A stretch of 60,521 nt of DNA, the filler included, from Sphacelaria rigidula (Eukaryota), in the NCBI GenBank assembly GCA_964200075.2. It is 9 parts of 9 records of this genome, joined end to end, with 100 filler letters (N's around TTAATTAATTAA, not from the genome) between each part and the next. Parts side by side here need not be neighbours in the genome. Positions count along the whole stretch, not along the records: positions 20,210 to 26,845 come from CAXNAA020018924.1; 8 more parts are not named here. One strand, written 5' to 3'. Made by a program: the position numbers and the translations under genes. Below, in pieces: positions 1-60,521 of this stretch. A model generated the notes under the pieces. The model was not told where the DNA came from. It worked only from the letters and a program-made list of their open reading frames with translations, and searched no databases. The number at the start of each line of letters is the position of its first letter. The first letter of the stretch is position 1.

Positions 1-1423
1 TAGATTATGGAGAAGTCCCTCACTGAATAGCCCTCTTGTCCAGATCGTCTGGCAGAGGCTATAATGCTCACCTGTGGAGTCTTTCCACCATTGCGTTCGG
101 TGTGCTCAAATCATTTTACTTGAACCAAATACCCACAATGCTCGCATACCTGGCAACGCGTGTGCGCCCTACCGTCGCCCTCAACATCGCGACTCGCGTG
201 GTTCAGCCAACCGTTCCCGATTCGATATTGTAACTACGGTAGTGATCACAGAAATCTCAACCAACAGTTATGGGTAGGAATGAGGGCCGATTTTGGGTAC
301 TATATTCCTGGAAATTGCAAGCTGAACGTTATATGCGTCAGAAGTGGCGCGTAATCTAACAAATCAATCAATGAAAACTACACGCGTCACCTACAAAAAA
401 TGAAGATTTGGCTCATAAAAAATGAACAAGACTATATTTACAGTACATTTATTCAAGCCTGGGAGTGGTCGGTGTTGAGGTGATATTGTTCCTCCGGGAA
501 GCTCGCTCCACATCAGTAGATGGACGATCTTGTTGCACTAGCGAGTGTCCTGCTTGTGTCTGTACCACTTGGGAGCACACGCCCCCGAACTGCTGCCCCA
601 CGTTTACCGTCATTGCGGAGATAACAAGACAAGAGCACGAACAGCAGCCGTTGTGGCTGCCACACACCAACGTAACTGCAGTTAAAGGCGTGCCTGACAT
701 AGTGCTAGAACGAGAAAGTACAGAAATTTGGACATCATGAGCAGCAGCGTCGCGCATGCGAAAAGTACTGAGAACGATGCTGATGATGTTGACGATCAGA
801 AGGTCCACGCTGTGTGGACTGGCTACGCGCTGCATGACCTACACACAGCTGTGACTGTGGGATTGGAGAGTAAATTTCTCATGGGCCCCATGGGGTCAGG
901 GTCATGACATGAGTTGAAGGAATCTCATCTTGTCAGTCGCTTGGGCACGGTCTGGTTCTCTCTGTTCAGATAAACATTTCAACGCCAATTTCCCCCTATC
1001 CCCTGTTTTCAGTACGTACAGGCAGTCACTTGAAACATTGTGGCTCTGCCGACCTGGGCATACATAGTGCGCAGTCTGAAATCAAAATCACTCTTCGCGC
1101 CTTGGCTTCTCCCCTGGAACCCTCAGACACAATAGCCGAAATTCATGTGTGACCCCGCTCTCTGTAAATTGATACATGAAGGGTACTCGCTATTGAACGG
1201 CGAATTTGCCCTTTGTGCACAGCCGTACAGAACGAAGCAGCACCTGGTGGCATGCCACAAAGTGAAATGCCGTCACACACTGCTCACCGCAAGAAAAAAG
1301 CACACAGCCCAAAACGAAGCTTGTCGAACATCGCATAGTTTGCATCTCATTCTGATACTATTAATATCATATACAGACAGTTACTAAATACATGACCGTA
1401 GTCGCCAGCAGATGTAACGCACA

Positions 1424-1775
1424 TGTGGAAGACACCTCTTTGCAGTGACATATCAGAGACTGATGACACACACGTATGAAGAACGAGCGCAGATCGGCAC
1501 AAGGTAGGAACGGTCCGGAAGGACCAGAATACCGAGGACCCTGTAATGCCAACGTAACTAGCCAACTTGGGGTGATGCCAGTAAGAGCCTGATATCAGGA
1601 TGGACTAACATACCCCGAGGAACTGGTCGCCCCCAGGCGACCACTTCTCGTCTAACCCTACTTCTTGTCTACATATACAAGAGGAAATCATCGCCAGCCT
1701 CGGAGTTCGTTCTGCATCAGGGCGGCAGTCTTCCCCGTAGGTCTCCGACTACTCCCGCGATACGTCTTCTTCACA
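1424..1775 (+). mobile_element. 5' LTR of a decayed LTR retrotransposon
   Basis: Starts TGTGGAAGA and ends TCTTCACA (TG..CA, short inverted termini). Followed by PBS-like TGGCGACACCAG at 1777. The first ~55 bp recur at 46999-47052 in another contig, with similarity starting at the TG. Confidence 0.7.
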
Positions 1776-1776
1776 T

Positions 1777-1788
1777 TGGCGACACCAG
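1777..1788 (+). promoter_or_regulatory. Putative primer-binding site (PBS)
   Basis: TGGCGACACCAG lies 1 nt after the LTR-terminal CA; it is complementary to a tRNA 3' end ...GGUGUCG-CCA. Confidence 0.55.
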
Positions 1789-1979
1789 AACAGAAGTCAG
1801 GCAAGACAGGCCTTAGAAGTAAAAGATTAGAACGAGAGCCGATTGCTCCCCGACACCGGAAGCACTAGGGTTCTCTAAGGAACGCTACTCCAGGTGAAAC
1901 GTATGGGTCCTGTGCATAATTATTCGAGTTGAGAGGTTTTTGGAGTCATGTGGTTGGATCAACGCAAAACTAACCCCAT

Positions 1980-2150
1980 CAGTGCGCATGTATATGTCAC
2001 CCGCACGGCTAATCAAACAGCGAAAGGCGAAGTTGGACTCCTCAGTGTGCAGTACATGTCACCTGTATGGCTAGTCAAACAGCGAAAACGCGAAATTAGT
2101 CTCATCAGCGTACATTTTCTGTCACCAGGATGTCTAACGAAACAGCGAAA
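1980..2150 (+). repeat. Degenerate 63-bp tandem repeat (~3 units) in the leader/gag region of the LTR element
   Basis: Units start at 1980, 2043 and 2106 and share TGTCACC..GCTA..CAAACAGCGAAA. Confidence 0.75.
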
Positions 2151-2919
2151 TAACACTTATTAACCAACCTTTCGCCACCATAGTGCGAAAGGCACGGCAA
2201 TTAATCAAGCAGACCGACCTCTGGAAACGCGGTGACGCGAAATAGCACTAACAAACAAATTTACCCGACTTGCGAATGCACGACCTTGTCATTTCTTACC
2301 ATTTAGCGAACGAAAGAAAGGGAGGTATATTGGATGGTATTAACACATCCCAGCCCACAAGCTGAGAGGAGTTGAAAGCTACAGACAGTTCAATATTCCA
2401 CACCTCATCATGCATGGAATGGAGAAAAGTGTCAACCGTCCGGTAAAAAAAAAACATATCGGAGAGGTGCGGGTTTCTTAGTTAGTACAGTAACTCACTC
2501 CTGCAGAGGGGCACCAAAGCAGCCCTCAGTTGTGATGTGAAAGTACATACTAGGAGCAGAAACTGGAAAGAGCAAGATGAGAGTTGGTTCCTACGCAGCC
2601 TTCAGAGCAGCCGTGGAGAAAGTAATACACCACACGAAGGGCCATCATCGTCGAACATGAAGTTCAACTTGTTGAGGCTCTCATCATGCTACATTCTGCG
2701 CCGTACCCCAATGAATCGGTAACGTTACATCCTGAGCTGACACAAGTTTAATCGGCAGCCATGGGAAAACAACAATGTTGTAAGCAGGGGCTGTTGATTC
2801 CAAATCGAATCACCCGTTTTCCATTTTTCAACCCGATCTTGGACGATCACTGTTATGACTCATGCGACGCATCATCGTTCGCCAGGTATACAGATGCGCC
2901 CCTAGCGCTATCCTGTGCA

Positions 2920-3690
2920 TCAGCCCGTGTGAGAGTCGCAGCCAGAGTAAACGGCACCCCCGCTGAAAAAATCAAAATCGATTTCGCAGCAGATGTGCCG
3001 AGTATCAGTGAAACGTTCATAGATGAACACCCGGCCATCACGGCAGCTGATATAAGGCCAGTACCGCCGGGATCTATGGATCTCAAAAGCGCGGACGGCT
3101 CCCCCATAAAAATCCGAGGGTTCTTTCGTTTCGAGCTTACGTAGGGGTAGAAATCCCACCAGTAAAGGCGTTTGTGCTACCTAATCTGGGACCGGATTGT
3201 CTTTTACTAGACAACTCCATTATGAGTGCTTTCCAAGCTATACCCGACTGGCAAGCGGAAGAATTGACATTCCGTGACTCCAGTATAAAAATCAAAGCAT
3301 CGCATCGAAAACAACAGCGTTCACAAAATACAACACACACCGAAATGATGCATTCTTCTCTAGTCGGTGTAAACTGTTCAAACGCTGTTCCAGTTTTTCT
3401 CACGAAGAAATGCAGTGTGCCTCCGTAGAGTGAGATGGCAGTATTAGTTGAAACGGAAAATACCCCGTCAACAACAGTAGCAGCTATTGTGTAGCCACGC
3501 ATAATAACCAAAGAAAACATTCGATCGCTCGATGTACCCCAAGCGTTCACGCGCATCATTTCTTGCAAGGATAGTGTGCACGTGGTCGGCAACAAACGAA
3601 ACGGCAATGGTACAAATTGCCAACCCGTCGAGCCGACATGTGAACCTGAAACGTGATACGATTTTGGGCTAAATCACCTCAATACAAGAG
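2920..3690 (+). pseudogene. Decayed retropepsin (aspartic protease) and post-protease linker of a Gypsy-type pol
   Basis: RVAARVNG..KIDFAADVPSIS..LKSADGSPIKIRG..VLPNLGPDCLLLDNSIM matches the retropepsin layout. Frameshift near 3140 and in-frame stops downstream. Confidence 0.6.
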
Positions 3691-4285
3691 ACGAAAACCC
3701 GGATAAACGTTACAATAATAATAAGAGACAAAGACCGGAGAAACTTCATGCATTTCCGACATCCTCTCACGACTGTTTGCGCTACTCCAGAGCGACGAAA
3801 AGCTGAAATCAAACCATCGCTAACACAAACATGTGGCAACGTGCCAAAAGACCATGCACTGCAAATGGCTGAACCACATACGACCGTTAAATATTAGCAG
3901 AGGCGCTCGACCGTTTGAAGCCAGGTGTCTAAGCACCGTTACTATCTGAAAAGAGTTACCCTCTATTTTTGATGGTTTCTGTTCTACAATCTATCTGAGA
4001 TCCCGGGAAGATATGGCACATGCGAAAGCAGTCGCTGTGATCTGCAAGGGCGTGAGAGATTCCCCCCCCCCCAAGCGCTGAGCATTTCCCCCTGAATGGC
4101 AGGTTTTGCCCATCCTTCCGATTTCATGGCGAGTGTTTCCCGCGGTGAATCTTAGCCCCGCAATTCTGCGGTTTTCTCGTCGTTGACGTAATATTAGGCT
4201 GATGGCATAGAGGCTTGAGTGAATCACCCCTAGAGGGAATTGAGCTATGCTTTCCCCCGTCTTGCATGAGCAGCTTGCACAAAGC

Positions 4286-4748
4286 AAGGGAGGGGGGTGT
4301 TACAGCGGATACCGACTGTATATGTAGTAGGCGTTTCGAAGTTCGCGTGGCAAGTGCAGTATGTCTTATTCCATTCGCATTTTGGTCTTGTACTCCAATT
4401 TGGCGCCCTTCACCTGAGCCCCTCGCCCCTCACAACTTTCCACCACCTAGCAACATCGTTTTTAGCTATTTACCTAGTAAGCCTATAATAACAAAGCTAT
4501 CAGCCACCACCTGGAGAGATCTCGCTTGCAAACAAGGCAAGAGCACTCTTCTGCACGTGAAGGTGAGTCCCTGTTCGGCCTTATGATGCAGGGCTGGTCG
4601 AACTCAAGGGTCTGTTAGCCACGAGTTCGGGGGTCACTCCTCTCGACTACGATCGTTCCTTGCGGCCAGCCGCTGGCTTCGTGCCACCCCTGGCGTGGTA
4701 TGTTCCTTGAGAGTGACACCAGTATCACCTCGTGGCCAGACCACAACA
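4286..4748 (+). mobile_element. Polypurine tract plus 3' LTR (4298-4748) of a second LTR family
   Basis: AAGGGAGGGGGG is immediately followed by TGTTACAG; the segment ends CACAACA (TGTT..AACA). No similarity to the 1424-1775 LTR. Confidence 0.55.
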
Positions 4749-4750
4749 TA

Positions 4751-5454
4751 ACTGTTGCTGACGTGGTGCAGAGGGGTGCGTCAATGCTGAAATCTGGAGC
4801 TTTCGTTGCTCTACTCGGCTGACTGCCGTCTGCAGAGCGTCTGCAGAGAGGTCACCCACCATAACAGCACGTACCGGATTTCGGAACAACTGTAGAAACA
4901 AAACGATTCGATTTCCTAAACTATATCCACATGATTGAAATGACTCTTGTTACCTGAGAAACTGTGGCTTCCCCGTCCGCCCGCTAGGTATGAAAGAACG
5001 ACGACAGAGTTTTTGAGAGTGCATCTAGCACTCACGGGGGAGCAGAGAGTTTCTCCTGTATGAAAATTCCGGTTTTTCTACCTGCGAACCGTTTTATGCC
5101 CGTTGCTTTCTAACAAGAACGTTAAACTGTCGATTTCTGTCCGGTTCTATACTGATTGACATATGTCAATGCCAGCACAGTTACGCAGTGCTGTTCGACA
5201 TTATCTTCGCACGTTTGGCCGGACCCGAAGCTGCCACTTTCCCTCGGGTGACAAGAGTCATGTCAATCATGTGGACGTAATCTAGAAATCAAAGCGTTTT
5301 GTTTCTATAGCTGTTCCTAAATTCGGTACAGTGCATGTTGTTAGGGTGGATGGCCGCTCTGCAGACGCTCTGCAGACGGCAGTCAGTCGAGTAGAGCAAC
5401 GAATGCTCCAGACTGCAGCATTGACCCACCCCTCTGCACCCCGCTAGCAACAGT
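4751..5454. mobile_element. Non-autonomous foldback/MITE with ~220-bp terminal inverted repeats and TA flanks (Tc1/mariner-like)
   Basis: TA|ACTGTTGCTGACGTGGTGCAGAGGGGTG... and ...CACCCCTCTGCACCCCGCTAGCAACAGT|TA. Arms ~4751-4975 and ~5225-5454 align as reverse complements. Confidence 0.85.
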
Positions 5455-5573
5455 TAGGCCACCACCACGGGTATCGTTTTTCACTCCGTATGTCAACAAG
5501 ATCTCCACAAGTGTTTGATGTCTCTCGCACACACACCCCAGCTGGCCTGTGGTAGGCTCTTGCGGCCGGGCAC

Positions 5574-5855
5574 CTGGATGGTCACATGTCGGGTAAAATC
5601 AACGATGAATAACAGCCTCCCAAGTTCAAACTGGATCTGTTGTTATTGCCGCAGCACCACCCTTGCTGGCACGTGTGTGCCAGAGAACAGAAGTAGCGGT
5701 GACGGGAACATTGCCCTGTTTTTCAACGACTTGTTTTTCAGCTCATAGAGGCGCGTCCTGTCCAAAAAGAGAGGCAGAGAGAAATTGATCTTCGCATTGG
5801 TGAGCTCCACAAACAAGATACGAAATCTCTCCGCAGCTTGAAGTTCTTCGGGGGG
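5574..5855 (-). CDS. Possible exons of an unidentified gene (PPEELQAAERFRILFVELTNAKINF...; IQFELGRLLFIVDFTRHVTIQ)
   Basis: CAG acceptors before 5855 and 5636, GT donor after 5574, 63-nt open exon. No family recognised. Confidence 0.25.
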
Positions 5856-6211
5856 CTGTGCGCAGCAACATGATAACATGCCTGCCGGCACATGAGAAAT
5901 TGGGTATATGCTGGTAACATTCATGATGCCAGTCTCTCGAGCGATTGGTAATCGCCGAGCGAGGACACACAAGGGACACGGGCGAGGAGCTTCCTCTTTG
6001 TCGTTGCTTCTGTTTCTGGTGCTATCGCCATCGACATGCGTGTACACCGCATTCGTTCGGTGCACCTAGCGACAGCTGCTCAACTACTGCGGACATTTGG
6101 GGGGGAAGATGGCTTCGCTCGGTCGTAAGTGTTTCGCGTAATCTCTGCAAAATATATATGCCACTTGCACCTTATTTTTGAGATCGACCCTATTTTCCAG
6201 GATCCACTATT

Positions 6212-6372
6212 AACGGTTTCTCGAACGAGCTTGTCAGAGATAAATCATGCTCATTCATACTGCGTGACACCGTTTTCCACCAAATACAAGCGCACCGCGA
6301 GTGTGGCAGGTCGTCTGATATACCTATGAGCCTCTTTCTTCGTGCAATCAAATACCCCCCTCCCCCCTCCCC
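6212..6372. repeat. Dispersed repeat, homologous in inverted orientation to 57737-57892
   Basis: AACGGTTTCTCGA..ATTCATACTGC..CACCGTTT..ACAAGCGCACC.CGAGTGTG..GTCGTCTGA aligns with the reverse complement of the contig-9 segment. Confidence 0.7.
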
Positions 6373-6473
6373 ACCCCTATAGCGCGTGGGCAGAGGCAAA
6401 TGTATAGACGTTAAAACGGGAGGACAGAGTCTCGACAAAATTGTACAGAGAGTATAGCAGAGATTCAGTGAAG

Positions 6474-6552
6474 GAGTATGTGGGTAAACTCAAGGACATC
6501 AAGGCAGCAGGTGCAGATAAAATAGTGAACAAATATCTCAAGTATGGGGAAG
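6474..6552 (+). mobile_element. Non-LTR (LINE) ORF2 fragment
   Basis: EYVGKLKDIKAAGADKIVNKYLKYG matches the K-A-x-G-x-D-x-I...LK motif just upstream of LINE reverse transcriptases. Confidence 0.6.
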
Positions 6553-6637
6553 AGGGAATAACAGCCGATTCTCGAAAATGGGGTTGAAAAAGAAAATGAG
6601 GTTCAACTCAACAGCCGTGCTTTCCCTGACCTAAATT

Positions 6638-6737
6638 NNNNNNNNNNNNNNNNNNNNNNNNNNNNNNNNNNNNNNNNNNNNTTAATTAATTAANNNNNNN
6701 NNNNNNNNNNNNNNNNNNNNNNNNNNNNNNNNNNNNN
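6638..6737. other. Artificial contig spacer
   Basis: 44 N + TTAATTAATTAA + 44 N. Confidence 0.98.
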
Positions 6738-7075
6738 GTGGCTCAGTTGGTAGCCTCGAAACCTTCTGACGGTTGGGTCGTGGGTTCGGATCTCGCAGCG
6801 ATCTGGGATGTTTTCTCACACCATGCCCAACAGTGGCGAGCGGCTATGTCGTGGGTACATAAAATTCGACTTAACGGTCGACGAGGGAAAGGGATTGCTG
6901 AACCCCTCTCGCGATAAAAAATAAAGGCAAGCACCGCAGAAGGAAGGTGGAGAACTAAAAACCAAACTCCTGTGTTGGCCTTCTTCCTGTGTGACTCCGG
7001 CTGGTGCGCCCACATATACCGAAAGGTGTAGACCGGCGCCCAGAATAGATGGGATGACAACACAACACACACACA
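6738..7075 (+). mobile_element. tRNA-derived SINE
   Basis: A box GTGGCTCAGTTGG, B box GGTTCGGATC (~6783), ~250-bp body, CA/CAA-rich tail (ACAACACAACACACACAC). Confidence 0.85.
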
Positions 7076-7384
7076 TGCATTTGCATCGTTTGCACCCGTG
7101 CAACTCGTACCGACGACCGGATTGCCGGAAGACCGCCTCGGATCAAAAACGTTGTAAGGGGACAGGAACATTCCTGTGCCCTCCCAAAGAGAAAATGGAT
7201 CGTCGTAATGCTATACTCTGGCGCTATCAACCAAGAACGATAGCCGAAAGGAGAGGCAGCACCCGAAAAGACATCCCGCAGCTACATGTATCACTCACAT
7301 CTCCAGCATTAATATTTTGAAGCCTGCAGTTTTCTTACGAAACAGCAGCCTATTCGAAGGTTGATCCCAAGAGTGTTTTGGCCG

Positions 7385-7448
7385 ATATCATGACAAATAT
7401 CATGACACATATCATGACACATATCATGACACAAATCATGACACATAT
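7385..7448. repeat. 12-bp tandem repeat (ATCATGACACAT) x~5
   Basis: Direct inspection of the sequence. Confidence 0.9.
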
Positions 7449-7706
7449 TAAAACACACACGTGCGCCATACATGCGTGTGCCTAAGTGGACTCTGGCCAT
7501 TCAAAAAATCGAGTACGTGACTTGAGAGTTGCATAAGCGTTCCTAGGACGAAGGTGCTAATCATCAACATGCTGATGCCACCGCACAAATGGAGCTCATC
7601 GCACGGTGTTGAGGTTATCGGTTTAAAAAACTTGAAACGCAGCGACAAGCAACGAGCAGGTCGAGCGCGCATTCTCCTAATTGTTACAAGATCAGTGCGC
7701 AAGCAC

Positions 7707-7857
7707 CTGCTCCCCCTTCTTGGTTGCGTTTGCCAATCCCGCCGTTCGGTACGCCTCCGCCACCGCTTGCACGTGCGTACGGTAGCGCTCCGTCATGTCG
7801 TCTATACCCGGGAGATACTTGAGTTTTGTCATCTCCGCGTCGGCTTCGAACATGTCA
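7707..7857 (-). CDS. DRC3: DRC3/LRRC48 exon (6th seen): DMFEADAEMTKLKYLPGIDDMTERY...KKGEQ
   Basis: CAG acceptor, GT donor, phase matches the previous exon, D-M..ED....L.YLPG motif of DRC3. Confidence 0.85.
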
Positions 7858-8245
7858 CTGACGCAAGAGGAATTACCAGAACATCAGTCAGGCAGCCCTG
7901 ACTTATTACTAGTATTGAGTCGTCGGCAAGGACGGGTAGCTGACGGGAACGACGCGCTAGTGGGCAAACACATAGTGGCTCCTCTTAGGGTGTTCATAGC
8001 TAATCAAATATTTATCTCGACTGAAGGTATTCTTCTCACGTCACCGGAAAAAGTGGCGGAAGCCAGAAGACATTTGACATTGGCACCACCGCTGTCGAAT
8101 AACGTGACATGACTCAACACGTTTCCAACAAGCTGCGCATTCATCCGACAGAGGCGCCATGCTGCACGTGCGTATTCGATACTTCGAAAGTATGCTTCTC
8201 TCTCTCGCTCTCTCCCTCTCTCTTTCACGTCAGTGTGGTTGGTAC

Positions 8246-8343
8246 CTGAAGAGGGTTTTGGTGACGAGCAGATTACTCTTCTTCAGTGTGTCCGTCTCCC
8301 TTTCCGAGGCCCGTTCCCTCTCCAATTGTTCCTCCTCCAGCGC
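8246..8343 (-). CDS. DRC3: DRC3/LRRC48 exon (5th seen): ALEEEQLERERASERETDTLKKSNLLVTKTLF
   Basis: AAG acceptor, GT donor, coiled-coil sequence in frame with its neighbours. Confidence 0.8.
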
Positions 8344-8938
8344 CTTACCCAGCAAACCATGCGGATAACACATGTACAGAGATGGTAACAGTGCGTAGAA
8401 GAAAAGAAAGCCTTCTTTCGGATCTTTGTGCCGCCGTCCGTTTATCAATATTGAAACAACCAGTGCACGGGACGCGCCACCGCGTCGGCCGCGATGCAGC
8501 AACCACACCCTGCGCAGGACATGGAGGCGATGTCGTTCGTATCCATTTTTTTTGTTATCCGATCATACCTTCGCCATAGCCCTACTACAGTGTATGAGTT
8601 GACGGCGTGAGTGACGTCCTGGCGTTCGTATTGAAAGGGCGCTTCAGCTCTGAACGTAAATTATTGAACCGTACCAGCTGGTCACATACTCGTACACACT
8701 TGGAACCTCCGATCCCGAGCGACATCGTATACACGATGGTTGGATCCAGCCATTCCAAACCTTCCGGAGTTGTAGGTGTTTCCTACCGCATCTTGCCCTC
8801 TCGAACCTGCCTCCGTGTTATTCCTCTACATGTCACTCGTGCAATCGACTTGAGCGGCGATTTTTCTCCGGGCATGCGGCCAATGATCACTATAGCTGAT
8901 TGCAGGACCCAATCGAGAGTGGAGGAAATACAACGCAC

Positions 8939-8986
8939 CTCCTTCTCCTGAAGCTCCAAGAGTTCGTCTTGGTACTGCTCCTTTGC
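8939..8986 (-). CDS. DRC3: DRC3/LRRC48 exon (4th seen): AKEQYQDELLELQEKE
   Basis: 48 nt, AAG acceptor, GTGCGT donor, phase 0/0. Confidence 0.85.
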
Positions 8987-9913
8987 CTTCGGCACGATAT
9001 ACGCACGATATCCGCATGTCGGGATTCGGAAGCGCGTCAGACAAAGTGTAGAGCAGGAGGGGAGGGATGCGTCGGGCTGATACTACGAGAAACTTCACGG
9101 TAGGAGAGCGATGCTCCGTCTTGCACAGTGTACCTATTTGCACCACCCTTAAGTCTTGCACACCGGGGGGGCGGGCGGCGGTAAGGGGGGTCAGAATCAT
9201 GCCACACAAATGGGACAAGATATAATGATTTGGGGACAAGCGAATCCAGGACTCTACAGGAGAGAGTAATGGGGTCCAGTTAGAAGGACCCTAACACCGA
9301 GGGTGTGCCGCTATTGAGGATAAATGGGTACATATCATTATGTTCAAAGTGCTGCTGCTACTACTGCTACGACTACTACTACTGACAACGATAGCGATAG
9401 CAATAACAATAAGTCACTGCCCCGCTTATTGTATCGCAGTACTACCACTACGTTTAGTACTACTACCAGTACTGCTAGTTGTAGAAAAAGTCCCTATTAA
9501 TACAATACCATTGAATGGCGATACGTTTTGAAACAGCCGTCGCACACCACAAGATATTTGAACAACACGCGCAATAAAGATATGCTATTGACGACTGCAT
9601 CGCATACAGGGTGCTCACATATACAGGGTTCTTACGCATTCACATGATGTGGTACAGTACATACTGCTAGCGCCGCGGGCATTTATGAGCCGAGTGACAA
9701 GGCATCTACCCGCACACAGACACACGTATTACGGTGGCGCAGACCCGGCTGCCAATCATCACTAACTCAAAAAGGAATACTCCTACTAATACTGCTACTA
9801 CTACCATTGCATTGCCACTTCCATTATCACCACAATCATCGCTACTCTGCTGCTGTGCTGCTGCGTTACTACACCATACTATTATAACGGCAAGGTAGAT
9901 TGATGTATCCGAC

Positions 9914-10021
9914 CTGAACGACTTCAGCGGGGTCCACTGTTGCGTAGTCATGGTACGTGATGTTCTTGATGTACGCGAGGACGGTAAAGCGATACTCCAC
10001 CTCGCGGCAAACGGGATTTCC
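9914..10021 (-). CDS. DRC3: DRC3/LRRC48 exon (3rd seen), LRR cap: GNPVCREVEYRFTVLAYIKNITYHDYATVDPAEVVQ
   Basis: GNP...Y...V.AY....YxD LRRcap motif, canonical splice sites, 108 nt. Confidence 0.92.
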
Positions 10022-10290
10022 CTGGAAATGAGAAAAAAACACGGGATCGGAAAACATTTCCAGAGGTGACGCCTGGCTGCAGATACCTCTATTGCGCTAC
10101 ATGTTGTCGGAGTCGGGGTATTGTGTTTAGCTTTCCCAGCACAGGGACTTCGCTGTTTCGCATTGCAATCACGCGCGGCTCCCTGCACGGGGGAAACCTG
10201 TACGCGTGTCAAGAAGTCATTGCAATCACCAGTCCCTGCATTTCATTGTCGTGTGTAAATCAACTACGCTGCATGCTCAGATTCCGTCAC

Positions 10291-10422
10291 CTCAAGGTTG
10301 ACCAGCTGCAGCTTGGGAAATCGGCGTAGCCGAATGATGCTGTCCAGACTGAAAATTTGGTTGTTTCCGAGAGACAAACACTGGAGCTTCATGCACGAAT
10401 CTAGACCCTCGATTTCGCTGAT
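10291..10422 (-). CDS. DRC3: DRC3/LRRC48 exon (2nd seen), LRRs: ISEIEGLDSCMKLQCLSLGNNQIFSLDSIIRLRRFPKLQLVNLE
   Basis: SDS22-type LRR, canonical splice sites, 132 nt. LSLGNN...I..LRRF is characteristic of DRC3. Confidence 0.92.
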
Positions 10423-11176
10423 CTGTAATCGCCACATTGACATGGGCGCGCGGGCAAGCACACATATACGCGGGAAGTGAGACAGGGTCCGAGCGAATCG
10501 TTCACTCTTGTGCTCCATAGTCAATGGATGTATCGTAATACCCCATGCGGTCTCGCGGATCGGTATATGTGTTTTCCAACTTGACATATATCGGTGTCCT
10601 GTCCTAGGAACTGAGCCGCAGGTGGTTCTATCACTCCACCGCAGTATTTCCGCTCAGTACTATCTAGGACATAGTAAATATCCTCTAACCAGGGTTGCGA
10701 GGGCTCACCATGCAACCATGAATCGTTCAAGGACCTCGATTCGGACTGACCCCTGCACGTTATCTGCGCCAGAAACACGTATCAAGGATTCTTCCTCCCT
10801 TGCATTTCCAGGAGGCACGATGAAGAGGTAATTGCGACTGCCTAATACGCAGTAGAGTGTCCATCGACTTAGAACCAACCCCCACGTCCACAGAAATTCA
10901 TCCTCCTTTGGTCCCGCGGTGCCGACCGCGTTCGAGCCATGATCGCATCAAGGAGGGGCTTTAGTCTTACAGCATTGGGGTCACTGGGTTGTCCTGTTTA
11001 TGGCTGCCCGGCGTTTCAACTTATGGCCAGTTATGGGAATCATGTTGCTGCAGTAAAGACGCTGGGCATGATGTGCGTGTGGTGTGCAAGAACGGAAAAT
11101 TCAAGGCCCGACAACAACAACTCACCCCCCCTTCCTCAACGAGGGTGGGCTATCTTCTCGTCCCTCGTATCCTTGC

Positions 11177-11294
11177 CTGGTTGCTGTAGAGGCTGAGATC
11201 CATGAGCTCAGTCAGTTTATCCAACCCGTCGATAGCCTTTATGTTGTTAAAGGACAAGTCCAGCCATTTCAGGTGCACCAGATGGTCGAGATTG
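11177..11294 (-). CDS. DRC3: DRC3/LRRC48 exon (1st seen), LRRs: [39 protein letters not shown]
   Basis: WLDLSFNNI motif. Joins the next exon as LSLYSNQ-ISEIEGL through a GC donor. The gene is incomplete at both ends in this contig. Confidence 0.92.
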
Positions 11295-13373
11295 CTGCTC
11301 AACAGACGGATCGACAGCGCAGTAGGCGTTTCCATTTGTTACGAACGACCAGCGCTGCAGATGTTGGACACTCAGGACCTTCATTGTACGAGTTAACGCC
11401 AACAAACACGCAATAGTTGTCGGAGGAGTACACCTACGCCCCGATACGAGAACTGCCTACACGGCACAATGGAAATAATTTTTTTAATTAAATGCCCGTT
11501 ATTATACCTGGGCAACGCCAAGAGCAATGCTGCCTCCTCATAAGTACTTCAGGCCACCACAACCCATAGCTGCACACCATATTATGTGATGTCGAGCAAA
11601 TCAAAAGGATGACTCTTTCGAACGAAGCGCGGCCGGCTTGCCGCCGATACCCTCACATCGACTGCCTGAAAGGGGGCACGATGATGCACAAGGGGAGGAT
11701 TCCCGCAGCCTGCACGGGGTGGCCGGTAATCTATTCCACAAGGCCAGCGTAGCGACCGTACTCTCAAAAATTGACTACCTACTACTACCACTACGGCAAG
11801 CCGCCAGATCTTGATCATGTGTTCGGAAGGATAGAGCCGACAGACGACGCGAAAGCAAGGTACTGGTCTACGCCTGGCACTGGGGTCCTAGCGATATGGA
11901 GAGCGCCAGTGTTCGACTGCGCCGGGATCCTCCTACCGAAAGGGTACGCCTTCATGAAGCGGAGGTGTCTCGGTAGTCAGCCTTACCATGCCGTGAGATG
12001 AGCATCATGCAAAACAGGGGGGGGTAGGAACACTAACAGCCCTCGCAGCAGTCAACGCATCCACAAAATGTATCGAAGCAGCTGGATACCAGGAACGCTT
12101 TGGAGAGCGCGAACCCGTTCATGGCCTGCCGCGAGTACCGGACGGACACTATCGTCCCGGCGGAAAGCTCCGAGACGGCGATATGCTGGCCTAGCGCGAG
12201 AAAAGACTCCTGATCGACATGATATTTGTCGACCCGCAGTCAGCGGGATATATGCAGCAAGGTAGCGCTATCATCGGGAGCTAAATCACCGCCACTTTTA
12301 AGACGGGCAAAGGCACACATTGTACTCTGCGCCCGGCAAGAACGGGTGCCCTTCAACCAGGACATACTCAAAACTAACCACTCTCGCGGCGGACAGCTTT
12401 CGGCATTTCGATAAATACTGTAAGGAAACGCCTAGACGGGAGGTAAACGGCGTTCTTGGGGAACGGGAGAGTAATGGAGTACCCCCCACAAGAAAATATA
12501 TCCGGGGTGCATAAAGCAGGCGATTTCGGTGACAAAACAGGTCGCAAGTCGTGGGCGTGTCCGACGATACTGTTCAGCGATGCGGGACAGACACGAATCA
12601 CCAGGCTAATTCCTCGGTCCTCGGATGTGGAGATGGAGTTTGGCGACGCGATGATACTGCACTCACAATAAATTTGTATTTCATGGCATAGATTTCACAC
12701 AACGTCAGACCGACGAGACACTCCGACAGCAATCTAGTTGCACTTCGCAAGCTGTGATTCAGTCTCCGTGAATACAGCAAGAGACGAAGGTATGAGGAGG
12801 GGTATGACGATAGCACGCCACTTCTCGTTCAACTGGGTTCGTATATTGCTCTAGCTGGGACGACCGAGCTTTGCCCATGACGTTGTTTTTCGTTGATTGT
12901 CGCACATTAACCGAACCCTAGGAATCCAGCCGTGGTCACAACATAGACCTAAGCAAGGTAAAAGGGACCGCTCTACTCGCTATTATAATAAGAGCTCGAG
13001 GGGGGGGGGGGCGTACTCGTTCGTTGCTTGCCTTCGTAGTTGTTTGACCGTTGACCACGCATCCCTTCGACACGGAGCACCGTTCCTACTCCTAACAGAC
13101 ATCTCCAACATTTCGGTGCTCATTACGTTTCTTCCATACGCTACATAAAGCCTGTTACATATCTTGTCCCCGTCCTGTTTCGCCGTCTGTGGTCACCATC
13201 TGTCTCCTAGTACCATCGTTTTCTCCCTACTCACTAATGCATCAAACGATTCCATCCCACCTTTGCTCACGTCCCGCAATTCCCCCTCTAGCACGTGAAG
13301 GGGGGCGGAAGGGCGGGCGTGTAGGGATAGCGTGTAGATGTCGGTGGTCGCCGTAGCAGTGAAAAAAAAATAG

Positions 13374-13473
13374 NNNNNNNNNNNNNNNNNNNNNNNNNNN
13401 NNNNNNNNNNNNNNNNNTTAATTAATTAANNNNNNNNNNNNNNNNNNNNNNNNNNNNNNNNNNNNNNNNNNNN
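13374..13473. other. Artificial contig spacer
   Basis: 44 N + TTAATTAATTAA + 44 N. Confidence 0.98.
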
Positions 13474-14277
13474 GCCCAGACACGTGGAATGGCGCAAAAA
13501 ATGCGTGGATACCCCTTGGACCAGCGGTCAACTGTCCTCTCCCTTTTGGGCCATCAGGTCGAATAAATCGTGGATTTGGTGATTCTTAGTCGTGACGATT
13601 CGTCCTAACCGTGTGTTATCTTCTGGTTGTGTCTCCTCTTTTGCGAAGCTGGCGGCTGAGAGTTTCTGCCAACTACTTAGCGCGGTCTCCAGATAAATGG
13701 GTCGAAGCCTGCTACCATGGCATTGCTTCATGCAGGGCCTCCTTACTCGAAGTCCTGGTTGAGGCGTGTCGAGGGTGCGAGGATTCGCCGATCCTGGTAC
13801 CGTAGCCCCCCGCGTCAATGCATACTGTTTATCTTCTCATTCCCCTCTCCACCTTTGGGCCCTTCTCTCGAGATTTCTCTATTTTAGCAAGGTTATGGGT
13901 TCCCCCACCTCGGATACGTACGTCCTTCCGGTGACCGTGGGACTGGGTTCGTAGAGGATCAGTGGAGATGCGATAATCAAAGGAACAGCCATACCACGTC
14001 GATAGCACCACATCCCGTCGGGCCAGGCTAATACTACGGTGGGGGACTACGTGGGAAGCCCTGGTGCTGTTCTCACCACCAAGCCCCGGTGGCGTAATGG
14101 TCCGACTGTCGCCATTGGGGCAGAGAGAACGGGGATTCGATCCCCGATGCGTCGGGTTTTACTTCGTAATGTAAGATTCCACCGTGGAATGCGTGAGAAC
14201 GTGAGGAAACGAAGTAGTCGACTGGGTGTGTGCGACGTGAATTGACGCGGTGCGGGAGTGCTGACCCAATCCGCGAG

Positions 14278-14393
14278 TCCAAAATGAAAGACGCGTACCA
14301 GGGGGGAGAAGGGTTATTCCCTTGAGACCACGGACTCATCCCAAGAAAGGAGAGGGGTTCAAAGTGTGAGGAAAGAAAAGAAAAAAAAAAAAA
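14278..14393 (+). mobile_element. A-tailed 3' end of a retroposon family (also at 53888-53991, and more diverged at ~47528-47575)
   Basis: CCAAAATGAAAG..GTACC..CCCTTGAGACCACGGACTCATCCC..GGTTCAAAGTGTG followed by an A-rich tail in two contigs. Confidence 0.7.
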
Positions 14394-14479
14394 TCATTCG
14401 ATCATTGGTTGCAGGTACCCTATCCGGAAAAAACCATGTTTCTGTGGTATCCACACGGTGTAGGTGGAGGGGAGGCACT

Positions 14480-16245
14480 ATTGAAAAAATGAGGGCAGAC
14501 GACAGCCTTCAGGTAAAACCTGGAAGTTTTTTCGGTCATAAACTGGTACAGTCCGCATCACGATATCAAGGATCCCAAATTTCCGGCCACGGGATCGTCC
14601 AAAACAGCTGCATGACTGCTGACGAAACAACGCCATGGACTTGTGTGTTTGTCTTGTTTTCTTTTTTCGCCGATCTGAGCTATACCCGATAGTCTCTTCT
14701 CTCCTACGAAATCTGTACCTGAATCTGACCGAAATTGTACCTGTTTCCGGCCTTTCGCGGGAAATTACTGAATGAAGTGCCGCATTTTTCACCGTTCTCA
14801 CAGTGGCAAAAGCAACGATGGTTGTGCACGCTCTTCGGACAAGGCATGTCCAAAAGTAACCCACGAGCAGGAAAGGTGTTTCGATTAGCGAAACTCGTGC
14901 AATTGTTAGACTTTTTGAGTCGGGGTGTGCCTGTCGTTGTGCGGCTACCGAGTTAGCTCACGACAGGCAACTCATGTACGGACAAAAACAGAATCGGGTG
15001 CAAAGACTGTCAGCAAGGAAGAGTCATGCACACCACAGCCCTATAAAAGTCATGCACCCAATACCCTTACGACCGGCGGTATCCGATCAAAGCGGGACAG
15101 CAGGCGTAAAGGTAGCACGATTGACTCCAGTGTGGTCTATGGCAAGGCATGTGCATGTGTGTCTAAGGCACAGTACGGCACAGTACGTTGCCGCACAGTA
15201 TATATGATGCACTTACAAAAGATATCAACAGTAGTGCACCATGGGGTGCAATCTGAAACCGTCGGTACTGTCGATCATTGAGTTATGCAACCCCCCCCGT
15301 ATCCATTACGTTTCCCGCCAGGCCAATGCAGTTCGTTGCGGCCAGCACGATGCCATACGACACAGTGTAGTCCATCCAGCACTGCGCAATACAAACAGCA
15401 TGGTGCAGCGGTGAAGCCCTTGTGCTTGTGGTTCGGTTGTAAAACGATTCTCATCTGAGGCAAAACGCCTCCGTGCTCTTCCGTGACGACAGATGCAGGT
15501 CTGCGTGTGTAAGACCTAACATGCTTAGTGGTGGTTTATTTTTGTACGTGCCGTCGGCGCGGCAATGCGCAGTGTCGACGTCCCTACATGTGTTCGTATC
15601 TTGTACACTATACAAGTGCTTGTCACCGACGACACTATATCCTATCGTCTGCTGTTCCGTCTCGATGGGTTAGCGCCGGCCGCGTTCATCTTTTTCGGGG
15701 TCTCGGGGTGCAGGTCTCTCTACTGTTTGGTACTCTTTGCATCCGATGATATACGTCCGTGAACGGGATGCCTGTCGCGGGCAAGCACGGTAGCCGAGCA
15801 GCGAACGGCGACAGGCAATCTTCGGCACCAAGGATCAAAATAGTTGCACAAGGTTCAGAGATCGGAACACATGTCCTGCTCGGGGGTACCGTACCCTCGG
15901 ACGAGAGTGCCTTGTGGGGTAAAACTCGAACGTGGACGGCCATCGTTGTTTTGCCATTATTGGAAAAACGGAAAATGCGGCACTTCAGCTTCATGCGAAG
16001 CACCAGGAACAGGCACAATTTTCTCGCCAGGTTTAGGTACATGCTGGAGTTCAGGTCCAGGTTTGGTAGGAGATAAATAATGACCAAGTATACCTGCGGT
16101 ATTTTTTGCCGGCAGCAGTTACACGGTTGTTTCGGCCGATCACGTGGCCGGATATCTGGATGTTTTGTCTTGTGGTGTAGCCTGTACCCGTTCGTGGCCG
16201 AAAACCATCCAGATATACCTGAAACTACCGCCTGCCTTTTTCTAC
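14480..16245. repeat. Large degenerate inverted repeat (arms ~14480-15110 and ~15640-16245)
   Basis: Three collinear blocks match as reverse complements, e.g. TGAAGTGCCGCATTTT..TGGCAAAA.CAACGATGG and TCCGGCCACG.GATCG.CC.AAACA. Confidence 0.7.
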
Positions 16246-19200
16246 TTGATCAAATATACTGTGACGTAAAAATGGGGAAAATATCGCCCACGTAGGTTCG
16301 CAAAAAATTATCTACTCGTACGTTATCATCCAGGAGGTAAATACTTCGACACGGGTGCAGTGTTACGCCGGGGAACTTGTTCTTTTTTTATTGTAGTCTT
16401 GTAAACGCCTCCCCGAAAAACGGTGAAAAACGGTGAATGATGGCAAATGTCCTGATTTCACAAGGATCGTCCGCACCAGCTGTGCATGCAGCAGCGGCCC
16501 AGACAGCATCGCCCAGGTAGAAGGAGCATGCGCGTGGAGGATTGGGGTATGTTGATATATAGGTAGGCAAAATCTCTTGCAGATTGCAATGACAAAAGTG
16601 TTCTATGCCGGAAGTTATAGCAGAAACCGTCCTGCCCAGGGTGAACGCCACCCCCCCCCTGTGAAACCTGATCTCCGGTGTTATGGGAGAGCACTGCGCT
16701 CGCGTAACACCACCGGCAGAGACGCAGAGAACGGTTTGGACATCTGAACAAAGCATCAGTTCCAGTGCAAAAGGATTTAGTGAAATCCATTCATGTAGCA
16801 GATGAAACGAGTTGACTAAAGTTTGAAAAGTTTGAATTTTGCTCCGCACCAGCACATGGGTGCTGCAAAGAGGCCCCTTTCCGTTGTACAAGCTGTTCAT
16901 CCCAGTCCAGTATAGCCCCGCGCGGTGCAATACCATGCACCCCAGCGCAGCACAGTACGTCACAACGCATGCAACGAAGTGCGGTGCAGTATAAAGAGTA
17001 TTGTACAGCCTGTGTAGTGTTATGTTCGGGTATGAACTGCGCCGGCTGGCAGAAGAAACACTGTGTACAGTACTACTGTACTACGTGATACGTAAATGGC
17101 GGCCGTGACCATGCATCAAGATTCACGACGTTGCGACATGCGGCCCTGGGAAATGTGTAATTCGGGGGGTTGTGCGCTCGTTGGAGAAATGTACCACACG
17201 CGCCTGGTGCCCTTTAGGGCACGACGATCGCACGGCACGTTGAAAACGTGCACCCGGGTTCCAACGACCACCAACGTGGAGGAACATCAACGGAGTGTAC
17301 AGAGCGCGGCAGGTGTCGAGAAACTCTTGCCTAGAGCGAGGCTCGGCGTCTCCTTTTCTCTCCGAATCCAGCAGACATGCTGAAATCCACTTTTTTTTCG
17401 ACGAGGTGCAAGACGCCGAATGCTTCAGCCTCAAATTCTTCTTTTGCACAGGCATAGGAGGAGCGGGCATCCAAGGTACTCCCCTACTCTTACCCTCTGC
17501 CAAAAGGGACTGCAGGATCAGTGCTGTACCGTGCGCTAGCAGTAAGCGAGCAGTACGTAAACCATTCTTGTTCTTACAGACAAAATCGGAACAAATACAG
17601 TGCAGTATTATTGAAGTTTGGTACAGATTGTCATTATCCATGGGGTGTCCCAGTAGAGATCAGTCATGTCTGCCAGCTTAAGAGAGGAGGCAGCTTCGCT
17701 GGAGGGCTGATGTAGCCATAGCGGTTGTGAAGGCAGGTTCTTATTATCCTGAGGTGCAGTTCATTGTTGCAAATTTTTACCTGCCGACCCTCTTGCACTT
17801 TCCGACTTCTTATTCTTATTTTCCCCTTGAGCTCGCCACGAATGCTTACCAGAAAATTCTTAAATTTAGAAGAAAAAAAAAACGGGCCGAAGATTATTAC
17901 CTACGAAATTTCTAACATCGGTCGCTCCTGTAATGGTACATAAATTTCGAGTTGGGAAATTGGACGTTACAACAATACGATGCGATGATCGGATGCGGCG
18001 ACCATGACAGATGATGATGCAGCAAGGAAAACTCCATTGTCGGTGGACCTCGCAGCACGAGAACCGCAATGTTGGAGGCACCTGGAATCAAAAGCATTGG
18101 TGTGCAATCCATCCCCACCCACCCCCCGGTTTATTTGCTGACCGTAGGTGCGGAAGATCCCCAAGACTCACACTTGGGATGCCACGTGTGGAGCACTTCT
18201 CAGGCGCCAGTCGGGGCAGTCCGAACGTGAGATACGGCACCGCAATCGATCTCGAGGTGAGAGCACCTCAACGCACTTGATGCAGTAATACCGCGGGAAG
18301 AGTAAGTGCTGAAGATCGCGGGCACCTGACTACATTACACTCGTTCCCGCTGATGATTTTGGGTGTTGAACGGAATTGAGTATGCATACATTTCGGAATC
18401 ATCTATCGTTATTGCGTATACTCCGGACAGGTTGTGAAGTGCCTGCACCATTCCCAGCGCTATCCCGTCTCACATATACCACATCCGCGGTTGACAGCGG
18501 ATCTCGATCGGCACACTCCGAACGTACAGCGCCGGTGGGAAATCTGAGGGACATCGCCGGGGGTCACGCCGGCGAAGTGGGCGGAGTGCGAGAGCGGCTG
18601 AGCCCCCCATCATCTGGAAAAGAGACGGTGACTGTACTGTTCTCTGCCTGGGAGGCGTCAATAGCGTCGACCGATGGCGCATCTGTAGAAATCAGGGGTC
18701 GGCGGAAGGGTGCAACAACCGTCGGAGTGCAGAGCGCAACAATCTTGAATGTCAATCGGGCGGGGAAGGCACGACTTGTGGAATGTCGACTGCTTCGGCG
18801 TCCGAAAACAACACGCGGGAGGTATCGTCGTGGAATCCGCCGGCGGTACCTTTCAAGGGCGTGGGTAATATCCCCCCAAAACTGGGACAGCTGCCGGTGG
18901 TGGGCTCGTCGAGGTGCAGAATTCAATACCGTCTTCCAAGGCGAAACAATGACGTACCCCGCCCAAGTCCGGCAGAGGCACACCCCCGCATGCTCACGAA
19001 CGGAGATCGAGTCAAAAGACGACGGCGAAAAATCACCCGGAGGTTGATAGCGCGTGGGGAGCATGGGATGAACAACAGCAGGCTGCATTGCAGCACAGAA
19101 ATGGGGTGAAGGAAAATCCACTCGTGGTACAACACTATCACGGTGAAACACCAACATCCGCATCCCCCCACACAGCAGAACGAGGACCGGTTCCAGGGTC

Positions 19201-20109
19201 ACCGGGAGGGTATTCCACCCCATCGGGACGAAGTAACAAGCGACCAGGCTCACCGCGCTCGTTGACACCAACAACTTCGGACGCATCAGCGTCAAAATCG
19301 AAGCAGAAGAGTGAGAAGGGAGAAGGCTACCGTTGTTGCAACCCCCGGGGTCGACGCGGGGGGTGTCAACACCTCATCTGCGGCGGGTTCGGGACGAGAA
19401 GAAATAGAGCCGGGGCCAATGAACGGGGCTGCCAACGCGGTTATAAGAAGTCCCGAGCACCGGTCACCACAATCCGATGCTGATCGTGGTGAACGTAGCG
19501 CGCGCGGTGCAAGAGGGAGGATGCCAATGCGTCGCCGTAGTTCTCAAGTTCCCCCCGGAAATCGTGATAGCTGCAGGAGCGATATTTCCGCGCCGGTGAG
19601 ATCTGACCCGGTTATTGGTGAAAGGGGGCGTGGAAAACCTAAGCGGGGATGTGGTCGCGATGTGTATGGCATGCAGGTCCCACTCGTCGACGGCGCATGC
19701 AAGGATTGTTCTCCTTGCGGTCGGATACACGTTCCGGTATCGCGGCTGTGCTTCGCGTGTCATCGACCAGGTCCCGGCGAGGGCAACATCTGGCGTCATC
19801 TTGGCGCGGCACGAGTACCTAAGGCTCGGCTATTTCTGGGATTATGTGAAGATGGTGATGATGTGCGCCCGGCTGCGCTTCTGCAGAACTATCAGCCTAG
19901 TTAAGATTGCTTATGCAGTCGGCCTGATTGTTTGCTGCGCTTCCTTGAGCGACACAAGTTCAAGGTCAGGAGTGATAGACGGAAGGCAAAGTCCGTCCGC
20001 CCGCTTTGCTCCACACCTCCGACCGTTGGCTCAACCCCCCCATCCGCCCTTTGGTTGATGTCGAACAAAAGTACGGTAGGATGGGAGGACTATACTAAAG
20101 CTCGGAAGG

Positions 20110-20209
20110 NNNNNNNNNNNNNNNNNNNNNNNNNNNNNNNNNNNNNNNNNNNNTTAATTAATTAANNNNNNNNNNNNNNNNNNNNNNNNNNNNNNNNNNN
20201 NNNNNNNNN
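20110..20209. other. Artificial contig spacer
   Basis: 44 N + TTAATTAATTAA + 44 N. Confidence 0.98.
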
Positions 20210-21577
20210 TTTCTTCTTTCAACGACCATCTGTCTCGAAATTTCGAGCAACAAATGGCCCAAAATACCCCCCCCTATCGTAGGACGACTCACTTACCAAT
20301 CACCAAGTATAAATCATCGCGTCGCATCACCCGTGACATTCCTAAAAACGAGTTTGGTCACACGCGGCAGGATTCGCAAAACAAAATAGGCCAAGTGTTC
20401 TAGGCTTGAGGGTCAGGAACGTGGGAACACTGATGGCGAAATTTCCGACATAGACGCAAAAAGCAAAACCAAAATAAATACAAAACCAGGGGCACGCTGG
20501 GCAACAGCGAAAACGAAATATCCGCAACAAGCAGAAAAACAACACGTGGCAACCGTCCTTGTAGAAGTGAGCGGTTATCGTGTGTACGAAGCAAGTGGGG
20601 TCAAACGTTTCAGCCAAGAAGATCAAGGTATCTGAGGCACTCGGCTTCGGTTACTATCGCTCATGTTAATATAAAACTCAACGTGGTACGCATACAAAGG
20701 AGGGACACGTCACGAACGATCCCGAGGAGGGAGGCGGCATTCGCGTACGGGTCGATTGAACAAGAGCGCAAATATTCCAGACGTGGGCATCAGGTATGGC
20801 AAGCGCTCGCTCCGGAAACTCTTCATCAAAAACAAACAAATAAACAATAAAGACAATGTAGTAAACAAAGCAAGACAAAAAGTGCGTACAATGAAGAAAA
20901 ATGAAGAAAAATATAACTCGTGGCAACTGTTTCAGTGGACGGAATGGTTGTGAATGTACGGCGCGGGGGACGGAGGTTCAAGGTCGACTCGGGGTCAGGA
21001 ATGGAACGGTCGTCACTTGTACTTTGCCAGATAAACCCAGGAATAACCAAGAAAATTATTCATTGGACACAAAAAATTGAAACAAAGCACGACGCGAAAG
21101 GAAAAGGAAAGAAGGGAAGAAAAAAAACAAAGACAAAAAAAAAATCAAAACAAATTGACGCGAAGGCAAAAACAAAACACAAACACAAAGCCAGGGTCCA
21201 AGGCAACAAAAAATAAAACACATCACAAAAAAAACGAAATTAAAAAAACAAAAAACGAAATTCAAAAACAAAAGACGAAATACAAAATACAAAACACAAC
21301 ATCAACCATTACAAGTACGGGGCTAATCAGTACGAAAAAAAACATGAAGGGGGGGGGGGGGGGGAACACATGGTTTTCCAAGGATGCTACGGTGCAAGAC
21401 AAGCGACTCGAACGTGGTACACTACGCAAGGTGAATGAGGAAGCAGACTCGGATGCGGCATCATGAGTCATCTGCATCCCAAGCGGTGCCCGTGTTCTGT
21501 AGAACCGGTGTTTCGAGCTCGCCTTGGTCGTGTCGTTGGAGGCACCAGGATCCCCTCCGAGCGGTCGGCTCCTCGGT

Positions 21578-21733
21578 GTAGCAAGCATCATCCAAGCGAA
21601 TCTTAAGGGGGCTCGGGTCATCGAGGAAACGGATCAAGTAGGAGTGGTCAGACGCAGGATCGACGAAATGAAGTTTACCCAACCACCACAGTGAATCCAA
21701 GGCCTTATACCAAAAGTACGCCCCTTTCGGCAA
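21578..21733 (-). pseudogene. Tudor/PWWP-like module at the extreme C-terminus of pol
   Basis: LPKGAYFWYKALDSLWWLGKLHFVDPASDHSYLIRFLDDPSPLKIRL has Royal-family spacing. It is separated from the chromodomain ORF by one stop/frameshift near 21780. Confidence 0.5.
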
Positions 21734-21896
21734 TCGTTTTCCGTGAAAACATTGCATGTATTTTGAACGTGAAAAAAGGCTAGCCTGTCACAACAAACCG
21801 CGCTGAGTGTTCACGTGCCAGTTCCCGAGCGGCAGCTCCCTTGCGCATCGACCGATATCTTTTATTCAACGGGCGGTGTTGGGCGGTATCTCCTAC

Positions 21897-22052
21897 CCAG
21901 TACAGCAATATTTCCCGATGAAAATGACGCAAGTCAACTTCACGCTCCCATGTAACACGCATGATACCCTTCCAATGTGTTTGATAAATTACCGCTATCT
22001 TACCTCCACGACCGTGAACAAGTTGATGACCCGAAATCCTATCTACCTCAAC
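21897..22052 (-). pseudogene. Integrase chromodomain (group II-like)
   Basis: VEVDRISGHQ..GRGGKIAVIYQTHWKG..VTWEREVDL. The first and third aromatic-cage positions are V and I. Confidence 0.85.
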
Positions 22053-22381
22053 GCGTTCCAGGGGTGCGTCCGCATCTTCTACCGTCATATGATACGGCGG
22101 AGTTTGGATCGCATACTTGGTCAACACATGCTGGCTAAGCCCTAGCGGCAGTTGTTTGGGCATGTCAGAGGAGTCATGAGGGGGGATACACGGTTTGCAT
22201 CGTAGCATCGAGACGCGATGTTTCGGTTTCAAATCAGGTTCATCCGTGGGAAAATCTAAATACAAAATTTTCGCTCCTACCGGAATCTTGTCGAGTGCGG
22301 TAGCGCTTGGACCAACAGCTAAAATTTCACAAGGACCAGTCCAATCCAAGGATAGTTTTGCCTTCAACACTTTGTCCAAAG

Positions 22382-22586
22382 GACACTTTCTACGATAGCC
22401 CCCCCCCAGAAGTGCATGGTTTTGGGAGGCAAAATCTTCACGTNNNNNNNNTTGGGTTCGTTCTAGCCAATGTCGCCACTATGAGGCGCTTCATGTAGCC
22501 TGAGCCCGAACATGAAGCGCTGTATGGCCATTTTTCTCGTGACACTTTTAGCTGGTTTTGGGGGGAGGGCTATCGTAGAAAGTGTC
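22382..22586. mobile_element. TIR DNA transposon insertion (interior collapsed to an N gap), 4-bp TSD AAAG
   Basis: AAAG|GACACTTTCTACGATAGCCC...GGGCTATCGTAGAAAGTGTC|AAAG. Removing it restores integrase continuity (SKSSSL-DKVLKAK). Confidence 0.92.
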
Positions 22587-25500
22587 AAAGATGATGATTT
22601 CGAGCTAGCCCCTTGATTGATGGTCTTCACATCGTTATACACCCATACCCATTGACCCATCTTCCACACCGGGCGGTTATGCACCACATCATCCAACATC
22701 GAGTTCGCCCTGGCCACCTTGGCCAAATTGATTTGGTTCTGTTCTCGTACCACTTCATATGCAAGACGAAGGCGATTGCTAACCAACAAATGATACTCTA
22801 CAACATCACGCTCTAGGCTCTGATGTCCGCCTGTGTTTTTCCGTTCGAATGCCGTTAAAGGTAACCTAGGCATGCGTCCAATATGAATTTTATTCGGCGA
22901 CAAACCCGTAGCGGTATTGACTCAACTGTTATAGTTCATTTGGACAAGGGGCAGGTGCAGGTCCCAGTCCATCTGTCTCTCATTTGCTACAGCAGCAAGC
23001 GTCTGCGCCATCGTATGGTTCACTCGTTCCATTCCACCATTGGTGGAGGGGTTATATGAACTAGTGAAATTGCGATGGGCACCCAACAGGTCCTCGACGG
23101 CGGCTAAAAGTTTGCCTGAAAAATGCGGGCCGTTGTCAGAGTAAGCGTTTAGGCACACCCCACAGTGGGATGTACATGTATACAAAAATGTTGACGGTAC
23201 CTTCCGCGTTATAGCTACTTGCGGGGATAGCGTGCATCACCGCATGTCGACTAAATCTATCAGCAAACAACAAAATATACGTATTCCCACTATCCGTCAG
23301 GGGCAACGGACGAAAATAGTCCCACGACACTACTTCACCAGGCCCGTTTGGGAGTGGCACGGACACAATCGGCCAACGAACTGTTTGACGGGAAGTTTTT
23401 CGCGCCTAACACAAAAGACAACGCCTCATCCACCAACGACAACACTGATCCATACAAATCCACCAATAAAAACGTTCCAACATCTGGGAGGTCCTAATGG
23501 CACCTAAATGAGTCGATGCCTGTGAATGGCATTCGTGTAGAACCCATGGGCGCAGGAGCATCGGGACATAGATGCGGATGGGTTCATCGCCTAGAAAGCG
23601 GGCATGTCGACTTGTAGGCTTCCCCCTGGGGAGGACTGCTGTGGGCCGGCGAACTAACAGTAATATACCATCATCATCCATATGTAGCATACCTTTCCTT
23701 GAGAGTTCAGTAACTTCATCCTGTGTGGGCGCTTTGAGGTTCCCGACTGGCAAAAGAAATTCGGTTTCTGAGAATGGACATGGGCAATCTTCAGATAGAT
23801 GATGGATAGCTGATTTACAAGCAGGTTCTGCCTGTCGTTCCCGGGCCCAATCGGCGTGGGAGAAGAGAGTCAAACGTTCCTTGAATACACCATATGTTGA
23901 AGCGTCTACTTCGTGTTGGGTCGGTTTGGGGAGCGGTTGGCACGAAGCGGTGATTTCGGAATCAAGGGTGAGCCTACCAGTTGGTGTACTCTCAGACGGA
24001 ATGTTAACGTCTACTCCTGTGTCGATTAGCGTGGAGGGTGTTGTGGTGGTGTTTGCAATATCATCACCGAGGGAGGGGGGCACAGCCGTGGTTTCAGCTA
24101 TGATTGGCAAGGGCGGCACGGTTGGGGTCGATTTTCTGGGAGCCTTGCGTCGTGGAGCTTGAGGAAGCACAAGGAAACTATCGGGAACCGGGGTGGGGGC
24201 AAGGAGGGGAAGGTCAGAACCAGATACGGCAAATTTGGTGGCCGTTTCGGTGGTTCGCCGTCCACGAGTCCTACTCGAAATCAAATCTCGAACTTGAACT
24301 GGTAAGACGGAGTCAGCAAAGGACGGTTCTACACCTGCTGCGAAAACGATGCGCTGGCCAGTTGCACGAAAATGATCATAGCCAACAGTATTCGTAGACA
24401 GTCCATTCCAAACTGAGTACAACGATTGAGGTTGCAAACTGCCAAGAACTGATGCGTGGGCTGTGGTCGTCAGCCCACCCATGCCTAAACCCGGCGGTTC
24501 TCTCAGTGAAAGTGGTGTGTAGAGACCTCTATGTCCATTTCTGCTTATGAAATATACAATGTCTTCGGTGGGATCGGTGATACGTCCCATGGGGGGTTCA
24601 TCGATAGGTTGAGCTGGTGTGAGCAAGCGTGACAGGAAGTCGGCGTTTGAATTCTGAGGACCTGTGCGGTACTTCAGTTGAAAGTTGTAAGACGACAGGA
24701 TTTCGAACCAGCGTTGGACCCTAGCGTTGTGTTCCGCCATTTTGGCAAGGCTTTCCAAAGACATATGATCGGTATAAATCACAAACGGGATGTCATAAAA
24801 ATACTGACGCAGACGTCGCACGCCCCCAAACAACTGCGCCGGCCTCTTGTTCCATGACAGACCAACTTTGTTCATTCGGAAAAGTGGTGCGACCCAGATA
24901 AACTATGGAACGAACAGTAGCATCGACTTGCTCCTGTTCTAATTTGCAGCCAAACCCAATTTTGGAAAAATCTTTGTGGAGCCGGAAAGCGCGGGAACCC
25001 TGCTCCGCGGCCGACCAGTCGGGGAAGACGAGAATCGGCGGGCGCGAGAGGGTGTCAAGAAGACGGCGGGCGGATTTTTTCATTTCCAATGTGAACACAA
25101 ATTTCACCCCTTTTTTGAGGAGGGTGGTGAGGGGTTTTAGCGTTTAGGCAAGGTTTGGCAAGTACTGTCTGTAGTAGCTTAGATCTCCCAACAAGGAACG
25201 CAGTTGAGAAATCTCCCGTGGCATGGGCATATCGGAGAGTGCGGCGACCTTGTCGAGGTTTAGGCTACGACCTTCGGGGGTGATGCAATGACCCAAGAAC
25301 TCAATCTTCGTGGCGCCAATGCGGGATTCGGAGGGTGCGAGTTTCAAGTTATGTTGTTCAAACGGGTCAAAGAATGATGCCAACTGTTCGACGTGTTCAG
25401 TCGGTGTCGAGTCGTGGCACACTGCATCATCAAGGTGCATATGGCATTTGAGCAACCCATCAGTTACACGAAACATTACACGAAACAGTACACGTTGAAA

Positions 25501-26845
25501 CGCACCTGGAGCTCCGGCGGCACCTTGGGGTGTAACCAGCCACTCGTACAAACCTGATGGCGTGCAAAACGCTGTCAGTTAAATGGATTTTGGATCTATC
25601 ACGAGCTGGTGGTAGCCGGACTGCATATCAAAGTTCGAAAATACCTTACTCCCGCCAAGAGAGTCAATAATTTCATCAATCCGTGGAAGTGGCAACCGGG
25701 CGATTTTGGTGACAGCGTTCAATCGTTGATAATTGACCGTCAGTCTGATTTTGCCATTTTTCTTACGGACGACTACTAAAGGCAAGGCCCACGGAGACGT
25801 CGAGTGCCATATTAAGCCGGCGGATAGGTAATCATCGAGAATTACATGGATCTCATCCGCTAAGAGGGGGTTCGTACGGTACGGACGCATAGCGATAAGT
25901 GGAGTGCCATCAGGAATCGTGATCTTGAACGGTGTCGTGGTACATCGACCTAAATCCAAGGGTTAAGTCTGAAACCGTTTAGAATATCTACTCAAGATGG
26001 ATCTCAATCTTCTATCGATTACAGTGGGTGTCCAACCATCGCCAGATAGATCAAAAACAATATGCCGTGAGTGAGGGGGAATGTCATCACACAACCTTCG
26101 AAAACTGGCGCGTTGTTCTGGAGAAAATCTATCCAGTAATGCAGTTGGGGTTGAGGGTCAGGCGCATCCGGTGCATTTGTCACCACCATGGGGTCAGGCA
26201 TGTGTAGCGGAGGGGGGCCCGTGGATTTCGGGGGGTCGGTCGGCGAGTTGTTGTCTGCAGGGGGGCACACACCTGACAGGGCGCTTCGTATGAGAGGCGC
26301 TTGAGCATAACCCAACAACTGAACGTTGAGTTTATCGAAGCATGCAGGTGACGTGAGGTAAATGGCCTGCCTACCTTCGTGGACAAAGACGTCGGTCTGT
26401 TCAAACGGACCAACCTGTGCTTGGTCAGATTTAAGCAATTCGACCAAACAATGTCCTGTGAGGGCGGGCGATCCATTGCGTGTCACGAGGTTCACTTGGA
26501 TAAGTTGGGGTTCACGAGAAAGCGAGACTGCTGGTTCACCATATTAGTCGTGTGATTTCACTCATGGTAAATGTAAAGATCCAGGATACTATCACGAGAC
26601 TGTCGGAGGAAAATGTGGTGGATTAACCGATGGGAAACGGTACCGGTGATTTCCAGAAATGGTACTGAGAACGACGGTTCGAATCGTTCTCGGAATGTTC
26701 TGGAAAGTGTTGGTTGTTCTTCATTTTGATCTGGAATGATCCGGAAACGACGGGGAGTTATATTGTGGTATGCGGGATGTTTCTGCGGGATAAAACAGTA
26801 GATATTTACCGTAGATCGATAAGGATTCTCGACGGAGATGCGAGA

Positions 26846-26945
26846 NNNNNNNNNNNNNNNNNNNNNNNNNNNNNNNNNNNNNNNNNNNNTTAATTAATTA
26901 ANNNNNNNNNNNNNNNNNNNNNNNNNNNNNNNNNNNNNNNNNNNN
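26846..26945. other. Artificial contig spacer
   Basis: 44 N + TTAATTAATTAA + 44 N. Confidence 0.98.
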
Positions 26946-27819
26946 GGGGGAAACCGTTCCGAGATCGTGACCCCCCGATTTTTTCGCCCCCGATCTGGTC
27001 CAAATCCGTGTCCATAAAGTGCGTTCCCCGATTTATTTTCCCCCCAATTTTGAAAAAATCGAGATTCGTGCCTGCCATAAAAGTGGGTCTAGCATCCATA
27101 TTGATTTTTGGCTTCAACCCATGAAAAAAAAATGTTGAGGTACGGTTTTTCGTTGTGCCCTTGCGATTCTCCATACCAAACGTCTACGCACAACCCTCGA
27201 AACTGAGCTGCTGCATCGCCTGCAACGGTTAAATACGTTCCTCGGCTAGCCCAGCACATAAAGCCAGCCACGGCTGCGTAGATGGGCTGCAATGTCGGAC
27301 CGCGTCCAAGTCAGTGATTTTTGGTCGTACATTTCTATTTACGCTCCAGGATGCTCGAAAACAAGAGAAGGGACAGTTCCGAACAGGATCATCATTAAGC
27401 GGGCTACCTAATACGTGTCGAAAGAATATTTGACACCCTGGACGATGTACGGTCAATCCAAAAGAGTTGCAGTAGGCCTGTAGTTTACGCAGTACGATTC
27501 TTCTACTGCAACTATTGACCGTACATACACTGTACAGGGTGTGGGATACTCTCGGAACACTCTCAAGATTATGACTATACAGTGGGGTGCCCCATACAGT
27601 ACCGGCACGTGCCAAGCAATCTCACGGGCACTATTGCGGCGACCGGCACTATGCAAATTGGCCCTACATAGATTATACTCTATACGATACGTGCCAAGCG
27701 ATTTCACCGGCGCTATATACAGGACACCTCACCGACAACAAACGTACAAACGGTCTCGTACCACTTGAGTACGGGTGCATATCTTCATTGTAAGTACCCA
27801 GAGAGCATGACCCACTCAC

Positions 27820-27899
27820 CGTAACGCTGACATTGTTATTCGCGGCATAAAGCTTCACGGCTCCCACCACGGCGTCCGTTTCTGCTTGGCTGAACTTAC
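27820..27899 (-). CDS. Exon of a Myb-like (TTF1/DMTF1/Reb1-type) protein: GKFSQAETDAVVGAVKLYAANNNVSVT
   Basis: CAG acceptor, GTGAGT donor, G-x-FS-xx-E-xx-hh-xx-V-xx-Y Myb-like start, phase-compatible with the 30529-30579 exon. Confidence 0.7.
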
Positions 27900-29590
27900 C
27901 TGCGTTCAATCATTCCGATCATTCAGTCATTGGACAACGCCGACACGCAACGGCAAGCGTCGTCGATTCCCAGAGTACGCTTCTAGTGCTTGCACCACAG
28001 CTGCTGTGCTGCAGTCCAAATCATGTCTTGATAAACGATGAATTTTTCACTGTACGGGCGTCCATTCTTGTATCTGCAATGCACCGCGGGGCGGATTCGC
28101 GTAAAACCGACTGGAGCAGTATATTCCTGCAAACTCGATCCTACCCATTTTTGTCTTCAGATCCTGAACTCCTTTCTAGCTTGTTGTACAGTTCGCATGA
28201 ATAACGGACGGTACGGCCTATGCGCTCCGAATAACGATTAACTCCTTCACCCAAGGTAAAAAACATGCCGTGTCTTGTTCATCCATCCGACAACATCCGG
28301 CGAGCTAAAGCCGTCTCTTCAAAATCGATCAATTGACGGAATCGGTGCATTTTACTACATGTCCACCATAAAGATTTTATGAAACGCTACGAGTATTCTT
28401 TGGCCGAAAGTGATCGGATCGAAAAAATCGACACACCATATTCGCATTGCTCCGACGAGTAAGGTCCTCAACTTTGTTAAGGGTGCGTTAACTGAATAGT
28501 CCGTCGTTCAGATCAAAACAGCACGAACTAGGGTGTTCGGTCATGATCCAGGATTTAGAAGAAGGCATATAATCTGGTGTAGACGAACAAGCTGATTTTA
28601 CTCCGACTACCAGGCTGTTCGCGAAAATACACGACTTGTTCACCAGTCGATTTTCCAGCTTCTCGTACACAGCTTCTATAATAGTGACGACTCTATTTCG
28701 GAGCGTAACGTACTGACACCAACAACATCAACCAATGGTTGGGAATAAACGATTAATATGAGTGCCATGGCGCCTGCTAGAGAGAGACCTCACTGTTAGC
28801 TGAACGAGGAATAGAAAATGACACATGAACATACGTTTGCGCAGACGCTTTAGCGAGTACTTGTGCAACTAGCAAGGTAGGCAATGGGGTTATCGTCGAG
28901 GGACCTCCGACCGATAACGTATGGCTAATGAGCATTTCTGTCTGACCCAGTCAGGAGAAACGTCGTGCAACAGCCAACGGTCGAGCTGCTATTTCGAAGA
29001 AGATGACAGTAACATCTTAGTGGCGGAATATTGTGTCATGCACGACTTCACACAGCCAAAAAATCCGTACTGTTGATGAATCAAGACACGGCCTAGCACG
29101 GCGTAAGCGTATCGATCCCAGTCAACTCCGTTCGAATCCTCGTCGGAAACAACACTCGACATCGCCGAGGTTCGCTGACGACACGACACACCATGCACTC
29201 TGAGCAGTTTGACCCTTAGACCGCGAGGTTAGTCTTCTGTTGAATCGGCATCAATTACAAGTGTAAAAAAGTATGCATGATCCAGAAAGACTAATCTCGC
29301 GGTTTAAGGGTTAAGTTGCTAGATCGACAACGACTTCCGCAACTTCGCGGCGTTCACACATTTTTTTTTTCTCCTTCATGCGTGTTTTTCCCTTCTCGAC
29401 ACATTTCTTGGAAATGGCATTGCTCGGGAGTTTCGTCGCCTGAGATCTGCACCTAGTGGTGAATTTTTCTAGCGCGCGCGTGTGAGGGGAGGGAGGGGGG
29501 GGGTCTACACTTGGCTTAGGTGACTGATTTGACTGATTCCCGGGCAGTATGTGATCAACAGTGAAGACACTGGGACGGCTAGCCAACGTC

Positions 29591-29665
29591 TGTGACCACG
29601 GGTTCGAGATATCGGGTTCACGTCTAGAAAGAAGGATAAGGAGAAGGAGAAGGAGAAGAATAAAG

Positions 29666-29718
<53 letters not shown>
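29591..29718 (+). mobile_element. 3' tail of a LINE/SINE ending in (AAC)~17
   Basis: TGTGACCACGGGTTCGAGATATCGGG is shared with 56410-56436. It is followed by a purine-rich tract and a CAA microsatellite (29666-29718). Confidence 0.65.
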
Positions 29719-30179
29719 GGATGAAAATGATAACACTGCTGGTACGTAGTTGATTCGCTACGAATGCAGTTCTTGTCAGATGGACGTACCCAGGGTAAAC
29801 AAATATGAACAGTCGCTCAAGAAAACTCGGTGACAAACACAACAGAAATAGGAACAAACAGAATAAAAGGTAGGAACACGAAAAATTAACTGACATCTAT
29901 GTCGGGCTTAGACCTGCACGTTGTACTTTTAATCACGAGACATGTGTTTCGATGGTAATCTTATTCTTCGGTAGGGGAATTTCCATATCTCGACCGCCGG
30001 TCTGGACGAACGGGCTAACGTGAAAAAATGATTTGCCAGGCTAAAATGTGCTGTCTAGACCAGTACAGCAATACAAGAGTACCCCAGGTCTCCTTCAATC
30101 AAAAAGTTGCAGAATTGAGGTCTGTACGTTTGTATCTCGTTTTCACGTTTTTGGATAACGGAATCAAGAGAGAAACAGC

Positions 30180-30256
30180 AGAAACGCCGGGATCCGAACG
30201 GACGAGATCCGCTTGATCGAGTGTTGAGGTACCCGTTCGACCAACGGGGCGCGACG
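30180..30256 (-). mobile_element. Degenerate tRNA-like SINE head
   Basis: Minus strand has TTGGTCGAACGGG (A box-like) and GTTCGGATCC (B box) with tRNA-like spacing. Confidence 0.45.
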
Positions 30257-30528
30257 ACAAATACAGGTATAGTATTCGCCACTGGTTTTTGTTTAGAGTA
30301 TTCCGTTCTTTCATCTTTTATTTCTTCGCCTTCTCCCTGTATCGAGGTCCTTGAGAGAGGACTTCCGCTGTGTTTAGCTTGGAAACATTCATCTTGCGAC
30401 CACGGCTGGATTCATATTCCAAGGGGGTGAGTGAATACGCGGCAATCATCAAATTACTCGGGTTCGAAGAATGAATTGAGCACATTGTCCGTATGAAACT
30501 AAGATCCCAACAAATTTCGGCCCCTCAC

Positions 30529-30579
30529 CCTTCTTGAAGTCGTCTCCGTTTTCCGCCCACGCCCGCGTCCCTCGCTTCT
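30529..30579 (-). CDS. Myb-like gene small exon: EKRGTRAWAENGDDFKKG
   Basis: 51 nt, CAG/GTGAG sites, phase 1/1. Splices to give DDFKKG-KFSQAE. Confidence 0.65.
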
Positions 30580-31290
30580 CTGCATTAATTGAATTCCGCT
30601 TAAGCATTTTTTAATTGCCGGACCTATCCGTAAACGATATATTTGCTTCCACTGGCTACCGCCTCCGATGCCTCGTGATGGAGCTCTTCGGTTGTCGAGG
30701 CGGCCAACAACAGAAAAGAGAAGAAAGGATAAACAAGTGGTGGGCACAGCTTGCAAGAACGCGCACACATGGAAGGAAAGGACATGTGCTGCAAGGACTG
30801 TAATTAATTTGCCCATGTTGAAAGAAAACGCTCGATATTAACATACCGCGTTTCCAAGTTGGATGCTTTCATACCTCATGTACACCTTAAACTACGACTG
30901 CGTGGATACAAGTGATCGACAATTACCTATCGGTGGTGCGCTACGATCTCTGTAAATACCGGATAGACATTACACTTGCGGGGTAGCCACCTCGCGATTT
31001 TGTTTATTTCGTCTCAGGGACTGCATGAATCAGGTGGTGTTATGTTATTTTTCTTCAAACCAAGAGACGGGGGAAAAATACGCCGAGCACAGTGCACGAG
31101 GAAATGACGGGAAATTTTGAAACACATGAGAAACGAGGAGGCACCATGATGCACAGTCCACCAACATGTATGAAGATTGAGTTCGGCAGTGAGATATGAG
31201 ATCCTCGGTCGTGCAAGTTGTGCTCCAGCGTTGAACATAGCATATATGCATGCATACAGACATGCTACGCATCCTCCTGCTGTACTCTAC

Positions 31291-31344
31291 CCGATCGCGC
31301 TTTGACTCTTGCCGTGCGAGCCTCGTCCCGGACCAGCAGTTCCG
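31291..31344 (-). CDS. Myb-like gene small exon: ELLVRDEARTARVKARS
   Basis: 54 nt, TTTCAG acceptor, GT donor, phase 1/1 compatible with the next exon. Confidence 0.55.
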
Positions 31345-33581
31345 CTGAAAGTCCAGTGGGTAAACAGGGAAAGGGTGTACCTCTTGTGGAGTTGAATGGG
31401 TATGATGGAGGGCCCATGGGATGGGAACAGTCCAAGACACAAGCGGGGAAAATCGTAGACCAATGGATCGGATGATCGTGTTGCTGTACAGTGAAATATT
31501 CCACGGTTACGGCAAATCATCACGACTCAAAATCACTAAATTCACGATTTCTTCGGCCTGATGGCCCAAAAGGGGGGGAAAAATGTTGATAGCCGGTGCA
31601 AGGGGTAACCACGCAACTTTTGCGCCATTCCACGTGTCTGGGCTGCGCGTACCTGGGTTGCAACGCTGAAATAAAGCCTGGGGATTGATTCGTCACCAGT
31701 CGACTCATTATACTAAAACCAAATGATTTTCAGACAGATTATTTGTCCGACCCTTGAAATATTCGGAGTTTGAGGGCGTGCCTTTAGCATGAAAGCTGTG
31801 GTAATCTTCGACTTAGGTTTCCGTAAGTTTACGTCCATTCTCCGGTTATTGTCTTCGTTATCATACCGCTTAGTGAATCTGATGCATTAAATTACGGCGC
31901 AACTGGAGATGGCCGGTAACGGTTCAAACTGTATACCTTCAGCGCAAGCCATAGATCTTGGAGCAAAATACAGGAATACCAAGCAAGCTGCTTTCTGTCA
32001 CATTTTGACAACCGCCTGACAAAATGCTCGCACCTCATCGTATTCGGACGGTGTCGACCAACACATTGTACCATCAGCCACACTATCCTCAAAGACTTCT
32101 CACACTTGTCCCTCATAAGAAGAATCAGCATCCCTCACACAATGAACTGTAAAGTCATCTCCCAAGAGTAGGGCTTCCATGATATCCTTTGTACGGCTCG
32201 ACAAAATAGCTGTCTCCACAAAACTCCTCGGTTTTAAGTTGCTCACGTACGGGCAAGTGCGGGAAGGGGGGTAATGACCTGCAGTCGGGAGTGGTCCTTG
32301 GGCTTACTACTCGTACTGCCCTGTACAACGAGTACTGACTGTGTTGTCCTCATTGGATCATGATAATTGCGTTGTCCTCATTGGATCATGATAAGGGGGT
32401 GTTACACAGCATGAAGGATAAGGGCAACCTGGGGATTGGTGAGGGGAAGAATAAGAGTGCGGCGCGAAACAATGCAGTACAGCCTACAGCGATAACTCAC
32501 ATTCGAGGCCGTTTTCAGCAAAGCTAGCAGGGAAGAGCTCCCTTTCGATGCTGGCGGAGTTAACCAGAGCACCGATACCCTTAACGCCGTAGACGAACCA
32601 CACAACGGGCCTGAACCAATACCGTTCGACCACTGGAAATGAGGTGTTACAGATCTCAGCCCGTCATGTAAGGATTTTCCCGCGGTGATGAGCCAAGTTA
32701 AAGGAATTGAAGGTGCCACAGGCCTGATCCACAGCGATTAAGTAGCACAAGACACCCCGGACTGCCTAGACTGTCTCCGTGATGGATACGGCAGCAGCTG
32801 GCTCTGGATGTAGAGTATAATCTCCGCGTTGAATTAAACCCATGCTACGCATCACCTGTGGTCATTTTCTGCACCACGAAGGAGGAAAAAATCGATTCAA
32901 AACCCCAAAACAGATGTATTTCGCTGATGAAGACACAAGGCATATTCCTAAATGTATGGAGATTGCAGCAACGCCAAAGAGTAACACGAAATAAAGCCCT
33001 GTACACGAGCAGCATTTAGGTACTTACAGTCAGTTCTTACCGCGTCAAAGGTTATGACATGTATACGTTGACGTCATAATCTTTGTACCGCGTTGAGCGT
33101 ACATCATATTATTATTTGCTCTTCACATTCGCACCTGTTATGAAACTGGACCCACTGTCCGTAAAATCGACGAGAAGGTTTTTCGTGCAAAGCTAGCGCG
33201 GAAGGACCCTGTCGGCAGCATCTGCACAGTCGCAGCTCATCGTTATTGAGTGGCAGGCTGGCTATGCAAGCCTCTCGGGTTGTGAGCTTTTTGTTATGTC
33301 CTCTGCTTGTTGTTGCTTGGGTACATGGAAATGAGGCGAAGTAATATTTTTGTTCACCGCGTGTTATTGCTGGACCGGTACAAACCACGTTTTCGTGATA
33401 TTGAGAGTAGAGCGCTGACTGAGAGTGGCTTTGCTCAATCGCTCCACCTTGGCCAATTTTTCATTTCGTGCGCGCTTTTCGTTGCCTCAATCACTAGCAA
33501 CAGTGTTTTTGTGAGATTGAGAGTAGATGATACGATTGAGAGTGAAAGGCGGTCAATCAGTGAATGAATCGTTTCAGTTCC

Positions 33582-33681
33582 NNNNNNNNNNNNNNNNNNN
33601 NNNNNNNNNNNNNNNNNNNNNNNNNTTAATTAATTAANNNNNNNNNNNNNNNNNNNNNNNNNNNNNNNNNNNNNNNNNNNN
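33582..33681. other. Artificial contig spacer
   Basis: 44 N + TTAATTAATTAA + 44 N. Confidence 0.98.
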
Positions 33682-36600
33682 CTCATCAGGTACTAATCAT
33701 ATTCAATCGAATCCCCTCCCTTCACAGGAGAGGAAGTCATGTAGTGCAGTTTCTCACGAATCAGGAGCCGAAATATCTTCTGGTACGATAGACACTGCTG
33801 CTCCGACCGTTCATCGCAGAACACCAAATTCGAAGCCTCACACTCAAGCACCCCCCAACTGCTCAAATGCCTGGCTAACCACCCTACCGAGTTCCGCAAA
33901 AACTACGGTACCCGGTTCCCTTCTATTTGATGAGCGTAATTATTCCTTGAAGGGTCGCAACCGCAAAGAACCCATGCTTTCCGTAGCCCAGCGGGTTGGA
34001 ATGGAACCCCAAGTGACAGCGACTCAGGTGGTGCGCCAAGAGCGTGACCTAGGTTCGGCTGTCCAAGAATTCATTTCAATAGCTCCTGGAGTCGCCGATC
34101 CTTTCGTGCGTTATACGCGTCACCAGAGGCGGGCCACTCCAGATGATCATGTAGATAATCCTGATGTAGCAAGCGCACGTGAACTCCAAGGAGGAGATTG
34201 CGTGTGGGCTCAGACAGATGAAAACCTTAGAGTGGAACAGGCCGGTACTCCCCAGATTTCAAACAGATCGTTACTGCTCCCTGACCACCCCGCGTGCACT
34301 ACGTTAGAACCCATTTCCGATGAAGCGTTGTCGTCTGTAGGGACAGAGACTTCGCCGACTCATGGACGTTCGCATCCTAGTCACGAAGACACCTCAATCG
34401 TGTGTTGGTCACCAGGCAAACAAAGTGCTACGGTAGACGACTCGTCTCCTACCTCGCCCACGTTGGCCCCTTTAATAGATGCCGGGTTGAACAGTACAGC
34501 TTTACCAACCCCGCGTCCTGACGAATCGTCTCCGAAACCTCCCATGTTGGCCCTACCTAGTGATGGTATTGCGTTGATTGGCGTATCAAAGTCAACACAG
34601 CGCCCAAATGAATCGTCCCCTGTTCCGACCAAGCTGGATAATGTAATTGATGACGATTCACCCCCTCTGTTGACCAATAAGGGTGAAACACGACGCACAA
34701 ATCAGTTGTCGGGTCCAACCACGACAGGTGCCCTTTCCCGACATCGCCCCTCCGTTGCAGTATATCAGATTCAACGCTCGATTGATGAGACAAATATTTC
34801 AGGCACAAACACTGACACTCCCTGCACGCACCATCCTTCCGACCAAAAGCTTGTCCCACAGGATCATCAACGGGTGTATTTTAGCACCTTCGTTCAAAAT
34901 GCAAAGCAGGATGTGTCAGATGTCTTACCCGAATTCGGGCCCGATCTCGTCAGTGGTACTGTAACTCTGGATGGTGCTTCTTTTACGACCAAAATAGGTT
35001 CACATAGTGGAGCGCGTGCAAACTGTCATTTGATAGCTCTTGCACTACCAGACTCTGGTTCACCTCAAACGTTCATCACAGCCAGCTGCTGGCAACAGAT
35101 GATCAACGCGGGCGCGGCGGACGAGCATTGTCTGTCTACCGTGCACCCTCGCGTTTTTGGTGGGTTTGGTTCCTCCACATCTCTTACGGTCAATCAATCG
35201 GTGAGACTAAGTGTACAATTCTACCAGGATACTACTCCCACTGCTCGGTTGTCCGTATGGGCACTAATTGTGCCCGACGGTTCCATGTCTTTTGATGTTT
35301 TGTTGGGTCGAGATAGTTGGCTTCGATTTTCCACACACACGTATACGACGGACACACCTGTCCCGAACCGTCCAGTCACAGGCAAACTGTCACTGGGCAC
35401 TTCGACACTGATTCGGGAGCTCATGCTTATGAGGATGACCCCAAGAAAACAGGTGATGCCTTTCGTCTGTACTATGTTGGTGAACCGGTAATCTCGCTTT
35501 CTCGTGAACCCCAACTAATTCACGTGAACCTCGTGAGACGCAATGAATCGCCCGCCCTCACAGGACATTATTTGGTCGAGTTGCTCAAACGTGACCAAGC
35601 ACAGGTTGGTCCGTTTGAACAGACCGAAGTCTTTGTCCACGAAGGTGGGCAGGCGATTTGCCTCACGTCCCCTGCACGTTACGATATACTTAACGGTCAG
35701 TTGTTGGGTTATGCTCAAGCGCCTCTCATACGAACCGCCCTGTCAGGTGTGTGCCCCCCGGCGAACAACAACTCGCCGCCCGACCCCCCGATATCCACGG
35801 GCCCCCCTTCGCTACACATGCCTGACCCCATGGTGGTGACAAAACCACCAGATGCGCCTGACCCTCAACCCCCAACTGCATTACTGGATAGATTTTCTTC
35901 AGAACAACGCGCCGGTTTTCAACAGTTGTGGGATGACATTCCCCCTCACTTACGACATATTGTTTTTGATCTATCTGGCGATGGGTGGACACCCACTGTA
36001 ATCGATAGATTGAGATCCATCTTCATGAGATATTCTAAACAATTTTATACTGCACCCTTGGATTTAGGTCGATGTACCACGACACCGTTTAAGATCAAGA
36101 TTCCTGATGGCACTCCTCCTATCACCATGCGTCCGTACCGTACGAACCCCCTCTTAGCGGATAAGATCCAGGTAATTCTCGATGATTACTTGTCCGCCGG
36201 TTTGATTCGGCACTCGACGTCTCCGTGGGTCTCGCCTTTAGTAGTCGTCCGTAAGAAGAATGGCAAAATCAGACTGACGGTCAATTATCAACGATTGAAC
36301 GCTGTCACCAAAGTCGCCCGACTGCCACTTCCACAGATTGATGAAATTATTGACTCTCTTGGCGGGGGTAAAATATTTTCGAACTTTGACATGCAGTCCG
36401 GCTACCACCAGCTCGTGATGGATCCCAATTCCATTGAACTGACGGCGTTTCGCACGCCATCAGGTTTGTACGAGTGGTTGGTTACACCACAAGGTGCCGC
36501 CGGAGCTCCAGGTGCGTTTCAACGTGTAATGTTCCGCATAACTGATGGATTGCCCAAATGCCATATGTACCTTGATGATGCGGTGTGCCGCGACTCCACA

Positions 36601-39600
36601 CCGGCCGAACACGTCGAACAGTTGGCATCATTCTTCAATCGGTTTGAACAACACAACTTGAAACTAGCACCCTCCAAATCCCGCATTGGCACCACGAAGA
36701 TTGACTTCTTGGGTCATTGCATCACCCCCGAAGGTCGTAGCCCAAACCTCGACAAGGTCGCCGCACTCTCCGATATGCCCATGCCACGGGACATTTCTTA
36801 ACTGCGTTCCTTGTTGGGAGGTCCCAGCTACTACAGACAGTACTTGCCAAACCTTGCCCGAAAGCTAAAACCCCTCACCACCCTCCTCAAAAAAAGGGGT
36901 GAAATTTGTGTTCACATTGGAAATGGAAAAAACCGTCCGCCGCCTCCTCGACACCCTTTCGCGCCCGCCGATTCTCGTCTTCCCCGACTGGTCGGCCGCG
37001 GAGCAGGGTTCCCGCCCTTTCCGGCTCCACACAGATTCTTCCAAAATTGGGTTTGGCTGCACATTGGAACAGGAGCAAGTCGATGCTACTTTTCGTCCCA
37101 TTGTCTATCTGAGTCGCACCACTTTTCCGAATGAACAGAATTGGTCTGTCATGGAACAAGAGGCCGGCGCAGCTATTTGGGGCGTGCGACGTCTGCGTCA
37201 GTATTTGTATGACATCCCGTTTGTGATTCGTACCGACCACAAGTCTTTGGAAAGCCTTGCCAAAATGGCGGAACACAACGCTAGGGTCCAACGCTGGTTC
37301 GAAATCCTGTCGTCTTACAACTTTCAACTGAAGCACCGCACAGGTCCCCAGAATGCAAACGCCGACTTCCTGTCACGCTTGCCCACACCAGCTCAACCTA
37401 TCGACGAATCCGCCATGGGACGTATCACCGATCCCACCGAAGACATTGTATATTTCATAAGCAGGAATGGACATAACGGTCTCTACAAACCACTTTCACT
37501 GAGAGAAACGCCGGCTTTAGGCATGGGTGGGCTGATGACCACAGCCCACGCATCAGTTTCAGGCAGCTTGCAACCTCAATCGTTGTACTCAGTTTGGAAT
37601 GGACTGTCTACGAATACTGTTGGCTATGATTATTTTCGTGCAACTGGCCAGCGCATGGCTTTCGCAGCAGGTGTAGAACCGTCCTTTGCTGACTCCGTCT
37701 TACCAGTTCAAGTTAGAGATTTGATTTCGAGTAGGGCTCGTGGACGGCGGACCGCCGAAACGGCCACCAAATTAGCCGTATCCGGTCCTGATCTTCCCCC
37801 CCTGCCCCCACCCCGGTTCCCGATAGTTTCCTTGCGCCCCCGCAGCCTTCGCGACGCAAGGCCCCCAGAAAATCGACCCCGACCGTACCGCCCCTACCAA
37901 CCATAGCCGAAACCACGACTGTGCCCCCCTCCAGTGGTGATGATATTGCAAACACCACCACAACACCCTCCACGCTAATCGACGCAGGAGTAGACGTTAA
38001 CGTTCCGTCTGAGAGTGCACCACCTGGTAGGCTCACCCTTGATTCCGAAATCACCGCTTCGTGCCAACCCCGCCCCGAACCGACCCAACACGAAGTCGAC
38101 GCTTCAACAGGTGGTGTATCCAAGGAACGTTTGACTCTCTTCTCCCACGCCGATTGGGCCCGAGAACAACAAGCGGAACCTGCTTGTAAATCAGCTATCC
38201 ATTATTTATCGAAAGGTTGTCCATGTCCATTCTCAGAAACTGAATTCCTTCTGCCAGTCGGGAATCTCAAAGCGCCCACACAGGATGAAGTTACTGAACT
38301 TTCGAGGAAAGGTATGCTACATACGGATGATGATGGTATAGTTCTGTTGGTTCGCCGGCCCACAGCAGCCCTCCCCAGGGGGAAGCCTTCAAGTCGACAT
38401 GCCCGCTTGCTAGGTGATGAACCCGTCCGACACTTTCTACGATAGCCCCCCCCCGAAACCAGCTAAAGGTGTCACGAAAACACTGGCCATGCAGCGCCTG
38501 ATGTTCGGGTTCAGGCTGCATGAAGCGCCTCATATTGGCGACATCGGCNNNNNNNNNGATTTACGTGAAGATTTTGCCTCCCAAAACCATGCACTTTTTT
38601 GGGGGGGGCTATCGTAGAAAGTGTCGTCCGCATCTATGTCCCGATGCTACTACGCCCATGGGTTCTCCACGAATGCCATTCACAGGCATCGACTCATTTA
38701 GGCGCCATTAGGACCTCCCAGATGTTGGAACGTTTTTATTGGTGGGTTTGTATGGATCAGTGTTGTCGATGGTGGGTGAGGCGTTGTCTTTTGTGTCAGG
38801 CACGAAAAAAACTTCTCGTCAAACAGTTCGTTGGCCGATTGTTTCCATGCCACTCCCAAACGGGCCTGGTGAAGTAGTCTCGTGGGACTATTTTGGTCCT
38901 TTGCCCCTGACGGATAGTGGGAATAAGTATGTTTTGTTGTTTACGGATAGATTTAGTCGACATGCGGTGATGTACGCCGTCCCCCCCAGTAGTTATACCG
39001 CGCGAGGTACCGCCAACATTCTAGTCTACATGTACATCCCACTGTGGGGTGTGCCCAAACGCTCATTATCTGACAACGGCCCGCATTTTCAGGCAAACTT
39101 TCTGCCGCTGTCAGTGACCTTTTGGGTGCCCATCGCATTTTTACTAGTTCATATCACCCTTCCACCAATGGTGGAACGGAACGAGTCAACCATACGATGG
39201 CGTGTTTTGTATTTGGTCTTTCGTTTTTGTATTTTAAATTCTTTGTTTTTGTGTTGCGTTTTGTATTTTGTTCCTTTGGACCCTGTTTTTTTTGCTTCGA
39301 TTTTCTTTGCCTTCGTTTTCCATGTTTTATTTTGTTTTTGTCTTCTTTTCGTTTCGCCTCGTCCTTTATGTTCGATTTTCTTGTGTTCAATGGGTACTTT
39401 TCTTGGGTACCTCTGGGTTCATCTAGCGAAGTACAAGTGATGACCGTTCCATTCCTGACCCCGAGTCTGGAACCTTGAACCTCCGTCCTCCGCGCCGTAC
39501 ATTCACAACCATTCCGCCCACCGGAACAGTTGCCACGAGTTATTTGTGCCTTCATTTGTTTTTCTTCCTTTTCGTTGTACGTATACCTTGTTTTGCCTTG

Positions 39601-40317
39601 TTATTACCTGGTCTTCATTTTTTATTTGTCTTTTCTTTATGGAAGAGTCACTTTTTTTTATGGAAGAGTTAACGGAGCCAGCGCTAGCCATATTTGACGC
39701 CCACGTCTGGAATACTTGCGCTCTTGTTCAATCGCTCCGCACGAGAATGCCGCCTCCCTCTTCGGGATCGGTTATGACGTGCCTTTTTTGTGTCATACGT
39801 TGTCGGTATTTTTCTTTTTCTTTTTTGCCTGTTCGGTTGAGAGTTTTAGGAGCGAGCGCTGCATATACCTGACCGCCCTGTGTGGAATAATTGCGCTCTT
39901 GCCCACCCGCTCCGTACACGCATACCGCTCCCCCCTGCAGGATCGGCAATGACGTGTCCCTTTTTTGTGTGCGTACTACGTTAATTCTATATTGACATGG
40001 GTTGCCTGAAATGTTTTGACCTTCTTGGCTGAAATTTTTTGACCCTGCTTGCTTCATACACACGATAACCGCTCCCGTTTACAAGGACGGCTGCCACGTG
40101 TTTTTTTTCTGCCTTGTGTTGCGGATTTTCGTTTTCGCTGTTGTCCAGGGTGTCCCTGGTTATTTATTTTGGTTTTGTTTTCTGCGTCCATGTCGTGAAT
40201 TTCGCCACGAGTGTTCCAACGTTTCTGACCCTCGAGTCTAGAACACTTGGCCTACTTTTTTTTGCGAGTCCTGCCGCATGTGACCGACCTCGTTTATAGG
40301 AGGGTCACGGGTAATGC
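33682..40317 (+). mobile_element. Ty3/Gypsy element, copy 2 of the same family (decayed, internally deleted)
   Basis: Protease (LPDSGS, VLLGRD) in 33947-35491; RT (YLDD) in 35317-36801; RNase H in 36899-37906; integrase HHCC and DDE at 38650-39200. Collinear and highly similar to the reverse complement of 20330-26541. Confidence 0.95.
38429..38625. mobile_element. TIR DNA transposon insertion (same family as 22382-22586), 4-bp TSD GTCC
   Basis: GTCC|GACACTTTCTACGATAGCCCC...GGGGCTATCGTAGAAAGTGTC|GTCC. The empty site is visible in copy 1 (DEPIRIYVP). Confidence 0.93.
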
Positions 40318-40417
40318 NNNNNNNNNNNNNNNNNNNNNNNNNNNNNNNNNNNNNNNNNNNNTTAATTAATTAANNNNNNNNNNNNNNNNNNNNNNNNNNN
40401 NNNNNNNNNNNNNNNNN
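40318..40417. other. Artificial contig spacer
   Basis: 44 N + TTAATTAATTAA + 44 N. Confidence 0.98.
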
Positions 40418-40428
40418 GGGGGGGGGGG

Positions 40429-40791
40429 GTGCCAGTGTCTGCCGAAGCAGAGCATTTGCCGCCGTCGGCATATTCCTCAGCCAATTCGTCACCCGATGTC
40501 GGGTCGGAGGTAGCCGGTGTAGCGGACCAACAAGTACCGCCAGGAGACAACGAGACCACGGGCGCAGGTGCGACGACACAGGCGGCGGTGGCGGCCGAAA
40601 CGAACCATCCGGCACCATCGGCAGAGGCCTTCGTCAACACCCCCCCGGCGGCCGAGGCGGCAATGACGGTCGAGGGGGACAGGGCTGGCGTGAGGAATCT
40701 CCCCGAGATGGGCCAATCGACGAGCGACGGATTATTCCAGGAGTCCGATGACCAAGTTCAGATCATTCGGGAGGAGTGGGAGCGAGGGGCG
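40429..40791 (+). CDS. Probable exon (5'-truncated) of an unknown Ala/Pro/Glu-rich, coiled-coil protein
   Basis: GC-rich open frame ...DDQVQIIREEWERGA ending at a GTGAGC donor. Confidence 0.55.
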
Positions 40792-41201
40792 GTGAGCAGG
40801 GGTGAAAATGTCGTCGTTTGTGTGTGTAATATCCAAACTAGCAAACAATTCTTGTGAAGGTTTGGCGTCTTGCTTCGTTTCCGGTCCAGGTACAGTCTCG
40901 TGCCGTTGAGCATAGCGCAGCGTTTCTCCAAATACGCCGAGCCAAGCCCCTGTTCCTCTTCATGCAATACAGGCAAGAAAATTTCAAAGCGCAAACCTGC
41001 TGAGCGCACGGGGCGATGAGATTGCCGGCGATCCAAATTCCGAGTCTTGGAGGCTGCATTGTGCTGCGTCTCTGCGATATAGTCGTTCCTCATGCTCTGG
41101 TTTACGTTGTGCTTATTGCCCTCTGTGAGTTGGTAATTTTAACAGACGAACGAATAACGAAAAAAGACACACAGGTGCAAAAGTCACAACGCTTCTTTAG
41201 C

Positions 41202-41529
41202 CCACCTCCCATCCCAGATTTGTCTCCTTAAGCGCGGCCACACGCTCCTTTAACTGCCCGCTGTCCCGTTTGACCTCAGCCGACGTGTGCTTCACAAACG
41301 GATAACACCAACTCACAGAGCGCAACTAACACATGATGAACTCGAGCATGAGGAAGAACCTCGCGGTATGGCCTTTCATCTTGCTCCGATCCATCGTGTG
41401 TTCGTTGCGCTCTGTGGGTTGATCGTTATCCGTTTGTGAAGCGCACGACGGTCGAGGTCAAACAGGACAGCGAGCAGTTGAAGGAACGTGTGACCGCACT
41501 TGAGGAGATAAATCTGAGATGGGAGATGG
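41202..41529. ncRNA. Long hairpin 1 (inverted duplication of an exon-like segment plus its acceptor); candidate pre-miRNA/hpRNA
   Basis: 41202-41357 is the reverse complement of 41373-41529 (roughly 85% by eye), with a loop of ~15 nt. The inverted repeat is certain; RNA function is inferred. Confidence 0.5.
41442..41528 (+). CDS. Possible exon: RTTVEVKQDSEQLKERVTALEEINLRWEM (coiled coil)
   Basis: 87 nt, AAG acceptor, GT donor, phase 0 continuing the 40791 exon, heptad pattern. Confidence 0.45.
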
Positions 41530-41559
41530 TCTCATGGAGCGCTCTGCTCCCCCCATGCT

Positions 41560-41895
41560 TCTTTTTTATTCACCCTTTACTTTTTATTTATTTTTTTCAT
41601 ATTTTTTTCTCCTCAACCCTTTCGATGCCTTCCCTACTTCCGAATGAATCCCTAGCCTTGAGGGATCATCCCATCTCTCCCCCTTTACTCGTCTCACACT
41701 TTGGTATTACGGGCTGGATCAGCACACCAGCACCGGGTCGGCTTGCGTCGGAAAACTCGCTTTGCCAATCACGTCATCACATTTTGGACGACGGAGTTCG
41801 GATAGTTTTTGGATATAAATCAAGATGCACCTACCGGGAATCGAACCGGCATTCTCACGACCCAATGGCATCGGCCATACCATTCGACCACCTGG
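41560..41895 (-). mobile_element. tRNA-derived SINE
   Basis: Minus strand has A box GTGGTCGAATGG, B box GGTTCGATTCCC and an A-rich tail (T-rich on plus at 41560-41610). Confidence 0.75.
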
Positions 41896-42650
41896 TTGTT
41901 TTCATTTGTTCAACTGTGCGTAGCCTTGCTGCTGGATTGTGCTTTTGCAATCACTTTGTACTGCTTGCTGTTTTTTATTTGTTCGCTTGCTGGTGCGTTC
42001 GAAATGATGTGCGCAAACATACGGCGCAGTCGTGGAGCAACAATCAAGAGGGAAAATACCCACCGCCTTTTTTTTTTTTTTTGGAACGAGAGTGTCACTG
42101 TGAAAGCTAGGAGCTGACCAACGCAGTCGTGATTTTATGTGTTTGTGTTGCTTCTCTTGTGATCTTTTTTGAGGGGAGGAAACATGGACCCCGAGAATCG
42201 AGCGTACCGAAAAGTACTCGTCTACGTTTGTAGTCCTCCGGTGATATATTCAGGAAGTATATGACATCACCTAGTGCTGACGACTATGGGTATCTCTGAT
42301 GAGGCGTGAATCCTTCCTCTGTTCTCTGTCTTCATGCTATGTCTCTGCTTTCGGTGGGCAAAATCAATCCCTACGTCGTGCCGCCGGTGCAGGTGCAGCG
42401 GAGATGGTGTTGGCGTTGTTGGTTGAGTCGTTACTTTTTGGCGATCAGTGCCACAGCGCTCGTACCGCGCATGGACTTTCTCACATGCCCTGGTGGTGCC
42501 GGTTTTTTCTCCTTGTTCTCTTCAGCTGATTGATGGAGGGAGAGCAGTTCATGTTGCTCAGGCGCGTCGTACTGCTTGACCGCACATGCTCCGAAACCGC
42601 CCTTCCTCCGGGAAAGAAAAAATGACGGCAATCTCAACGATCTTCAAACC

Positions 42651-42981
42651 CAAGACTCGGCTTAAAAACACGGATCAGTGGTTGGTTGCGGGTGACGCGC
42701 TCCAGGAATCAGAGTTCGGCCCTTGATCTTGAACAGGAACGAGCCTGGACAGGCTGCATGCTGGAGCAGATGCATGATCACGAGGAGCTCCAGGGGATTG
42801 ATCCGATCGAGTGATTCGTTGTCAGTTATCCTAGCAACCATCTGGAGCTGCTCGTGATCGTGCATCTGCTTCAGCATGCAGCTCATCCAGGCTCGTTCCT
42901 GCTCGACGCCGAGGGCCAAGCTGCGATTCCTGGAGCGCGTCACCCGCAACCACCGATTTCGTGCATTCGAGTCGGGTCTTG
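42651..42981 (+). ncRNA. Long hairpin 2; candidate pre-miRNA/hpRNA
   Basis: Arms ~42651-42800 and ~42835-42981 include a perfect 27-bp block GGTTGCGGGTGACGCGCTCCAGGAATC. Many arm differences give G-U pairs on the plus strand. Confidence 0.55.
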
Positions 42982-43217
42982 TCTCCAGGACGCTGCTCTT
43001 CGCACATTCGTTTTCGTTCGGTGTGCTCGGCACTCGGCCAGTCGCGTGGTTACTGCCGATATGCAGTGGAGTACCACGATCGTTTGCAGTGTTTTGCCAT
43101 GTTCACGATACGACCAATAGCGACGCAGTTGTCCCCGTGGATGAGCTGTGAGTAGGTGTAACATTCTACGGGCATCGACTACCCCCCGTTGCCACTGCAA
43201 ATATCGCTTTCTTCTTC

Positions 43218-43493
43218 TTATAGCCGTATCGGGATTCGGTGATGTACGCAATCGCTCGGTGCTGACCTACCTTCATTGGCGAGAAAACGGTTGGCACGGA
43301 TCGGCCTCCAAGGGTGATACGGATCGTTTCCCCCTGAAGCCGAACAAACCGCTCCTTTTTATAGCCGTATCGGGATTCGGTGATATAGGCGATCGCTCGG
43401 TGCTGACGTACCTTCATTGACGAGAAAACGGTTGGCACGGATCGGCCTCCAAGGGTGATACGGATCGTTTCCCCCTGAAGCCGAACAAACCGC
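43218..43493 (+). repeat. 141-bp tandem duplication (2 near-identical units)
   Basis: Units start TTATAGCCGTATCGGGATTCGG at 43218 and 43359. Confidence 0.95.
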
Positions 43494-43709
43494 GTTCGCC
43501 GAAGGCTGCCACACCGCGCCACATGTGACGTTTGTTGGTCAAGCGATTGTTTTGCCGCAAGTTGTAGGTTCGTGATGGTGGTATGATGGCCTGTTTGGCG
43601 CTATTCCCTTGTATGCTTGCTGCTGCCGGCGTGAACGATCGATGGATGCTGCTGCTCGCTTAGTGTAGCGGTGAGTGCAAGAGCTGTCCGACCGCCTGCT
43701 AGAAGTCAG

Positions 43710-43823
43710 ATGGAGGTTCATATGCTTTTGTACGTCCTGGATCACGACGACGAAAAAGTTCGCGACCTGCGGGTGCAAGTGGCTCGCCTGTCCGGGGCAA
43801 GCGACAGGATGCTGGGAGAGCAG
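43710..43823 (+). CDS. Possible exon: MEVHMLLYVLDHDDEKVRDLRVQVARLSGASDRMLGEQ
   Basis: 114 nt, CAG acceptor, CAG|GTA donor, coiled-coil-like. Confidence 0.4.
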
Positions 43824-44009
43824 GTATTCAAAACATCAGTAATCCATTTTGAGGCGGTGCCTTGTGGCTTGTTCCAATATTTTGCTTTTACCCTTGTCGG
43901 GCTTGAACAGGACTGTCGCTAGAGTTGCACCATGCAGGTTTCTTATTGACGACACGAAAGGTTCTACACACCAGACCACTGATGAGTCGGTCGACCTAGA
44001 GATGTTTTC

Positions 44010-44040
44010 GATGATGATGATGATGATGGTGGTGATGATA

Positions 44041-44072
<32 letters not shown>

Positions 44073-44132
44073 CTTGTTGTGATTGTTGCTGCTGCTTTTC
44101 ATGCTGTTGCTGCTGCTTTTCATGCTGTTGCT
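44010..44132. repeat. (GAT)n microsatellite followed by GCT/GTT-rich repeats
   Basis: Direct inspection of the sequence. Confidence 0.9.
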
Positions 44133-45516
44133 CCTGTACTACCCTCATACAAGTACTGAATGATTAGTCTATTGTAGAACGTTTGTTGTGGGTTACCTCA
44201 TACATACCTCGTGAAATATCAGCTCACGTCTGCGCGACGTGTGTAATGGTGGAGGGATCTATACTGCACACTTCAATGGCATGTAATCGTGTCGTTTATC
44301 CCGCCTCACGGCTTTCTTTGATCAAACGCCGCCCACTGTGGCTTGCCCCCGGAACTGGCGACTCGACAACTGACACTAAATTTGGGGGTAGACTCCTGCT
44401 TTGCCGTGCGTTTTATTATCTTATCACCCAGAGTCGAAAATTATTGATTCCTCGACCATACACTTGACAAAAAGAATCGATTGAGGTGCTAGCATTTTAA
44501 CTAGTACAACGTATATTTCCAAGTACATCAAAGAGTATACTTTCTGTGTTGAAAGTCCCTGGTCTATGGAGCAAGCGCTGGTTGCGGTCTGCCAGTCGGG
44601 CCGAGTGGGGTTTGCTCATATTGATGTCGCTTGTTATACTTGTACACGATCTCACCATTGGTACACGACACGCGAGGTGGTCACTCTTTCCCCCCCCCCC
44701 CTCCCTCCTTTCTGTTCTCCGCCGTCGCTGCACGTTCACCCACCTGTCGAAGGTCCAGTGGCGCCCGGAACCGGTGTGAGCTCGATCGTGATAACACCCT
44801 GCACCGTAAGACGCAGAGGAAGAGATGGTAACGGCAAGAAACTCCGCCACAAGAGATGAAGATATTGTGTAGCCCTCGCAGAACTGGCAGCAGCGGAGGC
44901 GGCCGCCGATTCGGAGACGACTCATACGGGGTCGGGTGGCACGCAAGAGGGAGATACAGAACAACTATTTAATATTTTAAGTATCTTTTCATTTTTGCTC
45001 TCCCTCCACAAATGTTGGAAATCACCAGTCAACACTCATCGCCCTATTTGAAACAAGGGTGGACACGGGTGAAGAACGATGTTCTGTTCAATGCAGACTC
45101 ACGCGGAAATATTCTGTTTTGCAAGGAACTTCTCTGTCATCCAGATTGTGACGATCTACTGTACACTTGTATACGTGCTGTCCACGTCTCGAGACAATAC
45201 GCATTTTAACCGTGCTTGATTGTGTATACGCCGTCCGGCTCCACCTGCTCCATCTGTCTCAGATCCATGTATACTTGTTTCTGCTGAAATGTTTCTCCCA
45301 GGTTAATTAATGGTCATGCAAGCGAAGTTGATGAAGCCAGCTGTGCTGAACCTTCCGGCTACAGCGGGGGTGCGGGCAACGGCAGAGGTAGTGCTGGCCG
45401 CGGCGGTAGGTGGGGTGCACTCATGGCGGTAGGTGGGGGGGGAGGAGGCGTTTTTGGTGGAAGGAAGCGAGGTGCGGAGTGCAGTTACCTTGGTGAGTGA
45501 GTGCTTTCGGAGACTG

Positions 45517-45950
45517 GTTATGACCTCAATACTTTACCCGAAAGTTGGGTAATTTGGGTACACGATTTTTATACTCTATTCAAATTTTGGGTAGATCGGG
45601 TATGATCCCAGTACTTTACTCAACTATTGCGTGAGCACTCTCAGTAATAATACCTGGGTATAGAGTATCACTTGGGTATGGCCTCAATACACTACTTAAA
45701 ATTTGGGTCATTTGAGTACGATTTTTCTACTTTACCCAAATTTTGGGTAGATTGGGTGCGATCTCAAATACTCTACCCGAATATTGGGTAAGTCATCTCA
45801 GCATTACCTGGGTTCGGAGTGTCACTTGGGAATGACCTCAGTACTCTCTCTACCTTAAATTTTGGTAAGTTGGGTATAATTTGTATACTCTACCAAAATG
45901 TTGGGCAGATTGGGTACGATTTCAATACCCTACCCAAATGTTTTGGTACT
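45517..45950. repeat. Minisatellite of ~39-bp palindrome-containing units arranged in ~155-bp higher-order repeats
   Basis: Recurrent TACCCAAATTTTGGGTA. Higher-order units start near 45517, 45674 and 45828. Confidence 0.8.
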
Positions 45951-46998
45951 CAGAGTGTGAATTTTTCAAAGTACCGAGTATCGGGGGTCCCTTACCCGAC
46001 CTGATCTCGAAGAACACCTACGAGCCTGACCAATCTCATTGTGTCATTTCTGGTCTAGTTTCCAAGAGCTCGCATCAGACGTTTCGGCACGTGGCTGCAC
46101 GAAAATTCATACTGCTTTTTGCATCATGCTATACTTCGCTGCGCTGTGCTGTGCCATCTATTGGGCGGTGCAAGTGCTGATACTTGTGGGAAAAAAAAAG
46201 GCATACGCGTTGTACTCCTCTTCATGGTTGAGTTTCTCCCCCCGCCGTCCAGGAGAAAATATCTGCTTCGAAAACCCCACGGTGCATACATTAGTTCGGC
46301 GACTTTGGCGTATGGTTTCCCGCTCCGGATGGCACGTAGATATATCACGATACAGTCGTATGAGCGAGCGGGAGCGAACCTGGGGCGTAGTTCTCGGCCA
46401 TCTCCGGACTACCTCTTGATAATCTTTCATTTTTAGACAACTGTCAGATGATATCCTACTTCCGGCTCCAGACTACTCCACGGTTGCAGCAGTCGATCTT
46501 CGATGTTTAAGAGGTATAGGTAGACACAGATCACAGAACACAAATCAGCCCTTCAACACGCGAAGCATTCCCGAAGAAACTGTGCGTCAAGGATGACGGG
46601 TCGCTGTAATTGAACACACGTGGTGAATCGAGTTGAGTGTCGAATTGACGCGCAATTTTGCTGGTCCAACGACAAAAAAAGCGCAAATTACCGATAAGTT
46701 GTGGTGTGATAGGATGGGAAAATGTTGGCGTGTTTAGTTTGTCACTTGATGTGCACGGGGACAAAAGCGCAAGCGCTATCAGCACTCGGTGTGACCAATA
46801 CATGCCACCTGCAAAACTACCAAACATTACAGTAGTAAGTACATCGCAGTTGTTGTATTATACCAGTCAGCCGCGTGTTGTGGCGTGCGTTGCTTCCTGT
46901 GTGCACCATGCCGTGAAGCAGCAGCACAGCAGCAGGGTAAAATTCAATAGGTGCATGTGCATGGAGTTGAGAAATTTTTTTATGTGTTTATCATAATG

Positions 46999-47052
46999 TG
47001 TGGAGGATACCTCTTTGCAGTGACATATCAGAGACTGATGCCACACATGTAT
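46999..47052 (+). mobile_element. Start of an LTR (same family as 1424-1775), cut by the contig end
   Basis: TGTGGAGGATACCTCTTTGCAGTGACATATCAGAGACTGATG. Confidence 0.8.
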
Positions 47053-47152
47053 NNNNNNNNNNNNNNNNNNNNNNNNNNNNNNNNNNNNNNNNNNNNTTAA
47101 TTAATTAANNNNNNNNNNNNNNNNNNNNNNNNNNNNNNNNNNNNNNNNNNNN
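47053..47152. other. Artificial contig spacer
   Basis: 44 N + TTAATTAATTAA + 44 N. Confidence 0.98.
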
Positions 47153-47737
47153 GTTGTTTGTCTATATAGAAGTGAGAATGTTGGAAGGAAAGGAGAAAGA
47201 AGGGTGGGTGTGGTGGGGGGGGGGGGGGGGGGGGGGGGGGGGTATACGGTCACGAGTCGCATGGGACACACCTTGAATGTAAAAAAAAAGCAAGCTAACA
47301 GGTAGGTAGACACCCTCTTCAAATATGCCTCGGTTACTTCCCCCAGGTGATCACCGATGGTTCACCACTCAACGGCCCGTTTTGGCGTCGAGCATGATAG
47401 AAACAGAAGGTTCAAGCAAGATCCACGGATGGTCAGGGATACCGTGAAAACGCGAGTTAACCGCAATCGATTCAAGTCGACGAGATCCGGGAGCGCTGAT
47501 CCCTTGCTCGACACTGAATTGTCCGCGAGGTACCGGGGAAAAGACGGGTTCATCCCCTGAGACTACGGACTGACTCGCCCCATGAATCGGGGAGAATCAA
47601 AAGTACAACGAACGAAAAATACTGTATATTATACGTGACTAGGGTACGCCCGATGTAGCAGTCGCGCCCTCCTGTCTGTAAGCATGGATTTTTCGGGAGG
47701 GGGGTTGAGGAAGACTTCTGCACGAACTGGGGTTTTC

Positions 47738-47815
47738 CTCACACCATGCCCAACAGTGGTAGAGCGACTACGTCGTAAGTACCCAAAATTCGACTTCGCG
47801 GTCGACGAGGGAAAG
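47738..47815 (+). repeat. SINE central segment shared with 6815-6891
   Basis: CTCACACCATGCCCAACAGTGG..GTCGT..GTAC..AAAATTCGACTT..CGGTCGACGAGGGAAAG. Confidence 0.85.
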
Positions 47816-49374
47816 AGACGGTTCCCAGTTTTAGGCACTAGTACGAGTAGCGTAGTCCCGGGGAGTTCCGTGCTTCGCTTGTATTCGCCCGATACCACCC
47901 ACCTCATGTGACACGCCTTGAATGTCGAGTCGAGGAGCCTCGACGTCCAGGACCTCATGGAGGGCCACATGGCCGAACGAACAGCTAGTCACCCTAGCCT
48001 CGGCGTTGATCTTCGACACCTCGCACGACAGCTCCGACAACCTGCTCAGGCAGCAGTGATACCGCCGACGTGTACAAACGCATTGTCAGAAAGCGCTGAC
48101 AGCGGCCAGTTTGTCGGCGAAACCAACGATCTACCGTTACGTCTTGGTGCACGAATTGGTGTCATTCCTGGCTGCAGAGGAAACAAGGAAATGTGAGGAC
48201 ACGACCGTTCTGATGGCGCCGCATTCCTGGAACAACAAGGCACTCAAGGGTTCGGTACTAGTAGGCAAAGGTGATTGGGGAGCGGGGGCTGGTTATTCCC
48301 GCACAGTGAGGGGAAAACGTTGAGCGTATTCCCATCAGACATTCTACCGTTGCCCTTCCTCGGAGACGCGTTCAGAGTCTCGAGATGTCTACCCATCTCT
48401 AATCATGCGCGGGCGTTCTACCCCAATACTTGACTAAGATGTCAGAATGATATTTCCGAAGATCCACAACCGTCAGGAAGGACAATCGGGAATCATCGCA
48501 ACACAATATGAACGGTCATGCCTTGTTGGTCGAAGCATATCGAGTCACCAGAATTCAACGAGGACGGTCGAATGTTCGCCTTCATGTGTTGCCACGCATA
48601 CGACTGCTTATACAATATCTGTGATCTCGAGTTGGCTGCTCCGGCGTTCTGCACACAAACGTCTAACAGAACACGTGAAGATTTGTCGCCGTTTTCGTGA
48701 CGAAAATGTTCAGCGCTCATCCCTGGCAAAAACCAAAACAGAAATGGGGACAAGAGGTTCGCTCGTGCCGTGAGCAGACCGACACAACGGCAGATCATTC
48801 TAGATATGACGCACTTTCACCCGTGGTTTGCTTGTTCTTCCGTCTCCCGTAAAGATTGCGGGCGAGTATCGATCGCCCTGTAGCGCTAGATCAGGGTGAA
48901 AACCTTGCAAGCAACAGTTTGGTCTACGCAAATGAAGCTTTCGATTGGGGAATAGTGATACAGGTTCTCCTGCGCTGAAAACATCATCTCCTGCGGGCCT
49001 CTGGCTACCTCTACGAGGGCTGCCGTCGATGCTTCCAGCGCCGAGAGCTAGTAACAAACCGACATTGTGAATGTTTTCCTCAGAGCTACCACCCTCTGTT
49101 GGGATTGAAGGAGACTACCCTTGTTGGTCTCGCAGCAGTGGCGAAGCGTTCAACCCATTTCTCCCAAAATACTCGCCGGGAAGCTTGAGACAAAACGGTA
49201 CCGGGTACACTACAGCAGTCAGTTTCGCTCAAAACTGGTCACGGAGAACTGGGGGCGTACACCAGGCTTTACGAAAAACGCTTGAAACGAAGGCATCCAA
49301 AGCTGTTTACAAGAGGTCAGCATGACATTCACATATCTTCGCCTGCACCGCGGGGATGAAAATAGAGGACTCGC

Positions 49375-49617
49375 CCTGCGGGTTGTAGCAAATCAGCCTT
49401 ATTCAGTACCACCACATCAGCCTGCTGCAGCTGTCGCTTCAGCGCTACCGGCAGTCCTTCGCCGTCGTTCATCTTGCCCATGAGAAAGTCGCTGTCTACC
49501 ACAGCCACCACGGAGTCGAGCCTAGCGCGGGTGAGCTTCCCGAAGGTCTTGTCGAACGATTGGATCATACTCTCAGGATCAGAAACACCGCTTGTTTCCA
49601 CGACGAGGTAATCAAAC
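49375..49617 (-). CDS. Internal exon of a CobW/COG0523 (G3E P-loop GTPase, metallochaperone) family protein
   Basis: FDYLVVETSG (Walker B), RLDSVVAVVD, QLQQADVVVLNKAD (NKxD). TTTCAG acceptor. The 3' boundary is uncertain (GC donor at 49374 or GT donor at 49348). Confidence 0.88.
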
Positions 49618-50273
49618 CTGAAACAAGTAGACAAAACAAAGCGCAACGTATCGCGAATATTAAATCACGACATGCCGCTAGACCTGATTCGTTTTCTTGT
49701 CCCCTCTTCCCCCCCCTAGTACATTCGCCGTACAAGTGACCGTGCCTCCTTCCCGCAGAGTGGGCGGTTAAGAGTTCCTGGCAGTACTGTGTTCCCCAGA
49801 TAGCTCAGGCGCAACCTACTCCCGCGGTCTTGTTTTCTGCTACACCGTTTACCCGAAGGCCGTGCGGGGGCCTGTCGGGGGGTTCGCTAGGGAAAACTAC
49901 TAGCTCTCAGCTCAGCGCTCCGGGTCGATTTTTTCTGCTTGTTTCCTATTCCTTCTTCATCTATTTTTTCATTCTCGAGTTGCCTGCAGCGAGTATTTGT
50001 CATTTCTAGATTCGAAGCGGATCAAGTGACGGTGCGACAAGCAAACCATGGATTGAACATGCTAAGCGGCTGCCGTTCGAGCTGGGGCCGCTTCGGTACA
50101 GTTAAACAGGATGATCGATACAATAGTAAGGTGCAGAAACACGCACCTGCTGTCGCTGTTGTTGGAGCAAATGAGGGGGCCGTAAAAATACTCCGTCGAC
50201 AGCAGGTGTTCGGAGCCTACCGCGGCGGCACATCTATACTTTTCTCCGTATATAATACTGTACCCTATCTATA

Positions 50274-50348
50274 CTATACCCTGTCGTGGACACTGTACCC
50301 TGTCGTGGACACTATACCCTATCGTGGACACTTTGCCCCGTCGTGGAT
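50274..50348. repeat. 19-bp tandem repeat (CTATACCCTGTCGTGGACA) x4
   Basis: Direct inspection of the sequence. Confidence 0.9.
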
Positions 50349-51500
50349 CACGGTGACGGGACCAACACGCCGCCCGTTGCGACCACTAGGGGAGTAACGG
50401 AGGGTCATACACGAACGCCGGTGCTACGGTGGTGATGATGCTTGTTGCGCGAGAGGGTGTGGTATGCTGGAAAGCGAACTCGGGGTTAGAGATACACAAC
50501 GCGTGCGAGGTTGGCGGTGCATACACGTTTCAGAGCGGGTCCTACCCAAAAGCGGTTGACCCAGAAATGACACCCAAATTGTCATTTTTCAATTAGAGCC
50601 CGTCGCGCGCAGACACGTGACCAATCTTCAGCCAAAATCCTACCGGGGAGACGCATATTAACCACAAAATGGTTGGAGTCGAGAGCAACAGGGGTGCCTT
50701 CCTTCGTTTCGATTTCACAGCTGTTACCGGCAGCCGAGCTCCTGTCTCCCCAATCATTCGGCCTACTCAGCAAGTTTCCCGTCTCTGCCACAGCAGCTGC
50801 CGCAGACCGAGTAGGACGCAAACAGCTACTCCTGATCACAACAAAATGGTACTCCTCCGGCTTACTGGTTTCAGAATCTAGAAAACTTGTATCGTGTTGA
50901 CAAGTCCTGTTTTCTTCTTTATTGCAGTTTCTGTCGTGTCCAGCGGCTTCTTGGTCACCTGTCGTCGGCATGGTCAGGTCTCCTCAGCAAATCCGCGACC
51001 TTCTCCTCTAGTTGATCGCCCAATGAGCCTTGGCAGCACACGCATCCCCCGGCCAACTTATCCACGTTATCCGTGAGGCCGTCCCTCTCCACCATGCCGC
51101 CGTCATGATCCACTGACCCGTACTCATTTACCACGGCAGCAATCCGCAGGTTGTGCTGCAGAATTCCAGAAAGGGGTGAGGAATTCAGCAGGACTTTTGC
51201 AGTTGACCATTTGATAGCGAGACCCCCCCCTCACTCACTGCGTAAGCTAGACAACCAGGTTACCGCTTTGGTTTTTGCGCACTTGTGGGTTTTTTGCGGT
51301 AACCGTGACGGTGGTCGAGCTAGATCATGTTGTGCGGCGTGGGAGAACCTTAACTCCGCACAATGACGATGATCGTACTACGTAGTGTTGAAATGGTGGG
51401 ACACCCATGAGGCAGTGTAAAAGCCGTGGCTGTCTCTGGAAGTGGCGATACAAGAAAATGAAGCAACTCATTGAAGGCTGTCATGCAAATGCAAGGTAGT

Positions 51501-51578
51501 CAGTACGCATCGGGCTGAACAATCTCAGTACGCTTCGGGCTGAACACTCTCCGTAAGCTTCGGGCTGAACAATCTCAG
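51501..51578. repeat. 25-bp tandem repeat (CAGTACGCTTCGGGCTGAACAATCT) x3
   Basis: Direct inspection of the sequence. Confidence 0.9.
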
Positions 51579-51865
51579 GAGGATGCAGCTCACCCTTCGC
51601 GACTCGCCGAACACGCCACGGCGCTTCGCGCTTGGTGATTAATTGCGAGCCTGGTCCGGCGAAACCCGGCGTGCTCCGTCCCGGCTTCTTCGTAGGAATG
51701 CGGGGTCAATGGTCTTATGACGATGACATACATGGTCATGAGTACAGGAGTACACCGCCTGCTCCAATTAAATGCCTGTTATTGCCGTCCCGAAAGCAGA
51801 AATCAAATCGTAGTGACACCAGGTACATTCATACACACAGGAGGATAGAGGAGTGTATCTATATA

Positions 51866-52477
51866 CTTCCTCTGTCCCATAAGTAAAGGTACCTACATTT
51901 CTACGGGCCCTTAACGATGTTCGATCGTTATTTTGTTTTAAATGAAGTCTACGGTGTTCTTTGGGTTAAGAAAATGTGTTTAAATTTTGCAGCTCGTGCT
52001 TGAACCATGCAGCCGCGCGACCGAGCAAAAGTAGGTCGGTCCAAAAACGGCCGTTTTTCGCTCGTTTTCCCAGGGAAGCATGACAGACCGGGGGACACGA
52101 AAAATCGCGAAAAATGGGCCAAAAAATGGGCCAAAAAATGTGAAAATCGCGAAACTACCATTGGTTTTGGACATGTCCATGATATCAACCTACGCACGCC
52201 CTCTCCAACATTTTGTTAGCATGTGAATGCTAGTACTCGGCGTGAAAACGTCCAAAATCGGTCAATGATGGAGGGAAAATGAATCAAAACGGGTCAAAAT
52301 GGGGTATATTTCGACATGGTTTTAGTGATGAAGTCGAGTTTTTTTTTCGTCTTTTTTTTAATCAGCTTCGTCTGCGCTTTGCCGATCCAATAAACCCAAC
52401 CACAACATCGTCGCCACCACTGGCATACCTAAACAATGTACCGCCGTTGGGTACCTTTACTTATGGGACAAATGAAG
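51866..52477. mobile_element. Stowaway-like MITE (Tc1/mariner), TA TSD
   Basis: TA|CTTCCTCTGTCCCATAAGTAAAGGTACC...GGTACCTTTACTTATGGGACAAATGAAG|TA. Confidence 0.88.
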
Positions 52478-53222
52478 TATTTATAGAAGATGGTGCATGA
52501 TACATCACTGACTTCGTGGCAATGTATGGCTCAAGTCAGGGCGATTTCATGCTGTTTCATTGTTCCATCAGGTTCACGCAGCCGTGGTCACCACATAGAA
52601 TTTGGGCATTCGAAATTATAGCAAAATAGGACAGTACTTTGCCAACTCCAGATTGTGTGTCCTAGTGGGTATTGACGTCTCTTACGTAGTACCGTGCGTC
52701 TAGCAGGCTGCGGTACTTTCATCTCCATAACCTTCGCGGGGGTGGGCAACTGTAGCTTTGGGGTGTGTGCTGGGGGTGATTTCCACCGAATGTACGCCAC
52801 AGGATACTGAGAAACATCTCCATATATTTAGGGGTCGCAGGATATGCACTGCATACCACACCCTCCCTTGAGCCCTCCCGTCCGCCTCAGAGCATCACTC
52901 TCTGGGTATGTTCAGATTGGTCAGTAACCCGCATGCGTGGCCAACCACAATGCGGCTTGTGGGTGCAAGCACGCGTCGAACATGTATTGGCGTTGCGTTA
53001 CATGTGACGGCGCTTCGACTGACCGCCACCATGCGGTGCTGTACAGCACGGAGAGTTCATCACACTTTCATCAAAAACAGCTGCATACAGCGGCGATTGA
53101 TGCAGCTCATGTATGATCAGTGTGGCGTCGCTTCTTCACTGTACACAACCAAGGTTACCTTTTACGTCAACGTACCGGCTGGTTTAGGGTGAACGACCGG
53201 AATTTACTCCCCAGAAATCGTT

Positions 53223-53537
53223 CGCGCCGCTCTTGCGAGTTAGACCCTAAAATCATGCACACGGGTGCTCTGAGATATTTAAAAGGTCTCTGTGGATGGG
53301 GCCTAAAATCGTGCACACGGGTGCTCTGAGATATTTAAAAGGTCTCTGTGGATGGGGCCTCGCGATTATTATTTTCGCCGCACATCCAGGGTCCCAAGAG
53401 GCGGTGTCGGACACTGCGGACCCCGGACATCTGGCGACGAAAACATGATCGGAAGACACACATCCACACAGGGCTTCTAAACATATCAGAGCGTCCGTGT
53501 GCAAAACTTCAGGGTGTAACTCAAAAAAGCGGTGTGA
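53223..53537. mobile_element. MITE-like element with ~80-bp inverted arms and an internal 56-bp tandem duplication (53246-53360)
   Basis: GAGTTAGACCCTAAAATCATGCACACGGGTGCTCTGAGATATTTAAAAGG matches the reverse complement of 53460-53537. Confidence 0.65.
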
Positions 53538-53602
53538 AAGATCTGCCGTATGTGCGTTGAAATATACACACGTATGCGGAATCCCACCAATTACTCCATT
53601 AA

Positions 53603-53787
53603 CCCTTTTGGGACTGAAGCTCACCAACACCACCTTCACGACGTGTTAGTAAAATAATAGTAAACAAGTCTGGGAGCTACCTGTCCAATCAGGGCGAGGC
53701 GAAATTTATCGATCACATCAGAACGACCAGTTGGGGGGGGGGCTGTTGCCGGGGGTGATGCCACCGCAAAGTTGGTGTACCATGTCC
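53603..53787 (+). mobile_element. piggyBac-like element end (TTAA|CCC), same family as 60059-60462
   Basis: TTAA|CCCTTTTGGGACTGAAGCTCACC...AAGTCTGGGAGC.ACCTGTCCAATCAG matches contig 9. Confidence 0.7.
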
Positions 53788-53887
53788 NNNNNNNNNNNNN
53801 NNNNNNNNNNNNNNNNNNNNNNNNNNNNNNNTTAATTAATTAANNNNNNNNNNNNNNNNNNNNNNNNNNNNNNNNNNNNNNNNNNNN
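53788..53887. other. Artificial contig spacer
   Basis: 44 N + TTAATTAATTAA + 44 N. Confidence 0.98.
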
Positions 53888-54041
53888 GACCAAAATGAAA
53901 GGCACGTACCGGGGGAGAGATGGGTTGATCCCTTGAGACCACGGACTCATCCCGAGGAAAGGGGGGGGTTCAAAGTGTGCGGGGAAAAAAAATCAGCTAC
54001 TTTGAAGAAAAAAGTCAACGCGTAAGTACTTCTATCGTATT

Positions 54042-54647
54042 CTTCCTCTGTCCCTTAAGTAAAGTCCGTTATAATCACATGGACCCTTAACGGTGTCCAA
54101 TGCCGTAGGCGATATCATTTTGAAATCTTCAGGGGCTTTGTAGTTGTATCACGTCTTTTTTTATTCCTGTTTGCGCAGTAGCCAGCGTGCGCGAACGGTC
54201 GATAAACGATCATATGACACAAAAATGGCCATATTTCGTCACTTTTCCGTAACACACAGAAAAACCCTGGAAACCCGAAAAACGGCTAAAATCGAGAGAG
54301 AAAAAAAACATAACTGGCTCTTTTTCGCCGGTCCGGAGCTGGCATACGATAACTACGCCTAGTCCGAAACCACCTGTTTACATTGCAACCTTCAATTACT
54401 TCAACATAAGCCAAATTCGTCGAAATTAAGCCGACAATGTACAGATTGGTGAAATTTGGTCGAAATTTGGCCATGTTTGACCCGACGATTACAAGGTTGT
54501 AGGTCGAATATTTTGTTTTTGTTTTTTCCAATGGCCATATCCACAACTATATATTTTCAACGAACCTAACCACAACATCGTGGGCACCTCCGTTGGCGAG
54601 GTACGGCCTCTCCCCCGTAACAGACTTCACGTATGGGACGGAGGAAG
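54042..54647. mobile_element. Stowaway-like MITE related to 51866-52477
   Basis: CTTCCTCTGTCCCTTAAGTAAAGTCCGTTA...TAACAGACTTCACGTATGGGACGGAGGAAG|TA. Similar length (606 vs 612 bp) and shared AACCACAACATCGT. Confidence 0.85.
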
Positions 54648-56219
54648 TAGGTGCACAATTTTTCTCTGAGGCTCAGCACTTTGGAAGTCACTCACTGACA
54701 AACATCTGGGCCCTAGTGTGGCGCCTCAGAAACCTTGTGAACTCAAACGTGCATCCCCTGCCTTAAAATTACTTGCATCAGGAATCGAACCCTCGTTCTG
54801 TCCACCCTAATGGAGACAGTCGGACCACTACACGACCGGGGCTCGGTGACACCTGCGTATGACTTTTTCAGGTGTCGTGTCGAACGCGATTTTATGAAGA
54901 GACTGAGATTGTTTTTCTGAACTGTGCTTACAGCCGTGAGCTTCATTGCGCCACAGCAGAAACATTTCACTTGAAATGGAGGATGGCATTACATCACTCC
55001 GACCCTACCAGCGTGAACCCGCTCGGAAGAGTACGATAAAAAGGGTACGCACCCGATCGCGGAATGGTTTCATCTGTTTCGATGCGGGTCGTTTCTATGA
55101 AATTTGGTACCTTTTTACGTACCCACCCACAAAACACGCTTGTAATGACTGCGGGGTGGGGCGACGCACGACAAAGTTAATACAGTACTATGGAGAGCGG
55201 AAAGAACACTGCCTGGATCAAGATGACACGATGGTCGCGAACAAGTAGAAGTGAAGTTTTCCAAGCATCGGATAACGTGTAGATGCAGAATAATAGCATT
55301 TCCTTTTCAGAAAACACATGCTGGTGCTTGCAGTATCACCGAATACGACGTTTGGCCGTTTGTTTTTACCCCGGCTAATTTCGTTACGGGGACAGCTGTG
55401 CACACACATGTACAACTTCTCATGTTGCAATGAAGGCGCCGCTATCGTATACAATGAAAATTGCGACCAAGTACCCCACATCATAGCGCACTTAAAACTC
55501 GCCATGTCACAAGTCTGATCCGCTATGTTAGTGTCGAGATATAGCACCATTACCAAGTAACGTACAGGATACCGCTGTAGTGCGGTTCTAGCAGGACTGG
55601 CGAACAACCGCACTGCAGCAGGACCCTAACTGTGTCAATATATACATATGATTACTTGTTTCTCTATGTGAAACAACTCTGAACTTGGCGTCCATGTCAG
55701 GTTACTCCGCCTGTTCTACTCTTCCTTCATCACGTTGCTACTTCCCGCGAGGTCTCTTACCGCGGGTATTTCTGTTCCTTCACCTCTTGTGGAGCCCATC
55801 TTTTGAACACGACTGGAATCGCAGCGAATCAGCCCGTGTGTGATTAATCATATAATTCCTCACGCAACACACCTGCAGCATCATCACTTTCCGATGGAGT
55901 AAGTATCGACAGCGTCCACAAGCTTGCACGGATGAGAACCACATTCCCGTACGCGAGCGCCACTGTCATAACTACGCCTCGTTTCCAATCTAGAGGCCGA
56001 CTAGGACGTGCGGCATCGCACCTTCGGCGGATCTGGCCGCAGTTCGAAAAAAAATGTCCAGCGGTCGACGGGGGTGGCAGGAGGGGCAGGGGAGGGAAGG
56101 GACGCTGGCCGGGTCAGGACAATGGAGCACGAAAAATTGAGATTTCAATCCCTTTTGTCAAAGCTTTCAACCCCTTGCGTTACGAGCACTGGGAACGAGT
56201 CCGTAGCCTCACCGGATAA

Positions 56220-56455
56220 TGAGGGTCTCCTCCGGCACATGCCTCGCATTTCGGTATCAACGATTGTATCAGCACTCCCGTATCTCATCGACTTCTGTGG
56301 GGTTGCTTTGGTTGCTGCTCACGCCCTAGCGCTTCCAACGGCGGGAGACAGATTTTCCCCTGAAATATCCTGTCTGTCGAGACTTGAACCCGTAATCCTT
56401 CACCCTTACTGTGACCACGGGTTCGAGAGATCGGGCTAACGCGTGGAAATACAAC
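56220..56455 (+). mobile_element. LINE-type 3' end
   Basis: Ends with the TGTGACCACGGGTTCGAGAGATCGGG motif (also at 29591) and a short ACAAC tail. Confidence 0.5.
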
Positions 56456-58779
56456 TGATGGGGACTGGGAATTGTTGCAATTCCACCGTGGCGGTGCTTC
56501 TATAGACACCGGTATAGCACATTAATTTCGAGTAATTTAATATAATTTTTCGATCAGGTCCGTTTCATAAGAAAAAGCTGATTTCAGTACGCACTTCCTC
56601 ACACATGTTGTTGCCACCCTTCTGGGGCCCGCAGCCGCAGTACAGTACCGTGCAGCCCCGGAATGACATCCAGGGCAGCAACGGCCTCACAAGCGGTGCT
56701 CCGTCTATTGGTATACGGGTTAGTGTACCCGACGTTCGCTATGAACGCCGCCGTGCCCGCGGTATGGTTACGGTGGCGGGGGGCTTGGCGTTGCAGTCTA
56801 CATTTGCGCTCAGCTTGCTGCCGCTGCATCCTGCACGACTCTGGATACAGGGCATAGGATAAGATAGTTTTACCCTCGTCGTTGTGTGTTGCTTCATGCT
56901 GGTCGGATGAAACATAGCCCCGAGAAAAAGGCTGTACCCGCATCAATGCTGTTGACTCCCTTTTTCTGGCTGTCGAGATGTTGTGTTGGATGGTTCATGT
57001 TGATGAGTGCCATAGAGGCAGTACCCACGGTGCGGTGCTCCTTGGCTTACCACGGCTGGTGCACCTTGCGGCACAGATACTGCCGGCACCGCGACAGAAA
57101 GAGCGTTGGTGAAAGGTACAGTGGCGGAGACAACCAAGCAGTTTACACACGGGACATGAGACGGCTAACATAATCATATATTTCTCTTGCGTGTGCAACC
57201 CCGGATGCTAGAGGCAACAACTCGTCATTGGTTCAAACCCCCCGCGGTGTTTTTCACACCGCTTTAGTATTGCACCCTCTCACTGCGGCTTGACCAAATG
57301 TGACGTATACTAAAGAGCGTCAACGACAACTTGTGTTGCGCCGACCATATACCCCCGCCGTTTTGCTGAAACCGCCTCAATTCTGCTATGTTGATGCGGC
57401 TCCAGGGCTGTCACGCTCAACAAAGTCCTCGACGAGGACTTGCGTTGAGCCGAAAACACCCAGCCTCATGCTATACTACCTCTTAGCGGCTCCACTACTG
57501 TAAGGTATGACGTATGCCTATAAGCAGTAAGGTACGGGGTTCTGCAGATAATGACTCTTGCGATTATTTTGGTTCCAGGGTTGGGGCAACATTTCAATCA
57601 TGAATACGGCGCTTCATGAACGCGTGTTGAGAAGTCATGCTATGGAGGGGGGAGGGGTGGGGGGCAAACTCATTTGTTGCTTGCCTCAGTCGTTTGACCA
57701 TTGACCACACATCCCGTTCGAGACGAAGCACATGATGGGGGAGGGAGGGGAGGTTATTTTACGACAAAAAAAACTCGTAGTCATGTCAGACGATCTAACA
57801 CACTCGTGGCGCGCTTGTAGAGGGATAGAAACGGTGCCAAGCAGTATGAATAAGCGTTATCAATCGGTGACAACCGCGCTCGAGCAACCGTTGCTGCTTT
57901 CAACGACGATTTGAAGTGGAATTTTATCGAGAAAATGGCCCAGAACCCCCCCCCTCCCCTATCGCAGCATAACTCTAATGCTTTTTGGAATTATCGCCTA
58001 TGAACCCACTGTGCTGCGGGGAATAGGCTGCATCGATGCACAAGACGATCTCCATGTGCCTGCTCACTGCGCCGCAAGATTGAAGAGAAATTCCACATTG
58101 TGTGCGATCGTTGAATTCTACGGCGTTTACGACCTTTTCGCGTTTTCGCACACTTACTTTTCACAGTACGCATGCGATCAACTCTGTAGAGCTCCACGAC
58201 GAACGGGTACTTACTGGTCAGCAATATATAACACCGAAGCGAATGTTCACGTCATGAAAAATATATATTAGCACTCATACACTTGTTCCACGTTCATGTC
58301 ATCAGTTCGAGCTGTCACCCGTTGAATAGGTCTCGATATTGGGCGATAGAACGGCAGACTCATGTGCATCTGCGGTAGAAATCTGATTATTTCGGAAATG
58401 TTCAACAGCCATTCACTTTGCCATGTTCGTTCATTAATTCTACTTGTCCGTGCGGTCACCCCGCTCTACACTTTGCTCCACGGGTCTCGATGAATCAGAG
58501 GGGAAAAGGACAGTTGTACCCCGTGGTGGTCAACATATTTGACTCTTTCAAAAACTGGTCTGGTATTTATATTGGTTTCTCTGAATATTCATGTATCATT
58601 GGGCCCGGACGGTTTCACTTCCGGTCCAGTCGTAACCTCACCGTGTTGAATACCGCTCAATATTGAGCGAGATATTGGCGGGTGTTACATATTACTGACC
58701 ACTGATCCTATTTTGAGTGACATTCTGTGCAAATCAGAACCGTCAGCGGGCTGGCTTTCTCGTGCCGAAGAATCGCTAG

Positions 58780-58905
58780 GGCAGGAAACCACTTTACAGC
58801 ATGTTCTAGATCAACACGTTGACGATGCCGGTATTTTTTATCTGTTCTGCCTCGCCACATATGAAGAAGAGGAGAGTCAAACGCACAAAGTGCAACACGT
58901 GTACC
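58780..58905 (+). pseudogene. Highly decayed chromodomain-like remnant (probably an old chromovirus integrase)
   Basis: TTLQHVLDQHVDDAGIFYLFCLATYEEEESQT resembles xVExILDHR....YLVxWxGYxxEExTW, but the conserved Trp residues are lost. Confidence 0.35.
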
Positions 58906-59787
58906 CTGCTGCCGCGTCAAGATAATGAAAAGGGCAGTGGCTTAGAAAAGGTACGCCTTCTCGTATTCTGCCCAAAAAAGATACGAAAGATCACCAGAAA
59001 CGCGAAAACAGCAAAACACACAATCTACGACGATTTCGCTCCGAAGTTTTCACGCACAGCAATCGGGGGGCTCCCCAGCATCCGCGCCTCGACAAAAAAT
59101 CATAAAAAAACATGTTACTCGCGAGATCATGACCATGCGCAGAAGGACGTCTCCCCTCCAGAAACCACTTCTCCTTTCCATGCCACATTCCGGCCAGGTA
59201 TACCTGATCTAGGAATTATTTTTCAACCTTACCTTGTCTGGGCCAGCAGTCGGTCCAGAAAGTACCTCTCCTGGGCCATCGCTTCCCGCACTGTACCTGA
59301 TGCGGCACACTGCGGGTAGGGGAATCTACGCGACAACTCCAACCATGGCGTTCACACATTCGGCTCTTTTCCGCCCATTTTCCGTTCACGAACGCCACAA
59401 CGACTACACTCTTCTCTCCGCGGTATAATGATTCCCGAGTCTCTCCGCATCGACAGAAGAACTGGACTCACAAATCACAACGCTTCGGTCTTCGGCGCTT
59501 GCGCAGGGTTACGTACCATCGTGCCGTTGCGATCTGGGGCTGGCGTCATGTTCCTTTTGGGACCCTTTTCCCGCACAATGGGATGTTGATGGCAGGTGTC
59601 CATTTCTTGTATCGTTTTCAAGTCAAAATGATGGCGATTCACACCTTTTTGTGGAATGGTATAATTTTGACTTGAAAACAACACAACTGATGGACGCATG
59701 CCACTAACACACGATTATCGTGAGGGAAAAGTGGAGGAAAGTGCAAAAAACATACCGTTGTGGGGAGTCCGGTCCCAACAGCTTTAA

Positions 59788-59889
59788 CCCTTCTAGACCG
59801 CGATGCGGGTAGTCCATCTGTATCACGCATACTTTTGCCAGTGAAATTGATGCCGATTCAGCAGGTGAACTACCCTCGCGGTCAAAGGG
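59788..59889. mobile_element. 102-bp piggyBac-like MITE, TTAA flanks
   Basis: TTAA|CCCTTCTAGACCGCGA..GGGTAGTCCATCTG...CAGGTGAACTACCCTCGCGGTCAAAGGG|TTAA. Confidence 0.75.
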
Positions 59890-59893
59890 TTAA

Positions 59894-60054
59894 CCCTCTT
59901 GGGACCGGATTCCCAGAAACATGTGGTTGGTTTGCACACAGGGGCCCTTTTTGGGAATCGGCATTATTCGTCGTTTTCAAGTGGAATCATGCCCGTTCAC
60001 GGAAAGGCCCCTGCGTGCAAACCACATGTTTCTGGCAGTCCGATCCCAAAAGGG
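59894..60054. mobile_element. 161-bp piggyBac-like MITE, TTAA flanks
   Basis: TTAA|CCCTCTTGGGACCGGATTCCCAGAAACATGTGG...CCACATGTTTCTGGCAGTCCGATCCCAAAAGGG|TTAA. Confidence 0.85.
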
Positions 60055-60083
60055 TTAACCCTTGTGGGACTCAAGCTCACCAA

Positions 60084-60300
60084 GGCCGTGTCTTAGCACA
60101 CCAGTTTTCGATCGAAAAAGTGCGGTGGAAAACAAAACTCCTGATCTGATAGGCCGTGATTCCAAGCATCTTCAAAATAAAGCATAAATAAAGCATCTTC
60201 AAAATTATCGACGATGGTTGATATTACGACCTTTAAGATGGGAATTTTTTTTTCCACCGCACTTTTTCGATCAAAAACTAATGTGCTAAGACACACGCCC
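60084..60300. mobile_element. Tourist-like (PIF/Harbinger) MITE nested in a piggyBac-like element
   Basis: ~55-bp TIRs GGCCGTGTCTTAGCACA..TTTCGATCGAAAAAGTGCGGTGGAAAA. It is absent from the homologous site at ~53625; there are 3 extra bp (CAA/TGA). Confidence 0.75.
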
Positions 60301-60521
60301 TGACACCATGTTAACCATGTGTCGGTAAAATAATAATAAGCAAGTCTGGGAGCAACCTGTCCAATCAGAGCGAGGCGAAATTTGTCGACCACATCAGAAA
60401 GACCAGGGGAGGGGGGGCTGTCGCCGGAAGTGATGCCACTGCAAAGTTGGTGTGCCCTGTCCCTGTTGTTGTTGTTGTTGTCTTCACATTAAAAGCCGTT
60501 CCGATATCTGCGCGGTACATT

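Follow-up and report, generated by a model that had tools for sequence, protein, structure and literature searches.

The segment 22379..21461 on the minus strand of the window (the whole 60,521-nucleotide stretch of Sphacelaria rigidula DNA analysed here, filler included) encodes the C-terminal end of a Ty3/gypsy integrase and belongs to a brown-alga retrotransposon copy that is dead. In the family of this copy, pol ends in a fixed module, which according to structure models folds into a cage-poor chromodomain and a Tudor-like barrel with a strand-helix cap, with an arginine-rich helix between the two. On balance, we favour the view that this three-part module at the pol end tethers the integration complex to chromatin, with the Tudor-like barrel as the main reader. 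A preliminary description of the window had proposed a Gypsy integrase end with a GPY/F motif, a chromodomain, a basic helix and an extra segment, and all of these were found on the minus strand where it had placed them.

The degraded pol occupies 21464..26543 (minus strand) and comprises protease, RT, RNase H, a long spacer, integrase, chromodomain and Tudor-like domain; its frame changes several times and is interrupted by one insertion. When the ORFs of the window were compared with Pfam, RT_RNaseH, RT_RNaseH_2 and Integrase_H2C2 scored above the cut-off, and rve, which is split into pieces here, scored below it. In a tblastn search with P0156, a complete pol of 1670 aa in which Pfam lists RVT_1, RNase H, H2C2 and rve, residues 65-1659 were colinear with 26540..21485, with the frames -1, -3, -1, -2, -1 and -2 following one another. 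The order protease, RT, RNase H and integrase (H2C2, DDE core, GPY/F) is that of a Ty3/gypsy (Metaviridae) pol. Upstream of the insertion, the C-terminal region of the integrase (22587..22921, minus strand, in the ORF 22463..22921) ends in ...VWVYNDVKTINQGASSKSSSL, and its product is 72% identical to residues 1-111 of P0153 (tblastn). ORF A (22478..21783, minus strand) carries the GPY/F-like motif, the chromodomain and the helix, and is closed by a TAG at 21782..21780. The motif, DKVLKAKLSLDWTGPCEILAVGP (22308..22376, minus strand), belongs to the integrase C-terminal domain and is kept among relatives as KLSLxxxGPxKIxxVGP (alignment A2). The pol stop codon is found at 21461..21463 on the same strand, behind a C-terminus (...AWDADDS) identical to that of the intact relative P0152.

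At a frame break (21780..21787, minus strand), ORF B begins within the stretch that closes ORF A with its in-frame TAG, and these positions are the only ones that the two frames share. Here the tblastn frame changes from -1 to -2. P0152, P0153 and P0001 are continuous across the break (...ARFVVAGYS...), and relatives read AGYS or AGYR at this point, indicating one frame break; tblastn of P0152 gave no further break between 22403 and 21464. The single lesion that had been suspected near 21780 is thus confirmed. Because of the several frameshifts, the insertion of a MITE-like sequence and the out-of-frame Tudor part, the pol of the window copy cannot work. Just 3' of pol lies a low-complexity region (20324..21277, minus strand), A-rich on the plus strand, that was matched by blastn to a second copy of the element (77% identity between 20324..20869 and 40317..39787, and 75% between 20694..21277 and 39791..39201). 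Since it is common to both copies, this region is part of the 3' portion of the element. A repeat search over 14000-34000 and a full self-blastn of the window revealed no direct-repeat pair around pol that would represent the LTRs of either copy.

Relatives of ORF B are numerous. A phmmer search against 1.84 billion representatives retrieved 182 proteins at E<=1e-3 and 50 at E<=1e-10, with a best value of 6e-39, and ORF B is therefore far beyond a chance reading frame. P0152 (324 aa), also from S. rigidula, matches ORF B at 86% identity and the part in ORF A at 87%, has the same C-terminus, and contains chromodomain, helix and Tudor-like domain in one frame, as do P0153, P0023, P0021 and P0027. 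The module was covered to at least residue 302 of 324 in 22 of 27 long relatives, and both domains were present in 15 of the 17 relatives of at least 1000 aa, the other two being interrupted; these sets were collected with Tudor-containing queries and are biased towards the Tudor part. In P0156, P0159, P0162, P0170-P0173, P0181, P0183 and P0185, the module follows RVT_1, RNase H, H2C2 and rve at the extreme C-terminus, and full-length pols with the Tudor-like domain span 1618-2422 aa. The distance from the WERE motif to the WW motif is 89-92 residues (nine proteins), and intact members form high-copy clusters (P0170 with 197 members, P0168 with 185). The extra segment thus belongs to pol, and intact copies continue past the chromodomain. 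We considered an intact subfamily devoid of the Tudor-like domain and rejected it, as the 38 seemingly chromodomain-only proteins among 276 stop at scattered points or lose the frame, and a natural pol end after the chromodomain was seen in none of the 38. The module also occurs without an integrase at the C-terminus of the unrelated non-pol proteins P0010, P0013 and P0151; the N-terminal parts of P0010 and P0013 displayed no homology to pol or to the window.

Concerning the chromodomain (21897..22061, minus strand; LERVEVDRISGHQ...WEREVDLRHFHREILLYW, to REILLYW), Pfam Chromo (PF00385) gave 17.1-18.1 bits in P0152, P0153 and P0023, short of the cut-off of 25.1, and no match at E<=0.1 in ORF A of the window or any in P0021. 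A phmmer search of this region against the PDB found MPP8 at E 0.5. The AlphaFold2 model of P0152 contains strands at 130-140, 146-154 and 161-164 and a helix at 165-180. With this model, VIA returned Chp1 (Z 6.5, rmsd 1.7 Å over 53), dHP1 (Z 6.1, 1.7 Å over 51), Polycomb (Z 5.8) and also CHD1, and Foldseek returned MPP8 (E 0.079, prob 0.99). The predicted three-stranded antiparallel sheet with a C-terminal helix is that of a chromodomain, at Z-scores that are middling. We take the cage residues of HP1 to be Y24, W45 and Y48, a numbering in agreement with the chain ranges in the VIA matches. In alignment A2, the column equivalent to Y24 (position 128) has an aromatic residue in none of 29 sequences and that of Y48 (position 157) in 1 of 35, and the column of W45 (position 154) holds W in 34 of 35. 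The degenerate aromatic cage noted earlier is therefore real; one of the three aromatics of a methyl-lysine-type chromodomain is kept and, as judged from the alignment, the loss of the other two is a family trait and not decay of the window copy. Between the two domains lies the conserved arginine-rich alpha-helix LNKRYRSMRKGAAARELAREH (21807..21869, minus strand), modelled at residues 191-208 of P0152 (block pLDDT 87-93), with R197 in 46 of 47 sequences, A201 in 47 of 48, R203 in 46 of 48 and R207 in all 48 (P0152 numbering).

ORF B (21787..21464, minus strand, stop at 21463..21461) encodes 108 aa, GAYFWYKALDSLWWLGKL...SYLIRFLDD. Its N-terminal extension (21734..21781, minus strand; family motif GYxLVxxxxWxxRF) is modelled as a short strand (2-4) and a helix (7-14) at pLDDT 88-91, and retains Y218 in 41, L220 in 38 and F230 in 42 of 48 sequences. 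It is followed by the predicted Tudor-like SH3-type beta-barrel (21530..21733, minus strand; LPKGAYFWYKALDSLWWLGKL...YLIRFLDDPSPLKIRL...GSWCLQRH). The AlphaFold2 model of ORF B (pLDDT 81.8, 68 residues at 90 or above) has five strands (24-28, 34-42, 49-54, 57-64 and 81-86), and Tudor/Royal barrels are small, SH3-like and built of four to five. The best Foldseek matches were the Tudor domains of PHF1 and PHF19 (E 5e-3, the lowest value obtained and still above 1e-3, prob 1.00, rmsd 1.9 Å over 47 columns, 29-32% identity), and MTF2, PHF20 and TDRD3 were listed further. VIA matched the barrel to the Royal-family proteins Spindlin, RDM15, PHF19, TDRD3, LBR, SGF29 and MRG15, with Z 7.0-7.2 for Spindlin1 and 6.2-6.4 for PHF1/19; these values are middling and, as the tool itself cautions for Z below 8, may reflect merely a common arrangement. 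The highest Z, 7.7, belonged to the translocation-signal domain of TraI, which is no histone reader. At the sequence level, the PHF1/PHF19 Tudors were the only PDB matches to the barrel family, that of PHF19 being found at E 0.45 with the single ORF B sequence and at a borderline 0.004 with a family profile. No Pfam Tudor, PWWP, MBT or Agenet model reached its cut-off in the barrel family, which places it outside these curated families; weak matches were to Agenet (12 of 143, best E 0.0018) and to an SH3 model (13 of 143). For the window ORFs, Pfam gave no match to either reader domain. That both are missed suggests that family-database scans under-report readers fused to transposon proteins. 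Leads from the ESM Atlas for the Tudor part (Spin/Ssty, plant Tudor family) all lay below 0.9 and were not counted as evidence, and matches in a viral structure library were confined to small barrels of a generic kind, from phages and giant viruses (8-21% identity). Taken together, AlphaFold2, Foldseek and VIA support the expectation that the last ~110 aa form an SH3-like barrel, modelled with high confidence and apparently of the Tudor/Royal family.

The preliminary description had left the second module between Tudor and PWWP. The former is the better fit to the model, as the barrel has no helical bundle behind it, the modelled tail falling below pLDDT 50; LWWL stands at the place of the PWWP-type motif, and Pfam gave no hit to PWWP. 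One PWWP, bound to ssDNA, scored Z 6.3 against the barrel, level with the Tudors. An aromatic cage had also been expected here. The cage of PHF19 is formed by W50, Y56, F74 and Y80, a numbering whose first three residues agree with our alignments. The equivalent of Y56 is W251 in 46 of 48 sequences and that of F74 is F270 in 43 of 48 (W35 and F54 of ORF B). The column of W50 is occupied family-wide mainly by Ala or Ser (22 A, 17 S and 4 G of 48), and the fourth position falls outside the alignable part of the barrel. By alignment, the canonical Tudor cage thus appears incomplete, with two of the three alignable positions aromatic and half of the four alignable as cage. Other conserved barrel residues are W242 (45 of 48), Y/F243 (45), W250 (48), Y/F266 (47) and D272 (44), among which W242, Y243, W250 and Y266, near the cage positions, could be substitutes.

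In chromoviruses, whose integrase chromodomains were reportedly treated by Gao et al. in 2008 (Tf1, MAGGY; cited in PMC11541908), the chromodomain is fused after the GPY/F region and is thought to steer integration to marked chromatin. The window family likewise has its chromodomain behind the GPY/F region of a Ty3/gypsy integrase, but where chromoviruses terminate it adds the helix and the Tudor-like barrel. Plant 'group II' chromodomains resemble those of the family, in which the first and the third aromatic of the cage are lost. The Tudors of the Polycomb-like proteins PHF1, PHF19 and MTF2 are readers of H3K36me3. They are the closest structural matches of the barrel and share aromatic residues at the Y56 and F74 positions, but the window family differs from them at the W50 position, has its fourth cage position outside the alignable part, and carries an additional strand-helix at the N-terminus and, ahead of the last strand, a long loop. 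As an analogy, the PWWP of LEDGF/p75 is also a Royal-family barrel connecting an integrase with marked chromatin. That reader, which ties lentiviral integrase to chromatin, is a host protein bound by the integrase, whereas the reader of the window family is encoded by pol and lacks the helical bundle that trails PWWP barrels.

Brown algae harbour a Gypsy lineage with a chromodomain and NADAR, for example Gypsy-12_Ec32, according to the accessible portions of the paper (PMC12477816). Because relatives of the window element carry NADAR (Pfam PF08719; four long ones, P0181, P0183, P0185 and P0191 (Ectocarpus), the last with the Tudor-like barrel besides), we place its family in this lineage as far as those portions characterise it; the family may be identical to a named one, a comparison of descriptions and not of aligned sequences. 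Brown-alga host, pol layout and a 'putative C-terminal chromodomain' are shared with Gypsy-12_Ec32, but the accessible text describes the chromodomain alone at the C-terminus, with no additional domain (PMC12477816), and no NADAR segment turned up in the two copies of the window when three pols with NADAR were compared with it by tblastn. The earlier premise of a chromodomain as the normal end of integrases has to be qualified, since a Gypsy with a Tudor domain, Gypsy-10_Ec32, has been in print since 2025 (PMC12477816, accessible portions). Gypsy-10_Ec32 resembles the window family in being a brown-alga Gypsy with a terminal Tudor-type reader on its integrase. By its description there, however, it is a separate lineage in which Tudor replaces the chromodomain, whereas the window family has both in tandem, and the assignment of NADAR in the same source points to the chromodomain lineage and not to Gypsy-10_Ec32. 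In the literature searched, from which subscription journals were largely absent, we found no description of a chromodomain-plus-Tudor integrase, and the partly accessible PMC12477816 was the sole relevant paper. The brown-alga chromodomain lineages are placed outside the chromovirus and Chronos clades in the available parts of PMC12477816 and PMC11541908.

How might such a module act? In active copies it would tether the integration complex to chromatin, by analogy with chromovirus chromodomains. Recognition of a methylated histone residue would fall mainly to the barrel, and the cage-poor chromodomain and basic helix would supply contacts with the nucleosome or DNA. With the preliminary description, we infer histone binding, targeting and a possible compensation of the weak chromodomain cage by the second domain; the two reader-type domains probably guide the insertion sites of new copies. 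The usual chromodomain ligands are methylated H3K9 and H3K27. Ectocarpus is reported to lack both marks, and H4K20me3 and H3K79me2 are associated with its repeats (PMC12477816, accessible portions). The marks recognized are therefore likely to be others present in brown algae; candidates would be these two and H3K36me3, which is bound by the closest Tudors of solved structure (PHF1/PHF19).

There is a real, though smaller, chance that the barrel binds a nucleic acid or a host protein and not a histone mark, in which case the helix would aid DNA binding and targeting, if any, would proceed via a DNA or protein tether. PWWP domains bind DNA, and the C-terminal SH3-like domains of retroviral integrases likewise bind nucleic acid or protein. 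The Ala or Ser at a canonical cage position would suit such a role, as would the top Z to TraI, the score of the ssDNA-bound PWWP, and the invariant R207 and near-invariant R197 and R203 in the helix adjacent to the barrel. The sole sequence-level links, on the other hand, lead to the methyl-lysine-reading PHF1/PHF19 Tudors, with their 29-32% identity over 47 columns; aromatics persist at two alignable cage positions, the F is still followed by its acidic residue, and the many conserved surface-type aromatics suit a cage more than a DNA surface.

We consider it improbable that the barrel has a purely structural part, in the multimerisation of the integrase or in building the intasome, as a second CTD-like SH3 barrel with no role in site choice. 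Integrase C-terminal domains do have the SH3-like barrel fold, and a chain of the Rous sarcoma virus intasome appeared among the weak Foldseek rows, but this match was poor (E 0.089, prob 0.30) and Royal-family readers dominated all three structure searches. The occurrence of the module without an integrase in P0010, P0013 and P0151 also argues against it and for an autonomous binding module. As for the idea that ORF B lies outside pol and is a frame open by chance, a stretch of LTR/UTR or a piece of a neighbouring gene, its frame differs from that of the chromodomain in the window and Pfam finds nothing in it; yet many of its 182 homologues share a frame with a chromodomain at a constant distance, the barrel closes intact pols and P0152 shares the stop position. 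These findings refute the idea, to which we assign next to no probability.

Returning to a chromatin tether with the barrel as reader, we put forward a broader scenario tentatively, as it is rather unlikely to hold in all its parts. The bipartite tether would be self-encoded and lineage-wide, the ancestral chromodomain having lost its cage in a host free of H3K9 and H3K27 methylation; a captured Tudor barrel would have taken over the recognition of targets by reading H3K36me3, H4K20me3 or H3K79me2, and the Tudor module would later have been reused C-terminally in non-pol proteins of the P0010/P0013 type. If true, that reuse would represent traffic of reader domains between mobile elements and other genes. 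The landing sites of retrotransposons shape genomes, and integration guided by a chromodomain is the textbook self-encoded targeting device. Every brown-alga Gypsy lineage carries reader domains, according to the available parts of PMC12477816. The usual ligands of chromodomains are missing from brown algae, and the tandem provides a concrete candidate for the real reader; what these Gypsy readers bind can be addressed with peptide arrays and with the ChIP-seq maps that exist for brown algae.

The insertion that interrupts the integrase is a MITE-like sequence of 205 bp (22382..22586) with terminal inverted repeats GACACTTTCTACGATAGCC, AAAG on either flank and 8 N centrally. P0152 is unbroken across the insertion point, where it reads ...NQGASSKSSSLDEVLKAKLSL... 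The insertion is 83% identical to 38429..38625, which has GTCC on both flanks. The upper limit of the feature in the preliminary description, 22379, falls just below it.

On the minus strand of the window, ORF A (22478..21783) encoded a GPY/F-like motif, a chromodomain-like stretch and an arginine-rich helix (KRYRSMRKGAAARELAR), and was terminated by a TAG at 21782..21780. ORF B (21787..21464, minus strand, 108 residues), containing GAYFWYK...DSLWWLGKL...SYLIRFLDD, overlapped ORF A by eight bases only. Three relatives crossed the break in frame (...ARFV(V/I)AGY(S/R)...). A word-index search identified P0152, a close intact relative of 324 residues designated 'unnamed protein product [Sphacelaria rigidula]', which was 86% identical to ORF B and had the identical C-terminus ...AWDADDS. 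When P0152 was aligned from 22403 to 21464, the break between ORF A and ORF B was the sole interruption. With the TAG of ORF A overlapping ORF B and no further break against P0152, we could confirm the single lesion near 21780 proposed in the preliminary description, whose factual statements (GPY/F-like motif, chromodomain, helix and a GAYFWYK segment after the lesion) all hold.

We examined how widely the new domain in ORF B occurs in pol. When ORF B was run with phmmer over 1.84 billion representative proteins, 182 matched at E≤1e-3, 50 of them at E≤1e-10; most were short fragments. Chromodomain, helix and new domain were present in a single frame in the relatives P0023, P0021, P0027, P0086, P0120 and P0045. 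A search of long proteins with the chromodomain-to-end part of P0152 gave 27 matches; 22 covered the module to at least residue 302, and the remaining five were cut short, one by a Copia fragment and others through frame drift. Seven of the 27 were pols of 1372-1848 residues with RVT_1, RNase H, H2C2 and rve, and further pols of 2170-2422 residues came from a profile search. Local HMMs detected the chromodomain in 141, the new domain in 234 and both in 103 of 276 collected proteins, which, like the other sets counted here, were gathered with queries including the new domain and are biased towards it. The median distance was 36 residues between the two domains and 23 residues from the new domain to the C-terminus. 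Intact copies did not stop at the chromodomain, as 15 of the 17 proteins of at least 1000 residues in this biased set carried both domains. None of the 38 chromodomain-only proteins had a natural end after the chromodomain, their ends being scattered or following frame drift. The chromodomain-plus-Tudor architecture is kept in intact, high-copy pols. Two proteins from Ectocarpus sp. CCAP 1310/34 were irregular: P0177 stops within the first Tudor strand and then passes into a Copia-type RNase H segment that looks like a nested insertion, and in P0184 a block of 83 residues, from the C-terminal part of the chromodomain through the helix to the first two Tudor strands, is repeated.

Pfam searches of the window called neither the chromodomain nor the new domain. 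Intact relatives reached 17-18 bits with the Chromo model against a cut-off of 25.1, and Tudor-type Pfam models gave no match in family members; Agenet was weak in 12 of 143 and one SH3 model weak in 13 of 143. Against sequences of solved structures, ORF B retrieved only the PHF19 Tudor domain (E 0.45), a profile built from 143 members of the family retrieved PHF19 (E 0.004) and PHF1 (E about 0.15), and the chromodomain part retrieved MPP8 (E 0.5). The AlphaFold2 model of ORF B (143-row alignment) had 68 residues with pLDDT of at least 90 and consisted of a short strand and helix followed by five strands. Foldseek against the PDB placed the Tudor domains of PHF1, PHF19 and MTF2 on top (E 5e-3 to 7e-2, probability 1.00, rmsd 1.9-2.5 Å, 47-52 columns), with identities of 21-33% overall (PHF1 32%, PHF19 29-31%, two MTF2 rows 21%). 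VIA-align gave Z scores of 5-7.7, middling on the tool's own yardstick, for the TraI translocation-signal domain (7.7), Spindlin1 (7.0-7.2), PHF1/PHF19 (6.2-6.4) and, at lower ranks, RDM15, TDRD3, PHF20L1, LBR, SGF29, MRG15, Agenet and SAWADEE barrels. Three concordant searches plus the sequence link, rather than any one score, support a predicted Tudor/Royal-family SH3-like barrel after the lesion, as had been anticipated. The P0152 model (48-row alignment) was confident over residues 121 to 314; in it, a chromodomain of three strands plus a helix spans 130-180, a long helix follows at 191-208, and the barrel occupies 218-302. In VIA, residues 125-184 matched the chromodomains of Chp1 (Z 6.5, 1.7 Å over 53), dHP1 (Z 6.1) and Polycomb (Z 5.8), and residues 221-314 matched Tudor-type barrels. 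The reading in the preliminary description is supported for the architecture and the predicted folds; histone binding is putative.

The chromodomain had been described as lacking two cage aromatics, and this proved true across the family. In a 48-sequence alignment, the first HP1 cage position was Leu/Ile/Val/Met (aromatic in 0 of 29) and the third was Leu/Ile (aromatic in 1 of 35), indicating that the weak cage is a conserved family trait; the central tryptophan was retained in 34 of 35. For the barrel, we take the cage residue numbering to be that of PHF19, the first three residues being consistent with chain numbering in the structure matches. The positions aligned to Y56 and F74 were Trp in 46 of 48 and Phe in 43 of 48, that aligned to W50 was Ala/Ser/Gly in 43 of 48, and the fourth cage residue falls outside the alignable part. 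Further aromatics (P0152 numbering W242, Y243, W250 and Y266) were nearly invariant and, judging from sequence, may complete a non-canonical cage.

We propose a module that would tether the integration complex to chromatin, in which the chromodomain would have lost its cage and a second reader would recognize a different mark. The closest solved relatives of the barrel bind H3K36me3, and one matched structure entry contains Spindlin1 bound to H4K20me3. Given its conserved arginines, the helix may contact DNA or the nucleosome. As for the barrel, it might instead bind DNA or protein, or serve as a purely structural part of the integrase assembly. The same barrel ends unrelated proteins outside pol (P0010, P0013 and P0151), which favours an autonomous binding module. 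In Ectocarpus, H3K27me3 and H3K9me1/2/3 are described as absent, and H3K79me2 and H4K20me3 as associated with repeats (PMC12477816), a situation that fits a cage-less chromodomain plus a second reader of another mark.

The three non-pol proteins are coiled-coil, serine/arginine-rich proteins of 612-832 residues, whose C-terminal Tudor-like module has the GYxLV cap without chromodomain or arginine helix. They matched neither pol nor the window, and may represent another element's protein or host co-option. P0045 (626 residues) might be a domesticated copy or else a chimeric gene model; about 430 residues of non-pol sequence precede its divergent chromodomain and Tudor-like pair.

All relatives with a named organism came from brown algae (Sphacelaria rigidula, Nemacystus decipiens and Ectocarpus sp. 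CCAP 1310/34). Four long pols of the family (P0181, P0183, P0185 and P0191) carried Pfam PF08719 (NADAR) near the N-terminus; one of them, from Ectocarpus, has the Tudor-like barrel as well. PF08719 was found in neither retrotransposon copy within the window. Four Gypsy lineages are described in Ectocarpus, three with 'putative C-terminal chromodomains', one of which also has an N-terminal NADAR domain (example Gypsy-12_Ec32) (PMC12477816, Genome Biology 2025). Taking into account PF08719 in the four long relatives, the window family most likely belongs to the chromodomain-plus-NADAR lineage, an assignment made by comparing domain content with the lineage descriptions. The account of that lineage in PMC12477816 mentions no second reader in the passages concerned, whereas the window family has a Tudor-like barrel as well. 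The Gypsy-10_Ec32 lineage has a C-terminal Tudor domain, presented there as the first to be reported from a transposable element; it may be homologous to our barrel. The passages on centromeric ECR elements describe chromodomains and mention no Tudor (PMC11541908; preprint 10.64898/2025.12.07.692804, 2025). In our literature search for a chromodomain-plus-Tudor integrase, PMC12477816 was the only relevant paper. The chromo-helix-Tudor module is a variant on a known type, the fusion of reader domains to a Gypsy integrase.

The segment is enclosed in a degraded Ty3/gypsy pol on the minus strand, in which stop-to-stop ORFs and Pfam place RNase H, the H2C2 zinc finger of the integrase and pieces of the DDE core within 25143..22922. 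Residues 65 to 1659 of the full-length relative P0156 (1670 residues) aligned along 26540..21485 with five frame changes, which marks this copy as dead. A proline/serine/threonine-rich spacer of about 370 residues (23560..24700, minus strand, in ORF 23406..24902) separates RNase H from the zinc finger. It had no Pfam match; as full-length relatives have a colinear stretch about 38% identical to it, we regard it as conserved. A 205-bp MITE-like element (22382..22586; inverted ends GACACTTTCTACGATAGCC, 4-bp target duplication AAAG) splits the integrase just above the ORF A/B segment, and P0152 is uninterrupted across the insertion point (...NQGASSKSSSLDEVLKAKLSL...). A second MITE-like copy (38429..38625, 4-bp target duplication GTCC on its flanks) lies inside a plus-strand second copy of the same retrotransposon. 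The two are 83% identical, in opposite orientation and at differing sites within the retrotransposon, each with a central run of 8-9 N. The second retrotransposon copy (34853..39211, on to 40317; about 91% identical over 35478..39202) passes from the integrase core directly to the A-rich 3' region, so that its chromodomain and Tudor part have been deleted. This A-rich low-complexity stretch also follows the pol stop of the minus-strand copy (20324..21364, with a run of 16 G at 21349..21364), and neither a polypurine tract nor an LTR could be assigned in that region. Over 6638..53887, runs of 44 N occur in pairs with 12 bases between them, at intervals of about 6736 bases; they look like masking or scaffolding rather than biology, and may conceal LTRs or gag sequence.
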